Of a stretch of 49,406 nucleotides of DNA, positions 1 to 49,406 are shown in pieces. How positions within the stretch are numbered: the stretch's first letter is position 1; every line of letters starts with the position of its first letter. A program made the translations under genes and the position numbers. The notes beneath the pieces are model-generated. The model was given only the letters and a program-made list of their open reading frames with translations. It was not told the origin of the DNA and did not search any database. This stretch comes from Chrysochromulina tobinii (lineage: Eukaryota). The stretch is taken from contig JWZX01003226.1 of assembly GCA_001275005.1 (NCBI GenBank), positions 1 to 49,406 of the forward strand. The letters are read 5' to 3'.

Positions 1-1795
1 CGGCGGCTGGGCGGCGGCCCGCAGGGGCGCTGCCCACGCCACTCGGGCCCGCGCCGCTGCTTCTGCCGCCGGCCGCGCCCGTGCCGACGCCCTCGGCCGT
101 GGCGGCCGCCTCAGCAGCTTCAAACTCCTCCTGCGCGATCTTCTCGAGCAGCTTCTCGTGGTCCTTACGCGAGCTGAGGTTCGGGGCATCGCCGTCGGCG
201 CGCGCCATCTCGGCGGCCATGCGCCGCTGCATCTTCTTGCGCGTCTCCTCGAGCCACTGGTCGGTCTGCTGCTGGATGGCGCCCTTCTCCTCCTTGCCCA
301 CGAAGCCCTCGAAGACGGCCGCGTCGAGCATCCTCTGCGGCAGCAGCCGCAGCTGGTCCTTTGTGTTGCCTGCGAGCATCTCGCTCACGAGGCCCTGGAT
401 CTGCTGTGGAACTTCCGAAGGCAAGGCTTCCTCGTCGAGCTCGCTCGCCATCTTGCGCTTGCCACCCTCCTTGCCGCCCGCGCTCTCCTTGGTTGCTTTC
501 GCACCCTTATTGGAGCGGTGGAACTTGAGCATCGACGAAGGGTTGGCCACCCGCTCGACGAAGCGAGCCCCAAACTTTTGCGGGTTGAGCGTCGAGAATC
601 CCGTGTAGTCGACCTTGAGCCTAAGCAGCGGATACTTTTGGCGGTTCTCGTCTGCAGCGGTCAGCGGCGTGGTCGGGAACTTGGCGTGCACTTCCGCGAG
701 CATATCCTCCACCTGCTCCGCCAGCAGCTCCGCCAGCCCCTCCTCGCTCTCAAGCTCGCGCTCGTCGGCGTGGCTGGCGAGCACCACCTCACGTAGCACG
801 AACGGGCGCGCCGTCTGGAGCTCGATCGGCTCGAACTTGTAGTTGTCGCCGCACACCTGCAGCAGCGCGACGCACTTCTTGCCCGCCTCCGCGTCCGCGA
901 GCTCCGTCGCCACCGTCGCGCCCGGCTGCAGGACGGCAAACTTGACCCCAGGGTCGACCGGCGCGTCAGCCACGCTGCTGGGCAGCGTGCACTCACGCTC
1001 ATGCCCCCAGAGCACGAGGTCCATACACGAGGGCAGGAGCGCCTCCTTAACGGCACCCGCGGTGCCCGTCGAGGTCTTCGCGCGGTTCTGGTGCAGCGCG
1101 AGTACGTTGAACCACGTCTCCGGATCACTCGACGGCCGCGCTACGTTGAACTCCTTGCGCTCCAGAGCGCGCGTCAGCTGGTCGTTGTTCACGTGGCCCA
1201 TGCCGTAGAGCGCGAGCTTGGTTGTGCCCTTGCGGATGAGCAGCGGCGTGAGTGCGATGTGCGCCGTGTTCGGCACCTTGCCAAAGTAATTGAGCAGGTT
1301 GGCCGACGCGAGCAGGTCGAGCGCTGATAGACCACCCTCGCCGCCAGGGTCATCGTGGTCGCCGTGGATGGCAAACACGGGCAGCTGCACGTTGTAGTTG
1401 GGATCCTCGTAGTTGACCGACTTGTAGTTGCCGTGGAAGGACGCGCCCTGGTCGGACAGGATGTCCAGCGAGACGTCGCCGTTGCCGAGGCAATGGTTGC
1501 GCAGCACCTCGATTGCCGTCTGCATCGCCCGGCGCGAGGGCTTGTTCTCGTGGAAGAGGTTGCCCGTGAGCAGCACCATGTCGGCGCGTTGCTCGACGGC
1601 GATCCGAAAGATCTCCTCAAAGGTGTTCTTTGCGTCGTCCTTGCGGATTGGGTCGCGTTCGTTCAGCCCGAGGTGTGTGTCCGAGGCCAAAAGGATGCGT
1701 ATCACACTGTCGGCAAGGTTTGCCGAAGCGGTGGCCGTCGCAGCCGAACCCGCAGGAGGCTGCTCCGTCTTTGCAGGTGCCTTGGAGGATGGCAT
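1..1795 (-). CDS. MRE11: MRE11 double-strand break repair nuclease homolog; 3' end runs off the window; altered metal-binding motifs
   Basis: Manual translation from ATG at 1795 (absent from the ORF track because it has no stop in the window): IRILLASDTHLG, LLTGNLFHENKPSR, VNYEDPNYNVQLPVFAIHGDHDDP, WFNVLALHQNR, DLVLWGHEREC, QPGATVAT, PLLRLKVDYTGFSTLNPQKFGARFVERVANP, all colinear with eukaryotic MRE11. Confidence 0.95.
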   Translation of the reverse strand, partial: MPSSKAPAKTEQPPAGSAATATASANLADSVIRILLASDTHLGLNERDPIRKDDAKNTFEEIFRIAVEQRADMVLLTGNLFHENKPSRRAMQTAIEVLRNHCLGNGDVSLDILSDQGASFHGNYKSVNYEDPNYNVQLPVFAIHGDHDDPGGEGGLSALDLLASANLLNYFGKVPNTAHIALTPLLIRKGTTKLALYGMGHVNNDQLTRALERKEFNVARPSSDPETWFNVLALHQNRAKTSTGTAGAVKEALLPSCMDLVLWGHERECTLPSSVADAPVDPGVKFAVLQPGATVATELADAEAGKKCVALLQVCGDNYKFEPIELQTARPFVLREVVLASHADERELESEEGLAELLAEQVEDMLAEVHAKFPTTPLTAADENRQKYPLLRLKVDYTGFSTLNPQKFGARFVERVANPSSMLKFHRSNKGAKATKESAGGKEGGKRKMASELDEEALPSEVPQQIQGLVSEMLAGNTKDQLRLLPQRMLDAAVFEGFVGKEEKGAIQQQTDQWLEETRKKMQRRMAAEMARADGDAPNLSSRKDHEKLLEKIAQEEFEAAEAAATAEGVGTGAAGGRSSGAGPSGVGSAPAGRRPAA

Positions 1796-2151
1796 GTCGG
1801 CGGAGCTGCTCTCGTCGCGCGCGCACCGCCCACCCGAAGTGCGGCCCGCGCGTTGTGAATGGCAAACAAGTTTCGTCTGAAGGCCGAAGCGGATCCCAGT
1901 GTACGTTCGACATAGTCTTTTGCACGGCTACGTGTCGTCGCGTGTCCTCGCGGGGTCGCGGCCACACCCGCACACCGCCCGTGGTCCCCGCGCTCAAACC
2001 AGCCGCCGTCTCAGTTTCCCGGATTCCCACTCCGCTCCGCACACTCGTCCAGACCACAAAGGACGGCGCTCCGCGGTCAACACTGCGCTACATTCACAGG
2101 TCGTACCTCAACGTTAAGGTATGCTCGCCGAGAGAGGGCTAGACCGCTCGC

Positions 2152-4785
2152 TCATTGCTCATCATCGCGCTCGACGCTGGGCGCACGATCGCACTGCTCG
2201 AGCCCGACGAGGTCGAACACCGCGCCGGTTTGACGGCGGTACTTGCCGTGCGCGTGCACGATGCCGCTCACGTCGTAGTTCTCGACGCTGTCGCAGCTGA
2301 CCTCGCCGAGCCCGGCGACGCCATACGTCATGTTGGCAGCGCGGTGCACTATCAAGAGCACGAGGTCGTTGGGCCGGTAGCAGTTGACGATGCGCCCTGC
2401 CACCACGAGGCGCAGCCCTTTCCACACCTCCGGATCGGCCGTTGCAGGCAGCCCCATGAGCACCACGTGCTGGATGACGCCGGCAGCGCGCACGTCGCCT
2501 CGCTTGAGGGCCTCGGCAAGCACGAGGAGGCAATCGAAGATGACACGCGCACCGAGCCCGAAGCCGCTCAGGATGACCGGCCTCTTGCCATGAGTGCGCT
2601 CGAGCAGCACGTGCGCGAGCAGCGCGCCCGCCTTTTGCGCGCGCTTGAAGCCGATGGCCCAAGGGTTGTCGATCACGTCGCACGCTTTGACGAGGTAGGC
2701 GGGCATGGCGACTGCGGCCATCAGCGACGCGAGGAACGTGTAATGGAGAGCAGCCGACGCACCTGTACTCACTGCCATGCCTTTCCAGTCAATGTGGCCG
2801 AGCGCGTTGCCGAGCACGCGTAGCTCTTTACTCTCCCAGAGCAGCACGTGGTGCTCCGCGTGCGGCAGACACTCGAGCGCGCTGCGCCCTGGCGCCTCGT
2901 CGATCTGTACGAAGCTCGTCACGCCCAGCCCGTTTTCGGCCTCGCCCTGCTGCTGCCCTCCCGCGCCCTGCTCGGCCGCGCGACTCGCCGAGGATGCGGC
3001 GGCGGCTGCCTCCGGTGTGGCCGCGGCGGCCACCACGCCATCCATGACTGCAAAGGGGAGCGGCGGCGGTGTTGGCGGATCGAGCTGCCTGCTCGCCATC
3101 TTCGCGCCGAGGGACATGCGGCGTAGCGCCGCTACCTCGCCCCCTTGGACCGGCTCTCCTGTTGAAGTCAGGGAGGGCTTGAAGCCGTTGCCAAGCAGCT
3201 CCTCAACGATCTCCTCGAGGCGCACGTGGCGCGGCGCCGCTTCGCGCGCGGCATGCTGTGGGAAGCCCATCTCGACGAGCGCCGAGATGAGCTCCTGCTG
3301 CCGGCGAGCCTCGAGCTCCGCCGCACTCGCCCGAATCTCGTGCGCAGCGAGGGCGGCCGGGGTGGGCGGCAGCGCTGGCATGGGCTCCGGCCACGAAGGG
3401 CGCGGGGGGAACCCACTCGCCACCGGCGCACCCGCGGCGCCCGCGGCGCCCTTGCCCTCCTTGCCTTCCTTGCCTTCCTTGGCTTCAGAGGGAACCTCGG
3501 CCACGTCACCCCACCAGTGCTGCTGTGGGGTGTCCGTGTCGCCCGCGAGCCACCCCGACACACACACGACGACCACGAGGCCGTCGGTGCCGTCGAAGGC
3601 GGCCTCAGCGGCCTCATCCACGTCCTTGCCGCCCTCGGGATCGCCCTTGGCATCGACGAGCGCGCTTGCTGAGGACGCGCGGCCCACCATCTGGCTTTCC
3701 TCGCTCATGCGCTTAGCGTGCCGCTCGGCGGCGGAGGGCGGCTGCGCAAACTCAAACTCCTGCACGTCGCCGAGGCGTCGGTTGAGCTTGAGCGAGGCGA
3801 GCCCGGCGCCAGTTGCGCCGAAGAGCGTGGTCACCACCGTCACACCGATGGACCCCTGTAGCACGGCGGTGATGCCAACGATCGAGGCGCCCACAGCGGT
3901 CGTCAGCGTGCCCGAACCGACCAGGCCGGCCGCACCGACCGCGCCCCCGATGCCCGCGATGCCCGTGCCAACTGCGCCGAGGCCTGCGAGCACCGCAGGC
4001 GCCGCGAGGCCCGCGGTCAAGCCTATTGCGAGGCCGGACGCGACCCCGATGCCTGCCACCGCCGCGCGCCTGCGCCACTTGGCCGAAATGTACGGCTTCT
4101 TGCCCGGCACGCAGGCCGCGCTGCCGGCCGCGCCGGCGGGGGCGCGGCGCTCCATCTCGGCGCTCTCTTGCAGTGCGGCCAGGCTCGCCGCCTGCGCGCG
4201 CATCGAGTCGGCGAGCTGCCGCTCCATCTCCGCCATCTTCTGCCACGGCACGCCGAGCGTATTGGCCAGCTCGACGAGGAGCTGGCGCGAGCGCGCGTCG
4301 TAGCCCTCCGTCTGCGCATCCTCGGAAAGGATGGTGACTGCGAGAAGCGCGAGCAGCAGCGCCGCGCGCTCCTCCTCCTCCGCAGGCAGCAGGCTGATGA
4401 GCGCCCGTTTCGCATCTTCTTTCGCGGTCGCATTGTGCTCGTAGATGGGCAGGAGCGCCTCCAAATGCTCGACGGGCAGCTTGAGCGCCGAAAGCGCGAT
4501 TTTCCGCAAACAGCCACGGCAGAAGGCGTCGCCCCAGTTGGAGCCCTTGGAGCCGAGCAGCGCGGCTATCAGGCCGCCCAGCGCAAACTGGTGCTCGTGC
4601 GGCAGGCGAGAGAGCAGCTCAGAGGCGGCTTGGCTCGCCGAGGGCGGCTTCTGCGGCTGGGACGTCCCGCTGGCCCCGCCGCATGGCTGCGCCTCCCACT
4701 GCGGCGGGGCTTGCGGAGATGCTGCAAAACCGCGAAGCAAATGCATGTGGCACCTCAAGCGCAAATCAACTAGGCACGCAAACAC
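2152..4785 (-). CDS. TMCO4/Mil1-like DUF726 alpha/beta-hydrolase-fold membrane protein with a UBA-like insertion
   Basis: GYDARSRQLL, Gly/Ala-rich hydrophobic segment IGLTAGLAAP...LFGATGAGL, RRLGDVQEFEF, VCVSGWL, WESKEL, VIDNPW, GKRPVILSGFGLGARVIFDCL, VVAGRIVNCY. Exact start uncertain. Confidence 0.85.
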   Translation of the reverse strand: MFACLVDLRLRCHMHLLRGFAASPQAPPQWEAQPCGGASGTSQPQKPPSASQAASELLSRLPHEHQFALGGLIAALLGSKGSNWGDAFCRGCLRKIALSALKLPVEHLEALLPIYEHNATAKEDAKRALISLLPAEEEERAALLLALLAVTILSEDAQTEGYDARSRQLLVELANTLGVPWQKMAEMERQLADSMRAQAASLAALQESAEMERRAPAGAAGSAACVPGKKPYISAKWRRRAAVAGIGVASGLAIGLTAGLAAPAVLAGLGAVGTGIAGIGGAVGAAGLVGSGTLTTAVGASIVGITAVLQGSIGVTVVTTLFGATGAGLASLKLNRRLGDVQEFEFAQPPSAAERHAKRMSEESQMVGRASSASALVDAKGDPEGGKDVDEAAEAAFDGTDGLVVVVCVSGWLAGDTDTPQQHWWGDVAEVPSEAKEGKEGKEGKGAAGAAGAPVASGFPPRPSWPEPMPALPPTPAALAAHEIRASAAELEARRQQELISALVEMGFPQHAAREAAPRHVRLEEIVEELLGNGFKPSLTSTGEPVQGGEVAALRRMSLGAKMASRQLDPPTPPPLPFAVMDGVVAAAATPEAAAAASSASRAAEQGAGGQQQGEAENGLGVTSFVQIDEAPGRSALECLPHAEHHVLLWESKELRVLGNALGHIDWKGMAVSTGASAALHYTFLASLMAAVAMPAYLVKACDVIDNPWAIGFKRAQKAGALLAHVLLERTHGKRPVILSGFGLGARVIFDCLLVLAEALKRGDVRAAGVIQHVVLMGLPATADPEVWKGLRLVVAGRIVNCYRPNDLVLLIVHRAANMTYGVAGLGEVSCDSVENYDVSGIVHAHGKYRRQTGAVFDLVGLEQCDRAPSVERDDEQ

Positions 4786-4889
4786 TCATGATAGGTTCGG
4801 AGGAAAGTCATTACGACGTGCGAAGTTCGCGGACCACCATAGCGCCCCCGCGCCACGGTGGGCGCGCGCATGCATTTGATGGGGAAAGG

Positions 4890-6650
4890 GGGGAACGGGG
4901 AGTGTGCTTTTTCTATGTCCACGTGCCTTGGCCGACACCGCCCGGGCACATGAGGAAGGAAGAGGTCGCCCGGGCGCCGCTTTCGTCCGGCTGCACACGC
5001 TGTCCGTTCCGCGTCCAACTCGATCCGAACCCTTGCGGCATCATCCTTGGCCGCGTCGCGCTCGGCGCGGACGGCTTCCACTCCCAGCGAGGCCGCGACG
5101 GTGGCGGCGGCGGCTGTGGCCTGTCTGCGGCAGCCGCTCGGTCGTTGGCGGCTAGAAGTCATTCTTGTGACGGTCCGCGTGGCCTTCTCGACCGCCACCA
5201 CCTTGCACCGCAGCCACCTAAAATGGGAGGCTCCCCACTTCCGCTTCCCACGGCGCGAGGTCTGAGACATGCCGGGGCTTCCGGAACCCACCGGAGCATC
5301 ACCGGAGTACCGACCTTGAGCTGCCTAAGCACGCGCTCCGACCCCGAGACGTCACGGTGTGCGCCCTCCTTGCCTTGTGCATGACGCATGGCGATGGACG
5401 CACTCGCGCGCCCGGTACCCCCGCGCTTCGCTCCGCGTCCCCGCTCTACTTCGCCTTCGGACGGGCGGACATGCTGGGCAGATCCTCGCCATCGCTGGCC
5501 CAAGGCGTCTCGGACAGCTCGGTGTTCCAGGCCGAGAGGGCCGTCGCCAGGTGTTCGTGGAGGCCCAGGCGGCCGGCTCTCTCGACGAGGGCCCTCGCGT
5601 CCTGGTACTTGCAGTACATGATGTTCTTGAACTGGCGGACGATCGCGTCGGAGGTGCTCCCGATGGTGCACAACTTGAATCTTCGCCTTGTGGCGATGGA
5701 CGCACCGAAGATCAACCTGAACGTGGCCGTCGGGAGCGCAGCGAATGAATCTGTGTTATCGTAGTACCCGTTGACGATATCGCGTGCTTGTTTGTGCTTC
5801 GCCGCATGCAGTGGCTGCTTGCCAAGCGCTTTCTTCACGTGAGTGTAGAATGTGGTCTTTCTCGAGGACGAGATTTCAAGGGCGATGAGACTGCTGATGC
5901 CCGCGAAGATCTGTGTGTTGTACGGAAGTGTTCCGTGGCGACTGGACAGCGCCTTCAACCCCATCACGAGTTCCGGGATGCGCTGAAAGTGCTGTGGTGC
6001 AACAAGCACTTAGGAGCGCCGCCGCGCTCGTCACCTCGTTTCTGATGTCGCTGGCGACTAGAACAGTATGATATGTCGACGTTGCCAGGCACCCTTGCTT
6101 CTTGTTGAGGAGGTCCGTGAGCTGCCTGCTTGCCGTCATGCCGACGTTGAGGAAGATGAGCTGGAAGTTGGCCTTGAGGAGGTAATCGATGACCTTCATG
6201 TTCAATCTAAAGCCGTCAGCGCGGATCTTCAGGGTCTTCCCCCCAGTTGGATGTCGGAGGTGATGACGTCGGACAGCGGGTAGGCTGACCCTTCGAGGGC
6301 GGCTGTCAAGACCTGTGGAGGCAAAGGGTCAGGATGTGAGTGTTGTAGGTGACGGGGAAGAAGGGCATGGGCTCAATCATATGGTGCCCAACTTCTTCGC
6401 CTTGTAGGCGGCCGTCGCCACCGACCCGTCACCACCGACGACATCCCCGATGCATTCGCCGCCGCCGCCGCCGCCGCCGCCCTCAAACCCGCCGCCTCCG
6501 CCACCTCCGATGACCTTGTCGCCGCCGCCGCCGCCACCCTCGCCGCCGCCGCCGACGACATCGCCGCCCTCTTCGCCACCGCCGCCTCCTCGACCACCGC
6601 CGGTCCGCCGCCACCTCCGTCATCTTCCCCGTTGCCTTCGCCGCCATGGC
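4890..6650 (-). pseudogene. Degenerate, frameshifted spliced gene of unknown family
   Basis: Protein-like segments in different minus frames (4770-5291, 5159-5450, 5446-6009, 5876-6205 and upstream VLTAALEGSAYPLSDVI). A 43-nt GT-AG intron (5992-6034) joins SDIRNE to HFQRIPEL; a second intron-like segment (~6315-6392) has a CTGAC branch point and CACAG acceptor. Other joins need frameshifts. Confidence 0.35.
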
Positions 6651-7632
6651 CGCCGCCTCCTCCGCCTCGTGTTCACATGAGCAGCGCCTCGTGGCACAGT
6701 CCGGGGATTTGTCACCAACTAAATTTCACAGATGGTTTTTTACATATTCATACCACATTTGGAAATTGCGACGGGCGAGCGGCTGGAATGCAAAAGTCGC
6801 AAAGGCCGTCGCCCTCGTGCCGCTTCTCGGCCGAGATATCCGGCTTTCGCGTCGGCACAGACCGCGCCTCCGCCACCACATTCAGCACCTTGGACGCTGC
6901 GCAGCACGCATGCCTCGAGCTGGGCGCCGAGTGCGGCGGCGTCACCAGCTCAAAGCACGACACCTTTGAGGCGCGCAAGGGCAGCGAGCCGACGCCCTCG
7001 CCGACTGGCGCCGGCGCGTGGATGAAGCTGTGCGACGGCGGCACGTGCGAGCTTGAAGACGGTGTATGGTATTGGGGCGCTCACCTTCGCACGGTGCCAC
7101 ATTTGGCTGACGCCTCGAGCTGCTGCGACATGTGCATCGCATCGCCTGCATGTGTCTCGTTCAATTATGAACAATCGGGCGGCGGCAACGAGAAGTCGTG
7201 TGCGCTGTTCGCCTCGCGCACGGAGCGACACGCAGACGCTGGCTTTACTGCGGGCACCGTCCTGCGCAGCCCGAGCCCACCACCTCCGTCGCCGCCGCTC
7301 CCGCCGGCGCCACCGTGGCGGCCGCCCTCGCCGCCACCGACGCCGTCACCGCCGCCGCCCTCGCCGCTGCCGCCACCGCCCTCGCCGCCGCCACCGCCGC
7401 CACCGCCAACGCCGCCACCGCCGTGCCCGCCTTCTCCCTCGCCGCCGCCGCCGCCGCAGCTTGCGCTCCAGCCGGGCAAGCCGATGTTGTTGCAGGCCTC
7501 GTGCTCGTCACTCACCGTGCAGTGGGCGGAGGCAGCGCTGCCCTCGCGCGTGCTCGAGTACGTCGTCACGTACGGCCCCACGGAGGAGCGGAGCGGTGCG
7601 CGAGCCACCGTGCGCGTGGATCCGACCAAACG

Positions 7633-7663
<31 letters not shown>

Positions 7664-10600
7664 AATGGCGGCCGCAACGGAGCGGGTACTGGCGGCGGCA
7701 GCGATGGTGCTGGCACTAGCGACGCCGGCGCGCTCACCAACCGCGTGGAGCTCATCGGCCTGCACGCGGGCGCCAACTACACGATCAGCGTGCGCGCGCG
7801 CACGGCCGAAGGATCTGGCCCAGTCTCGGAGCTGCTGCTCGCACGCACGATGCGACCGGCTGACTTTCCGATGCCCTTGCCGCCGCCGACGGCCGTGCAG
7901 TCGGAGGGCTGTACGGCGCTCCGGCTGCAGCTGCCCGTGCTCTGTTCGTGCGCGCCCGAGCCGCGCACCACATGGGACCTCGAGCTGGCGCGCGACGGCT
8001 CCGATGACTGGCGTGTGCTCGTCGCCGACACGGCAGGCGGCAGAGTCTCGGCGTTTGGACTCGATCCTTACGGCTCGGTACGCTTCCGGCTGAGTGCGCG
8101 CACGCCCGTGCCGTCGCGCCCGGAGCCGCGCGTTGTGCTGGGCGATGCATCGCCACCAATGCTCGCCGGCCTCGGTGCGGCGGCGCTGCTCCGCCCGCCA
8201 GTCGCCTCGGTCACCTCCTCGGCCTCGATCGAGCTCTCTTGGAGCGGCGCCTTTGACAGTTGCCGCACGCTCACGAGGTGGCAGATCCAGTACACGCGCT
8301 CGCAGGTGAGCGAGGGCGCAGGCGAGGCCGAGCCGGGCGGTGCCTCCGCTTGGGGTGCTCGCCATCTCGTTTTGGGAGGGCTTCGTGCGCCCCCCTCGCC
8401 CCCCTCGCCCCCCTCGCCCTTCCCGACCTTGCCGCTGCCGCCGCCTTCACCGCCGACCCCGCCTTCACCACCGCCGCCTTCACCGCCGCCGCCTCCGCCG
8501 CCGCCGCCTCGACTCGAGACGCCGCCGATTTCGTCACTCGAGACGACGCCGATTTCGTCACCCGAGACGCCGATTTCGTCACCCGAGACACCGATTTCGT
8601 CACCCGAGACGCCGATTTCGTCACTCGAGACGCCGCCGATTTCGTCACCCGAGACGACGCCGATTTCGTCACCCGAGACGCCGCCGATTTCGTCACCCGA
8701 GACGCCGCCGATTTCGTCACCCGAGACGACGCCGATTTCGTCACCCGAGACGACGCCGATTTCGTCACCCGAGACGACGCCGATTTCGTCACCCGAGACG
8801 CGACGACTCACAGACGCCGTCGCGAGCACGTGCTCGGGCGTCCTCTCTGCCGATGGCGCCGCGTGTTGCGCGAGCATGTGTGGCAGGTGCGGCGGGGCGG
8901 GCTGTTCGGCACGGCCCGGCGGCGCCGCGCGCTGCTGCCCCGGCTGGAAGGAGTTTGATGGGCTCGCTGGCCTCTGCGCAGTCACGGGCGGCGCGGCGCC
9001 TTGTTTGACCGACGACCTCGGCGCGGTCAGCTGTGCTCATGGGTTCACACGCGTCGGTGACGAGTGCCTACGCGCATTTAGTGAAGCGATCTCCCACGGG
9101 CGAGCTAGCGAGCAGTGCCGACGTCGCTGGGCCGCTGAGCTAGTGAGTCTGCGCAACGTCGCGACACAGGCGGCCGCGCTGCGCTTGTGTGACGCGGCCA
9201 TCGCCCCAATCAGCGCCGCGGCAAGCGGGCCGGCCGGCGCGGCTTCGGCGGCCTCGGGCTGCTGGGCTGGGGCGAGCACCCGCAGCTGCTCGAGCAGTTA
9301 CGGCGAGCGGCACAAGGGCGACCCTATCAAGGAGGTGAACGCTGTGGACGCCGTCGAGTGCTGCGGCCGGTGCGCAGCCGAACCCGGCTGCCTCCACTAC
9401 ACCTTCGGGTCAGGTGCGCCACGTAGCACGTGCGAGCTCTATGCAGCGGTGGACGGTAAGCTACCGGCCGCGGACGACGTCGTGGCGGGCACCCTGCTAG
9501 GCGGACCGTGGGCATGGGCTGACGGCGGATTGCTGCAGCATGAGGAACATCGCGCCTGGGCACCTGCGCAGCCTGACGGTGCCGATAGCAGCGGCAACCG
9601 CATCATTGGCGTTTCGTGCCTTGAGTTGCTCTCGAGCCGTGGCGTGGACGCAATGGCGCGTGGCAAGTGGGCGGATGCACCGTGCGTGCAGCCCAAGCCG
9701 TTTGTGTGTGCGCGGCCAGCGGACTTAGCCATTCCCTCGCCTGCGCCGCCGCCCTCGCCCTCACCGCCGCCCAGCCCGCCGCATCCGCCGCCAAGTCCCC
9801 AGCCCAAGCCCCCACCCTCGCCGCTACCGCTCCCACCGCCGCGCAAGCCGCCGCCACCACCGCAGCATCCCCATCCGCACCCAGCCCCCATCCCTTCGCC
9901 CTCGCCCTCGCCGCCGCGCCCTCTGCGGCCGCCGCCGCCCCCGCTGGTGCTGCCGCCCTCGCCGCCCCCTCCGACAGTCCCATGCTCCTCGCCTCATGAG
10001 AGCGATACGCGGGTCGAGCGCTGTGCCGATCGCTGCCACATCGAGACCCTCGCGACCGACTGCGGCTGGTGTGAGTGCAAGGCGTGCGACTTTTGTCGCC
10101 GCTTCGCCGCGGACGCACACGCGGTATGGCGCTCGCTACCGTTTGACGGCGCAGACGACGCGGGCGCTGTCGCGGACGGCGCCTTCGCCTCATCGTCTGC
10201 GAGTCAGCGCCTGGCCGCGGCGGCCGTGCCCCCTTCGAGCGTGCGTACTCTCTCGCCCACAGAGCTCGAGCTCGCGGCCTTTCGCTGCCCGCCGCCCGCT
10301 GGCTGCCGCTTCCGCTTCCGGCCACTGAACGTGCACGGCTGGCACGACTGGTCGCTCAGCAGTGACAGGGCCACAACAGACCGGCTGCCCTCGCCGCCGG
10401 CGCACGCGCTGCGACTGGAGATGCGTCTCCTCGCGCCGTTCACACGAGAGCGCTCACTGCTCGAGGAGGTCCTCCTGCGCGACCTCGCCAAAGCGCTTCG
10501 CATCCCGCGAGCCTCCATCCGGCTCGTCGAGCTGCGTCTGGCCGCCGAGTACGCGACTGTTGATCTCCTTGAGCCAGGAGCCTACACCGCGGCAAGCCGC

Positions 10601-11260
10601 TTCCACGAGCTGCTGCGCTCCCCTGGCTCGGTCCTCTTCCGCGGGCAGGCGGCGCGCGCCATCGATGCCGCTGCCGGGCTCAGCATCATCCACGCTGATG
10701 GCAGCGCCGCGCCCTTCCAGCCTCCAGACGAATTCGAATGGCCGACGATGCAGTCTATCCTCGCCTCCGCTGACGAGTCCATCGAGCTCGCCATCGGCAT
10801 CGGGCCGAGCCATCCGTTCTTCTGGCCCGCAGCCGGCGTGCTCATCGCCATCGCCTGCGTGCTCTTGGGCTGCTGCTGCTGCTGTGCGTCTCGTTTGGGC
10901 GCCTGGGCAACGCGGCCACGGTACAAGTACTCGCGCACGCTGCAGTCCTCGACGACCGACGGGGTGGACGAGGATGATGCCGACGACGCTGACAATTGGG
11001 TCAAAGAGCGCCCGTCATGGCGCCCTCGCGCCGCTCAGGATGAGGGTACCGCCGCCGACAGCGACGCAGAAGACGAGCACGAGCACGAGCCCTCGTACCG
11101 TATCGTCTTCCCTGACGGCACCGGCGGCACCGGCGGCACCGGCTCTAGGCCATCGGCAGTGGAGGCTCTCAGCCAGGCGGCGCGGGCGGCGGGGGTAGTA
11201 CTGCCCATCGCGTCACCGGCGGGCCGAGGTGCTCATAGCGAGGACATAGTCAGCCTGTAG
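6632..11260 (+). CDS. Large single-pass cell-surface/adhesion protein: PAN/apple modules, FN3-like domains, split C-type lectin, Cys-rich modules, Pro-rich stalks, C-terminal TM
   Basis: 1542-aa ORF; PAN-like CCDMCIASPACVSFNY and CCGRCAAEPGCLHYTF; FN3-like SLTVQW...LIGLHAGANYTISVRART; CTL-like WAPAQPD...C...GKWADAPCVQPKPFVC; TM AGVLIAIACVLLGCCCCC followed by an acidic tail. True start probably ATG 6788; no obvious signal peptide. Confidence 0.75.
8513..8800 (+). repeat. Coding minisatellite, 12 copies of a 21/24-nt unit (CCGATTTCGTCACCCGAGACG core) encoding [P/L]ET(P/T)PISS
   Basis: Counted directly in the sequence; units differ by a 3-nt indel so the frame is preserved. Confidence 0.95.
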
Positions 11261-11703
11261 GGTTCCGTAGGAGTGCCTCCGATAGCGTACAGGGAACATG
11301 GTGTCCTCCGCCTCCCGTCGTCCCGCCGTGTCCGCGCGCGCGTTCGTCGTCGTGCCGTGCGGTGTCCGCGCCCGCCGTCCGGGCCGACCTGGCCGGGGGC
11401 GCGGCGCACTTTTGGCACTACCAATAGTCTATTGGAATAGTGACGACCACGACGTCGGGGTTAACCGGAGCACGTAAGATCGATCCGAGCGTTCAACGCA
11501 TATCGTAAAAAAGGCATGCGTCGCAGCATGGTATGAGCATTGTACTGAATGGATAATACATGTAGACTCGACGTGGATGCGTGTGCACGTCTCTCCGGTC
11601 CTCGCGCCTATTTTTCCGGTCGGAATGTGGAAATCGCACCTCCGAACTGCGAACTGGAGCACCTGCGATCGGGGCGTTGCGAGCGCTCCCCCACTAGGAC
11701 AAC

Positions 11704-12528
11704 TCACTTGGGACGGAAGGCGGCCGCTGCAAATTCGTAGTTGAAGAGCTGCTGCACCTCTGGGAATAGGAAGATGGGCCTGAACAGCCATGGCGTGATC
11801 TCGATCACGGGGCGCCCCGTGACGGCCTCTTCTATTACAAAGGAGGTCACGGCGATCATCGCCAGCCGGCCGTTGTTGATTTCGCGGGTCTGCATCGCAC
11901 GGCGCGCCTCGAGCGAGGCACCGCCCAGCAAATTTAGAGGGTCGAAGCCAAAGTCGCCAGGCATCCAATCGTCGGTGCCCTCGCGCAGCTTCAGCGAATA
12001 TGCATCTACGACGGCAATGCCAATCGCGAAGAGGCCCAGCGTCGCCGGGATTGTGCTCTGGTCCAGCCCACCGTTTAGGACTGATGGAGAGCGGCCGCCA
12101 GTCTCAACGAGCAGCAGCGGCTCGCGCAGAGCGCGGCTAAGGACAGGTGATAGTAGTTCCTGCACCGGCCATGCGAGTGCGGCAAGCATGGCCAAGCGGC
12201 CATGACGCAGCTCCGCCTCACGGTAGTCACGCAGGACGTAGGCTCTCGGCCTCGCCTTGTCAAGGGCGCTGCCAAGGTGCAAGTCGCGCTCCGCAAACTT
12301 GAACGGGTCAAAGCCGTAATCGGCCACGAAATTGTAATCCACCCAGCTCTGTGAATTAGGATTGAAGTCGTCCGGCATGTCCTCCTCCTCGTCGTCAAGA
12401 GGCAAGTTTCCAAGCGCTTTGAGGAGCTCATCCAGGGTGGGTGGTTCCTCACCCGAAGCCTGCAGCCGTGGCAGCGGGACGCGTGCGGCGGGCGCGGCGA
12501 GACGCGCAACCATTACCTGAGAGCGCAT
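11704..12528 (-). CDS. Light-harvesting chlorophyll a/c-binding protein (LHC superfamily, Lhcz-like)
   Basis: DYGFDPFKF, YREAELRHGRLAMLA, PSVLNGGL, PGDFGFDPLNL, EINNGRLAMIA motifs. Confidence 0.93.
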   Translation of the reverse strand: MRSQVMVARLAAPAARVPLPRLQASGEEPPTLDELLKALGNLPLDDEEEDMPDDFNPNSQSWVDYNFVADYGFDPFKFAERDLHLGSALDKARPRAYVLRDYREAELRHGRLAMLAALAWPVQELLSPVLSRALREPLLLVETGGRSPSVLNGGLDQSTIPATLGLFAIGIAVVDAYSLKLREGTDDWMPGDFGFDPLNLLGGASLEARRAMQTREINNGRLAMIAVTSFVIEEAVTGRPVIEITPWLFRPIFLFPEVQQLFNYEFAAAAFRPK

Positions 12529-12789
12529 TGGGTTCCTTCCTTGTGTCCTTGTGTCACACCTTGTACCGGTAACCGGTTCTCTGTGAACGTTAACGCGACA
12601 CGTTCACATTCACGTTCGTTAATCTCGGCAAGACGCGCATCCACCGGTCCCATGGAGACACTCCGTGGAAGGCGCAGACAAACACATACACTCCGGGGGT
12701 ACCCCCGGGGTCGGAGGAGACATCAACAACACGTCAGGGGCACAGGAGGCGCCAATTCATGAACATGCTCATGCAGGCGCCAACTCATG

Positions 12790-13060
12790 AAAGGATGGTC
12801 ATGGACATGGCCGCGAGCGCCGGTGGTTTCGGCGGCCAGGAGGGAGACGCCGACGCCTTTTGAGGGCGTCGGCGAACTGTCCGTCGCACGCAGCGACGAT
12901 CAAGCGGGCGCCTGTGACGCAGAACACGCAGTTGTAGGGCGCGTCGCCGAGGTTGCCGACCTGCTTGAGGCCGAGCACGAGCTTGCGGAGCTTTAGGGAG
13001 CTTCTCCTCCGTGCGTCCAAAGGCGTAGACGTGGCCCTCGGCGGTGGACGGTACCGACAT
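12790..13060 (-). mobile_element. Possible degenerate retroelement C-terminal fragment
   Basis: Frameshifted peptide STAEGHVYAFGRTEEKL/RKLVLGLKQVG...DAPY...DGQFADALKR.../LLAAETTG resembles, from memory, the C-terminus of haptophyte non-LTR retroelement ORFs; no RT core seen. Confidence 0.3.
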
Positions 13061-13184
13061 GTCCTGTCTCCGTTTCATGCGTTTCCTTTCCTCAGCATGC
13101 ACCATGCAGCACACACAGCGAGGCACTGCTCAAATCAGATGGCGACACCTGGTTGCCGTGCACCCTGTTGCCGTGCACCCCGCC

Positions 13185-14643
13185 TCATTTGCTTCGCAAG
13201 CAAGTTTCAATGAGCAGATCAAGCACATCATCGGGAAACTTCATGCTGTATTTGTTCAGCCACAGCAGCAGCAAGACAAATCGCTGGGTGGTGACGTTGA
13301 ACATCAAATGATCTTTGCGAGACCAATTGACCACATCCCAGACTTTGATCGTCCCGTCGCACGATCCCGACATAATCTTGGGCCCGTCCGGGGAAAACGC
13401 CACCGACATGATTGGTAGGCTGTGGGCGTCCGTCTTCTCGCTCAACAGCTCCAGTTTGTCTGCCAGGCAAGCCATATGGCGTCAGCGTCAGTTTTGGCCA
13501 AGGAGGGGCGATTCGAGGGCTCTGGCGCACCAAAATCCCAGACTTTGATCGTCATGTCGTGCGATCCGGACACAATTTTGGTCCCGTCCGGGGAGAACGC
13601 CACCGACCTGATGGTGTCGCTGTGGGCGTTCGTCTTCTCGCTCAAGACCTCCAGCTTGTCTGCCAGACAAGCCAGCAAGCGTCAGTTTTGGCCAAGGAGG
13701 GGCGATTTGAGGGCGTAGTGCACCCGAATCCCAGACTTTGATCGTCTTGTCGTCCGATCCCGACACAATCTTGGTCCCGTCCGGGGAGAACGCGACCGAA
13801 TTGACGTCCCCGCTGTGGGCGTTGATCTTCTCGCTCAGCAGCTCCAGCTTGTCTGCCAGACAAGCCAACAAGTGTCAGTTTCGGCCAAGTAGGGGTGATT
13901 TGAGTGCTCCGGCGCACCTGAATCCCAGACTTTGATCGTCTTGTCGTGCGATCCTGACACAATCTTCGTCCCATCCGGGGAAAACGCAACCGACCAGATC
14001 ACGCTGCTGTGCGCGTTTGTATTCTCGCTCAGCAGCCCCAGCGCGCCTGCCGGACAAGCCAGCAGGCGTCAGTTTTGGCCAAGGAGGGGCGATTTTGAGG
14101 GCTTTGGCGCACCCGAATCCCAGACTTTGATCGTCTTGTCGTACGATCCCGACACAATCTTGGTCCCGTCCGGGGAAAACGCCACCGACGCTACGCAGTC
14201 GCTGTGGGCGTTCGTCTTCTCGCTCAGCTCCTCCAGCTTGTCTGCCAGACAATCCAACAGGCATCATTTTTGGCCAAAAGAGGAGGGGCGATTTTGGGCT
14301 CGCGGCGCACCCGATTCCCAGACTTTGATCGTCCTGTCGCGCGATCCCGAGACAATCTTCGTTCCGTCCGGGGAGAACGCCACTGACATGACCCAGCTGC
14401 TGTGGGCGTTGGTCTCCTCGCTCAACATCTCCAGCTTGTCTGCCAGGCAAGCGAGCAAGCGTTAGTTTTGGCGGAGGAGGGGCGATTTTGAGCTCGCGCC
14501 GCACCTGAATCCCAGATTTTGATCGTCTTGTCCTCCGATCCCGACACAATCTTGGTCCCGTCCGGGGAAAACGCCACCGACATGACCCAGCTGCTGTGGG
14601 CGTTTGTCTTCTCCGTTAAACACTTGATGAGCGTCGCGATCAT
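13185..14643 (-). CDS. Seven-bladed WD40 protein (HET-E/NWD-type repeats), one repeat per exon, with a short helical C-terminal tail; predicted 352 aa
   Basis: Exons 14643-14505, 14439-14311, 14241-14113, 14046-13918, 13852-13724, 13659-13531, 13459-13185 sum to 1059 nt (353 codons, in frame). Introns are GTGC...CTGAC-like...GGCAG, phase 1. Repeat consensus [32 protein letters not shown]. An acceptor just before the ATG (14645-14646) means an upstream exon may exist. Confidence 0.88.
13330..14615. repeat. Tandem array of 7 ~195-bp units (129-nt exon + 64-71-nt intron)
   Basis: Recurrent CCCAGACTTTGATCGTC, CCGTCCGGGGA and intronic TTTTGGCCAAGGAGGGGCGATT at ~195-bp spacing. Confidence 0.95.
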
Positions 14644-15790
14644 CCTGCGAACGAACGAGAGAGAAGAAGAGAGGCTTTAGGCTGCATGCGTGCATTCGGT
14701 AGCATGGAGATATGGGACCACAAGCGGCTTCAAGCTCGAAGGGCACTTGAAGTGCCTCGGGGCAGACATGCAACAGCCAACAGAGTGCCGCAAGGTTAGG
14801 GGACTCGCGTGCGGCGTGTGGCTCCGAAGCTCATTGCGAACGGAGAGAGTCGCAGGCCCTCGAGAGAGAGGCAGCCCAGCTCAGGGTCTCAGCAGGATTG
14901 GGCAGTCACGTGGCAGTGGAGCGCGCGGGGATGGAGAAGAGGGAGACGCATGTGTGCTCCCTCCAGAGTTTTTTCCGGAGATGCAGGAGTAGAACCCGCA
15001 ATGCCCAATAGAGTAAAGCACCTGAGCGGTCTCGATCGATTCCGTGTGCGAAGGCGGTGCGGTGTGCGCGTGCAGCGATCGCACCGACGCACGTTGCGCG
15101 CGCGCACGAAGCGGAGCGCGACGCACGCAGCACGCCCGACATAAAAACTCGCGTCATCATGAATTCACAACACGAATTCACACAACACGTAAACGTTCAC
15201 ATCCAAGAGGGCCATGAAGGGCTCATCGCATCCCCCCCTCTACGGGAGGGCTAGATTTTCCGTTCGATGCCCGCACGTGTTCGGACCAACGTCGAGACTG
15301 AAGTGTGTGAAGACTCTGTAGCTTGATGATTGTACGTTTTGAATTTAGAATTAGAACAGAACTCAGAAGTATCTTACTCTTTCCGCTCGCGTAAATACTT
15401 GCAATTTCCGATGCGGTGCGGTGTTTGTGACCGGCGTCGGTCGACGCGCCGACCGGCTGTTACAGCTCGCCGCGCAGCCGGTATCGGGGCCTTGGCTAAG
15501 TCGGCGCCGCACGTGTATCCCGCCACCACGACGACCAGGCTCCGCTCGACTTGGCACTCGAAACACACCGCACAGGCACCGCGCCTAACAAGAGCCTCTA
15601 CTCTCGGCCCCGCATCTCTTTCAAAGCGCCGCAACCCCAATATGCACGCGATCAATCTCAGGCCAATTGTCGGGTGGGGTCGTCGGCGCGACCAAATCCA
15701 AATGGACACGCAGGAGGTGATGACGGCCTACTCATCAATGCACAGAAAGATTGCCGTACCTGCGATGCGCGAGTTGCATACACAGCTCAG

Positions 15791-16177
15791 TCACGCTCGT
15801 GCTTGGCTCGGGTAACGTTTCAGCTGCACGTACTTCTTCTCGGACTGCGCAGCTGCAGCCGTCTCGTCTGCCATGTCAGCAGCGAACGTGCGGGCATCGA
15901 TGCTGGCGGCACCCTTCATTCCGGTAGTCCCAAATGGGCTCACAATCGAACGAGGGTCCCAGATGATGCCGTTGTAACCCCGCGAGCGACCCATGGGGGT
16001 ATCGCTGAATCGTGCGTCGAAGATGGAACGACCATTGGGGCGCGGGTCTCTCATCTGCGAGCTGGTGCTCCAGGCGCTGGGCACGATCCCCATGTCCTCC
16101 TCGTGGGCCATAGAGTAAGGCGAGTAAATTTTCCTCCCTTGAATTCCATACTTCGGAGGGCTCCCCATGAACTCCAT
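15791..16177 (-). CDS. Small hypothetical protein (~128 aa), head-to-head with CFAP54
   Basis: Protein-like composition (MEFMGSPPKYGIQGRKIYSPYSM...), unlike the Arg/Ala-rich shadow ORFs; no family recognised. Confidence 0.5.
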   Translation of the reverse strand: MEFMGSPPKYGIQGRKIYSPYSMAHEEDMGIVPSAWSTSSQMRDPRPNGRSIFDARFSDTPMGRSRGYNGIIWDPRSIVSPFGTTGMKGAASIDARTFAADMADETAAAAQSEKKYVQLKRYPSQARA

Positions 16178-16446
16178 CGCGCCGCTCGCTCGCTCGCTCG
16201 CTCGCGCCGCCTCCCGGCTACCGGGTACCCGGAGAGACCGTGCCTCAACCCCGCGATGAAGTTTGCGCAAGTTTAGAAACGGTCGGGAAAAATAAGAATT
16301 TGGCTTCAGCGTCGTTGTTTACACCAGCAGACCGCTCCCACATGAACATCTGTGAACATTCTCCCGACACGCCGTTGCGTCCACCAGTCGACCCCTTCGC
16401 GAACGCTGACGAGCCACTTGCCGCACCTCCTCAGCGCCAACGTAAA

Positions 16447-19400
16447 ATGGCCGAGAAGAAGCCTGGCTTCGATCCTGCCGCGTACTTCGAGAAGATGTTC
16501 CGGAAGTTCGAACACACCGCCGCATCGGGCTCGCCGGAGCTCCAGGCCACGGTCACTTCCTCGCTGCTCGAGCTGCTCTCGACCTACCGGCTCAAGCTGC
16601 AGCTTGGCGTGTACCAGGAGCGACTCGTGCAGTCGGGCCGGATCATCGCGTCGCTTGGCGACTATGAGCTCGCGCTCAGCGAGTGCTTCGCGCCGATCCT
16701 CGGCACAGCCGAACTCGAGGCCAAGGGGATGGGCGCCATTCGGCTGCGCGTGCTCGCCGAGTTTGGCTCCGTCGAGTGCAGCTTCGCGCTGCTCGACGAG
16801 CGCGACCCGTCGGTGGCGCACGCCGCATCGACGGCCACGGTGCGCGAGCTCCTTCGACGCGTGCGCGTGGGGATGGCGTCCTGCGCCAAGCACGAGACGC
16901 TCTACTGGCTGGTGCTCAACGGCACGCGTCTGGCATACAGCATGTGCACCCGGCTAATGCGGCCGGAGCGCGCGGCTGAGGCGATCGAGACGCTCGGCTG
17001 GTGCGCGCTGTGCATGGAGGGCATGCTGCCGCTCCTCGCGCCGCGCTTCCTCATGTGGCGCATCCAGCTCTACGAGGCCCTTTGCCACTGCTACGAGGCG
17101 GTGGGCATGGTGGAGGCGGCGGCCAAGGCGGCCACGCACGCACTCGCGCGGTACACGCAGCTCAAGAACTACGACAAGCACGACCCGGTGCCGCCGACGG
17201 CGGAGATGAACGCGCGCTATGATCGCGCCGAGAAGGCGCTCGGCGCCCTTCGCTTCAAGTACGTGACGTGCCTTGCACCGCCCAAGGGTCCTTCCCCGGA
17301 GGAGTTGGCAGCCGCCGCCGCTCCCGCCAAGGGAAAGCCGCCGGCCAAGGGCGAAGTCCCGCCGCCTCCGCCGGAGAGCGGCCTCGTCGTGGCGCTCAAA
17401 GAGACGGTGGGCGAGGCGCCCACGGCGCAGCTGGTGGCGGTGCTCGAGGCGCTGCACGACTACACGACCAGCGCACGCACTCTCGCGACGGCGCCTCCCT
17501 CCGAGGCGCGCGAGAAGATCGTCTCCGAGCTGCTCGCCAAGGGCATGGAGCTTGCGGCGAGCTCGCTCGCGAAGCTGACCGCACACGAGGAGGCCAAGCT
17601 CGCCCTCGCTCTGGCGAACGAGCAGGCGGCGAGCGCGCAGGCGGCGGCGACGACGGCGCAGGCGGCGGCCGAGGCGGAGGCGGCCGCAGCGCCACTGGCA
17701 GAGGGCGCGCCACCCTCGCCCGTCGCGGCCGCGGCCGCCGAGGCGCAGGCGCAGGCGCAGGCGTCTGCGGCGGCGCTCGAGGGTTTGCAGGCGGCCGAGG
17801 CGGCGGCGGCCGCGGAGGCTGCGGCCGCGACACAGGCTCTACCGCTGCCCATGCACGTACGGCTCCTGTGCGCCGCCTTCAAGAACCAAAAGTGGGACGA
17901 GGTGAGCATGCTCGCTGATGAGCGCTGATTACCGCTGATTACCGCTGATGAGTGCTGATGGCGTTGCATGCAGGTGAGCATGCTCCTGCCGGCAGCGCAG
18001 GCGCGTGTTGACCGTGCGTGCCCCGAGGCCGCGGCCGCGGCCGACCGGAGCGCGGCGGCGGTGGGCGGGGCGACGCTGGGGCGCACGATGCCGATCGCTC
18101 CTCCGCCGCCTCCGCAGGCGGTGAGCGCCACCACCTCCGTCACCTTCGCTGCCGACCATTCCAAGCTGACCTTTGCCCAGGACGGCGCCACTCTCGAGGT
18201 GCACGAAGGCGCAGGGGAGGCCGCGTCGACGGCGGCCGCAGCGGCGGCGGCCGCGGAGGGGGTGCCCGACGCGGCCATGGCTGCCATCCTGTGGCTCGAC
18301 GTTCACGTACTCGCCGCCTATCGTGCCATCGACGAGGCCGATGAGGCCGCCCGCTACGATGCGATGGCCGCCCTCGCCACGCTGCTCGATCTTAGCGCCA
18401 CGTCAGGCGTGGTGAGCGGCGCGGCCGCGGCGCGCAAGGACCTCCTCGCCGACGCGGCACTACGCCTCTGGACCCTGTCGGCTCCTGCGCTCGTGGCCGC
18501 CGACATCGATGCATGCACCCAGCCCGACACGGCGGCCACACAGCGGCAGCGCTCGATGGGCGGCGCGGCGGCGGCGGGGGATGGCAAGCTGCGGCTGGTG
18601 CTCAAACCCAAGACGGCGGTGGACGCGCAGAAGCTCGCCGAGCAGCTCGCACGTATGAACAAGGTCGATGCCTCCTTCAGCTTCGTCGTGGCCGATGCCC
18701 CCAAGGGCAAGAGCGCAGGCGGCGCACCCATCACCATCTCGGGTGCGGGCGAGCTCGCCGTGCTCTCTGTGGCGGACAAGGCGCGCAAGGAGTCGGGCGC
18801 GCAGTGCACCCAAGGGCCGCTCCTCTCAAAATCGCAGACCGCCGCCGCCGCGACGGCCGCGACCTCCACGGCGGCGCTCTCCCGCACGACCGGTGCCGGC
18901 GCCAACGGCGACGGCGCGACGCCGTTGACTCGCATGACGCCGGCACAGCTGGTGAGCGTGCTGCGGCCGGTGCACGTGACGCTTCGCCAGGTGGATGCGA
19001 CGGATGCGCAGCTGCGCGCCACGATCGCACTCCGGCTCACCAGCGTGCTCCTCGACCTGGCGAAGCCCGACCCTGCCGTCGCTGTTGCGCGCGCCGCTCT
19101 CGCCGACCTTGAGGCTGCGCGCTCGGCGGCGGTCGTGCAGATGGCGTGGAGAGGTCTGCAAGGCGCACCCTCCGCGTCGGCGACGAGCGTGCTGCAGCCG
19201 GCGGATGGGCCGGCGCCCTTTTACACGCCCACGGACCTGCTCCTCCAAACCCTCGGCTGCCAGCATGCGGACTTGCTGCTCCTCCTGTTCCGCGCGGAGC
19301 TGCAGTCGGGCATGCGCAAAGCCATCAAGCAGGCGAAGGTCGAGTTCGACACCTTGCGCGCGGCGCAGCTGCGTCGGCGGCAGCAGCAGCACATCTACGG

Positions 19401-22400
19401 CGTCAAGAGCCGGCAGGACCTGATGCGAGAGGCGGAGGAGGACGCAGCGAGCGCGGCGGTCCCCACGACGGCGCCCGCCACCGAGACGAAGCTGCTCGGC
19501 GAGTTCGGGCACGACAATAGCGCCAAGGCGCTGCTGCTGCTCGAGATCGCGTGCTACCACGAGCAGGCGGAGCGCGAGGGGCTGCTGCAGCAGGCGGCGG
19601 ACGCACTCCTGGCTGCGCAGGCGGACGAGTACAGCTGCGCTGCCGCCGCCTCGTCGGACATTTCGCGGCTCGCACGCGCCTCCTCGGCGTCCTCGAGCGC
19701 CTCCCTCTCGAGCGGCCCGCGCCCCCCCGCCGTGCCCAAGCCCCCACAGCTCGTGTACCGCACCCACGAGGCCATCTGCGTGCGTGTGCGCCCGTTTTAC
19801 CCGTCGCGTGGCCCGGTGGGACCAGGCGGTGTCGTCGCTCCGGCGCCGGTGCCGTCCAAGTTCGCCGTGTATGCCAAGGAGGCGGGCGTCGGTGTGGCCG
19901 TCTCGCTCAACAACAAGGAGCTGCCTGGCACCGGCCGGCCGCGTGCGCCCCGTGTGGGCATCGACGCGTTCGATCCGCTCGCCGACTGCTTCGTCATTCG
20001 CGGCCTGCCGCACGGGAAGCCGATCGTCATCGCGGCGGCCGCCTTCGACGCGGCAGGCGACGTCATTGGGGGGATCGGGGACATGACGAGTGAGATCGTG
20101 ACGGCGCTCCCGCTGCCTCGCACCCTGCTCTGGGCCTATTTTGCACGGCACGCGTACCAACTCGGCGCGCCGAAGCTCGCGCGGCGCGGGCTGAGCGAGG
20201 TGCAGAAGGCGATCCTCGCGATCACTCCGTCGCTCGATCTGTGGCAACAGAGCCCACTGCAGCGGCTGCGGCTCGTGCAGAAGCATTGCGCGTACCGCGC
20301 GGCCGCCGAGCTGCGCGCCGCGGCGCAGGCGCTGCTGCTCGCGCCCGCGCTGCGCGCCGCGCTCGGCGGCGTCATCGTCGCTGGCAGCCGCTCGGCTTCG
20401 GCCGTGGCGGCGCTCGAGCAGTTGCATGAGGCCCAGCAGCTGGTGCTCTCGATGCAGCTCGCGATCACCATCGACGACGCGCCACTCGCGGCGAGCGCCG
20501 TGCAGGCAGTGTATACGGCACTGACGCCACTGCTCAAGCCGCGCCAGCGCACCGTCTTCGTTCTGCAGCCACTCTCGGCCTGCCTCGCCACGCTGCAGCT
20601 CCTTGGGCCTGAGAGGCTGCTCACCATCCAGCGCGCCCCGCAGCTGCTCGCGTGCGTGGGCTTTGAGCTCGCCACCCTGAGCAATGAGTGGGGTCTGCAC
20701 CAGCTCTCATTCAAGGCCGCCGCGCTCGACGTCGCCGGCTTCGCGGCCGCGCTCGCGCTCGCGAACAAGGCCAAGGCCACCCAAGCGGGGTTGGCCGAGG
20801 AGGCGGTGGAGGCGGCAGGGTCGATTGACGAGGCGGATAAGTTCGCGGGCGTGCTCTACGCGGAGTACGTGGCCTCACAGCCGCTGCTCGCGCCGCATGC
20901 AGCGCCGCTCGGCGAGGCGGGCGCTGGTGCGGAGCTCGGCGTCAAGCTGTGGAAAGCTCTCAGCCAGTCAGAGGACGCGACGTGGCAGATGCTCGACTTG
21001 GCCAAAGGAGACACGCGTGCCTTCGAGTTCACAGTGCGCGCGTGCGAGCTGATCCTGAACTCAACGCCTACCGCGGCCAAGGCGACGCTGATCAGCGAGA
21101 AGCTCACGACGGCGCTCGCGCAGGCGGCCGAGGGCGCGCGCTACAAGCAGCTCAGCGAGTTCCTCGCGGAGCGTCCGCTGCCCGACGTCGGGTCGGAGCC
21201 GCCTCCGCCCACCGAGGGACAGACGGCGGAGGAGGCCAAGGACGCATGGGAGCAGAGAAAGTATGGCGCCATCTTTGTGCGTGGGATGAAGGCGCTGTGG
21301 GCGCGCATGCTCGATCGGCGCCAGAAGCGCATCCTGCATTTCCAGCAGCGCCCGTGGCGCGCGCTCGCTCGCACGCTACTCGCGCGCTGTGCGCACTTCA
21401 ACCCTCCGCCGCCACCGCCTCCCGGCATCGGCGAGGACGGAAACCCCTTGCCGGCGCCGGCGCCGCCGCCCGAGGGCGCGCATGTGCTCAAGGAGCTTGC
21501 ACGCGGCGCCGTGATCGCGGAGCGCGCCGAGTGCCCTGCGATGCTGCTGCACACGTGCGCGCAGCTGCGCAACTTTTTCGACCTGCTGCCCGCCGCCGTC
21601 GAGTGCACGCTCGCGTACGGCCGGTTCGAGGCGATGCCTCGTGCCTCCCAGGCCGACCCGCCCGACCCGCCGCCCGCCATCGTGCCCGCTCTGTGGAAGC
21701 CGCTCGCGCGTGCCTCGCAGGCGCTTCTGTCGCTCCTCGGCCAGCTGCACGGGGGGCTCCCTCTCGGCGGACGGGACCCCTTTGCTCTTGCGCTGGCAGG
21801 CACCTCCGCCGCGGAACTCGCCGTCACTGCCGAGACCGACGTGCGGCGCGGCGCTGGCGTGAGCGAGGAGGATGTGTCCACGCACGTCAAGGGACCGAAG
21901 CGCTGGTTCGAGACGCGCGATACAGCGTATGACGTGGAGCCCCTCAATCTCGACTGGATCTGCGACTTTGTGCACCTGACGCTGCGCCAGCTCCAGCTCG
22001 CGCGCCGTTGGCGGCTAATGGCTGAGCTCGCCCTCAGCTTTGATGATCTGACCGAGGGCACGTACGGCACCCGCATGCTCCCGTTCCTGGAGCAGGCGCA
22101 GCAGAAGCTGCATGCCACCAAGTGGGCCGATGGCAACGCTCTGCCGCAGGTCGCCAAGCGCGTCGCCGAGCTGGTGCGCGATCAGAGCGCGTGCGTCCAG
22201 GCCATCGAGGCGTGTCGCAAGGCCGTGCACGCACTGTGCACGCCCGGCGGCGGCGTGGGCAACGGGTTCAGCCTCGATGGCAGCGGCACGGTGGCTGAGA
22301 AGCGCTCGGCGGCGCTCGAGCGGGCGCACCACCTATGCAAGGAAAGTGCGACCCTCTGCCGCTCGCGTCGCGAGACCACCATGCTGATCGAGTCTCTAGG

Positions 22401-25400
22401 GACGCTCGGCTCGCTGCAGCTCGAGGATGGCAAGGTGAGTCGGGCGGCCGAGGCGTGGAATATGGCCCTCGACGACATCTTCAACACGCAGGACGTGACG
22501 AAGCTCTGGCAGGGCCTCTTTGCGCCGACGGCGCCGCCGCTTCCCGCCAAGTACTCGTTGGCCGAGATGGGTCGCGCGCTCGCGGTGCTCGGTGGGCTTG
22601 CTCGCCATACGACGTCCCATCGATTGGAGCGTCGGCTGCAGCACGCCCTCTTCGCGTCGCACCTGTGCGTGTCCATCACGTCCACGTCGATCACGCACCC
22701 GTCGCGTCTCATCGACTGGGCCGGCTACCGGCTGACCGAGCTGCCCGCGGGCACGCTCGATGCCAAGGGCGGATGGCCGGATGGCTGCAAAGGTATGGTC
22801 GTGCAGCTTGAGCTCCTCGACGGGCTGCATGCGCTCGCTACGACGCTCCTTCAGTACGAGCTACCGCTGCGCGCGCTGCCGATCCTCGCGATCCTCAAGC
22901 ATCTGGCCACCGACGTGGCGCGTGACGTGACGCATTCGGTCGGCGCCGATGCGCTCATGCTCATGGCCCTCACGGCCCTTGGCCAGCTCGATCACGCAAG
23001 CGTGCTGCTCGCCAATGCGCTCGCGGGCGCCGACCTGCCGCGCGATGCGCTGGAGCTCCTCCCCCCCCCGCCTCCCACCGAGGGCGCTGCGCCGCCGCCG
23101 CTCAAGGTGCCGCCCGCGCCGCCGCGATTCTTGGTCCACCTGACGCCCGAGAGCGCTGAGAATGCTCCCGCAGTGCGTGTGATGCTCGAGGCGACGGCTG
23201 CGCCCACCGTGGTGTCACAGTGCGATCCCGCCGTGCTCAAGCTTCTCAGCCTCGCGCGTGCCGCGCTGCTGCTGCGCCTCACCGAGCGTGTGTCGCCCGC
23301 CGCGGTCGCGGACATCGCGGCCAAGGCCGGCGGCGCCGCCGCGGACGCTGCTGCTGCTGCGGCGGCCGCGGCCGCCGCGCCGCCTGCCAAGGGAGGCAAG
23401 CCGCCGGCGAAGGGCGAGCCGCCGCCTCCCGAGCCCGTGGCGGCCGGTGTTGGGGCGGCGGACATTCTGCGCGCGGTTGAGCTGCTGCTCGACAGCGTAG
23501 CCGCGCCGTCGGCGCCGCGCGCCGACGGCGCGCCGCCGAGCGCGGCGGAGCTCGCGGCGACCTTTGCACTGCGGTGCGACGAGGCCATGCTCCGTTCGAC
23601 GCTCGCTCTGCGGCGGGGGCTGCCAGCGGACGCGATCGCGCCACTCAAAGAGGCTATGAGTGGCGCGGTGCCCGCTTTGCCGTGGGGCAACGACGGCGAG
23701 GGCGGCGGCGGCGGGAAGGTGGGGCTGCTACTTCCGTCACTGCAGCCGGGCGCGCTGCACTGGCTGCGACTGCGCGCGGCGCTGGCGACCGTCTGCCTGC
23801 AGCAGGGGCAACTCAAGGCGGCGCTCGAGCAGATCGACACGGGGCGCACCGAGGCCAACCGCGCGCACGACAAGCGGGTGCTGCGCCAGCTGCTCCTCGT
23901 GCACGCGCGCGTGAAGCTCGCAAATGGCGAGCTGCCAGCGGCCGCCGATGCGCTCAAGCTCTGGCTCGAAGACGCGTCGAGCGCCACCGCCGCCGACGCC
24001 GTGACCGTCGCGGGCGCCTCCATGCAGTACGCGGGCGCGATGCTCGCACTCAGCGCCGCCTTTGGCGGCGTGGGGGGCGGCGCGGGCGCTGCCAAGATCA
24101 TCGCGTTGCTCCGTGGTGCCGAAGCGACCCTGCGCGCGGAGTCCGAGGCGCTCGGCATGGTCTCTTCCGAGCAATGGCCATGCCTGGTTCAGCCGACGCC
24201 CGGGGCGCAGGGGCCCTCCTCGCCCGTCCACGTGGGTGCGCTCGACAACCTGTACCTGCGCCCACTCCAGCCACTCGTCGAGGCGAAGCTCAAGCTCGCT
24301 GTAGGGCTGCAGCTGACGAGTGCGGCGCCGGCGGGGATGGCTGCACACGCAGCCACGGACGCGTCGGTTCAACTGCTCACCGAAGCGGCTGCGCTGCTCA
24401 AGCGCACGCTGCATCCGCGCCCCACGCTCATCGCGAACGTGCATGCGGAGCTCGGTCGCGCTTTCGTCACCCAGTCGCTGCGCGCGGCGGTTGGCCCATG
24501 GGGCGGCGCCACGACTCTCAATGACGCTACGGCGGCCGCGGCCGAGGCGGCGGCTGCGGGTGCCGCGCGGCCCTCGACGCCAGCCGAGCAGTGGGGTCCT
24601 GACGGACGGCGCGTGCCGCCGCCCGTGCCGCCGCTGCCCGTGCGCGCAGAGGCAGCGCTCCGCACAGCGCTGGTCACGCTCGATTCGTGCGAGCAAGTGG
24701 AGCCCGCCCTCGTGCAACGCATCGCCCTCGAACTCGCACGTCTGCACGGCGCGGGCCTCGTGCCCGGCACCGAGCTCGAGCGAGAGTGGGTCGCCACGTG
24801 GGTGCCCGTGCCGCGCTCGCTCGAGCTCGGTGCCGCCTATGTGCGCCGCGCGGCGCTCTGCGGCGTCGGCCGGCGCGCCGTATACGCCGAGCTGCTCGCC
24901 CTCACGCCCTCGCCGCCCCTCGACGCGGCGGTGCCCCTGCCCAAGCCCCTCGCGGACGAAGCGGTGCAGGCCGCGTCGCTCGCCGCTGACCGGCCCAACA
25001 CGATGCCTGACTCGCGCGACGAGGGCAAGTCGGCGCGGGACCTGTTCGGCCTCGCTGCGGCGCTCAATAGGACGCGTGAGCTGCCCCACGTCGACCAGGA
25101 CGCCGTCGAGCGCAAGCAGCTGCTGCTCCATGGGTTCCTCAAAAAGGCATGCAAGCCGTTTGCGGACGCGCTCGTGCCGGCCGCGCCGCCGCCGGCGGCC
25201 GAGCTCAAGCTCGAAGTACCCGCGGGCCTCGCCACGTTTCAGTGGTATGATGCGACGCCCACGTTTGGTGGCGTGGTGGTCGAGAGCACCCTCACCCTCT
25301 TCTATGTGCTCGGCCATGGTGGCGAAGGTGCCTTTATGCTGGGCACGCTGGTGCTGCCGCGCGCGGGCGTGCTCGCCACAGCGCGGCTCCTCCAGCGGCA

Positions 25401-25779
25401 TCTGCTCGCCGCGGGCGCGGAGGCGGCCGTGGCAGCTGCGGCCGCCGCGGCGGCCCCTCCACCAGCCAAGGGAGGCAAAGGAGCACCACCTCCTGAAGAG
25501 CCCAAGCCGCCGCCCAAGCTCGATTGGCTCATCGAGTGCACCGACGCCGTCAAGGAGCTGCTGCAGCCGCCCGCGACGGCGCCGCCCGAGGAGACGCCGC
25601 CGCCCGCGGACGACGAGGAGGACGCCGAGCCTCCGCCCCCGCCGGTGGACTATGCCGCGGCGGTCGGCCCGGGCGCACTCGAAACGCTCGCCACCCTCTT
25701 CGACCCGCTCACGGGCGGCACCATGACCGATCCGGCCGTGTGCGCCTGGCTCGCGTCGCTGCTCGTCAGCAAAAAGTGA
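16447..25779 (+). CDS. CFAP54: Cilia- and flagella-associated protein 54 (central pair C1d), two exons with intron 17902-17973
   Basis: N-terminal DUF4486-like motif LYWLVLNGTRLAYSMC...LGWCALCMEGMLPLLAPRFLMWRIQLYEALCHCY; removing the 72-nt intron joins the 562-aa and 2603-aa ORFs in frame (~3090 aa); later AAFDAAGDVIGGIG...IVTALPLP segment also fits the family. Confidence 0.88.
17902..17973 (+). other. 72-nt spliceosomal intron with internal GCTGAT repeats and a duplicated junction
   Basis: GAG|GTGAGC...TGCAG|GTG; contains in-frame stops; removal restores the reading frame. Confidence 0.9.
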
Positions 25780-26240
25780 GCAGGCTTGGCGCTGTGTCGT
25801 TGTGGGATGAGGGAGAGGCTCGACGTATGAGCGATCATCGCATGAGTCGCGGCCGCGTCGAGTGCACGTGGTGGTGTATCCTCCAAGTGAGAATCGAATA
25901 AGTGCAAGAGCGGAAAATTCGAAAGTAAACGCCCCCCCTGTCCCGCTTGACCAGGTTTGTGTTGGCGATCTCCGGCGGCCCTGACCGCCTGACGAATCTG
26001 TTTCGTCGCGTCGTCTTGAACGGCGATTTGTTTCCGACACCCTCACGTCCTTGCCCAGGAAGGATACACACCGCGGAAAGGGACACGATTTTGTCGACAA
26101 GAATGCGGTACATTCAAGTGCCGCCGGTTGTCGCGTCTGATCTCTGGTCCGGCGGCGCGGTTCATGCTCCGTCCGATCCCAAATCCAAGGCTGCGGCTGC
26201 AGCTGCTGCAGCCGACGCGTGCGCGTGCGCGGCGGCGGCG

Positions 26241-28619
26241 ATGGCTTCAGCGGCTGCTTCCATCAGCAGCACATCAGCACACCTCGACAAGGAGCGCATG
26301 CAGCTCGAGATGATGCGAAAGGCAAACGACGACACCGCGGCCGGAAGCACTGTGGCGGCAATCAAGGCGCTGAACAAAAATCGGCTGCGGCTAGCGGCTG
26401 CCGAGCGCGAGCGTGACAGACTGCGCATGGAAACTGCGGCGCTCCGCGTCGCGTCGGATTCAGTCAGGGCAAGCTTGGAAGCGCAGGTGCAACATTTGCG
26501 GGCTGACCTCGCCGCTTCCCTCGCCCGCGAGATGATCAGAGCAGCCCAGGACGCGGACAGAGCAGCCCAGGAGGCCGCGGCAGAGGAGGCCGCGGCAGCG
26601 GAGGCCGCGCCAGTGGAGGCCGCGCCAGTGGAGGCCGCGCCAAAGGAGGCTGCGGCGGAGGAGGATCCTTCGACAGCTCAAGTCGTTCGAGAGCTCCGGC
26701 TGCAGCGCCAAGCTGTCGGCTTCCTAGCGAATCGAGAGCTCGCGCGCGCGTGGATGAGCTGGGCGGCGTGGCATGCGGAGCGAAGCCGGCAGCTCACCGT
26801 GCTGCGGAGCTTCTTGGGGCGCCTGATGAACCGGCAACTGTCACGGGGCTGGCAGTTGCTGCGCGAGCTGGCCGCGGAGCGAACGGCGGCGCTGCTGGCG
26901 ATGCGGCGCGTGCTGAGCTGCCTGGCAAACCGCGGGCTGGCGAGCGGCTGGCGCGCGTGGCAGTCGGCTGTGGCAGAGATCCTTGCGAAGCGCGCGAGCC
27001 TACGCTCAAGCCTCGGGCACCTCGTCCATCGAGAACAGGCAGCCGGCTGGCACACGTGGGTGGAGCAGTACCACGAGCGGCTCGAACAGCTGCGGACCCT
27101 GCGTCGCGGCCTCGGGCGAATGAGACTCCACGGCCTAGCCAAGGGGTGGGCAGGCTGGCGCCGTCTCATCGAGGAGCGTGCGGCGGAGTTGGAAGCGCAG
27201 CGCCGCGTGCTGCGCTTCATGAGTGGCTCCCTCCGTGACCTCGTCCGTGGCTGGCACGGCTGGCTCGGCTTCCTCGACGAGCTCGAGACGGCGCGACAGC
27301 AGATGCAGAAGTCGATCGGCTTCTTCATGTACCGCGCGCTCATCCCGGCATGGAGGGCGTGGCTCCAGGCGTTGCGAGAGCGGCAGGAGCAGATGCGCCT
27401 GCTGAGCCGCTCTGCAAAGTTCATGAGCCAGCGCGGGCTCGCGCGCGGCGTGCTCGCCTTCCAAGCGAACGCAGGGCGCAGTCCGACCAATCGCCTCAAC
27501 ACGGCCCTTTCACTGCTCGACATGTGCGCCACCCTCCTCCTCGAGCAGGACGAACGTTTCGTGGGCGCCAGCGCGGCCAGCGCCAGCGCGGCCATCGCGA
27601 TCAGCGCCAGGGCGGTCAGGGGCGTCGCGGCCGACGGCGCGGGTGACGGCGCGGGTGACGGCGCGGGTGACGGCGGGGGCACGGGAAACCACAAGAAAAC
27701 CGGGGCCTACCCGTGCCTTGTGGCGGCGTGCTCGCACGGCTTGACGCCCGTCGTGCAGCTTCTCCTCGACCAGAAGGCCTCTGTGGACGCCGCCACGCCG
27801 AGTGGCTGGACTGCACTGATGGAATCGTGCCAAAATGGGCACGGCGAGTGCGTGCGGCTCCTATTGCAGCGTGGCGCGAATGTCAACCTCGCCAAGAATG
27901 ACGGCTGGAACGCGCTGATGGTGAGCTCCAAGGCGGGGCATGAGGGCTGTATTCGACTCCTAGTCCAGAAGGGCGTGGCTGTCAACCATGCCAAGAGCGA
28001 CGGTTGGACGGCCCTGATGATCAGCTGCCGCAACTCTCACGTGAGCTGCACTCGCGCCTTGCTCGACCGCGGCGCGCACGTGGACGCGCTCAAGCCGAAT
28101 GGCTTCACTGCGCTAATGGCGGCATGTCAGGTAGGCGCCTTTGAGTGCGCGCGGCTGCTGCTCGAGCGGGGCGCGGCCGTTGGGGCCGCCCGGCATGATG
28201 ACGGTTGGACAGCGCTGATGCTCGCGTGCCAGAATGGGCACCTCGAGTGCGCGAGATTGCTCCTCGAGCATGGGGCCGACGTCCACCAAACCAAACCGGG
28301 CAACGGGTGGAGTGCGCTCATGGCGGCCAGCCAAAACGGACAGACGGAGCTCGTGCAGCTGCTGCTCGAGAAGGGTGCCGACGTCACGGCGAAACGCAAG
28401 GACGGTGCGAGCGCTCTCAGCCTCGCAGAGGAATACGCGCGCCACGAGACGGCGCGGCTGCTCCGGAGCACCCTCGGCCTGCCCTCGACGCGCCCCGCAA
28501 GCGCTGTGCCCGCGGGCGACACGGATGCCTTTGCACAGGCCGCGCGCAAGGCGCGAACGAAGGTCGTCCAGAGGAAGCTGGCAACGACGGCAATTGTGGC
28601 CGCGGCACTGCAGCGCTGA
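26241..28619 (+). CDS. Coiled-coil + Sfi1-like Trp-rich repeats + ankyrin repeat protein
   Basis: About 8 repeats of R-x-L-x-x-[GA]-W-x-x-W at ~33-aa spacing, then ~7 ankyrin repeats (GWTALMESCQNGHGECVRLLLQRGANVN). Start is uncertain; the ORF opens at 25947. Confidence 0.8.
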   Translation: MASAAASISSTSAHLDKERMQLEMMRKANDDTAAGSTVAAIKALNKNRLRLAAAERERDRLRMETAALRVASDSVRASLEAQVQHLRADLAASLAREMIRAAQDADRAAQEAAAEEAAAAEAAPVEAAPVEAAPKEAAAEEDPSTAQVVRELRLQRQAVGFLANRELARAWMSWAAWHAERSRQLTVLRSFLGRLMNRQLSRGWQLLRELAAERTAALLAMRRVLSCLANRGLASGWRAWQSAVAEILAKRASLRSSLGHLVHREQAAGWHTWVEQYHERLEQLRTLRRGLGRMRLHGLAKGWAGWRRLIEERAAELEAQRRVLRFMSGSLRDLVRGWHGWLGFLDELETARQQMQKSIGFFMYRALIPAWRAWLQALRERQEQMRLLSRSAKFMSQRGLARGVLAFQANAGRSPTNRLNTALSLLDMCATLLLEQDERFVGASAASASAAIAISARAVRGVAADGAGDGAGDGAGDGGGTGNHKKTGAYPCLVAACSHGLTPVVQLLLDQKASVDAATPSGWTALMESCQNGHGECVRLLLQRGANVNLAKNDGWNALMVSSKAGHEGCIRLLVQKGVAVNHAKSDGWTALMISCRNSHVSCTRALLDRGAHVDALKPNGFTALMAACQVGAFECARLLLERGAAVGAARHDDGWTALMLACQNGHLECARLLLEHGADVHQTKPGNGWSALMAASQNGQTELVQLLLEKGADVTAKRKDGASALSLAEEYARHETARLLRSTLGLPSTRPASAVPAGDTDAFAQAARKARTKVVQRKLATTAIVAAALQR

Positions 28620-28981
28620 CCATGCTCGTCTCTCGTGTCCCGACATACACGGCCCGCGGGGCGGTGGGACCTGGGAGGGACGGTCTCTCGGGGGAGTCTG
28701 TCCGCGATCACGACGCGCTGCTGATTGTAGTGTGCCCGACGCCGACGCGTGTGACGTGACAGTTTCGTCAAAGGAGCTTGGCGGGTGTGGGGCCACCGCT
28801 CTCAGACATGCTCGAGTGATCATGCCGTACTTTCTTTTTACTGAGCGACACTTCAATAAGGTTGAAAACATGTAGAAAGCCGTGCGAGTCCGGCGTGTGC
28901 ACACACTGGTCTGCACCCAGGTCTCGGTGCTGGAGCGTTGCGGCACCGCGAAAACGTCTCAAAAGAGGAGTTTTACACCTT

Positions 28982-29479
28982 CTACATCAACTGGTTCAAG
29001 AACTCGTCATCGAGATCGTCGTCGGCTGCCGATTCGATCCGCCGCTTGGGTTTCAGTGGCCGCTCAAAGTCGTCGTACGGATTTCGACCCGATTCCACTC
29101 CCTCGGTGCCCTGCTCACAGGACAAATATGTCAGCTTTGTCACAAGTGCGGGTGAGGTTCGCTGCACAGTTGACTCGCACACCTGCGTCACATACGCACC
29201 CATGAGACCGAGGCCAGCAATCATCGCCGTGTTGAACATGTCGGGCACCAGATTGTCCAGAGAGTGCCCAAAGTCCGAAGGCACGTATACTGGCAACACG
29301 CTGCTGCTGCTGACGATGGCATCCGCAGCTAGCGACGCGTCGAGCATGCGCGCGCCCGAACCGCGCTCGGCACTCGAGATCTCGTGCCGCGCACTATAGC
29401 ATGGTGATATCTGCAGAGCCGAGGCGTCATGTAGTGTCACCGCAAGGAGCAGGAGGAAGACTGATGAGGCTGAACCCAT
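28982..29479 (-). CDS. Hypothetical protein with N-terminal signal peptide (secreted or plastid-targeted)
   Basis: MGSASSVFLLLLAVTLHDASA|LQIS; one internal hydrophobic stretch; acidic C-terminus. Confidence 0.55.
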   Translation of the reverse strand: MGSASSVFLLLLAVTLHDASALQISPCYSARHEISSAERGSGARMLDASLAADAIVSSSSVLPVYVPSDFGHSLDNLVPDMFNTAMIAGLGLMGAYVTQVCESTVQRTSPALVTKLTYLSCEQGTEGVESGRNPYDDFERPLKPKRRIESAADDDLDDEFLNQLM

Positions 29480-29747
29480 TTTTCACGTCGGTGATCGTGA
29501 AGAGATGAGAAATCATGAACTGGCGCGCATGTTTAGGGCGCGCGTGTTGTAGTCACATGTTTCGAACTTGAATCCGCGGGATATTCACGAACACAATTTG
29601 CAAGCACTTCGCCCTTCGTGCAGTCCTCGCGCTAGGAATGGAGCATCTCTTTCCGTCGAAGGAGGGATTCCCGCTGCAGTATTAGTGCCGGCCGACCTGT
29701 GTGCGGCCGGGAGGCGCGCCGCCCCCGCGCGTTGTTCCAGAAGAAGA

Positions 29748-32456
29748 ATGGTGCTGCGCCGCACCGCACGATGTTCCAGAGAATTTGCAGCCACGAGCGC
29801 GACAGAGATTCCATCGGAGAAGAAGAACAACGGGCTCTATCTCTTTCGCGACAGCTCGAGCATCGAGCCGCCAGCTGCTGCTTACGAGCCAGACCGCCGC
29901 GACAAGCTCGACTTCAACATCTACGCGGAGGTTGCCAACCCGAAGTTCATCGTATGCCCCGATGACATCTGGATGCCGAAGATGGAGGATATGGGCTGGC
30001 ATCTCAGTGCACTTGACGCAGATCAAATGCACTGAGATTGAGCTTTACGTGGAGCGCCTCAAACAAAGCACCGTGCGCGTTCTCGACCATGGCGCCACGC
30101 TCTTTGTGGTCTTCGTCGGGACCTTCTGGACCCTTTTCGCCGAGGACGTTGCGCACGGATGGCCACTTGACAAGACGGTGGACACTCCGTTTGCCTGGGC
30201 CTCTCTCTTCTTCCTCATCTTGTTCGTCGCCGAGCAGGCGACGCGCTCCATCGTGCAGCGCGAGGACTACTTGTTCAGCTTATTCTGGTGGATGGAGCTC
30301 GTGCGCGTTCGAGGCTCGAATGCGTACCCTCGCAGCGCACGAGCCGGGGCAAGGCCACCGAAGCGGCCGCCCCTCCCCGCCTTTCCCACAGAGACCCCGC
30401 TAGTCTCCTTAGCCATTGCTCACGCGCGCGTCGCACGGCACTCGTGTGCCCAGTTTGCAAACGCCTCCATGGTCTTGATGCTCGGACCGATCCTGGCTCC
30501 TGAGGGCGAGCACAGGTGCTCGGTCAAGTTTGGGCTCAGCGCCCTCGGAGTCGTGGCTGGCTCGATCACGATCGCGCGCGTGAGCAGGATCGCGCGCGTG
30601 CTGCGCCTGCTGCGCGTCTTCAGCGCAGCAAGGGAAGCAGCCAATCAAGCACCCCGCCGTCGTACAGTGAAACAGTCCGCGATCGGCAGGGCACTCAACG
30701 ACAAGCTCGTGCAGTCGATGGCCGTGATCGTCGTGGCGCTACAACTCATCTTCCCTTTGCTCAGCTTCCAGGAGAAGAACTCCGCGCGGGAGCTCGCCTT
30801 CGAAATCCTCACCATGGGCGGCAACGTCTCGAAGTCCGAGGGCACTTCGTACGGCGCTGCGATGCTCGAGCGCTACCAATTTGCTGGCCATCATGAGCTC
30901 GTGCTCTCGACAGAACAGGGGTTGAGATATGCTCGCAGCTACGCCACCCTCCTCAAGATCGTCTTCTCGTCCGAGGCGTTCGTATACATCAACGACCAAC
31001 CGGCAGCGAGCTACCCGGGGTGGGATGGCAACACTTACAACGCCGCGGACTGCCTGAACCTGAACGCGGAGGACACGTTCGCAGCGTGCCCCCAAGCGAT
31101 TCACGAGCTTCGGTGCTCGGAGATCCAATTCTTCCACCCAGAGAAGGGCGTGCACGAGGCCTACTGGGAGGTTCAAGAGCTGCGGATGGCGCAGGCACAG
31201 GGTAGTGCCGCGATCACCATCCTGCTCTTGGTCGCCATCCTCGTCATGTTCACGTCCCTCTCCGCTGACGTGGCGTCCATGGTGGTAGAGCCAATCGAGG
31301 GCATGGTCAAGCTCGTCAAGGCGCTCGCGGAGAATCCCAGCTGTAAGCTCGAGGAGCAGGCCAAGTCCAAATACGAAACAGAGGCCGTGCGCATCGCTCT
31401 CGCCAAGATCGTCGGCCTGATGCAGCTCGGGTTTGGCGGTGCCGGCCACGAGCTCATCTCAGCCAACCTAGCCAACTCTGAACAGGCAACGCTCGACTTA
31501 ACGCTTCGAGGCAAGAAGAGGGATTGCGCGTACGGCTATTGCGACATCCGCCAGTTCACCGAAACGGTGGAGTGCTTGCAGGATCAGGTGATGCTCTTCC
31601 GGTGATTGCGATTGCCATGCGGGGATGCTCACCAGGTGATTGCGAGTGCCATCAGGTGATGCTCTTCACCAACGCCGTCGGTGAGATCGTCCACCAGAGC
31701 TGCTACGACAACCACGGCGAGCCCAACAAGAATATCGGCGACGCCTTCCTGATCGTCTGGCGCTCCATGCTGTCCACCGACTACGGCAAGGTGGTCGACG
31801 GTGCATTGACATCCTTCCGCCGATGCGTGCGCGAAATAGCCTCGTCATTGACACTGCAGCTCGTGACCGATGTGGAAGCGATGCACAATAAGTTCGGGCG
31901 CGGCGTGTACCAAACCAAGCTCGGCTTCGGCCTCCACTTTGGTTGGTCGGTGGAGGGCCCCGTTGGCACGACGACCAAGATCGACTGCTCGTACCTCTCG
32001 CCCGAGGTGAAGATCTCGGACCGCCTCGAAGCGGCCACCAAGATCTACTCCTCCAACATCCTCATGAGTGGCCAGTTTTACGACCTGCTCTCGGACAACA
32101 TCAAGGTGGGCGTTCGCCTGATCGACTACGTGACGCTCAAGCACTGCAAAAAGCCCTTCCGCATCTACGCCGACGACCGCTCCAACCTGTGGCTCCAGAT
32201 GAATGCACGTCTCGTTGAGATCCACGGCGCCGAGGCAGCGTACGAGCTGTTCTCGAAGACCTTCCACGAGGGCATCGACGCCTTCATCAAGGGCGACTGG
32301 CCGACGGCGCAGCAAAAGCTTGAAAGCGCGCGTGACTTCTGCCCAATGGACGCGCCCACGCTGCTGCTGCTGAAGGAGATGAAGACGCGCTCTCTCGATC
32401 CGGTGACGCCGACTGCGCCCCTCGACTGGAAGGGCTACCACGAGTCCGAAGTCTGA
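29748..32456 (+). CDS. Ion-channel-type class III adenylyl cyclase (alveolate AC-alpha-like): voltage-sensor-like TM region, cyclase domain, C-terminal TPR-like helix
   Basis: S4-like IARVSRIARVLRLLRVF; GYCDIRQFTETVECLQ; NKNIGDAFLIVW; GFGLHFGWSVEGPVG...KIDCSYLSP...RLEAATKIY. Predicted phase-0 introns 29952-30021, 30301-30453 and 31588-31655 join three ORF-track segments in frame. Confidence 0.88.
31588..31655 (+). other. 68-nt spliceosomal intron with a duplicated junction
   Basis: CAG|GTGATG...ATCAG|GTGATG; removal joins CLQDQ to VMLFTNAVGEIVH. Confidence 0.9.
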
Positions 32457-32735
32457 TGTGTTTGTGTTGGGCACACCAGCGCCTAGATCCGATAAAGTAG
32501 CTACTAGCCGTGATTTTGGATACATTGTGCTAGCTTAAATTTTGTAGATGTAACTACTAAGTTTTGTAAGTACGTACATACGTTTGTTGCATGGCCTGTC
32601 CCGGCAATCACGTGCTACGGTATCATCTATCAATGTGTCCGGAGTCCGCGCGGTTCCGGGTTCGTCCATGGGTCGTCGTCACCTTTCGACAGTTTCGAGA
32701 TCGACAGTTTCTGACGGGTGCGAAACCGGCATAAT

Positions 32736-34451
32736 TCACAACGGGCACCAGTCGCTCCGCCCGATGCCGAGTGTGGCTTGCTCGAGCCGTCGGTGCCGCA
32801 CAAACAGGATGGCGGCGTTGGCGACGCCATATGAGGTGAGACACTCGAGCGCCACCCTGGCGTGCCACTCTCGGCCGCGTGTGCACACTTCGATGCGCTG
32901 CGTTACGAGATCAAGAATCGTCCACATGGCGGGTAGCAGTGAGCTGCCAGACTCCGCTGGCTCCTTCGCGCTATTGCCCTCGCTCGTGATGGGCACATGC
33001 ATCGCATGGAAGCGAGGTCCCATCGGTCTTAAGGGCACTGTCAGCCGACCCCAGAGTTCGCCACGGAGCGCATAGGTCGATCCCATCGGCAGGAAGGGTG
33101 CACTCGGCCTCTTGGGCGGTGCCCATGAAAAGTAGAAGACCACGCGTGCCGTTGCATCACACCCGCCCATCCTGTCGCTTCCCTCGTCATTGCCGTCGCC
33201 CTCACCGCCACCTGTGCCCCCGTCCTTGGCCAGCACGTGCTGCCATAACGTATGGGCGCCCCCATGGTGGAGCAATCGAGAGTCCATGAGCGTGGCACTG
33301 CCCAACTTCGCCTCGATTACTAGTGAAGACCGCGGCCAACGCTCCTGACAGTCTTCCGCGGATTCGAAAGACTGTGTCGCGTGCGTGCCCGGAGACACAC
33401 GAAGCGCGCCAAGCTCGGCCGCGGTGTCTTGGAGTACAATGAAGGCCGTCGTCATGGTCGAGTCACCGAAGCGTGCCTCCGTGTCAAAGTGCTCGGCCTG
33501 CTCCTTCGCGCCGGCACGTACGATGATGGAAGCAAGTTCGGTGATCGTGGCGCCATCTGGAACCAGGTCAGCAAGAAGCCCGCGCCGCTCGCCACGCTCA
33601 TCAGCGCGCACGCCCACTGCAGTCAAGGCCCGTGCCACCAGCGGGAGGTCGGGTTCGAGCAGCAGGTGCTCGCGATGATTCGCCTCGAGCACGGGCGCGT
33701 GCTTCATAAGAGGAGCGATGTGCAAAAGGAACTCGCGAAGCTCCAACGCCAACGGGCGTGGAAGGGCGCCAACTACCACTGCAACGCCTGCCGTTTTCAA
33801 GGCGCGTCGGGCTTGCCGGTAATTGGCGGGTTGGAGTGTGGCTTCGGCGAGCTCTCGAGCCGAGGGCTTGGTTTCAATCGGCCAGTGCGGCACTGCAAAT
33901 GGCAGATGGCCCAACGGAGCCGCGCCCTCGGGGCAGGACTGCGCCGGTGACTCCCGGAGCGGCTCCAGCGCCCAGATCTGTAGATAAGGTCGGCTCGGCA
34001 CGCAAGACCGGCGGGATTGCGCGCAACTGACAAGATTGAGCCGTGTATTCTCGAGCACGCTCATGAGTGCCGTCGCCAGGGTGGTTCGTGCAAGCATCGC
34101 AGTCTGAGGCGTGCCCAAGGTCGGCCGGACCGCATCTATCCAGAGATGAGCGACGCAGGTGTGGTTGACTGGCTTATCGCGATAGGCAGCGAGGAAGTCG
34201 GCCGTGAATGAGGGCTCCGTTTCAAGGTCGAGAGGGCTCGAGCAGCGCTCATCACACAGATTGCAGGCATAGGGGCAAACCTCGGCTACAGTGCGACCAG
34301 CGAGCGACGGATGTGGCAACTCTGTCCAGAGATCTTCAAAAGTGGCGGCACAGAAGGACGAGCTCAGCATTTCGCACGAGACGTACCCGGAAATGTAGCA
34401 GTAGCCCTCGAAGCAAGGGAACGGGCCACGGTCCGCGCATCTGAGAGCCAT
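32736..34451 (-). CDS. PhyH-family Fe(II)/2-oxoglutarate dioxygenase with Cys-rich N-terminus
   Basis: QAEHFDT (HxD), FIVLQD...GALRVSPGTH, GSATLMDSRLLHHGGAH (distal His), RVVFYFSW; N-terminal CPYACNLC. Confidence 0.8.
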   Translation of the reverse strand: MALRCADRGPFPCFEGYCYISGYVSCEMLSSSFCAATFEDLWTELPHPSLAGRTVAEVCPYACNLCDERCSSPLDLETEPSFTADFLAAYRDKPVNHTCVAHLWIDAVRPTLGTPQTAMLARTTLATALMSVLENTRLNLVSCAQSRRSCVPSRPYLQIWALEPLRESPAQSCPEGAAPLGHLPFAVPHWPIETKPSARELAEATLQPANYRQARRALKTAGVAVVVGALPRPLALELREFLLHIAPLMKHAPVLEANHREHLLLEPDLPLVARALTAVGVRADERGERRGLLADLVPDGATITELASIIVRAGAKEQAEHFDTEARFGDSTMTTAFIVLQDTAAELGALRVSPGTHATQSFESAEDCQERWPRSSLVIEAKLGSATLMDSRLLHHGGAHTLWQHVLAKDGGTGGGEGDGNDEGSDRMGGCDATARVVFYFSWAPPKRPSAPFLPMGSTYALRGELWGRLTVPLRPMGPRFHAMHVPITSEGNSAKEPAESGSSLLPAMWTILDLVTQRIEVCTRGREWHARVALECLTSYGVANAAILFVRHRRLEQATLGIGRSDWCPL

Positions 34452-35053
34452 GAAGTCAGGGAGCGTGCCAGCGGAGTGGGGCAGTGTGGGCCCCTCTGTG
34501 CAAGATTACTGTAAATGGAAATTCCGGATTCCTTGATCGGTGTCTATCCGTCAGCTGCGACACGAGCAAGCGTGTGTACACTATCGAAGGTCACTGCCGG
34601 TGCGGCACTGTCAGTCGGTTTCTTACGCTTGATCTTACGTCTCAATCTTGGTCTCTTCCGGTCACTGTAACGCCGCGCGACATGGCACATGTGCCCTTTC
34701 ATGCGCGCTTTGGATGCGTTCTACGCGCGACGCGACGCACGCGGCACGCACGCGCGAGCTGAATAAGCCCTTCGCCACTTACGGAGCAATCGTTTCGATC
34801 AGGGATTTCGATTTTAGTCCCTAGTTCTCTCCTGTGACACGGGTGAAATACATCTGTCGACCGGCGTTTGTGACGTTCGTGTGTCTGTCTCGTGTGTCCG
34901 GCTCCCCCCGTTGTTTTCGAACCGGAGCGCCGGCAAAGGAGCGTGTTTCGGTGTCATGGAACCTGCCGGAACGGCGCGCGGACGTTGGGACCTCGCACGG
35001 CGATCATACGGACCGGCCAGCCGAGCGGGTGGTTCGTGTTCCAACCGGCCCGC

Positions 35054-37924
35054 ATGGCAGACGCTGGCGCTGCGGCGGAGCCAGCACCTCCCGAACCGGC
35101 TGACACGGCAGCTCCTGACGCTCCAGCCGAGGCAGCTCCATCCCAAGCCAGTGATGAGGCTCCGCCAGCGAGTGCCAGTGATGAGGCGCCGCCTGCGGGT
35201 GACGATGCTGCGCCTCAGCGCCGTGAGGCACCTGTTCTCGAAGGGACGGTCCTTTCCCCCAGCGAGGAGGCAGAAGCCGCACCTGACTTGGAAAAGGCGC
35301 CTGAGGAAGAGGCGGAAGACGGAAGTTCGAACGCAAAGTGGACGGTGTTCAGCGTGAAGGAGACGCAGCGTGAGTGCAAAGCGCTTTTCGTACCCGATGG
35401 CAGGCGCCTCAACACCCAGGACCTGCAGGTTCTTCTCGCCGAAAACTGGAACGACGAGACTCCCAACTTTCTGGTGAGTGCAGACGCAGGTACCATTCAT
35501 CCCAAGGACTTTGCGACCCCAGCGCTCAGGGATCAAGTGCATGCCTTCGAAAAGTTCAGGAGATGGGGAGAGCTTCACGGGGAGCTTCGTGGTATCGAGA
35601 AGGGCAGCAAGAAGATGGAGGACTTTTCACTCAAAGTGATCAATGACGTCATCTTCCTCAGACTCACCACTGTATTCGTCTCCGTGCTCGAGCAAGCCGT
35701 GATCGCTCCGAATTTCATCGTTGTCGACCGCGTGTCGGCGAAGTCGCCGTCCGCTGAGCTAATCCTTGAGATAGCGCTGCAGAAAGTTCGTGACCTACCC
35801 AAGGTGCTCTGCATCGACGCCTTTTCGCGCCTCAAGCAATTCAAGGGCCAGAGCGGTACAGGCCCCATCGACCCAGTCACCCAGACATGCATCGACACTA
35901 TGAGGAAAATCCAAAAGACTGGTGTGAACCTCGGGTCCGACGACGAGCCAAAGGATAAAGAAGACATCATGCAATTCTATGACCTTGCTGAGTATTCAGA
36001 TCCATACGCTGACTTCTTTATGAACAGTCCGCTCCCGCGCAAGCCCGAAGCCGTCCATGTGCAGGCCGATGGAACGGTCCAAAGGCGCAGCAAGTGGCAG
36101 TATCACTACCTGAAGACATTCTGGGGTGGCGCAAACCGTTATATCCTGCTCGATGTTGCGCACGACGCCCCTGACCTATCGGGCCTCGGCGAGTATGGCT
36201 TCATCCATGCGAATGGGCAGGACATGATGTTTGACCGCTTCAAGTCGCGCGTTCAGCAGGGCTACAAAATGGTGATGCTGCACAACACGGGCGGCCTAAC
36301 ACAGGCTTTCGCTGCGATTCGCGCCGCGATGCTATCGCAAGTGACGTGCCCGACGCCCAACGAGATTCTCAACCTGATAAAAAACGATGCGACCGTCTCG
36401 AACAACGCGTGGAGGCATAAGTTTGGCCTGCCTGAGATTCACATGATGATGGAGCTCAACCAGCGCGCGCCGATGATCTTGCGCGATACCATCTTGGCCG
36501 TCGATGTGATGAATGATCCGTCGGACCGCGTACTAGACACCATGGCGGTGGTCTTCAACGCGGGCGGCGGCGTCCCAGAGCTTGGACTCGGCATGGCGGA
36601 GCAGCTGTGCATCCTTACGGCGTGGAAGCGCCACCTGACGCTCTACGAGAATGCCATCAAATTCGAGCAGATTGCAGATGCGATCCAACTCTTCACGTAC
36701 TGCAATGCAATCCTAACCACGGTCCTGGCCGTCCTCTATGCCCTGGAGACAGCAAGCTCGGACCTTGCTGCCGCGCTTGCCGCGCTGACACCCGTGCTCG
36801 ACACGATCCAGAATGATGAGCTGAGCAGCGGCGCCTTAGACGGCGTCGTCGAAGGGGCAGTTACTGAGGAGGTTAACCCGCTCAAGGGCCTGGCTGCGCT
36901 TGAAATGACAATGGTGCTGCTACCCATCATCTCTGCACTGCTCAACGCCATTCGTAGCAAGATGCGCCCGCGCGAGAAATGGGCGACGTGCTATATGGCG
37001 GCATTCCAGATCGTCAATCAGATCTACGATTACCGCCTTCGCACGAATGCTTACGACCCGACACCACCGCCGCCCAAAGAAGGTGAGGAACCACCACCAG
37101 AAATCTCACCGAAGAAGCGCGCGGTCATGATGCGTCAACTGTTTGTGGAAACCTGCAAGGCGATCTACACAGCGGCCATAAGCACCGAGGTGGCCAAAGG
37201 CGGATCGCTGCAGATGGGCCAAAAAGGTGGGATGGACCTCGAGAACGACAAAGCTTCGTTCATTGAAGCCCTCAACGAGCACAATCAGATTGTCATCCTG
37301 GGCGTATCGAAGTCCAAGAAGCCCAAGAAATCGAAGGTGACCCCAGCGCCTCCCGAAGAGGAGGAACCAGACTACGATGAGAATGCAGTCCAAGAAAAGA
37401 TCTCGAAAAAAGACGATAAAAAGCGCGCCAAAGACGAGGAGGGGCCTTCGTCGATGTACGTCGACAACCTGTACTCGCAGTTGGACGTCGAGAGCTACAT
37501 GCACTGTCGGCTGAGGCCGTTGACGGCGTTCTTTGAGAGGCGTGCCCCGACACTGAGCAATCGAGCCACCTACATGGAGGGGGTAGCAATCGCTGCCAAT
37601 ACTGTTGGTGCGCTCCTCGCCGTGACGGGTGGCGCCGAATTTATCGCGATCTCCGTAGCAGTGGCCTCTGTTGCCATGGCACTCCAGGACTACTTTTACT
37701 TGCCAAGCCAGACCAACATTGCGAATTCGGTGCTCTCTGAATGCCACAACTTGATCCTTCACTGGGATTCGCTCTCACTCGTCCAGCGCAAGACCAGAAG
37801 GACTCGGAGCTTGGTCTGTACCACGTGCGAGCAGTCGTACTTGTCGCTCGTCTCAGCGCGAACGGCCATCTCCGCAAAGCTGCCGACAGAGGATAAGAAA
37901 GCAGAGGAAGGCGAGGACAACTAA
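35054..37924 (+). CDS. SLOG (TRPM N-terminal/LSDAT-like) domain fused to two SLATT (DUF4231-like and SLATT_1-like) 2TM domains
   Basis: LLAENWNDETPNFLVSADAG resembles TRPM W-x-L-x-x-P-x-LLISVxGG; ANRYILLD and MVMLHNTGGLTQAFA match SLOG strands; AWKRHLTLYENA...LLPIISALL...PREKWATCYMAAFQIVNQIYDYRLRTNAY (DUF4231-like); YMHCRLRPLTAFFERRA...LILHWDSLSLVQR...LVCTTCE (SLATT_1-like). Confidence 0.7.
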   Translation: MADAGAAAEPAPPEPADTAAPDAPAEAAPSQASDEAPPASASDEAPPAGDDAAPQRREAPVLEGTVLSPSEEAEAAPDLEKAPEEEAEDGSSNAKWTVFSVKETQRECKALFVPDGRRLNTQDLQVLLAENWNDETPNFLVSADAGTIHPKDFATPALRDQVHAFEKFRRWGELHGELRGIEKGSKKMEDFSLKVINDVIFLRLTTVFVSVLEQAVIAPNFIVVDRVSAKSPSAELILEIALQKVRDLPKVLCIDAFSRLKQFKGQSGTGPIDPVTQTCIDTMRKIQKTGVNLGSDDEPKDKEDIMQFYDLAEYSDPYADFFMNSPLPRKPEAVHVQADGTVQRRSKWQYHYLKTFWGGANRYILLDVAHDAPDLSGLGEYGFIHANGQDMMFDRFKSRVQQGYKMVMLHNTGGLTQAFAAIRAAMLSQVTCPTPNEILNLIKNDATVSNNAWRHKFGLPEIHMMMELNQRAPMILRDTILAVDVMNDPSDRVLDTMAVVFNAGGGVPELGLGMAEQLCILTAWKRHLTLYENAIKFEQIADAIQLFTYCNAILTTVLAVLYALETASSDLAAALAALTPVLDTIQNDELSSGALDGVVEGAVTEEVNPLKGLAALEMTMVLLPIISALLNAIRSKMRPREKWATCYMAAFQIVNQIYDYRLRTNAYDPTPPPPKEGEEPPPEISPKKRAVMMRQLFVETCKAIYTAAISTEVAKGGSLQMGQKGGMDLENDKASFIEALNEHNQIVILGVSKSKKPKKSKVTPAPPEEEEPDYDENAVQEKISKKDDKKRAKDEEGPSSMYVDNLYSQLDVESYMHCRLRPLTAFFERRAPTLSNRATYMEGVAIAANTVGALLAVTGGAEFIAISVAVASVAMALQDYFYLPSQTNIANSVLSECHNLILHWDSLSLVQRKTRRTRSLVCTTCEQSYLSLVSARTAISAKLPTEDKKAEEGEDN

Positions 37925-38761
37925 ATGCAGTCAGCGCCAGGAGGGCATGAGTGGTACGGTAATGCACTTAGTACTCGACGCACATATGAGATATGTGGCG
38001 TCCATATCGCCGCATGGAGTGAGTCACATACTCATCAGAGGCGTCTCTCGTCTGGACACTCGGTACGGACCCAGGGGACGTCGCGCGGACTGCGGACCCG
38101 GACCGGACGCGCGGGACGCTTGAGCTTACACGAAACTGGGTCGTCCGGTCCATCGTGCGCCGTCGCGAAAAATTACCGACTCGGTTGTACACGACAGGTT
38201 TTCACTCGGCTCTCGGCGCATGGCGCTGCTCTCGGGCCGCGCCGGTCACGTCAAAGACCAGCACAGTACACACATAGATCATAGTAGTCGAGCTTGAGTA
38301 CACAGCTCGTAGGTGCCCGGATCCGATTCACCATACCCCGGCCCGCCTCCGTAGATGTGCGCGCACCTGCGGTGCTGCGCGCAGCACGCTCAGCTGCCAC
38401 TGCATGGCCATGCCGCATGCACACTAGCGACTAGCCAACACGCGTCGTCGGCTCGTCGCTGGTTCCATCTGTCCTTATTCCTGTTCAGTTCGCCTGCTGG
38501 CTGCTCCGGAATATCGGAGTCCCAAGATCTCGTGGCGACGTGACATGGCCACAGCCATGGACGACGACGACGACGAAGGCCATGGCGACGACGAAGGCCA
38601 TGGTCATTCCTTGTGCTTGTCCCGGGAAACCTCCTCGTCGAGTGCATGAGGCTCCGCGTGTGCACCCTAGTTCGGCCGGCCCACCGCTAGCGTCGTCCGT
38701 GTGCGCACGGACGACCGCAGCATACGCAGCAGCTCCCGCCTCGCTGATGCCCCCTGCGCGC

Positions 38762-40609
38762 TCATTGGCCATATGAGGCGTAGTCCGAGTCCGCGCGCGA
38801 GCTGCCGAGGAGGTCTTCGAGTAGCGCCTCGCGCCGGGCGCCGCGCATCTGGCGGGCCACGAGGGCAGAGGCCGCCGCCACGGCGCTCACCACGGCGCCC
38901 GCCGCCAGAAGGGGCACGCCACGTGGCGTCGAAGTTGGAGCCAGCACCGAGGTCGCCTCGCTCGTGGCGGCGGGCTGCGTGGCGGCGAGGCCGAGCGCGA
39001 CGGCGGCGATGGCGGCGGTCGGGGCAACGGCCTCGGGTAGCGCGACGGCGGCGACCGTGGGCGGCGGGCACGCGTTGACTACCTCAGCTGCATGCACGTC
39101 CGACACGTTGCCCGGGAACCAGCCGTTGTAGTAGGCTTGAATGAAGGACCAGCGCGGCTCCATTTCTGTGCGGAAGTTCCAGAAGAACCAGCCGTGGCCG
39201 CTGTTGAACGAGTTGAGCGACTTCATGGTGAGGGTGGTCATGTACTCATTATTCCTATCGCCCCACTCGACGCCCACTGGGCATTGGCCGAATTGCGGGC
39301 CCGAAACGCCCGTGCCATACGGCCCCTGCAGGGGCATCTCGTTCGAGGGCGGCGTACCGGGCTGCTCGTAACCCATGTACGGTGCGGCGCACGGGAACAT
39401 GCGGCAGGAGACCTTGGGATAGCCGGGCAGGTTGTCGTTGAAGCCGTTGAGCCACATCGCACAGTTGTCCGTCGCGAGCGACCACTCGCCCACGATGAGC
39501 GGCATGTCGACCTGTTCCTCCATCTGGCGCACGTTGCCCCTGAAGTTGCATGCATTCTTGTAAAAGGTAGACATGAGGCCCGGGCGGTTCCAAGCTTGAT
39601 AGATGTGCGCGTCCAATACCTTATGCGAGCACCCCTTCATGAAGTCCCACCACGCCGACGGGTACCCGCGGAACGAGTCGTGCATCACGAACATCCATTT
39701 GGGCGCGCCCTCACGCACAATGTGATACCCGTCCCAGTAGAACTTCTTGAGCACCTCGAGAGGGATGGCTTGCCAAGGCTCGTTGAGAGGCTCGAGGCCC
39801 CAAATGGCCGGGTGGTCCTTGAACATGGACACGATCGTCTGGACCACGGCCAGCGTGCTGTTGATGTTCGTATCATTGATCGACGAGTACGACCAGCTCG
39901 ACAGCTCGAACTTTCCCGCCCACTCGGCCGACCGGATAGGCCAATGCTCGAAGGTGGTGATGCCTCCGTCGTCGGCCTGCGAGGTGACCTGCGTCCACTT
40001 CACCGCGAGCGCCTGCCCCGAGTTGTCGAAGCCGTTCTGCGAGCCGCGAACCGCATGGATGTCGAGCAACGCCTTGATCTTGTACTTCGAGCACAGGTCC
40101 AGCACGCGCTTGAGCTCGTCATTGGCACCATCCATGCAGCCGATGTACGGCCCGTAGGGCGCGAACTGCCAATCGCCGACGGGGATGCGCACCATGTTCG
40201 ATCCCGTCTTGGCGATCGACGCAATGTCCTCCTCGCGCACCCACGCCTGCCAGTGCCGGCGCATCTGCTTGTTGCCCTCAACGGGCCCTAGCGCATCGCA
40301 GAACGTGTAGGAGTCCATGCCGGTGTGCTTGGGCGCGTCAGTGCCATATTTCTCGTCGGAAGAAAGAAACTGGTAGAAGAGGCTCGGCGTAATCCACGGC
40401 TCAAGGACGAGCCATCCCCCAAGGTTGGTGCCCATGACCTTCCAGTCCTCGGCTGCCGACTTGTGGTTCTCATCGGGGCAAGTGTAAGGGTTAGGCTCGT
40501 CCTCGAGCCGGCGGCGGTCGAAACCTGGGTCGACCGTCGTGTGACCAGCACGGTTCGTGGTGCCCGGAAACCCGCTCAGAATCGAAGCTACGATGAGCGG
40601 CGCCAGCAT
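38762..40609 (-). CDS. GH5 exo-beta-1,3-glucanase, secreted with a C-terminal membrane anchor
   Basis: GTNLGGWLVLEPWITPSLF, MVRIPVGDW, LLDIHAVRGSQNGFDNSG, acid/base LNEPW, nucleophile IVGEWSLATDNCAMWLNG, GWFFWNFRTE; hydrophobic N-terminus from ATG 40609. Confidence 0.93.
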   Translation of the reverse strand: MLAPLIVASILSGFPGTTNRAGHTTVDPGFDRRRLEDEPNPYTCPDENHKSAAEDWKVMGTNLGGWLVLEPWITPSLFYQFLSSDEKYGTDAPKHTGMDSYTFCDALGPVEGNKQMRRHWQAWVREEDIASIAKTGSNMVRIPVGDWQFAPYGPYIGCMDGANDELKRVLDLCSKYKIKALLDIHAVRGSQNGFDNSGQALAVKWTQVTSQADDGGITTFEHWPIRSAEWAGKFELSSWSYSSINDTNINSTLAVVQTIVSMFKDHPAIWGLEPLNEPWQAIPLEVLKKFYWDGYHIVREGAPKWMFVMHDSFRGYPSAWWDFMKGCSHKVLDAHIYQAWNRPGLMSTFYKNACNFRGNVRQMEEQVDMPLIVGEWSLATDNCAMWLNGFNDNLPGYPKVSCRMFPCAAPYMGYEQPGTPPSNEMPLQGPYGTGVSGPQFGQCPVGVEWGDRNNEYMTTLTMKSLNSFNSGHGWFFWNFRTEMEPRWSFIQAYYNGWFPGNVSDVHAAEVVNACPPPTVAAVALPEAVAPTAAIAAVALGLAATQPAATSEATSVLAPTSTPRGVPLLAAGAVVSAVAAASALVARQMRGARREALLEDLLGSSRADSDYASYGQ

Positions 40610-40839
40610 TCCCCGACTTGTCTTGCTTGTCGCGCGGCGAGAATGAGGCTGCGTGGTGTGATGAAACCTGCCAGAAATGGCGCAAGTTGCAGGCGCAAGT
40701 ATGGAGATACGGAAAAGGACCTGGGGATGCCAACGCGAGATCGGACCATTCTTCTTTTCCAACAGCAGCTACACCCCGCCTGAGCGGGTTTCACACGCGT
40801 CACGCGGCCCCGGTCGCGGCGCGGAGGTGCGGTCCTACT

Positions 40840-40932
40840 ACTCATTCACTCATTCACTCACTCATCACTCACTCACTCAAGAACTCACTCACTCACTCGC
40901 ACTCACTCTCAAACGCACTCACTCACTCACTC
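40840..40932. repeat. Imperfect (ACTC)n microsatellite in the divergent intergenic region
   Basis: Seen directly. Confidence 0.9.
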
Positions 40933-41098
40933 CGCGTACAATCGGGTGTATTCCTACTCTCGTAAGAGTCTCTCGTAATGTGAAGGCTTCGCCACCCCCT
41001 GCCTTTGCAGGTTGTGGCCATGCCTCCCGGCTCCCGTGCTTCTTCTTCTGGGTTGGTTTTATTTGTTGAAAGCGCGTTGTGTTGAGCTTTTACTTATC

Positions 41099-42631
41099 AT
41101 GGCGGGTATCTACCGTTCTATTGACTTCGTCGTCTGCTCAACTGGGCTCACGAGTGAGCAGCGGCGGTCGCTCGACGCGGCTGTGGCCTCACTCGCAGGC
41201 GCCGAGTATGATGGCAACCTCACCGATCGCACGACGCACCTCGTCGCCGTGCGTTCGGCTCCCATGACTGAGAAGCTGCGGGCGGCTCGCAGGCTGGGCC
41301 TGCCCATTGTGTGGCCATCATGGCTGCTCGACGCTGCGGCCACCGGAAGCACCCTTTCTCCACCCGAACCGCATCACGTGCTGCAGCCGCTCTCCGGGGT
41401 CGTCGTGTGCGTGAGTGGCCCCGCCTTCTCCGCTGCCGACCGGCAGGCAGTGCGCCTCGACGTCGAGGCAGTTGGCGGCGCGTACTCGTCGGTGCTCGAT
41501 GCAAGCTGCACGCACATCGTGCTGAGTGGTGCACCGGGGCACAAGTACCAGAGTGCGCTCGCGCAAGACCTGTCCCAGGTGGCTCCGAACGCCGTCTTTG
41601 TGACGAGTGAGTGGCTGACGGAAACTCTGAGGCGAGGCTCCCCACAGGATGAGGCGCAGTTCACGCCTGGGCTCGTGCCGGTGAATGTTGACGAGTTACC
41701 GCCAGTACCCGAACGGCACACCCTCGCGCTGCCATCGTCGACATCGCGCCCGTTGGCCGAGACGACGGCGTCGGTGCTCAACGCGCCGCCCAAGCCACCA
41801 CTGGCGCCCAAACCCCTACCTCCGCCGCGGATGCCCACGCCCTCGCAGCAGGCGTCGGCTCCCGTGTCGATGCCGCCAGCCTGGCTCGAGCCCATCGCGG
41901 AGCCTCTCGAGATCCTCCGGGCTGCCGTCGTAGCGGGCTCTCTCTCTGCGGACGCGCCGCCTCTTTCGACCGGGCTCCCCTCGACCCTTTTCCCCACAGG
42001 CACCCTTTCTGTCGGCAAGGCCTCGTACCGGCTGGACACACTCACGGGGATGCGGCGCCACCGCGCCGTGGCGGCGGCCCTCGACGAGTCATCCACCGCC
42101 CTGCCCGCCCTGATGGGACCGCAATTAGCTGCCGCCGACGCGCCACCGCCGCCGCCGGGCGCGGGGCGCCCGTACTCGCTGCGCGAGCTCGTCTTCGCCG
42201 TGCGCTGCGCGCGCCTCTCGCACGCGGACTACTTTCTTGCGTGCCTGACGGCGAGCATCGACCCTGTCCTCCTGCTCGACAAGAAGCTGCTCTTCGGCGC
42301 CGTCTTTGGCGCTGAGGGCGCGCGTGCTGGGACCGCAGCGGCAACGGTGTCTCCAGATCCAGCGGACCGCCTATCTCAGGGTCCGGTCAGCTCAGCGACG
42401 CTCGCGGCGATGACGGGTGAGTCGGCCGGCCCGATTGCGCCGGGTTCGTCGCGAGCGCCCGTCGCTGTCGAAGGCACCCAGAACAGCGCGCCGGCGCCGG
42501 CGGAGCACATGCGGCTGCACGAGCGCCTGCAGCGGGCGGAGGAGGAGCGCGCCGCTCTGCTCGCCACCGTCTCCATGCTCACGCGCCAGCTGACTGCGCA
42601 ACACGCCCGAGCGGAGGCGGTGGCAGCATGA
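41099..42631 (+). CDS. Tandem BRCT-domain protein with a CDC73 N-terminal-like domain and C-terminal coiled coil
   Basis: BRCT1 VCSTGL...GAEYDGNLTDRTTHLVA...KLRAARRLGLPIVWPSWL; BRCT2 VVVCVSG...GGAYSSVLDASCTHIV...KYQSA...VTSEWL; PYSLRELVFAV...LSHADYFLAC...PVLLLDKKLL. Confidence 0.8.
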   Translation: MAGIYRSIDFVVCSTGLTSEQRRSLDAAVASLAGAEYDGNLTDRTTHLVAVRSAPMTEKLRAARRLGLPIVWPSWLLDAAATGSTLSPPEPHHVLQPLSGVVVCVSGPAFSAADRQAVRLDVEAVGGAYSSVLDASCTHIVLSGAPGHKYQSALAQDLSQVAPNAVFVTSEWLTETLRRGSPQDEAQFTPGLVPVNVDELPPVPERHTLALPSSTSRPLAETTASVLNAPPKPPLAPKPLPPPRMPTPSQQASAPVSMPPAWLEPIAEPLEILRAAVVAGSLSADAPPLSTGLPSTLFPTGTLSVGKASYRLDTLTGMRRHRAVAAALDESSTALPALMGPQLAAADAPPPPPGAGRPYSLRELVFAVRCARLSHADYFLACLTASIDPVLLLDKKLLFGAVFGAEGARAGTAAATVSPDPADRLSQGPVSSATLAAMTGESAGPIAPGSSRAPVAVEGTQNSAPAPAEHMRLHERLQRAEEERAALLATVSMLTRQLTAQHARAEAVAA

Positions 42632-43195
42632 GATCAGCTAGGCACGTCGAGAGATCGCATGGCTCCATGGGGAGGGCTCTGAAGAAGGATTTGCTCTGGC
42701 GAGTAGATCGTCGGCGACGCCGACGATGCGGACCGTCGTCGCAGTTCCAGTCCGTTGGAGAAACAGTCTCCGAGCGGAGCTCCGACCACGTGCCGGCATG
42801 AAGTTGCGTTGTAGAAGTGGTGTGTCGTGTATACACGCGCGGCGGCGCTCGCAGTATTCACACATTACTGGTAGTGGGAGCGTGTGGACGCAAAGCCACC
42901 AAAAGCCACCGCGCACCGGCGCAAACGCGGCCAATATTTATATTACACCATTCACCAATACGAACGCTCTCCGGAACGGAACGCTGTACGCTCTGGTCGT
43001 CCGCGCCGGAATCGGGAATGCGGCCGCGGCAGGCCCGGCCGACCGTGCCAATCCGATCGGCTCTATCGTAGCGGAAGTCACGACCACACGTACGCGCGAC
43101 CGCGAGGTCCGAGGAAGGTAGCCACGGCACGGCGAACACCTCCGGATCACCGGACGTCTCGCGTCTCTCGATCAGACAAGAACGACTCACATCAC

Positions 43196-43207
43196 GCGCA
43201 CGCACGA

Positions 43208-43258
<51 letters not shown>
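43196..43258. repeat. (GCAC)n microsatellite
   Basis: Seen directly. Confidence 0.9.
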
Positions 43259-43410
43259 GCCGCGCCGCAGACACAGTACGGGTAGTACGGCTTTTTAGTG
43301 AACGTCCCGGCTCCCACTCTGCGCCCACACGCCACAGCCCGGCCCGGGTTCACGCAGTGCTGGCGAGACCTGATTTGTGTGTATGCGTGTGAGAGCACCA
43401 CAGTTACACC

Positions 43411-45708
43411 TCAGTACAGGTAGGCGCCTCCAAAGCTGCGACCAAAGTATGCTGGCGAGCTCGTCCATGCTGGCGCGTCGTCCATGCGTGTCGTATGGGC
43501 AAGCGAGGACGACGAGCTCTCGTCCTCATCCTCAGAGCTCGAGGAGCCTTCCTCATCACCGATCGAGCCTCGCACGACGAGCCCGGGGATGGGATAGCGA
43601 AGGGAGAGCAAGCGCCGGTGGCCTGCGCTGGGAAGGATGGCCGCGCGCAGGTCGGGCGCAAGGGCCTCGAGCTGCTGTGGGACCAGGAAGACGAGCAGCA
43701 CTGTCGTCGGCTCAAAGGCGGCGCTGTGCATAAAGTCAGCGAGCAACGCGCAGCTGAGCACGATGCGGCTCGCACACGCGTCGTCGTCCGCAATGCGCGC
43801 TCGTGCGCGAGCGAGCAGTTCGCCGTTGACGTCACATCCGATGGCGGAGCAGCCCGTTTGGCGCACAAGGGTACAGAGCAGCGATGCGTCGCCGCAGCCC
43901 AGGTCGCACACCACGTCCGATGCAGTGATGCCCCCAAGGGCGACAAGACGCGCGGCCTGCGCTGTGCGCGTCGGCACGAAGGGAGCAAACGAATTGCCCT
44001 GGATCCGCGCGCCCAGCTCGGCGGCCCAGTCGGAGGCGCCCTTATTGGCGCGCGCCATCGATGGTGGCATCCACGGGCCATGGTGCGCCGCAGAGGAGGA
44101 GGGTGGCGCCGCGGCCGCCTCGATCCTCATCGGCGGCGCCGAGTGGATCTCGACCTCGGGAGATTGGGGATCGATCCTCATCGGCGCCGCCAAGTGGATC
44201 TCGACCTCGGGAGATTGGGGATCGATCCTCATCGGCGCCGCCAAGTGGATCTCGACCTCGGGAGATTGGGGATGCAGGCGCACAAGCAACTCGCCGCTCC
44301 CCAGCGCCTCTCGAGTCCAAGCCGCATGCCCAAATTTGGCAAAGGCGTCCGCGGCGGCCGCGCAGCTGTCGTCGACGGCGTATGGGGTCTCACGCCTCAC
44401 CTCGATGAAGCCGACGAGGATGTATCGCTTGCCGCGCTCGATGCGCAAGCCACCATGCAGCAGCTGGCCGCTGTGCACGATCGCCGTGCCCTGTGCCGGC
44501 CGCACAGTCCAGCTGCCCTCCGTGGCTGCGACCGGCTCGGCGCCAGCCCCGTCCTCCTCATTGAGTCCCTTGCGCACAAAGTCGAAGAGGGTGCCGCCGC
44601 CTATGAACTCTCTCTCAGGGTCGGAGAGCAGTACGTTGACTGAGAAGAGCGAGGCGTCGGTGTGCATGGCGAGCGCGCGCTGGCCCGCCGGGTCGTCGGC
44701 ATCGTACTGCACGACGAAGGCGTCTCGCATCTCGAGCATCTCGGGCAAAAAGGCCGGCCCACAAAAGGTCGGCGCGAGCGGCCGGATCACTCGGCGGAAG
44801 AGGGCCTCGCATACACGCTGACGGAGGGGCGCGGGCAAGCAGCGCAGCGGAAGGTCCTGGGTGGGGTATTTGCGATGACGCGTGCGGTCCCAGCCACCGC
44901 GCGCGCGCGCCGCGATCGACGCGGCCAGCCGTACCGCCTCACACTCGTCCCGGCTCAGCACGTCGCGCGCCTGCCACACCGCTTCGCCTGAAAGAGGCTC
45001 GAGCTCCAGCTCCAGGCCCCGCGCGGCAGCTTGCTCGCCGTCGCCAAACGCAAGGAAGCGCTCGAGATTGTTCTCACGCAGCCGCTGCTCCGCCGTATGC
45101 TCGATGGCGCGCCGCTCGGCCGCACTCAGGCCTGTCGCACTGTCGGTCGCACGCGCGGTCGCAGCGGCCGGTGCGTCTGGTGGCGACGACCGGGCGACCT
45201 CGCGCCATAGCCGCGCGCGCCGTGACGCGGCACTGAGGCGTATCGAGCACAAGTAGCGGGACTTGACTGCTCGGTCGTCCATAATGCGAGGCGACTGCCC
45301 CCGATGAATCGGCCGCCGCTGGCGCTCGCGCCAGAACATCGCTCGTTCACAGGCATCGGCAGCGCGCAGGTTGCAGACGCGCTTCATCAGCATGGCTGAC
45401 GCGCTCACGATCTTCGGCGCGCCTATCTTCGCATGCAGAACGTCGAAGAACCTCCTTTCGGCCATGCCCCGCCTGATGCGGTGCACACTTATAAACTCCA
45501 AAGGGGAGCAAACGGCCCGTGGCAGCCGCGCATGCCCGATTCCTGAGGCGATCCGCATGTCCACGCCCCGTTGCACCGCATCCTTCCTAGCCGCATCCTG
45601 CTTCGCATCAAGCTGAACCGCGACCGTTTGGCCTTCGAGTGTCGAGAAGAATACCACATCGACGCCGAGCGTGCGCAGCTCTGCAGCCGTTGCTTCGATC
45701 GCTGGCAT
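43411..45708 (-). CDS. Fusion of a PLOD/P4H-like Fe(II)/2OG oxygenase and a class I SAM-dependent methyltransferase
   Basis: RHRKYPTQDL, DAFVVQYDA, LAMHTDASLFSVNVLL, FIGGGTLF, HSGQLLHGGLRIERGKRYILVGF; then APFVPT, DVVCDLGCGDASLL, IGCDVN. N-terminal extent is uncertain. Confidence 0.78.
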   Translation of the reverse strand: MPAIEATAAELRTLGVDVVFFSTLEGQTVAVQLDAKQDAARKDAVQRGVDMRIASGIGHARLPRAVCSPLEFISVHRIRRGMAERRFFDVLHAKIGAPKIVSASAMLMKRVCNLRAADACERAMFWRERQRRPIHRGQSPRIMDDRAVKSRYLCSIRLSAASRRARLWREVARSSPPDAPAAATARATDSATGLSAAERRAIEHTAEQRLRENNLERFLAFGDGEQAAARGLELELEPLSGEAVWQARDVLSRDECEAVRLAASIAARARGGWDRTRHRKYPTQDLPLRCLPAPLRQRVCEALFRRVIRPLAPTFCGPAFLPEMLEMRDAFVVQYDADDPAGQRALAMHTDASLFSVNVLLSDPEREFIGGGTLFDFVRKGLNEEDGAGAEPVAATEGSWTVRPAQGTAIVHSGQLLHGGLRIERGKRYILVGFIEVRRETPYAVDDSCAAAADAFAKFGHAAWTREALGSGELLVRLHPQSPEVEIHLAAPMRIDPQSPEVEIHLAAPMRIDPQSPEVEIHSAPPMRIEAAAAPPSSSAAHHGPWMPPSMARANKGASDWAAELGARIQGNSFAPFVPTRTAQAARLVALGGITASDVVCDLGCGDASLLCTLVRQTGCSAIGCDVNGELLARARARIADDDACASRIVLSCALLADFMHSAAFEPTTVLLVFLVPQQLEALAPDLRAAILPSAGHRRLLSLRYPIPGLVVRGSIGDEEGSSSSEDEDESSSSSLAHTTRMDDAPAWTSSPAYFGRSFGGAYLY
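44122..44272 (-). repeat. 3 x 51-nt coding tandem repeat (IDPQSPEVEIHLAAPMR) in the interdomain linker
   Basis: Seen directly. Confidence 0.9.
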
Positions 45709-45759
45709 CCTTCACCGCTGATGACCACTCCGCGGGACGCGCCGCGACGTGAGCAGGAA

Positions 45760-45793
45760 CAAGTCAATCAAGTCAAGTCAAGTCAAGTCAAGT
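45760..45793. repeat. (AAGTC)n pentanucleotide repeat in a short divergent intergenic region
   Basis: aagtcaatcaagtcaagtcaagtcaagtcaagt. Confidence 0.85.
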
Positions 45794-45966
45794 GTGAACG
45801 TCAGCGGTCAATCTGTTAACGATAACGGGGGATTTCGAACACCGAGCCTCGAGGACTCACTCCGAACCCTTCGAGCCACACTAGTACGCATCGTTTCTCT
45901 GCCTGATTGCTGGTCCAATCATCTTCGGTACACTCCTGCCCCGCGTGCGTGGCTGCCGAGAGGTCA

Positions 45967-47661
45967 ATGCCGAGTGGTTCACTGCCGTCGAACCCGAAGC
46001 GCGCGAGAGTCGAAGCGGAGCCACCGGCGATCGCGCCATCGGCGGCCAAGGAGCGGTGTGGAACGAGCCGCGTTTCCGGAAAGCAAGGCGTATTATCCTC
46101 ACTTCCGCCGGGGTTTCGCCTCAAAAGGTCAGACGACGATGAGGAGGAGCAGCAGCATGCAGAGCCCGATGAAACGGATTATGAGGCGCTCGAGATCCTC
46201 GACAAGCGCAACAGGAAGGGCATCCAGTACCTCGTGAAGTGGGCTGACGGCCCAAACGGAGAGAAATATGAGCCAAGCTGGGAGCCCAAGGCGAATGTGG
46301 GCCTGCCGCTGATCACTGAGTACGAGAATGAGGTCATGCGTCGCCAACGGGGCCGACCACGCGGGAGTACGACAGCGGGCAAGCATCGACGACAGCGTTC
46401 ACGGAACGTGAGCAGCAGCGAGGATGACGAGGACGAGGACGACGAGGACGAAGACGAGGACGAGGATGAGGGCGAGCCTTCCGCACCAGGGCCTGCAAGG
46501 GCGCGGCCCATGCGGCGGGCGGCAGCAGCGGCGCTTGAAAAGGTGGACCAAACGCGCGCAAGTTTGAAGGCGGCGGGCGCTCAGTACGTGGCCGAAAAGG
46601 AGTCGCGGCCTGAGTGGAACAGCAAGACCTATCAGGAGCAGCTCCAACGTGTGATGCTGCAGGGCGAGTATGCAAACAGGTTCATTCGTGTCGGCGAGGC
46701 GTATCAGGCAGTGATTCCCGCGCTTTTGCCGCGTGGTGCCGAAGCGGTAGAGGGAGGCGAGGGCGCGAGCGCCGTGTCGAGCGCCGAACGCTCCGACGAG
46801 CTCACTGTGCCCGACTTCACCCCGCTCACGGCGCCACCGCGCATGCCACCCATCCAGACGCTGAAGGAGGTACGGGAGGCCGAGGCGGCGGCGGCGGCAG
46901 CGGCGGCAGCGGCGGCGGCAGCGGCGGCGGCGGCAGCAGGTGAGGCCGAGGCCGTAGAAGAGAACGCTCCGGACTTTGACGAGGACGGCGAGCCGCTGCT
47001 GCCGCCCGGCGTGGCGCTCAACGATTTCGTACTTGCGAGTGGCCCCCATCCCGGTGGGGGGCGGGCGCAGTTCAAGGCTGTACTGCTCACGAAGCGCCGT
47101 GTAAGTCCTCACCTGCTCGTTCGCTACGTAGGCGACCAGTACGGGCGCCGGGATCCGCTGACGCTGCCGGACAATGCCAAGGCGTACCTGACGTGCCGGG
47201 AGGTGAGCCCATGGATCGAGCCCAAGGAACGCCCAAAGCCCGAAGGACCTTCGGGTGCCGAGGGCGCCGATGAGGGCCGAAGTCGCCTCCGCACGCGTCC
47301 TCCGCCCAAGAGCGGCCCGGACGTCCTCCTGGAGACTGGAGGCATGCCGCTGCACCTCGACCCGCGCCGCATCACCGATGGTTACACGGGCACCGGGTAC
47401 CTCGGGGTGGCTGAGGACTGGTGGCACTGCGGCTTCAAGAAGCTGCGCCCATTCGTCGTGAGCTTTGATGGCGCGTACGCGGGTCGCTTTGCAACGGTCG
47501 AGCAGGCAGCGGTGCAGTATGCGCGCCTGGAGGCGGGCATGCCGCCGCTCGTATGGTCCTCCAGGAATCCAGACGCGGCGCTCGTCGTCGCGCAGGTGGC
47601 GCTCGAGGAGGAGCGCGAGCACGGCGATGACGAGGAGCAGGTCAAGGAGCAGGTCGAGTAA
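45967..47661 (+). CDS. Chromodomain protein with AT-hook, acidic tract, ELM2-like motif and C-terminal AP2-like domain
   Basis: YEALEILDKR...QYLVKW...SWEPKANV (chromo); RGRPRG (AT-hook); IRVGEAYQAVIPAL (ELM2); TGYLGV...YAGRFATVEQAAVQYAR (AP2-like). Confidence 0.78.
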   Translation: MPSGSLPSNPKRARVEAEPPAIAPSAAKERCGTSRVSGKQGVLSSLPPGFRLKRSDDDEEEQQHAEPDETDYEALEILDKRNRKGIQYLVKWADGPNGEKYEPSWEPKANVGLPLITEYENEVMRRQRGRPRGSTTAGKHRRQRSRNVSSSEDDEDEDDEDEDEDEDEGEPSAPGPARARPMRRAAAAALEKVDQTRASLKAAGAQYVAEKESRPEWNSKTYQEQLQRVMLQGEYANRFIRVGEAYQAVIPALLPRGAEAVEGGEGASAVSSAERSDELTVPDFTPLTAPPRMPPIQTLKEVREAEAAAAAAAAAAAAAAAAAAGEAEAVEENAPDFDEDGEPLLPPGVALNDFVLASGPHPGGGRAQFKAVLLTKRRVSPHLLVRYVGDQYGRRDPLTLPDNAKAYLTCREVSPWIEPKERPKPEGPSGAEGADEGRSRLRTRPPPKSGPDVLLETGGMPLHLDPRRITDGYTGTGYLGVAEDWWHCGFKKLRPFVVSFDGAYAGRFATVEQAAVQYARLEAGMPPLVWSSRNPDAALVVAQVALEEEREHGDDEEQVKEQVE

Positions 47662-48192
47662 CCGAACGGCAGGGGTCAGGGCCGGACCTGTGGGTGTGGG
47701 GCTGTGGGCAACTGGGCATGTATCGGATACCTCACGCACGAGGGTTCAAAAGATAGGTGGTGGGCGGATAGGTGAAAGGTGTGAAATTGTGAACCCGATC
47801 CAGAAAGATATATACCTCCGCCGTCCTACCCGCCACTTTTGGTCAATCACTGAGTTCAAAATCAGGTGGTGGGGATAGTGTGACTGTGTCTGTCGTCTGT
47901 GTGAATCCAGAAAGAATACCGTCCCCCTGTACCCCTTTGGATCAAACGATGCACGGTGCAGGCGTCTGTTAAGACTGTCCCATCTGATTTCACAACTCCG
48001 AACCCGCGAGGCTCACACATTCACACTGTGGAGTCTGTGAAGTCCTGTTTTGGGAGACGCGGGTGTGCTCTGTGTGGAAACCGACGCGCTGCACCACCCA
48101 CAGGGAGGGGCGGAGCTCGACGTCGCGACGTGCAGCGACCTCGCTCGATCAGCAACAAAATTGTGCGTCCATACCGCACTTAAGCACCTATT

Positions 48193-49026
48193 ATGAAGCG
48201 CGCCTATGGCTCTGACGAATACTGGATAGAGCGCTACGCGAAGCGTCAAGCCACGGACGATGAGACGAGCGAGTGGTTAATCGCGGCCGCGCAGCTCGGT
48301 CCGCTGCTCTCCAAGATGCTTCCGTGCGACGCAGCGGTCCTCGATGTTGGCTGTGGCAACTCGCCCCTTGTATTTGACTTGCTGCGCGACTCGATCCATG
48401 GCGAAAACGCCCGCGCCTTGGCGGTCGACATTGCGCCTGGTGCAATCCAAGCATTGACCGATGAGCAGCGCGCACGCATCCGCCGCGGGGAAGCGAGTGC
48501 GCGCCGAGCTGCGTTGCTTTGCGCGGATCTGACCCAGCCGCCAGCTGGGTGGCTCGACGAGAACCGCAGCGCATACGACGCGAGCATCGACAAGTCGACA
48601 ACCGATGGGATGCTGTGCGACACGCGGCGAGGCGCTCAACGCGTGCGTGCACTCTACGGGGTCGTCGGCGCCGTGCTTCGTCCGGCGGCGAAGGCTGTCA
48701 TCGTGTCGTGGCGGGCGCCAGAGGACGGGCTCGCCTGGTTGCTCGACGTGGTCCTTGATGGATTGCGCTCGGCAGAGACGCCGCATAGTGAGGTGTTCAG
48801 CTGGAGCCTGGACATTCATTCGATTTGCGTGGATGACGAGGAGGCCAGCGCTGATGCGCAAGCAAATGCGCCACCGCCACCGCACGTCTACCTTCTGAGC
48901 AGGCGGCCACGGCGCGTCTCGCGGCGGATTGCGGCCACGAGGAATGTGCCGACTGCAGCGGCTGCTGATGATACCCCTGATGAGCAGCCGACGCTTACTG
49001 TACGCCAGCATTGGCACACGGCCTGA
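48193..49026 (+). CDS. METTL13/EEF1AKMT4-like class I SAM methyltransferase
   Basis: YGSDEYWIERY, EWL, VLDVGCGNS, AVDIA, YDASIDKSTTDGMLC. Confidence 0.85.
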   Translation: MKRAYGSDEYWIERYAKRQATDDETSEWLIAAAQLGPLLSKMLPCDAAVLDVGCGNSPLVFDLLRDSIHGENARALAVDIAPGAIQALTDEQRARIRRGEASARRAALLCADLTQPPAGWLDENRSAYDASIDKSTTDGMLCDTRRGAQRVRALYGVVGAVLRPAAKAVIVSWRAPEDGLAWLLDVVLDGLRSAETPHSEVFSWSLDIHSICVDDEEASADAQANAPPPPHVYLLSRRPRRVSRRIAATRNVPTAAAADDTPDEQPTLTVRQHWHTA

Positions 49027-49406
49027 TCATTCGCGCACTTGTAAGGATACCAACCAAAGTAAGGTTACCTTGACACACATTTCGACCAGAGATTTGATAC
49101 GCGCGCGCTGCGGCGAACATGTCGAAACCGAAGAAACGCACCAAGAACGCGACCCGCCATGACGCATGACCAGGATATATCCAATCGATCCTCGATCCCG
49201 CGATAACATTCCGAGGGGAGCGGAGCCGTCCTTTGAGACGGTGGGGTGTCGGCACGGGCATGTGCGATGGGGTAGGCGCCAGAGAGGATGATGAAATATG
49301 CGAAGGTGCTTCTGAGAGCACGTGCATCTCGCCCGCGCGAACGCCCACGTCACTCCCAAAGTCGATCGCCAAAGAGGCGCCTGGAATTTGGACAGCTTCA
49401 GGTGCC

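Follow-up and report, generated by a model that had tools for sequence, protein, structure and literature searches.

We found a second, altered MRE11 gene at one edge of a 49,406-nucleotide stretch of Chrysochromulina tobinii DNA (the whole stretch analysed, here called the window). The gene belongs to an old, conserved clade of Prymnesiales, and its product is probably a non-cutting subunit of the MRN complex that has been kept by selection. Cutting and scaffolding by MRE11 have so far been separated mainly by laboratory alleles such as yeast D56N. Evolution appears to have produced a D56N-type allele, removed the RAD50 latch as well, and maintained the result next to an intact gene from before the split of Prymnesium and Chrysochromulina. 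The paralog lets one ask, in a natural setting, what purpose a non-cutting MRN serves and whether a separate gene can supply the passive subunit of the asymmetric cutting state.

The altered gene and its active site

The paralog is encoded on the minus strand, from an ATG at 1795, and its frame is open to the window edge (residues 1-598). A locus that is 100% identical to window positions 1-7795 (L001) supplies the full intronless open reading frame of 786 amino acids, in agreement with the conserved open frame described in the initial annotation. The nearest named proteins were from haptophytes. Pfam matches were PF00149 (39.8 bits; cut-off 21.5) and PF04152 (130.6 bits; cut-off 25). The equivalog cut-off of TIGR00583 (434.6 bits) was missed by the paralog (L001, 421.1) and by its Prymnesium parvum counterpart (P0007, 426.2), whereas a canonical C. 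parva protein (P0153) scored 447; the margin is narrow.

The sequence of the gene is secure. No letter differed between the window gene and contigs from two DNA runs, which may themselves be the source of the window DNA, and two RNA runs. The 90% cluster that holds the window's protein has 18 members, 15 of them listed and one of these the window's own; all 14 others carry the paralog's residues (core identity 353/363 to 401/401). Assembly error, an outcome that the initial annotation had said would overturn its reading, is ruled out by these contigs and proteins. Contigs of the RNA runs spanned 194-1821 (X11) and 158-1765 (X12), a weak sign of expression given that the gene is intronless and DNA carry-over is possible; both runs leave 1822-1896 uncovered, a gap to which we attach no weight. 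The features of the gene are as follows (residues of the window protein, human equivalents in brackets; rows are aligned proteins).

2..1795, minus strand: coding sequence of the MRE11 paralog, residues 1-598 of 786; no intron; 3' end past the window edge; PF00149 and PF04152
1673..1681, minus strand: motif I, D39-T-H41 (D20/H22), intact; D and H in 10/10 covering clade rows
1559..1561, minus strand: N79 (D60N; yeast D56N); N in 11/11 covering clade rows, D in 16/16 canonical haptophyte rows
1550..1552, minus strand: H82 (H63), intact; 11/11 clade rows
1391..1459, minus strand: latching-loop region, about residues 113-135, kept; N128, D131 and N135 (N110, D113, N117); boundaries approximate
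1355..1360, minus strand: D146-H147 (N128D, with H129 intact); D in 11/12 clade rows; H129 replaced by R in 2/12 (P0016, P0007)
1178..1189, minus strand: N203 to Q206, helix arginines lost (185/R188; yeast R181/R184); RAD50 contact of the cutting state
1091..1093, minus strand: H235 (H217), motif IV, intact; 12/12 clade rows
995..1003, minus strand: motif V, H265-E-R267 (H245 kept, H247R); H245 in 12/12 clade rows
890..904, minus strand: E298 and A302 (S273E, G277A), clade-wide; E/D at 273 in 11/11, non-G at 277 in 11/11
236..400, minus strand: retained region of the RAD50-binding helix-loop-helix, roughly residues 466-520; from alignment with canonical copies, boundaries approximate

We transferred human numbering through a bird MRE11, whose nuclease domain can be aligned to that of human MRE11 with no gap (N79 = D60, D146 = N128, R267 = H247). 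Aligned to solved Mre11 chains, the changed sites fell on the GDLFH, GNHDD and GHEH motifs. The substitutions first noticed were all present: GNLFH in motif II (AAC at 1561-1559, N79), GDHDD in motif III (GAC at 1360-1358, D146) and GHERE in motif V (CGT at 997-995, R267). Motifs I (D39/H41) and IV (H235) were intact, as had been claimed, with motif I (1681-1673) just beyond the end coordinate originally given. We take the seven metal ligands of MRE11 to be D20, H22, D60, N128, H217, H245 and H247, with D20, H22, D60 and H247 at metal 1, D60, N128, H217 and H245 at metal 2, and D60 as the bridging ligand. The paralog keeps 4/7 of these (D60N, N128D and H247R being the changes), and H129 and H63 are both intact.

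Chance is excluded as the source of the triple change because these three positions are nearly invariant outside haptophytes. Among 184 non-haptophyte MRE11 rows, D60 was found in 181/183 covering rows, N128 in 183/183 and H247 in 178/178. The two rows that lack D60 (P0040, P0080) each represent a second copy or an entry named 'MRE11-like'.

Related species share the change only in part, where the initial annotation had proposed looking for all three substitutions. D60N (11/11) and N128D (11/12) mark the clade, but H247R occurs in only 7/12 rows; the remainder have K (1), P (1) or H (3). On the Chrysochromulina side of the clade, 8/9 rows have R or K. H247R is a later, lineage-limited step, with 3/12 members still carrying H.

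Changes beyond those first listed were also found: loss of R185/R188 (window N203/Q206), S273E and G277A. R188 was present in 0/12 clade rows (Q206 in the window), in contrast to 18/18 canonical haptophyte rows and 183/184 outgroup rows. Yeast R184 and R181 are reported to touch Rad50 E113 in a modelled active state, and R184E to lower hairpin-cleavage recombination 660-fold (bioRxiv 2023.08.05.552090). In sgs1 yeast cells, R184A is reported to resemble a catalytic-dead allele (PMC7260605).

Much else is kept. Among 87 pan-eukaryote conserved columns, 73 hold their residue in at least 80% of clade rows. R99 (human R80) is retained, and R80, N110, D113 and N117 are present in 12/12 clade rows. 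The hydrophobic dimer-interface positions, an RG-rich stretch and a basic C-terminal tail are also present, as are what we take, by position, to be the RAD50-binding helices (236..400). An AF2 model of the paralog had a mean pLDDT of 89.8 and a TM score of 0.86 to human MRE11. A predicted mixed dimer of the paralog and canonical P0153 scored 0.87, against 0.00 for the best of three controls; the runs shared at least 94% of contacts and partner pLDDT was at least 86. The mark for this prediction was reached by 51/78 solved and 2/108 mismatched pairs, and close cousins also pass, so that the score shows likeness to solved MRE11 dimers and is no proof of binding. Some residues fixed specifically in the clade map to the surface of the predicted dimer (I95, N100, S164), and E298 lies close to the groove.

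Ligand changes of other kinds were seen elsewhere. Eight MRE11 proteins (P0074, P0098, P0100, P0101, P0103, P0104, P0107, P0109) have GNEH in motif V (H245N) with the other ligands intact. A sea urchin 'MRE11A-like' protein (P0080) has D60N and H245R beside a canonical copy (P0055); it may have decayed after duplication, or its gene model may be wrong.

A canonical copy and the age of the paralog

A second, canonical MRE11, which the initial annotation had suggested searching for, turned up in a metagenome scan (80 loci retained from 524 relatives) at a locus with the same assembly prefix as L001. This gene (L003) contains introns, has all motifs canonical and is C. tobinii/parva-like. P0162 matches its first exon throughout (356/356), and one of the later exons shows 99% identity to Chrysochromulina tobinii KOO30390.1 (P0149) and 97-100% identity to C. 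parva P0153. At the DNA level, the altered and canonical genes share 71% identity across 830 bases. GC content was nearly equal (0.660 vs 0.658), and the tetranucleotide correlation of L003 with the window was 0.974, compared with 0.90 for the next non-identical locus. Contig depth was 86.1 vs 79.8 in run X1 and 47.2 vs 45 in run X9 (ratio 1.05-1.08). Both copies are very likely in one genome because depth agrees, though depth is not copy number and the two lie on separate contigs of a mixed-culture assembly. A ranking of the two copies by expression (one long contig for the altered gene, fragments for the canonical gene) was rejected, since the altered gene had served to choose the runs and the depth of contigs gives no ranking of genes.

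The canonical copy has apparent introns at L003:3508-3666 and 3911-4013. The former holds short repeats of the ACCCTA/CCCTAACC type that resemble telomere units.

The duplication is old. We built an IQ-TREE phylogeny from 44 rows and 391 columns, with the seven trait columns removed. The 12 altered rows (11 distinct 90% clusters) grouped at 100/99 support, inside a haptophyte MRE11 clade that was split from 12 outgroup rows at 100/100. The Prymnesium side of the altered clade comprises P. parvum KAL1515391.1, Prymnesium sp. KAL3929211.1 and P0008, and the Chrysochromulina side is mirrored by a 7-row canonical clade. From this tree, the duplication predates the Prymnesium-Chrysochromulina split; it is dated only as older than that split because the sister of the altered clade is poorly supported (46/59). 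A recent within-genome duplication, pairing the window gene with its own canonical copy, was rejected (AU p 8e-53). Seven rows that were fragments, intron read-throughs or near duplicates (P0072, P0110, P0097, P0117, P0010, P0014, P0015) did not enter the IQ-TREE analysis; FastTree placed P0072 and P0110 in the altered clade.

The P. parvum protein (P0007, KAL1515391.1) carries D60N, N128D, H129R, R188E and N219K. Among the best 120 matches (about 8000 candidates of 237-1315 residues scored), P. parvum had this altered copy and no canonical one, and Diacronema, Chrysotila, Emiliania, Isochrysis and Tisochrysis had canonical matches only.

The paralog has not evolved neutrally. Between L001 and an altered ortholog (L014; 287 codons, one exon boundary placed to the nearest codon), dN was 0.23 and omega = 1 was rejected (2dlnL 192); dS was saturated in all three pairs compared, which gives no point estimate of omega. 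For this one pair, neutral evolution, named at the outset, together with lack of expression, as a result that would undo the reading, is rejected. A canonical pair had an equal dN. Orthologs of the paralog are 52-76% identical and have substitutions in common, and its root-to-tip path in the tree is about 1.5x that of the canonical copy.

Altered duplicates in Isochrysidales and grasses

Altered MRE11 copies were also found outside the Prymnesiales clade. P0020, which lies inside the Isochrysidales canonical clade, carries D60N, N128S, H129K, R188T, N219K and G277D. Its placement in the window's clade was rejected (AU p 0.00017). Its motifs read GNLFH, GSKDD, REET and HQKR.

A Digitaria protein with D60N (P0040) pointed to the grass Mre11B clade. 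The 14 rows of this group (P0040, P0308-P0319, P0351) are 70-84% identical to P0040 and form their own plant clade. D60N with H129Q was found in 4/14 rows, N128S in 3/14 and N219K in 6/14, and G277 was lost in 14/14. R188 and H247 were present in 14/14, and all ten tested residues (where covered) were intact in 7/14. Maize Mre11B (XP_020406841.1, P0317) has GNLFH and GDQDY, that is, D60N, N128D and H129Q, plus N219K and loss of G277. D60N with H129Q was also found in sorghum, Miscanthus and Digitaria, and N128S/N219K in Panicum; the ligands are intact in Setaria, Phragmites and Eragrostis. Grass Mre11B is losing its active site in one lineage after another.

These duplicates seem to have changed the same sites independently. 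The window gene and the grass duplicate, compared in separate trees, gave no indication of a common origin. Convergence would be partial, as grass Mre11B retains R188. Of the sites compared, 9 had changed in both the haptophyte and the grass paralogs, 22 in the haptophyte paralogs alone, 8 in the grass paralogs alone and 73 in neither (Fisher p 0.016). This overlap is only indicative, as the rows share descent, the threshold was set arbitrarily and mis-called gene ends inflate the counts. The occurrence of N60/N128 in sorghum and Miscanthus beside N60/D128 in maize, and likewise of P0008 beside its relatives, suggests that D60N was the initial step and N128D a later, compensating change.

We tentatively consider a wider pattern, which is possible but somewhat doubtful. 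MRE11 would have been duplicated and turned into a non-cutting protomer at least three times (Prymnesiales, Isochrysidales and panicoid grasses including maize) through the same residues (D60N, then N128D/S, H129, N219K and G277). Such a protomer could build the asymmetry of cutting permanently into an active:dead heterodimer or provide a second, non-resecting MRN for repair choice or end protection.

Maize Mre11B has been studied before. A dN/dS of 0.37 is reported for it, the two maize copies are described as functional homologs with a selective sweep at Mre11B, and the accessible part of that paper makes no mention of catalytic loss (PMC5267385). Mre11b mRNA is reported to rise in genome-unstable maize mms21 mutants (PMC8568144). 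The swap in a gene with a reported sweep makes the question testable in a genetic model, and alters the reading of that gene.

A putative non-cutting subunit and the alternatives

Our results are most consistent with a non-cutting subunit because the bridging ligand and the RAD50 latch are lost while the features that a passive subunit needs are kept. The drift of catalytic sites within the clade (H129R in 2/12; four states at 247), with conserved columns held, also favours this. The initial annotation had offered either a structural pseudo-nuclease paralog or a one-metal site with Arg in place of a metal. The former is strengthened by the canonical copy, the old clade, the rejection of neutrality and the loss of R188; the latter is weakened by the four states at 247.

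We suggest the following mechanism. Like D56N in yeast, D60N would put an end to DNA cleavage, and without R188 the protein would fail to dock on RAD50 in the pose for cutting. N128D is probably the later change and would restore an acidic ligand, so that one structural metal (N60/D128/H217/H245) may remain; by our assumed ligand scheme, metal site 2 could still hold one ion, and site 1 probably could not. The canonical copy likely does the cutting. The paralog would form homodimers, or mixed dimers with the active copy, and would still bind RAD50. It would then serve to tether DNA ends or shield them and to support signalling, and in a mixed dimer only the passive position would be open to it. 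The proposed loss of nuclease activity is an analogy with yeast D56N, which is reported to have no endonuclease activity in vitro while the complex still forms, and to rescue X-ray sensitivity when Dna2 is present (PMC2625443). In the cutting state only one Mre11 subunit is reported to reach DNA (PMC10418313).

Against a non-cutting paralog stand the invariance of D20, H22, H63, H217 and H245 and the retention of H129 in 10/12 rows, more than a fully dead pocket would strictly need. The D/N swap keeps charge, so residual or altered chemistry is possible. The paralog might instead be a rewired enzyme, with a one-metal or differently bridged two-metal site in which H129 and H63 sustain a phosphodiesterase activity that is weak or of a new kind, and Arg247, in this lineage, makes up for the lost positive charge. 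The five invariant ligand or catalytic residues, N128D in 11/12 rows, the R/K at 247 on the Chrysochromulina side and the recurrence of the swap in maize Mre11B, which makes it look selected and not random, all speak for such an enzyme. We nevertheless consider it unlikely. H129 is lost in P. parvum, P0016 and P0020 and in the copies of maize, sorghum, Miscanthus and Digitaria, four different residues occur at position 247, the R188 latch of the cutting state is absent in 12/12 rows, and D56N by itself reportedly removes endonuclease activity in yeast.

A paralog that had left MRN altogether, with the old fold turned to some unrelated task such as the binding of chromatin, telomeres or RNA, could account for the clade-specific residues I95, N100, S164 and E298 and for the longer root-to-tip path, but is improbable with the latching loop, R80, the RAD50-binding helices, the RG-rich stretch and the basic C-terminal tail all kept. 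It is more improbable still that two haptophytes were co-cultured and that the paralog is the sole MRE11 of one of them, with resection by EXO1/DNA2. Such a mixture would fit the mixed-culture assembly, the separate contigs and the lack of a canonical P. parvum copy among the best 120 matches; the depth ratio in two runs, the equal GC, the tetranucleotide correlation and the mirrored canonical and altered clades argue against it. A decaying duplicate or an assembly artefact, which the somewhat longer branches might hint at, is the least credible of these and is largely refuted by the run contigs, the omega test and the cluster proteins. The open 786-codon frame and the shared substitutions of the orthologs also oppose it.

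Several known proteins invite comparison with the putative non-cutting paralog. Canonical eukaryotic MRE11 (human 9q9j/9ulo, Chaetomium 4yke, S. pombe Rad32 4fbw) is 38-43% identical to it, with a fold TM of 0.86, and is alike in PF00149 and PF04152 order and in the sequence of the dimer surface, latching loop, RAD50-binding helices and RG-rich tail, but lacks D60N, N128D, H247R, R188Q, S273E and G277A. The yeast alleles mre11-D56N and mre11-R184A/E alter the same two positions and are reported to be nuclease-dead or resection-defective; in the paralog the two changes are natural, combined and fixed in a clade beside a wild-type gene. Grass Mre11B is likewise a retained second MRE11, with the same D60N/N128D swap in maize, but arose by independent duplication and kept R188 and H247. 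Dead paralogs retained next to an active enzyme are known, and the MRE11 paralog may likewise pair with its active counterpart. Drn1/Cwf19 is such a partner of Dbr1, and trypanosome prozyme and dead DHS are reported cases. These three activate their partners, which sets them apart from the passive role proposed for the MRE11 paralog. Drosophila mojavensis mre11-dup is likewise an expressed, faster-evolving second mre11, reportedly about 15 million years old (PMC3053365).

The paralog is real and conserved, and it is apparently undescribed. Titles and abstract openings among the matches listed describe no catalytically altered eukaryotic MRE11 paralog, although the Altun thesis and Waterworth 2007 may note the maize changes. 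'Mre11' is absent from the accessible main text of the C. tobin genome paper, and the accessible parts of PMC6264785, PMC12712053, PMC3526295 and bioRxiv 2025.11.07.687317 held nothing decisive on such a paralog.

Genes near the paralog (DUF726, PAN/fn3, ankyrin, GH5 and others) had no visible link to DNA repair in the window. The upstream neighbour (2152-4785, minus strand) is a stop-to-stop frame of 877 residues that contains DUF726 and, internally, a weak UBA-like match; it had no visible tie to MRE11. At 13335-14613, minus strand, are approximately 6.5 tandem units of 194 bases that are 82% alike. Each unit encodes one peptide, which we take to be WD40-like, in shifting frames with stop-containing spacers between, and the repeats are probably a WD40 array with one repeat per exon.

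What the first reader, a model, noticed from the sequence alone, without database searches (positions are those of the whole stretch)
13185..14643. WD40 gene built from tandem exon+intron cassettes, one propeller blade per exon
Five internal exons are exactly 129 nt (43 aa) and all six introns are phase 1, 64-71 nt and clearly homologous to each other. The unit of duplication is therefore exon+intron. Any cassette can be skipped, duplicated or swapped without breaking frame, and seven units give one complete propeller. This parallels repeat-exon shuffling proposed for Ectocarpus LRR-ROCO/NB-ARC-TPR genes. It could be a combinatorial receptor-diversification system and is invisible in the ORF track.
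Basis: partly seen in the sequence, partly recalled or inferred. Interest (0 to 1): 0.85.

Follow-up and report, generated by a model that had tools for sequence, protein, structure and literature searches.

The report
Shuffled WD40 sensor cassettes in alga
In a single-celled alga, this gene is built from seven near-identical exon-plus-intron cassettes that it shares with many other genes, including NLR-type genes, and the cassettes vary mainly at the predicted binding face, so the family likely forms a recombining repertoire of non-self sensors.

Summary
The structure is real: minus strand, five 129-nt internal exons, six homologous phase-1 introns, 352 aa. The closest named full-length relatives are from the haptophyte Chrysochromulina. 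The gene belongs to a dispersed family (at least 122 metagenome stretches) of two types: short 7-repeat genes like this one, and NACHT-WD40 (NLR-like) genes with the same cassettes. Cassettes sort weakly by locus and not by position; 97-100% identical copies sit in different loci. Alleles of this locus lack or replace cassettes. Variation concentrates in codons 14, 15, 17, 33 and 35, the WD40 top-face sites also selected in fungal het-e/het-d. Two spliced transcripts of a paralogue show in-order splicing and no skipping, and exchange tracts often break inside exons. So DNA-level recombination is supported and splicing combinatorics is not. This is Podospora-NWD-style concerted evolution in a brown-alga-style one-repeat-per-exon layout; I found no description in haptophytes. 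Ligand and immune role are untested. The scan noted a similar intronless bacterial array elsewhere.

The parts
15022..15102 (-). non-coding 5' exon; start of the module shared with paralogues (upstream limit approximate)
   Evidence: Similarity to paralogues begins near 15102; donor conserved in most aligned loci; the matching exon is spliced in L068. Splicing at this locus is inferred.
14645..15021 (-). 5'-UTR intron, 377 nt; this allele lacks a ~75-nt piece that holds a mini-exon in L063/L068
   Evidence: Acceptor directly before the ATG in all 19 aligned type-A loci; spliced out in L068, retained in L119; deletion seen against L058.
14505..14643 (-). coding exon 1: start codon and WD40 repeat 1
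14440..14504 (-). intron 1, 65 nt, phase 1
14311..14439 (-). exon 2, 129 nt, repeat 2
14242..14310 (-). intron 2, 69 nt, phase 1
14113..14241 (-). exon 3, 129 nt, repeat 3
14047..14112 (-). intron 3, 66 nt, phase 1
13918..14046 (-). exon 4, 129 nt, repeat 4
13853..13917 (-). intron 4, 65 nt, phase 1
13724..13852 (-). exon 5, 129 nt, repeat 5 (absent from allele L062)
13660..13723 (-). intron 5, 64 nt, phase 1
13531..13659 (-). exon 6, 129 nt, repeat 6
13460..13530 (-). intron 6, 71 nt, phase 1
13185..13459 (-). exon 7: repeat 7 plus a conserved 48-aa tail predicted to form two helices, no known family

Best explanation
This is one member of a dispersed algal WD40 gene family whose exon-plus-intron cassettes are shared between loci and vary mainly at five codons predicted to form the propeller's binding face, so it likely acts as a variable non-self sensor diversified by DNA recombination. 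Shown: the gene structure; at least 23 distinct arrays in assemblies that appear to be one strain; the same cassettes in short 7-repeat genes (type A, this gene) and NACHT-WD40 genes (type B); near-identical cassettes at different positions of different loci; alleles that lose or replace cassettes; five hypervariable codons in a conserved frame. Inferred: unequal crossing-over and ectopic gene conversion between the ~195-bp units move variants through a family-wide pool. Any in-register crossover, in exon or intron, keeps frame and splicing, and the homogenised introns extend the homology. Selection favours new residues on the top face and holds type A near seven repeats. Inferred by analogy only: the ligands are proteins of viruses, parasites or non-self cells; type B signals through its NACHT switch; type A, which has no NACHT, acts as a stand-alone adaptor or decoy through its conserved tail.
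For: Type B: NPHP3_N E 1e-27 to 4e-29 and NACHT E 2e-6 to 1e-5 in 3 of 3 ORFs tested. Exchange: 113 of 131 cassettes have their nearest neighbour in another locus; within-locus identity 0.841 against 0.836 between; L018 unit 5 = L066 unit 3 (100% over intron and exon); one cassette is 97-99% identical in L042, L066, L079 (type A) and L009 (type B). Tree: locus label 101 changes (minimum 22, shuffled 109), position 97 (shuffled 88), type 33 (shuffled 37.5). Alleles of this locus: L062 lacks cassette 5 exactly; L072 and L015 carry other variable residues in units 1 and 7; L034 and L056 (one locus by upstream flank) differ at variable sites in 7 of 7 units. Selection: among 281 non-redundant exons pN is 0.57-0.69 at codons 14, 15, 17, 33 against pS 0.31 and pN 0.09 elsewhere (corrected ratios 2.6-4.6, and 1.6 at codon 35). 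Diversity at positions 1+2 of those four codons is 0.61 against 0.19 in intron interiors and 0.22 at four-fold sites, while interleaved bases are almost fixed (122 of 131 cassettes). The same sites vary in 105 usable of 120 listed terminal-exon proteins. Codons 15, 17, 33, 35 have the spacing of the selected codons 7, 9, 25, 27 of Podospora NWD repeats (PMC1805685); I read 15, 17 and 33 as the R1-2, R1 and D-1 hotspots (PMC3419727).
Against: No ligand, phenotype or induction data. Among near-identical exon pairs the excess of amino-acid change at the five codons is only 1.35-1.45 times the synonymous rate and not significant (p 0.08-0.16), though all 25 such changes were non-synonymous. Pairwise pN/pS on recombining repeats is not a formal test. 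All arrays come from short-read metagenome assemblies, so single-contig alleles (L062, L058, L072, L015) could be chimeric; only the arrays seen in 2-4 assemblies (L042, L009, L079, L018 groups) are guarded against this. There is a small within-locus signal (18 of 131 nearest neighbours against 3.9% expected). The window's gene has no NACHT or known effector domain, and its tail matched nothing known. Its neighbours are ordinary genes.
Confidence: 0.72

Rival explanations
1. Combinatorial alternative splicing: each gene yields many propellers by skipping or including cassettes, as reported for brown algal ROCO genes.
For: Exons are frame-symmetric. RNA-run contigs give joints that skip several units when laid on this locus. 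P0042 is an intron-less 3-repeat protein whose last two repeats match L063. Alternative splicing is reported for ROCO LRR exons (PMC11378527 abstract).
Against: L068 and L119 keep the exons in genomic order with only intron retention. The skipping joints have sides of 20-46 letters in a family with near-identical exon ends, so they can be paralogue junctions. P0042's first repeat differs from L063's, so it may be another allele. 13 of 16 type-A loci keep seven units. Only two informative contigs exist, so low-level skipping is not excluded.
Confidence: 0.1
2. Neutral repeat turnover: a young WD40 cassette expanded by tandem and segmental duplication; surface codons drift because they are unconstrained, and there is no recognition role.
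For: The close-pair test is not significant. Some arrays have dead splice sites or inserts (59 of 338 junction segments depart from the exact pattern; 2 of 16 type-A and 2 of 7 type-B models did not read through, some probably through my handling of long inserts).
Against: The variable codons are about three times more diverse than introns and four-fold sites of the same cassettes, which drift alone does not give. The rest of the repeat and the tail are under strong purifying selection. The same cassettes cap NACHT proteins.
Confidence: 0.08
3. Type-A proteins are variable substrate adaptors for a ubiquitin ligase: the propeller picks the target and the helical tail docks on the ligase. This is a more specific form of the best explanation for this gene's output.
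For: Propeller plus a highly conserved two-helix tail. The tail's last part resembles the start of an F-box; this resemblance is recalled and comes from no call.
Against: No F-box or SOCS-box match in Pfam for the window's tail or six distant relatives at E up to 10; none in PDB profile searches; all 17 representative hits but one spurious repeat are tails of this family. A fold of the tail alone was not returned.
Confidence: 0.25
4. The cross-locus sharing and allele differences are assembly artefacts of short reads in a repeat family.
For: Exact shared tracts reach 192-232 nt; L058 looks like a join of this locus's 5' end with the L077 array.
Against: Shared cassettes recur in independently assembled copies of each locus and differ from each other by a few bases. 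The window and L029 agree in both 3-kb flanks and in array spacing and variable residues. Spliced contigs confirm the cassette order of L063. The lack of positional sorting holds over all 131 cassettes.
Confidence: 0.07

Closest known systems
Podospora anserina NWD/HNWD family (het-d, het-e, het-r): NACHT-WD40 NLRs with high internal conservation (PMC1805685; PMC13449251)
   Same: Near-identical WD40 repeats exchanged within and between loci, repeat-number polymorphism, diversification at the same top-face codon pairs, NACHT-WD40 members in the family.
   Different: Here every repeat is its own exon with a co-homogenised intron (intronless fungal repeat arrays are my recall; the passages I saw do not state it). 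Most loci sampled, including this one, lack NACHT and carry a novel tail; type B has an RSH-like insert within the NACHT region, not a HET domain; the host is a unicellular haptophyte; no function is shown.
Ectocarpus ROCO-LRR and NB-ARC-TPR genes with one repeat per exon (PMC3341825; PMC11378527)
   Same: One repeat per symmetric exon, intra- and intergenic recombination, diversifying selection, candidate immune receptors in an alga.
   Different: Closed WD40 propeller held near seven repeats rather than an open solenoid; short homologous ~65-nt introns that are part of the repeat; inverted spare exons seen in only 1 of 119 loci; no skipping seen. The Ectocarpus screen found shuffling restricted to LRR and TPR genes.
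[quoted passage not shown]
   Same: Clonal exon arrays of one exact length and one intron phase, attributed to unequal crossing-over and ectopic recombination in a protist.
   Different: LRR rather than WD40; thousands of genes; no shared pool with NLR-type genes in the passages seen.
Highly repetitive bacterial WD40 propellers (PDB 2YMU, PkwA 5YZV) and bacterial NLR-like WD40 arrays
   Same: Best solved-structure matches of the repeat; same repeat consensus.
   Different: No introns; prokaryotic.
Tas1/Apk1 (p)ppApp synthetase domain (PDB 6OX6; PMC10083569), for the type-B insert only
   Same: Type-B NACHT region holds a ~200-aa insert matching Tas1 at E 1e-5 with the aligned motifs kept.
   Different: Sits inside a eukaryotic NACHT-WD40 protein; activity untested; absent from the window's gene.

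Membership tests
WD40 beta-propeller proteins | WD40 repeats with the Asp-His-Ser-Trp tetrad | tested here: met
   Pfam WD40 E 2.5e-11 for repeat 7; H12, S30, D34, W40 invariant in 7 of 7 repeats.
WD40 beta-propeller proteins | seven repeats folding into one propeller | tested here: inconclusive
   The spliced window protein was not folded. Homologue P0009 gives a model with pTM 0.72 that matches 7-bladed propellers.
NWD/HNWD NLRs (NACHT-WD40) | NACHT domain in the same protein | tested here: not met
   The window's gene starts at repeat 1 after a non-coding exon. Type-B relatives do have it.
NWD/HNWD NLRs (NACHT-WD40) | high internal conservation and concerted evolution within and between loci | tested here: met
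NWD/HNWD NLRs (NACHT-WD40) | diversifying selection at top-face codon pairs | tested here: met
   searches support it; the close-pair test was not significant; no formal codon model was run.
NWD/HNWD NLRs (NACHT-WD40) | repeat-number polymorphism among alleles | tested here: met
   L062 lacks one cassette (single contig); loci range over 5-7 (type A) and 4-10 (type B) units.
NWD/HNWD NLRs (NACHT-WD40) | N-terminal HET or other death effector and a non-self-triggered response | not testable with these tools
   None in the window's gene; type B has a Tas1-like insert of untested activity.
Brown-algal exon-shuffled receptors (ROCO-LRR, NB-ARC-TPR) | each repeat on its own symmetric exon | tested here: met
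   279 of 338 non-redundant junction segments have GT..AG with an exact 129-nt exon.
Brown-algal exon-shuffled receptors (ROCO-LRR, NB-ARC-TPR) | ROC-COR or NB-ARC domain with LRR or TPR repeats | tested here: not met
Brown-algal exon-shuffled receptors (ROCO-LRR, NB-ARC-TPR) | spare repeat exons on the non-coding strand | tested here: inconclusive
   None in the window; two inverted cassettes in 1 of 119 loci (L017).
Brown-algal exon-shuffled receptors (ROCO-LRR, NB-ARC-TPR) | alternative splicing of repeat exons | tested here: inconclusive
   No skipping in two spliced contigs of a paralogue; short contigs cannot phase junctions.
F-box/SOCS-box WD40 ubiquitin-ligase adaptors | F-box or SOCS-box motif | tested here: not met
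   No Pfam or PDB match for the tail; the fold of the tail alone was not returned.

The most novel reading that the evidence does not exclude
A unicellular haptophyte runs a two-tier innate immune repertoire from one genome-wide pool of WD40 exon-intron cassettes. NACHT sensors armed with a Tas1-like alarmone synthetase kill or arrest the cell on recognition, while dozens of stand-alone propellers such as this gene act as adaptors or decoys and as a cassette reservoir; recombination is fast enough to give clonal populations new specificities against giant viruses.
Probability: 0.25. Interest if true: 0.88.

Novelty: new variant of a known kind. Interest (0 to 1): 0.7.

Why it matters
How single-celled algae recognise viruses and other non-self is largely open. 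This family offers a concrete, scorable candidate repertoire: five codons per cassette define a specificity, and alleles can be typed in cultures and lake populations. It also joins two diversification routes described separately, fungal NWD concerted evolution and algal one-repeat-per-exon layout, and shows the same top-face codons diversifying in a distant lineage. Because the introns are homogenised with the exons, they give a built-in neutral marker for measuring conversion tracts, a mechanism described as unknown for the fungal genes (PMC13449251, passage seen). Gene callers break these genes into fragments, which may explain why they were missed.

Tried and rejected
No whole genome is held for this window, so no genome-wide count was possible; family size is a lower bound. 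The junction pattern found nothing in viral contigs (0 stretches), so there is no sign of a viral carrier. A transposon-like carrier was considered: paralogue similarity fades at variable points after the stop, and I saw no shared terminal repeat by eye; not tested further. An upstream coding exon or N-terminal extension (as annotated in P0027, P0112) was rejected: that stretch has frame-breaking indels across loci and is spliced out in L068. The fusion to a diphosphorylase in P0027 was taken as a probable gene-model join, not tested. A regional hypermutation window was judged unlikely because bases between the variable codons, including a synonymous site, are nearly fixed. Skipping joints in RNA contigs were set aside as unassignable; gaps in their cover are no evidence. 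Tail identity: Pfam, the atlas (best 0.82, unnamed), PDB profiles and a viral fold search gave nothing; the tail-only fold was still queued. The ankyrin gene at 25929-28619 has no such cassettes. No complex prediction was run, since no partner is known. Literature searches that found no description of this family; the library lacks most subscription papers, and I opened no supplements.

Full report
Observation. On the minus strand, 14643-13185 holds seven WD40 repeats. Exons 2-6 are exactly 129 nt; the six introns are 64-71 nt, GT..AG, phase 1 and 71-89% identical; the spliced frame gives 352 aa. Tandem Repeats Finder sees one 194-bp array, and the exon-end motif occurs 7 times against 0.05 expected. 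Each exon carries one sequence repeat, strand d followed by strands a-c, so the intron lies in the c-d loop; this is inferred from standard WD40 topology and the model of homologue P0009, which matches 7-bladed propellers. The closest named full-length relatives are Chrysochromulina parva and C. tobinii proteins (67% and 81% identity to exon 7), so the host is likely this freshwater haptophyte or a close relative.

Splicing. Contigs L068 and L119 match locus L063 with 0 mismatches but lack introns at the predicted sites; I read them as transcripts, which is an inference from the missing introns. They keep the exons in genomic order. L063 intron 2 has lost its acceptor and is retained in frame in both; intron 6 is retained in L068. 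L068 also shows a non-coding 5' exon spliced, through a mini-exon, to the acceptor just before the ATG, which fixes the start codon. RNA-run contigs show the exon-exon joint but are too short to assign to this locus; contigs with 0-1 differences over its unique 3' flank occur in RNA runs, where DNA carry-over is not excluded.

Family. 119 of 120 stored loci were parsed (L014 gave no profile hit). Paralogues share only a module from about 15100 to just past the stop; flanks are unrelated. Two types exist. Type A, like the window, is propeller plus a 48-aa tail. Type B has about 870-990 aa upstream with NPHP3_N/NACHT and APAF1_C matches and a different last exon. In assemblies that share identical loci with the window (inferred to be one strain) I chose one copy each of 16 type-A and 7 type-B arrays. 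Type A has 7 units in 13, 5 in 2 and 6 in 1; type B has 4-10 (L017's eleventh hit belongs to a neighbouring relic). 14 of 16 type-A models read through to the tail.

Exchange. Of 131 intron-plus-exon cassettes of standard length, 113 have their nearest neighbour in another locus, 47 of them across types; 18 are within a locus, above the 3.9% expected. Identity within loci (0.841) equals identity between loci (0.836). On a tree the locus label needs 101 changes (minimum 22, shuffled 109), position 97 (shuffled 88) and type 33 (shuffled 37.5). So there is no blade-position orthology and only weak locus grouping. L018 unit 5 equals L066 unit 3 over 232 nt, and one cassette is 97-99% identical in three type-A loci and one type-B locus. 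That tract includes an unusual end of the preceding exon in all four loci, so it begins inside an exon. Of 141 ends of exact matches of 60 nt or more, 44 fall in introns, about their share of length; such ends mark the first mismatch, not the crossover. Of 54 unit pairs with an identical 12-nt first variable block, 34 differ at codon 33, which fits mid-exon recombination or recurrent change. The L062 deletion breaks in an intron. Breakpoints are thus homology-driven and not intron-bound.

Alleles of this locus. L029 matches the window in both 3-kb flanks, spacing and variable residues. L062 lacks cassette 5 exactly and has one change at codon 17 of unit 6. L072 (97% over 2.5 kb upstream) has unit 3's variable block in unit 1. 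L015 (94% over 3 kb downstream) has a different unit 7. L058 joins this locus's 5' end to an L077-type array. Each is a single short-read contig and could be chimeric.

Selection. In 281 non-redundant exons (391 clean units of 601; the rest were truncated, first exons or carried indels) codons 14, 15, 17 and 33 have pN 0.57-0.69, codon 35 0.43, against pS 0.31 and pN 0.09 elsewhere; there are 227 five-residue haplotypes over codons 14-17 and 33. Diversity at those codons' first two bases is 0.61 against 0.19 in introns and 0.22 at four-fold sites. The pattern repeats in 105 of 120 terminal-exon proteins, whose tail is almost fixed. Against this, near-identical pairs give a non-significant ratio of 1.35-1.45. 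Codons 15/17 and 33/35 flank conserved residues at the spacing of Podospora codons 7/9 and 25/27, which lie on the propeller's top face, and fit the R1-2, R1 and D-1 hotspots (my mapping from the tetrad).

Mechanism. Shown: structure, family, shared cassettes, allele variation, site-specific hypervariability. Inferred: in-register unequal crossing-over and ectopic conversion circulate cassettes and sub-cassette tracts; selection diversifies the binding face and holds type A near seven repeats. Inferred by analogy: recognition of non-self. The type-B NACHT region carries an insert matching Tas1 (E 1e-5; Pfam RelA_SpoT only E 0.087; atlas 0.93 to a cluster with 34% RelA_SpoT and 0.96 to unnamed, partly diatom clusters). 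RelA_SpoT-NACHT-WD40 architectures are listed for fungal NLRs. This gives type B a plausible effector. The window's gene has none; its tail is confined to this family (17 representative hits; 536 proteins, best 120 seen).

Comparison and novelty. [quoted passage not shown] I found no paper on this family (search listings). What I saw of each paper: PMC1805685 passages and section 9; PMC3341825 abstract and sections 15 and 17; PMC3419727, PMC6564038, PMC4986451, PMC13449251 and PMC10083569 passages; PMC11378527 abstract. No supplements were opened; NLR surveys such as PMC13449251 may list Chrysochromulina proteins there. An earlier scan note describes a bacterial WD40 array with the same variable-site pattern; no note held all my keywords. 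Verdict: real, a new variant of a known kind, interest 0.7.

Noticed in passing
L019:3143-3745 (+) and the other type-B loci L009, L017, L043, L046, L047: A Tas1-like RelA/SpoT nucleotidyltransferase domain is inserted in the NACHT region of the NACHT-WD40 genes; unnamed, partly diatom clusters look alike. Five of six type-B ORFs checked have an MGAGAS motif at the likely start, possibly for myristoylation (recalled motif).
   Followed up: partly
L017:7150-8050: Relic of a second type-B gene with two exon-plus-intron cassettes inverted between palindromic junctions, like Ectocarpus non-coding-strand exons; seen in one assembly only.
   Followed up: partly
L077:5092-5181 and L058:936-1025: An 87-nt in-frame insertion with inverted-repeat ends (MITE-like) inside one cassette exon; no other copy in the window or fetched loci.
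   Followed up: partly
L077 unit 3; also L025, L030, L058: A cassette variant with a 189-nt in-frame insert that duplicates the repeat's last strand; related inserts appear in P0063 and P0112.
   Followed up: no
L063 intron 2 (L068, L119): An intron with a lost acceptor is retained in frame in both spliced contigs, adding 20 residues to a loop.
   Followed up: partly
L043:40-4617: Type-B gene with an internal partial duplication and an extra ~250-aa domain of no Pfam family, followed by a cassette-type intron.
   Followed up: no
P0130, P0131, P0132, P0133, P0135, P0137: Distant relatives (40-62% tail identity) keep WD40 plus the same tail, and P0135 appears to read through an intron at the same position, so the layout may be older than this species.
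   Followed up: partly
window 13152-13180: A 15-bp tandem duplication just after the stop codon, shared with alleles L015 and L062.
   Followed up: no
window 11704-12603 (-), 16171-17928 (+), 25929-28619 (+): Neighbours are ordinary: a light-harvesting protein, a CFAP54-like gene and an ankyrin gene without cassette structure.
   Followed up: yes
window 8515-8800 and 44120-44273: Coding-type tandem repeats: 12 copies of 24 bp (90% match) and 3 copies of 51 bp (98% match).
   Followed up: no

Follow-up and report, generated by a model that had tools for sequence, protein, structure and literature searches.

A dispersed family of predicted seven-blade WD40 proteins in Chrysochromulina, with hypervariable positions on a candidate binding face and a conserved C-terminal tail

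In a freshwater alga of the haptophyte genus Chrysochromulina, dispersed genes appear to encode stand-alone seven-blade WD40 propellers, hypervariable on their predicted binding face and closed by a short, constant C-terminal tail. The member described here lies in a window (the whole stretch of DNA that was analysed, 49,406 nucleotides) that most likely comes from this genus; the named matches were a protein of Chrysochromulina tobinii (P0013, with 84% across the tail) and one of C. parva (P0072). We favor the reading that these proteins would be variable receptors for foreign proteins, passing their catch to a ubiquitin ligase, but the whole chain is tentative and we place it somewhat short of probable. 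No description of a Chrysochromulina seven-blade WD40 family was found in the openly accessible literature on Chrysochromulina WD40 proteins or on haptophyte WD40/NLR immunity. Variable WD40 faces are common; what is new here is the architecture together with the tail.

The gene contains a tandem array at 13335-14613 on the minus strand with a period of about 194 bp (unit spacing 193-200 bp rather than 126-129). Each unit of about 195 bp is made of a 129-nt exon of 43 codons, encoding one WD40 blade, and a phase-1 GT..AG intron of 64-71 nt (Table 1). The six introns are all phase-1, sit at the same position of the unit and resemble one another in sequence, from which it follows that exon and intron were duplicated together. 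Splicing joins a frame from the ATG at 14643 to the stop at 13185, giving 352 aa with seven WD40 repeats, which match PF00400, and the 48-aa tail. The start motif of exon 1 recurs in 30 loci among the matches listed. In blade 3, as an example, the hypervariable codons lie at 14200, 14197, 14191, 14143 and 14137.

Table 1. Coordinates of the WD40 gene and its flanks in the window
Feature	Positions	Strand	Evidence or remark
5' flank, probable 5' UTR, common to family members	14645..15125	-	blastn 72-96%
Exon 1: ATG 14643-14641 and WD40 blade 1	14505..14644	-	PF00400, E 4e-14
Intron 1, 65 nt, GT..AG	14440..14504	-	RNA-only joint 14440-14507, family level
Exon 2, WD40 blade 2, 129 nt	14311..14439	-	
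Intron 2, 69 nt	14242..14310	-	
Exon 3, WD40 blade 3	14113..14241	-	
Intron 3, 66 nt	14047..14112	-	RNA-only joint 14048-14115
Exon 4, WD40 blade 4	13918..14046	-	
Intron 4, 65 nt	13853..13917	-	RNA-only joint 13851-13917
Exon 5, WD40 blade 5	13724..13852	-	missing in the allele-like contig L002
Intron 5, 64 nt	13660..13723	-	
Exon 6, WD40 blade 6	13531..13659	-	
Intron 6, 71 nt	13460..13530	-	skipped exactly by one mismatch-free RNA contig
Exon 7: WD40 blade 7, C-terminal tail and stop codon 13187-13185	13185..13459	-	
Conserved 48-aa C-terminal tail, predicted three helices	13188..13331	-	no family match
Last tail helix with phi-P-x2-phi-x3-phi motif (F-box helix-1-like)	13200..13238	-	weak profile match
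35 hypervariable codons (columns 15, 16, 18, 34 and 36 of each blade)	span 13353..14592	-	
Locus-specific 3' flank, probable 3' UTR	12961..13184	-	RNA-library contigs (DNA carry-over possible)

Splicing was assessed from RNA and DNA contigs aligned at 90% likeness. Thirteen of the 15 joints examined (45 were available) occurred in RNA only, mostly at or a few bases from the predicted intron edges, and two in DNA only; this evidence holds at the level of the family because paralogues co-map. At 99% likeness one RNA contig with zero mismatches skips exactly the 71 nt of intron 6, with 24 nt on its short side, and RNA-library contigs also contain the unique 3' flank, though DNA may have been carried over into them. 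Two family loci, L003 and L045, have their units spaced 129 nt apart and are therefore spliced transcripts; both read from the 5' flank directly into blade 1, and the first begins at window position 15082. The 5' flank contains a possible GT..AG intron (15020-14645), yet this was retained in two transcript contigs. Exon-skipping joints were discarded as a sign of alternative splicing, since in RNA contigs they are indistinguishable from transcripts of paralogues.

The gene has varied neighbors. Just downstream, at 11707-12534 on the minus strand, lies a gene of the light-harvesting chlorophyll a/b-binding family (PF00504, E 6e-28), which fits an algal host. A 114-codon stop-to-stop frame in the 3' flank (12785-13129, minus strand), overlapped by RNA-library contigs, may be just 3' UTR. 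On the plus strand, a 1635-aa open frame at 6353-11260 has fn3 and PAN domains and proline-rich stretches, like a cell-surface protein, and a CFAP54 ciliary gene (PF14858) occupies 16171-25779. Divergent from the latter is a 128-aa ORF on the minus strand (15794-16177) that matched nothing in Pfam or NCBIfam. The gene at 25929-28619 (plus strand) encodes an ankyrin-repeat protein with near-regular C-terminal repeats, a long helical N-terminal part and no tail motif.

The residues that the initial annotation had quoted after AHS (SWVM, SWVM, DCVA, SVIW, GDVN, DTIR and LPIM) were recovered in this order on the minus strand, as were those around the Asp (E-K, R-R, Y-K, H-K, D-K, H-M and C-G). The near-invariant scaffold that it had described holds for columns 12-42, but not for the N-terminal linker, which is moderately variable. 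Pairwise amino acid identity among the seven units was 0.93 in core columns 12-42, 0.64 at columns 2-11 and 0.14 at columns 15, 16, 18, 34 and 36; column 17 merely toggles between V and I. Of the 44 departures from the consensus, 21 sit in five of the 42 columns (permutation of the top five columns, p=5e-5). Taken over their whole length, the units share 81% of nucleotides and 76% of amino acids, the overall identity being somewhat below the approximately 85% quoted for NWD repeats. High internal conservation of WD40 repeats, a defining feature of the NWD class, was found in the window gene as well.

The fingerprint given in PMC3419727, where the top-face hotspots R1-2, R1 and D-1 of WD40 repeats are defined, places these hotspots at columns 16, 18 and 34; the remaining hypervariable columns, 15 and 36, are their neighbors. 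By these published sequence rules there is good support for the five columns forming the predicted top face. It is equally well supported that the seven blades would close one ring. For the divergent member P0072, AlphaFold gave a structure of beta blades with three helices in the tail (pLDDT 73, one blade being of poor quality), and this structure resembles seven-bladed propellers. The variable sites had further been proposed to correspond to those of HET-E. For fungal HNWD proteins, PMC12222747 lists positions 10, 11, 12, 14, 30, 32 and 39 as selected, which upon alignment on the His become our columns 14, 15, 16, 18, 34, 36 and 43. Five of these seven (positions 11, 12, 14, 30 and 32) coincide with the hypervariable columns, which bears out the proposal; unlike in HET, positions 10 and 39 were not clearly selected here.

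Scaffold and tail are under purifying selection, with a pN/pS of 0.32 for the tail over 38 sequences. The tail was modelled as three helices with a pLDDT of 74. It gave no informative family match in Pfam, NCBIfam, PDB sequences, the ESM Atlas or viral contigs, and when the window and the family loci were scanned in six frames with a profile, every tail detected belonged to the family. The 18 matches from a 1.84-billion library included more divergent tails, with identity as low as 40%, nearly all of them following a WD40 end. Fold searches returned generic helical matches only (best Z 5.2, rmsd 2.9 over 50 residues); F-box structures are missing from the fold lists, and this outcome is not evidence against an F-box. 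A transmembrane tail was ruled out: the hydrophobic helix tolerates Q and R at its middle, and no signal peptide or membrane anchor was evident. In a CaaX box the Cys stands at -4, where the conserved Cys of the tail is not found, and this option was ruled out as well.

A possible hint to the function of the tail comes from its last helix. The consensus phi-P-x2-phi-x3-phi, published for C-terminal F-boxes (PMC6232478), occurs there in 47 of 47 tails, a count that is partly circular since the locus tails were picked by a pattern requiring [FL]PD, and 12% of shuffled tails match too. With the motif beginning 14-21 residues from the C-terminus and an F-box measuring about 45 aa with three helices, only helix 1 could fit. 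The BC box [TSP]-L-x3-[CSA]-x3-phi, in the form printed in the same paper, was present in 0 of 47 tails, which leaves the tail without this mark of a SOCS or VHL box (Elongin BC) adaptor. None of the tails compared with Pfam (sets of 25 and 12) matched an F-box model, even with E allowed up to 10. We compared the tail with a profile built from an alignment of 16 motif-selected F-box-like sequences; in a Pfam check of 15 proteins (14 of the 16 and one other), 13 were recognized as F-box at E up to 0.1. The alignment of the tail to this set by hhalign had a probability of 6% (P=0.006, 11 columns), and another comparison reached 1.5%. On the profile, the motif-selected F-boxes scored 31-40 and the window tail 8.7, the latter value being attained by 2.4% of 678 control C-termini and by 12.6% of shuffled tails. 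Three divergent tails scored 16-17 on the F-box helix profile, the 99th percentile of the controls being 11.4. The resemblance is weak and constitutes a lead rather than a result. A protein of the viral collection (L113:250-423, minus strand) has an F-box-helix-like end after a hydrophobic helix and is loosely tail-like; its hhalign comparison was not significant.

If the lead is followed, the invariant tail might be a truncated F-box-like handle that binds Skp1, and the family might be a repertoire of SCF substrate adaptors. It would then be comparable to the nematode F-box adaptors, which have expanded under positive selection (PMC8120010), and the C-terminal F-box ankyrin proteins of poxviruses (PMC6232478), both of which also combine a variable substrate domain with a short conserved handle. 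Unlike those adaptors, the present family has no Pfam F-box match and room for helix 1 only, and its diversity would arise via exchange of blades. Alternatively, the propeller could detect non-self and the tail could dock on a separate effector or adaptor without any ubiquitin ligase, much like an NLR split into parts. The invariance of the tail, which implies one common partner, and its lack of a match to any ligase-adaptor family would suit such a detached sensor, as would the coincidence of the selected positions with those reported for HNWD sensors. No recurring NTPase or effector neighbor was seen beside the genes, however, their flanks differ between paralogues and no Walker-A motif was found upstream of 19 of 19 representatives, and we judge a sensor of this kind rather unlikely.

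Scanning with the tail yielded at least 59 loci. The tail was readable in 58 of them, which form at least 33 groups by their 3' flank; they were drawn from several samples and do not represent a count per genome. Summed contig depth in one DNA run (X1) was about 45 for the unique flank and about 3100 for the tail, which suggests many copies without giving a copy number. Among the matches listed, 20 groups had both start and tail: 14 with seven units, three with six, two with five and one with eight, some of the departures from seven being blast artefacts. The family loci in these matches contain 174 introns of the GT..AG type, 55-75 nt long. The genes stand alone at scattered sites, with no second array in 25 loci over 8 kb. 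They have about 450-480 nt upstream of the ATG in common and only a few dozen bases after the stop (about 30-60 nt in the case of the window's 3' flank). The 5' flank was matched by blastn in most loci with upstream DNA, and beyond 15136 in a single one (L001). Retention of this flank and of the introns shows that the members are not retrocopies. Inspection by eye of 18 upstream and 33 downstream flanks revealed no sharp common boundary or terminal repeat of the kind that marks transposon ends; a TTCACA-like word recurs, also by eye, just upstream of the common 5' block in several loci. The C. tobinii protein P0013 is annotated as UDP-N-acetylglucosamine diphosphorylase and starts with three WD40 repeats and the family tail; it probably represents two adjacent genes fused by gene prediction.

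Several observations concern exchange between the genes. Scaffold distances were about equal within (0.095) and between genes (0.102), and for 63 of 81 exons the nearest neighbor was found in another gene and at another position. Distances of the 5' and 3' exon halves were uncorrelated (r=0.01), and all four gametes occurred at 164 of 210 informative site pairs. There is good support for an exchange of exon-intron units between genes, each gene being a new mosaic of 35 residues. Repeats would hence evolve in concert within and between genes, with short-read chimeras as a possible contribution: PMC12222747 warns of short-read misassembly of such repeats, which could mimic shuffling and unit loss, but cannot create diversity per site. 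One contig (L002) resembles an allele of the window locus; it is without unit 5 and carries one R/M change at column 18.

At other flank-defined loci the alleles differ strongly (L015/L018 and L008/L010). Such divergence would be expected of receptors for endogenous conflict or self-recognition, i.e. in mating, allorecognition, hybrid incompatibility or the control of selfish elements, with the mechanism of the tail left open; fungal HNWD genes, too, were discovered as allorecognition genes according to PMC4986451. The lack of an evident signal peptide or membrane anchor speaks against this alternative, and a family of many loci would be more in keeping with broad surveillance than with recognition at one locus. 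We consider it improbable as compared to a role against pathogens.

Diversifying selection on the ligand-binding face, which the initial annotation had proposed, was examined in exons independent of the window. Of 263 blast units, those were retained that formed exons of 129 nt without gaps, had canonical ends and kept H13 and W41 in register. They numbered 164, of which 124 remained after removal of duplicates and of the window's own locus; the filter had dropped first exons, indel-bearing exons and three exons without the His. In this set, the five columns, whose choice was based on the window alone, show 12, 19, 17, 17 and 9 different residues; D, Y, R, W and M are frequent there, and the 124 exons comprise 121 distinct five-residue combinations. 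Nucleotide diversity at codon positions 1 and 2 of the five columns was 0.60, whereas 123 introns gave 0.16 and 14 fourfold sites 0.245 (Mann-Whitney p=2e-4). Likewise, pN per column was 0.43-0.69 against a scaffold pS of 0.257 (95% interval 0.19-0.33), i.e. 1.7-2.7 times the synonymous level and above the 99.9th bootstrap percentile of the scaffold pS (0.37). Matching exons by flank and position gave 21 pairs, not fully independent of each other, with a pN of 0.27 at the five columns, a scaffold pS of 0.10 and a scaffold pN of 0.017.

Tests on trees were less uniform. In a home-made MG94 grid test with one synonymous rate, omega was 1.5-2.3 on the tree of all columns, with columns 15, 16, 18 and 34 significant and column 36 not, and 3.6-5.4 on the tree from which the variable columns had been removed. 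When each site was given its own synonymous rate, the Bonferroni threshold was passed by column 36 alone, and on the second tree only. Recombination can inflate tree tests of this kind, and synonymous or intron sites constrained by GC bias or splicing can inflate the ratios. The proposal of selection thus stands on the excess of pN in 124 exons and on the hotspot columns, and at codon level with omega above 1 under a common synonymous rate, but is weak where synonymous rates are allowed to differ between sites.

These mostly non-significant site-specific, FEL-like tests would agree with a neutral by-product, in which young repeats are homogenized by gene conversion and the top-face residues are unconstrained or locally hypermutated. 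So would the variability of hotspots that is general in highly repetitive WD40s, as described in PMC5587647, and the frameshifts of some members, where units one base short (L003 unit 6, unit 1 in L008 and L014) reflect pseudogenes or assembly errors. Nonsynonymous diversity, however, exceeded every neutral proxy about twofold. At the five columns, pairs with the same residue showed few synonymous differences (0.01-0.13), and such differences were not raised in neighboring codons either, which makes local hypermutation unlikely. Retroelement-type mutagenesis specific for A was rejected as all four bases vary, and the 124 exons, a filtered set, contain 0 stops. We regard neutrality as quite improbable.

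The claim that did not hold was identity as an NLR protein of the HNWD type. No NACHT, NB-ARC or HET domain was found, and there is neither room nor a transcript for one: only three residues precede blade 1, and an in-frame stop lies 11 codons upstream of the ATG. Walker-A motifs were absent upstream of 19 of 19 representatives (18-6000 nt examined, the full 6000 for 12) and near the window gene. A true NLR whose upstream NACHT exons were missed, to which the repeat consensus and selected sites, resembling HET-E, would point, is largely refuted and very improbable given this stop, the mere 750 bp or so from the ATG to the point where RNA contigs of the next gene stop (15387-15391 in three of three RNA runs, itself a weak hint of that gene's 3' end), the end of family-wide sequence near 15130 and the lack of a NACHT Pfam domain in any tail-bearing protein among the matches listed (19 and 63). 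The consensus does resemble that of HET-E, but in a generic way. Counted by hand, unit 5 shares 22 of 30 core residues with the HET-E repeat shown in bioRxiv 10.1101/2025.01.13.632504, and 19 of 30 with the repeat of the cyanobacterial Nostoc protein 2YMU, the best PDB sequence match.

The family shares traits with several known systems. Like HET-E, HET-D as well as HET-R of Podospora anserina, it combines high internal conservation with exchange within and between genes (PMC4986451, PMC12222747). HNWD proteins differ in their HET and NACHT domains and in about 11 conserved repeats forming a double propeller, where our gene has one seven-blade ring of 43-aa units on their own exons and an additional C-terminal tail. 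The ROCO-LRR and NB-ARC-TPR candidate receptors of Ectocarpus, another alga, likewise have one repeat per exon, exon shuffling and diversifying selection on ligand-binding residues, here those of the predicted face (PMC3341825). In contrast to them, the repeats of this unicellular haptophyte are WD40 instead of LRR or TPR, no ROC-COR or NB-ARC domain is present and the introns are short and co-duplicated. Receptors of the Ectocarpus type have a reservoir of non-coding repeat exons; here, in 25 loci over 8 kb, no spare WD40 exon turned up in introns or on the opposite strand. The highly repetitive 2YMU and WRAP proteins also consist of near-identical blades whose hotspots vary (PMC5587647); the family is set apart from them by being eukaryotic, intron-split, large, dispersed and provided with a fixed tail. 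By analogy with these descriptions, it would function like the sensor domain of HNWD and be built like the exon-per-repeat receptors of Ectocarpus, as a member of neither.

Returning to variable receptors that hand foreign proteins to a ubiquitin ligase, the exchange of exon-intron blades would likely renew the 35-residue variable face. That the host has viruses is background knowledge, and an arms race with a virus or an intracellular parasite could plausibly, with moderate support, drive the diversification. A more specific version is conceivable, in which seven-blade propellers would, by the dozen and with their blades reshuffled one at a time, act as an antibody-like intracellular repertoire of interchangeable receptors for one SCF ligase, recruited via a new F-box-like C-terminal tail and destroying proteins of giant viruses or virophages; perhaps alternative splicing would also reshuffle the exon-intron cassettes. 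We consider this version possible, if doubtful.

In conclusion, we could identify a gene family that combines diversification of the HET-E type with the exon-per-repeat structure of brown algal receptors, without the NTPase switch. To our knowledge, it is largely unknown how unicellular algae recognize the viruses that control their populations. The family provides concrete receptor candidates with a code of 35 variable residues per protein. Their short constant tail offers a handle for pull-down of partners, and the host genus has named relatives in culture and genome collections.

Follow-up and report, generated by a model that had tools for sequence, protein, structure and literature searches.

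The SLOG and SLATT domains were reportedly defined computationally by Burroughs et al. in 2015. Among the Thoeris defense systems, type I is described as relying on the SIR2-SLOG protein ThsA, which senses 3'cADPR, and type VII as using canonical cADPR with the SLATT protein ThsH as the effector; SLATT effectors are described as predicted or thought to form pores. We analyzed a stretch of 49,406 nucleotides of contig JWZX01003226.1 from the alga Chrysochromulina tobinii (the window), which contains a gene for a 956-aa protein that combines one SLOG domain with two SLATT modules. The cytosolic TRPM-type SLOG domain is joined to four predicted membrane helices, and the protein probably works as a small-molecule-gated pore.

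Gene structure and base composition

The gene, its approximate transcript, and the parts of the encoded protein are as follows.

35054 to 37924, + strand: single-exon gene for SLOG, SLATT-A, and SLATT-B, 956 aa (ORF and unspliced RNA contigs)
35032 to 38658, + strand: approximate transcript, the stretch under single RNA contigs, which show neither true ends nor strand
35054 to 35323, + strand: acidic, Ala/Pro-rich N-terminal tail, aa 1 to 90, predicted disordered and unconserved (pLDDT below 50; alignment)
35324 to 36577, + strand: TRPM MHR1/2-like (LSDAT) SLOG domain with insertions, aa ~91 to 508 (family profile, AlphaFold2 model, fold searches)
36569 to 36592, + strand: conserved Gly-rich hinge from SLOG to the first membrane module, aa 506 to 513 (E509 86%, G511 96%)
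36593 to 37054, + strand: SLATT-A (DUF4231/SLATT_3-like), aa 514 to 667 (Pfam, hydrophobicity, model, 99.5% to the first bacterial module)
37196 to 37453, + strand: charged variable linker, aa 715 to 800, of which 755 to 800 are predicted disordered (alignment, model)
37460 to 37864, + strand: SLATT-B (SLATT_1-like), aa 803 to 937 (Pfam, model, 99.6% to the second bacterial module)

The length of the 956-aa ORF is matched exactly by ORFs in two other family loci, L018 and L019. The gene had been predicted to be intronless, and one unbroken contig covered all of it in each of the three RNA runs whose contigs were checked (35032-38190, 35032-38624, and 35040-38658). Introns of the upstream gene at 30300-30454 and 31582-31651 were removed in the same three runs, and positions 34614-35014 were without RNA cover. 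Since neighboring ORFs reach 7.8 kb, the single-exon state is unremarkable here. The gene had also been described as less GC rich than its neighbors. This is correct for total GC, which at 0.572 is the lowest among the 15 long window ORFs measured (0.602 to 0.718 for the rest), but less clear for GC3, which is also the lowest (0.693), though near that of three neighbors (0.698, 0.709, and 0.720).

Membrane modules and bacterial relatives

In profile-profile comparisons, the family matched bacterial LSDAT_prok+DUF4231+SLATT_1 proteins collinearly over the full length (99.7%, E 1e-26, 513 columns). Each two-helix module matched its positional counterpart (99.5% and 99.6%, versus 4 to 14% crosswise), and the architecture is therefore the known bacterial one. 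The SLOG domains compared alone gave 74.7% over 46 columns only. The kinship with bacterial SLOG-SLATT fusions, which the original prediction cited as known, spans the whole protein, and from these alignments bacterial conflict proteins appear to have passed on both membrane modules as one unit.

The modules do not resemble one another: a comparison of their profiles gave 5% probability, and no internal repeat was detectable. There are four hydrophobic helices, not six: TM1 (~543 to 564) and TM2 (~610 to 634) in SLATT-A, with a variable loop at 578 to 612, and TM3 (~843 to 858) and TM4 (~861 to 881) in SLATT-B, followed by C-terminal helices. This agrees with the proposal of two distinct SLATT modules in place of a six-helix channel, and Pfam Ion_trans had no match in the 956-aa protein. 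Both direct Pfam matches fall below their gathering cutoffs (DUF4231 at aa 574 to 670, E 2.3e-4, score 22 against 24.7; SLATT_1 at aa 815 to 874, E 4.7e-3, score 17.4 against 26.3), and NCBIfam SLATT_1 scored 20.7 against a cutoff of 41. However, DUF4231 matched 17 and SLATT_1 matched 16 of 21 relatives at E ≤ 0.1, and the curated cutoffs for SLATT_1 or DUF4231 were passed by some of 45 relatives. Together with the profile-profile matches, these results show that the helix pairs fit SLATT profiles. Many cytosolic polar residues are conserved in both modules. A complex prediction for two copies of aa 505 to 945, run without an alignment, scored 0.00 and speaks neither for nor against an oligomer.

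Bacterial-type matches numbered 465 among the candidates scored and include WP_243803067.1 (Hymenobacter tibetensis) and WP_341472297.1 ("Ca. Chlorohelix"). Their distribution is patchy, with 1 of 401 and 2 of 201 sampled genomes positive, the seed genome counted in each. Some lie beside conflict-type genes, namely, TIR-NACHT (locus L002), nSTAND1 (L011), TPR-S with Roc-COR (L005), and Schlafen (L010). A tblastn search of plasmids with the 956-aa protein gave no match, and with a distant relative as the query it found two bacterial fusions. None of 31 pattern matches in viral contigs was confirmed. The eukaryotic branch is old and diversified, with a haptophyte, dinoflagellates, and a prasinophyte among its named members. 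It is undescribed as far as we found, and the 2015 work of Burroughs et al. may already list eukaryotic SLOG-SLATT proteins.

SLOG fold and putative ligand pocket

The AlphaFold2 model of the protein has a mean pLDDT of 76.5, which dips at aa 504 to 508, at the Gly-rich hinge. A 41-sequence family profile reached human TRPM2 MHR1/2 in three collinear stretches (E 1.6e-6). With the model as the query, Foldseek gave only TRPM chains among the matches listed, and among those listed by VIA-align there was likewise nothing but TRPM chains (TRPM3, Z 19.9, rmsd 4.2, 299 aligned; human TRPM2, Z 18.4). PDB searches with the single sequence and with a 21-sequence profile gave no relevant match, TRPM being reached only by the wider 41-sequence profile, with which the LOG-family structure 1rcu scored only E 0.31. 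Pfam found no LSDAT match in the 956-aa protein and an LSDAT_prok match in 1 of 21 close relatives (E 0.091), and none of 45 relatives reached the LSDAT gathering cutoff. Atlas similarity of the region to LSDAT clusters (0.82 to 0.84) is a lead only. The N-terminal region is thus SLOG folded and of the TRPM type by profile, Foldseek, and VIA-align, as predicted, but its extent (35324-36577) is wider than the 35430-36320 first proposed.

A link between bacterial systems and TRPM channels had been suggested as well and stands tentatively. With the 41-sequence profile, human TRPM2 scored 30 bits, compared to a best of 19.8 and a median of 10.6 for 106 bacterial SLOG segments that represent one subfamily. 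The pattern W-x-L-x-x-P-N-L is absent from 121 bacterial sequences and occurs in 36 of 167 from the family, a set with many fragments.

The conserved positions of the algal SLOG domain lie in three segments.

35483 to 35503, + strand: loop after core strand 1, with D144, G146, H149, and P150 (91 to 97% conserved in the near set)
35726 to 35758, + strand: loop after core strand 2, with D225 and R226 (both 59/59), S231 (94%), and E235 (acidic in 98%)
36209 to 36295, + strand: region where the last two core strands end, with G388 (98%), N411, T/S412, G413, and G414

Judging from the secondary structure, these residues would cluster in space. The first loop aligned to TRPM2 T174-K178, and the second stands in place of the bacterial Gly-Gly...Met motif. 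Four ADP-ribose contacts of TRPM2 (Y295, R302, R358, and M215) were compared by sequence alignment only. Y295 and R302 lie in a 23-residue stretch that is missing from the family profile, R358 aligned to G414, and the bacterial Met, taken as the equivalent of M215, aligned to E235. The TRPM2-type contacts thus appear to have no counterpart in the algal SLOG domain. The bacterial glycine-rich loops and W-G-x-E motif are 89 to 100% conserved in 121 bacterial proteins (W-G-x-E, 94 to 96%). In the algal set only the last G-G of these persists, the others being absent or exchanged for other residues. By alignment, the sensor pocket appears to be rebuilt relative to both TRPM2 and bacterial SLOG. 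The strand-end polar residues show 89 to 100% conservation over 60 sequences with identity as low as 27%. However, D225/R226 fall to about 50% in 30 distant members, and the rebuilt pocket is therefore not family-wide. Because the TRPM2 contacts and the bacterial W-G-x-E motif are both absent, it may be that nucleotides do not bind in the cleft at all. As the contact residues are missing, ADP-ribose gating of the TRPM2 kind is so far unsupported.

Paralogs, selection, and expression

The dN/dS ratios in three pairs of family loci were 0.171, 0.115, and 0.102, and the paralogs are under purifying selection. Eight of the nine complete or long variants compared carried only 2 to 6 substitutions, and one differed at 32 sites. 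In one paralog pair, dS was 0.083, compared to 0.005 to 0.033 for four neighbors. The elevated dS and the 32-site variant could reflect old balanced alleles. The four paralog types lie at unrelated loci among ordinary neighbors. EF-hands occur in 3 of 45 long relatives, and WW fusions are also present in relatives. RNA of the gene was found in all 14 RNA datasets listed, from mixed cultures, with contigs checked in 3. Three PolyA freshwater runs of the same study held next to none of the gene's words and are uninformative.

Proposed function and alternatives

We give an even chance to the reading that the protein is a ligand-gated signaling pore domesticated from a bacterial effector. The pore would open when a small, probably phosphorylated, signal molecule binds in the SLOG cleft, which the conserved strand-end residues may line, with R226 perhaps replacing the phosphate-binding R358/R302 of TRPM2. 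The ligand would be an NAD- or adenine-nucleotide derivative, bound otherwise than in TRPM2. Closure of the cleft would pull the Gly-rich hinge (aa 506 to 513), which leads straight into the long TM1 helix (predicted at 513 to 584), and the SLATT modules would oligomerize around an aqueous pore. The family may stem from an ancient acquisition from bacteria, followed by domestication. The likely role is routine ion or stress signaling in the alga, as favored by RNA in 14/14 datasets, the low dN/dS, the few substitutions in variants, the four paralog types with ordinary neighbors, and the EF-hands in relatives.

Constitutive RNA and low dN/dS are also compatible with an immune role, in which infection would generate an NAD-derived signal (by TIR or a similar enzyme encoded elsewhere) and SLOG would trigger a SLATT pore that depolarizes and kills the cell. 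This reading, close to the original prediction, is somewhat unlikely. It gains from the described 3'cADPR sensing by SLOG in type I Thoeris and the SLATT effectors of type VII, from the patchy bacterial relatives with conflict-type neighbors, and from the raised dS in one paralog pair. A Gephyrocapsa huxleyi SLATT-domain gene is also described as changing expression during giant-virus infection, its kinship to the algal family being a candidate one. Against it, TIR was found in none of 17 other window ORFs scanned (52 listed), in none of 20 ORFs flanking other family members, and, by Pfam, in just one of the 63 ORFs scanned near 13 bacterial loci. The absences are weak, since eukaryotic partners need not adjoin and the scans cover local ORFs. 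PADLOC gave no match for the 956-aa protein. With these results, the dN/dS, and mRNA present in culture, a cell death or immune role is so far unsupported. The upstream cyclase-like gene was set aside as a signal source, since the ORFs scanned next to other family members showed no cyclase.

It is quite doubtful that SLOG has lost ligand binding and acts as a scaffold or assembly domain, in which case voltage, calcium, lipid, or a partner protein would gate the membrane part. This reading would fit the disappearance of the four TRPM2 contacts and the glycine-rich loops, the short match to bacterial SLOG beside >99% for the membrane modules, and the EF-hand and WW fusions. Several TRPM channels, too, have this fold and are not gated by ADP-ribose. 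However, the strand-end polar residues are conserved beyond the needs of a scaffold. Very unlikely is a membrane-anchored enzyme, either a LOG-like nucleotide N-glycosidase or a signal-degrading enzyme, with SLATT as the anchor. Some SLOG clades are described as cleaving AMP-type substrates, and the conserved Asp, His, and Arg could be catalytic, but the nearest folds listed are TRPM sensor domains, 1rcu reached only E 0.31 with the family profile, and the cytosolic polar residues of both SLATT modules are conserved beyond what an anchor needs. We rejected, as having almost no probability, a recent horizontal acquisition or bacterial contamination behind the low GC and single exon. Eukaryotic genes flank the gene, the same 18- to 23-kb context surrounds it in two other assemblies, and identity is ~18% to bacterial relatives versus 28 to 51% to algal-type ones. 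Homologs on other contigs have a GC3 of 0.88 to 0.95 and GC similar to that of their own flanks; the low GC is no sign of recent transfer. FastTree placed 39 eukaryote-type rows apart from 10 bacterial rows (support, 100); this tree drew long-branch warnings and samples bacteria narrowly, so it names neither donor nor event order.

The signaling-pore reading would mean a new channel class in phytoplankton signaling and would point to a further ligand. More boldly, and unlikely in this full form, the family may be a class of nucleotide-gated channels in microalgae that is independent of TRP and has been overlooked, in which a TRPM sensor on a bacterial SLATT pore reads a second messenger through the D144/H149/D225/R226 pocket and triggers antiviral or stress-induced death of bloom-forming algae. 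If so, it would come near to the state in which eukaryotes already possessed SLOG but had yet to fuse it to a six-helix channel. Antiviral death would bear on the viral ending of algal blooms. Bacterial SLOG-SLATT fusions have been predicted for years, and we found no experiments on them in the literature; with this branch, which is conserved and expressed and occurs in haptophytes, dinoflagellates, and a prasinophyte, such experiments could be done on a eukaryotic protein, for which specific residues are named as mutation targets.

Comparison with known systems

Bacterial fusions of LSDAT_prok (PF18171), DUF4231 (PF14015), and SLATT_1 (PF18181) have the same modules in the same order, with end-to-end homology. 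In contrast to these fusions, to which its identity is about 18%, the algal protein has a SLOG domain about 150 aa longer and long charged linkers, and it is encoded by a eukaryotic nuclear gene with paralogs and no operon. The bacterial motifs G-G-A, G-G-T...V-M, and W-G-x-E are absent from its SLOG domain, where D-A-G-x-x-H-P and D-R occur as motifs of its own.

With TRPM channels, the protein shares the MHR1/2 fold (LSDAT_euk, PF18139; Z 18 to 20), the N-terminal hairpin, and the W-x-L-x-x-P-N-L segment. However, MHR3/4, the six-helix channel, the TRP box, and NUDT9-H are absent, and four SLATT-type helices are present instead; a TRPM sensor domain thus sits on a different membrane module in a eukaryote. 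Compared to TRPM2, the ADP-ribose-gated member, the algal SLOG lacks the Y295/R302 loop and has Gly for R358. No ThsA chain was among the fold matches listed, and the algal protein is without the SIR2 domain of ThsA. The proposed logic is like that described for Thoeris types I and VII, in which a nucleotide sensor drives an effector and SLATT can serve as the membrane effector.

Gene structure and transcription

The gene is real, expressed, and correctly described by the original prediction. It is a single open reading frame (ORF) of 956 codons, and its GC content (0.572) is the lowest among 15 long ORFs, lower than that of its neighbors as claimed, with a GC3 (0.693) near that of three neighbors. 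Of the words sampled from the gene, a fraction of 0.97 was present in 14 RNA runs of mixed cultures. In all three runs that were aligned, the gene was spanned end to end by one joint-free contig, the introns of the upstream gene were removed, and there was no cover directly upstream, indicating that the signal is likely mRNA. A domain scan of 18 of the 52 ORFs in the window identified ordinary eukaryotic neighbors (light-harvesting protein, CFAP54, ankyrin, PhyH dioxygenase, GH5 glucanase, BRCT, and chromo-domain).

35054-37924 (+), SLOG-SLATT-SLATT gene
29639-32530 (+), one spliced transcript of ORFs 29962-31605 and 31617-32456; introns 30300-30454 and 31582-31651
16342-25779 (+), CFAP54-like gene, two adjoining ORFs (528 and 2603 aa) with a 39-base gap

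At the end of the upstream transcript is a class III nucleotide-cyclase domain with a weak match (PF00211, E 0.0024). One base at position 29993 was absent from all four RNA runs, which probably reflects an error in the assembly. The two CFAP54-like ORFs probably belong to a single gene, split by a short intron.

Domain architecture and bacterial relatives

Pfam misses the SLOG domain in the studied protein. A profile of 41 family sequences matched TRPM2 (E 1.6e-6), TRPM5, and TRPM8 in collinear stretches. With the AlphaFold2 model (pLDDT 76.5, pTM 0.66), both Foldseek and VIA-align (Z 19.9, 299 aligned residues) returned TRPM chains throughout the matches listed. The N-terminal domain is therefore a TRPM-type SLOG domain, as predicted, extending over about aa 91-508.

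The four hydrophobic helices are arranged as two pairs. Two bacterial plasmid proteins recovered via a distant relative consist of LSDAT_prok, DUF4231, and SLATT_1, well above cut-offs, and the algal profile aligned to one of them over 513 columns (99.7%). The two SLATT modules do differ from each other, matching their positional bacterial counterparts at 99.5% and 99.6% but only at 4 to 14% crosswise. Because the matches are strictly by position, the SLATT arrangement was inherited as a unit.

In three Hymenobacter loci, a GH108 lysozyme gene directly precedes the bacterial SLOG-SLATT gene, an order that recalls a holin/endolysin-like pairing.

L001:4139-4804, GH108-linked Hymenobacter locus
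L003:4240-4902, GH108-linked Hymenobacter locus
L011:3976-4944, GH108-linked Hymenobacter locus

On a Ca. Chlorohelix plasmid (L002:4702-10925), the SLOG-SLATT gene lies amid toxin-antitoxin genes, with a TIR-NACHT-FGE gene about 1.2 kb away.

Family size and hosts

The 90% cluster of the protein takes in Chrysochromulina tobinii and C. parva entries, which places the host among such haptophytes. One public gene model in it, P0186, is only 511 aa long (aa 188-688 plus a different end), and the full architecture is therefore hidden in that annotation. A word-based search gave 21 matches including this cluster, the other 20 at 28 to 51% identity. When 1.84 billion cluster representatives were searched with a profile, 348 matched at E<=1e-30 and the count rose to 2429 at E<=0.001; many are fragments, and bacterial SLATT proteins may be among the weaker matches. 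Six of the 30 clusters looked up carried a taxon, which can include prey where transcriptome derived: two Chrysochromulina, three dinoflagellate (Togula, Pelagodinium, and strain MGD), and one Dolichomastix; none of the 30 carried a bacterial name. Atlas clusters at 0.94 to 0.97 were mostly eukaryotic, with Haptophyta commonest, and contained SLATT_1 and DUF4231; LSDAT_prok was present in 64% of the members of one. Metagenome contigs yielded 47 family loci, including four paralogue types at GC 0.57 to 0.59, two of them named from the same species. In a FastTree tree, subject to long-branch warnings, 39 eukaryote-type rows were deeply diversified and apart from 10 bacterial rows.

Relatives P0037, P0072, P0103, and P0005 include members with EF-hand pairs on either side of SLOG and one member with a WW domain. 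For the paralogue pair L031:10480-12813 and L033:2204-4588, dS was 0.083, compared to 0.005 to 0.033 for four neighboring genes, which could reflect old balanced alleles or introgression.

Sensor pocket

Human TRPM2 holds ADP-ribose via Y295, R302, R358, and M215 (PMC6759353 and PMC13060097). By alignment, the Y295/R302 stretch is absent from the algal profile, and R358 pairs with algal G414; Gly occupies this position in 96% of 121 bacterial proteins. In the bacterial fusions (n=121), the loops remain rich in glycine, and a Met (93%) and W-G-x-E are kept, whereas the algal near set (60 sequences with the domain covered and at least 27% identity) has other residues. Conserved in this set are D144 (91%), G146 (91%), H149 (95%), P150 (97%), D225 (100%), R226 (100%), S231 (94%), D255 (90%), R259 (98%), W348 (100%), G388 (98%), N411 (89%), and G413-G414 (98 to 100%). 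Most lie at, or just past, strand ends of the AlphaFold2 model, suggesting a ligand cleft that may be kept but rebuilt. D225/R226 conservation fell to about 50% in 30 more distant members. The TRPM2 174-178 loop is presumably the ligand-clamping loop. At aa 362 (36137-36139), the studied protein has Arg in place of the His that 93% of near relatives carry in a conserved strand motif.

Candidate function

We give about even chances to a putative domesticated signaling pore. A putative immune effector is possible but distinctly less probable. It would fit the roles of SLOG as sensor (Thoeris type I) and SLATT as effector (type VII) (10.64898/2025.12.03.692087), the response of a Gephyrocapsa SLATT gene during virus infection (10.64898/2026.09.30.755861), the patchy spread of the bacterial relatives, and their sometimes adjoining TIR-NACHT, STAND, TPR-S, or Schlafen genes. 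However, among 63 ORFs scanned in the surroundings of 13 bacterial loci, only one encoded a TIR, and none did among the 17 ORFs scanned in the window or the 20 scanned beside paralogues. The dN/dS ratio was 0.10 to 0.17 in three pairs of related loci other than the studied gene, and 3 of 45 long relatives have EF-hands. Among 11 variants compared, eight of the nine complete or long ones (keeping the reference-length duplicate set and leaving out P0186 and P0188, short or differently ending models) had only 2 to 6 differing sites and one had 32, mostly in linkers. None of this evidence is decisive for or against an immune role. It is unlikely that SLOG is a ligand-blind scaffold and very improbable that the protein is a putative enzyme, compared to the signaling pore.

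Relation to TRPM channels and bacterial systems

With a single family profile, human TRPM2 scored 30 bits, whereas bacterial SLOG segments scored at most 19.8 (median, 10.6), based on 106 of 121 segments that could be cut, from one subfamily and with filters unlike those of the TRPM2 search. TRPM and algal SLOG also share a W-x-L-x-x-P-N-L segment. Of the proposed link between bacterial systems and TRPM, there is thus a hint only. The membrane part is bacterial-like, whichever way the SLOG link falls.

Our literature search, mostly at the level of abstracts, found no paper on SLOG-SLATT fusions in algae; Burroughs et al. 2015, reportedly the paper defining SLOG and SLATT, may list eukaryotic members. 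The architecture is known in kind, because the bacterial SLOG-SLATT-SLATT type is common in metagenomes (465 matches) and has already been termed a TRPM-family/SLATT conflict effector by one source. The family is an old eukaryotic branch of this computationally defined kind, in which the SLATT membrane unit is conserved and the TRPM-type sensor has probably been rebuilt.
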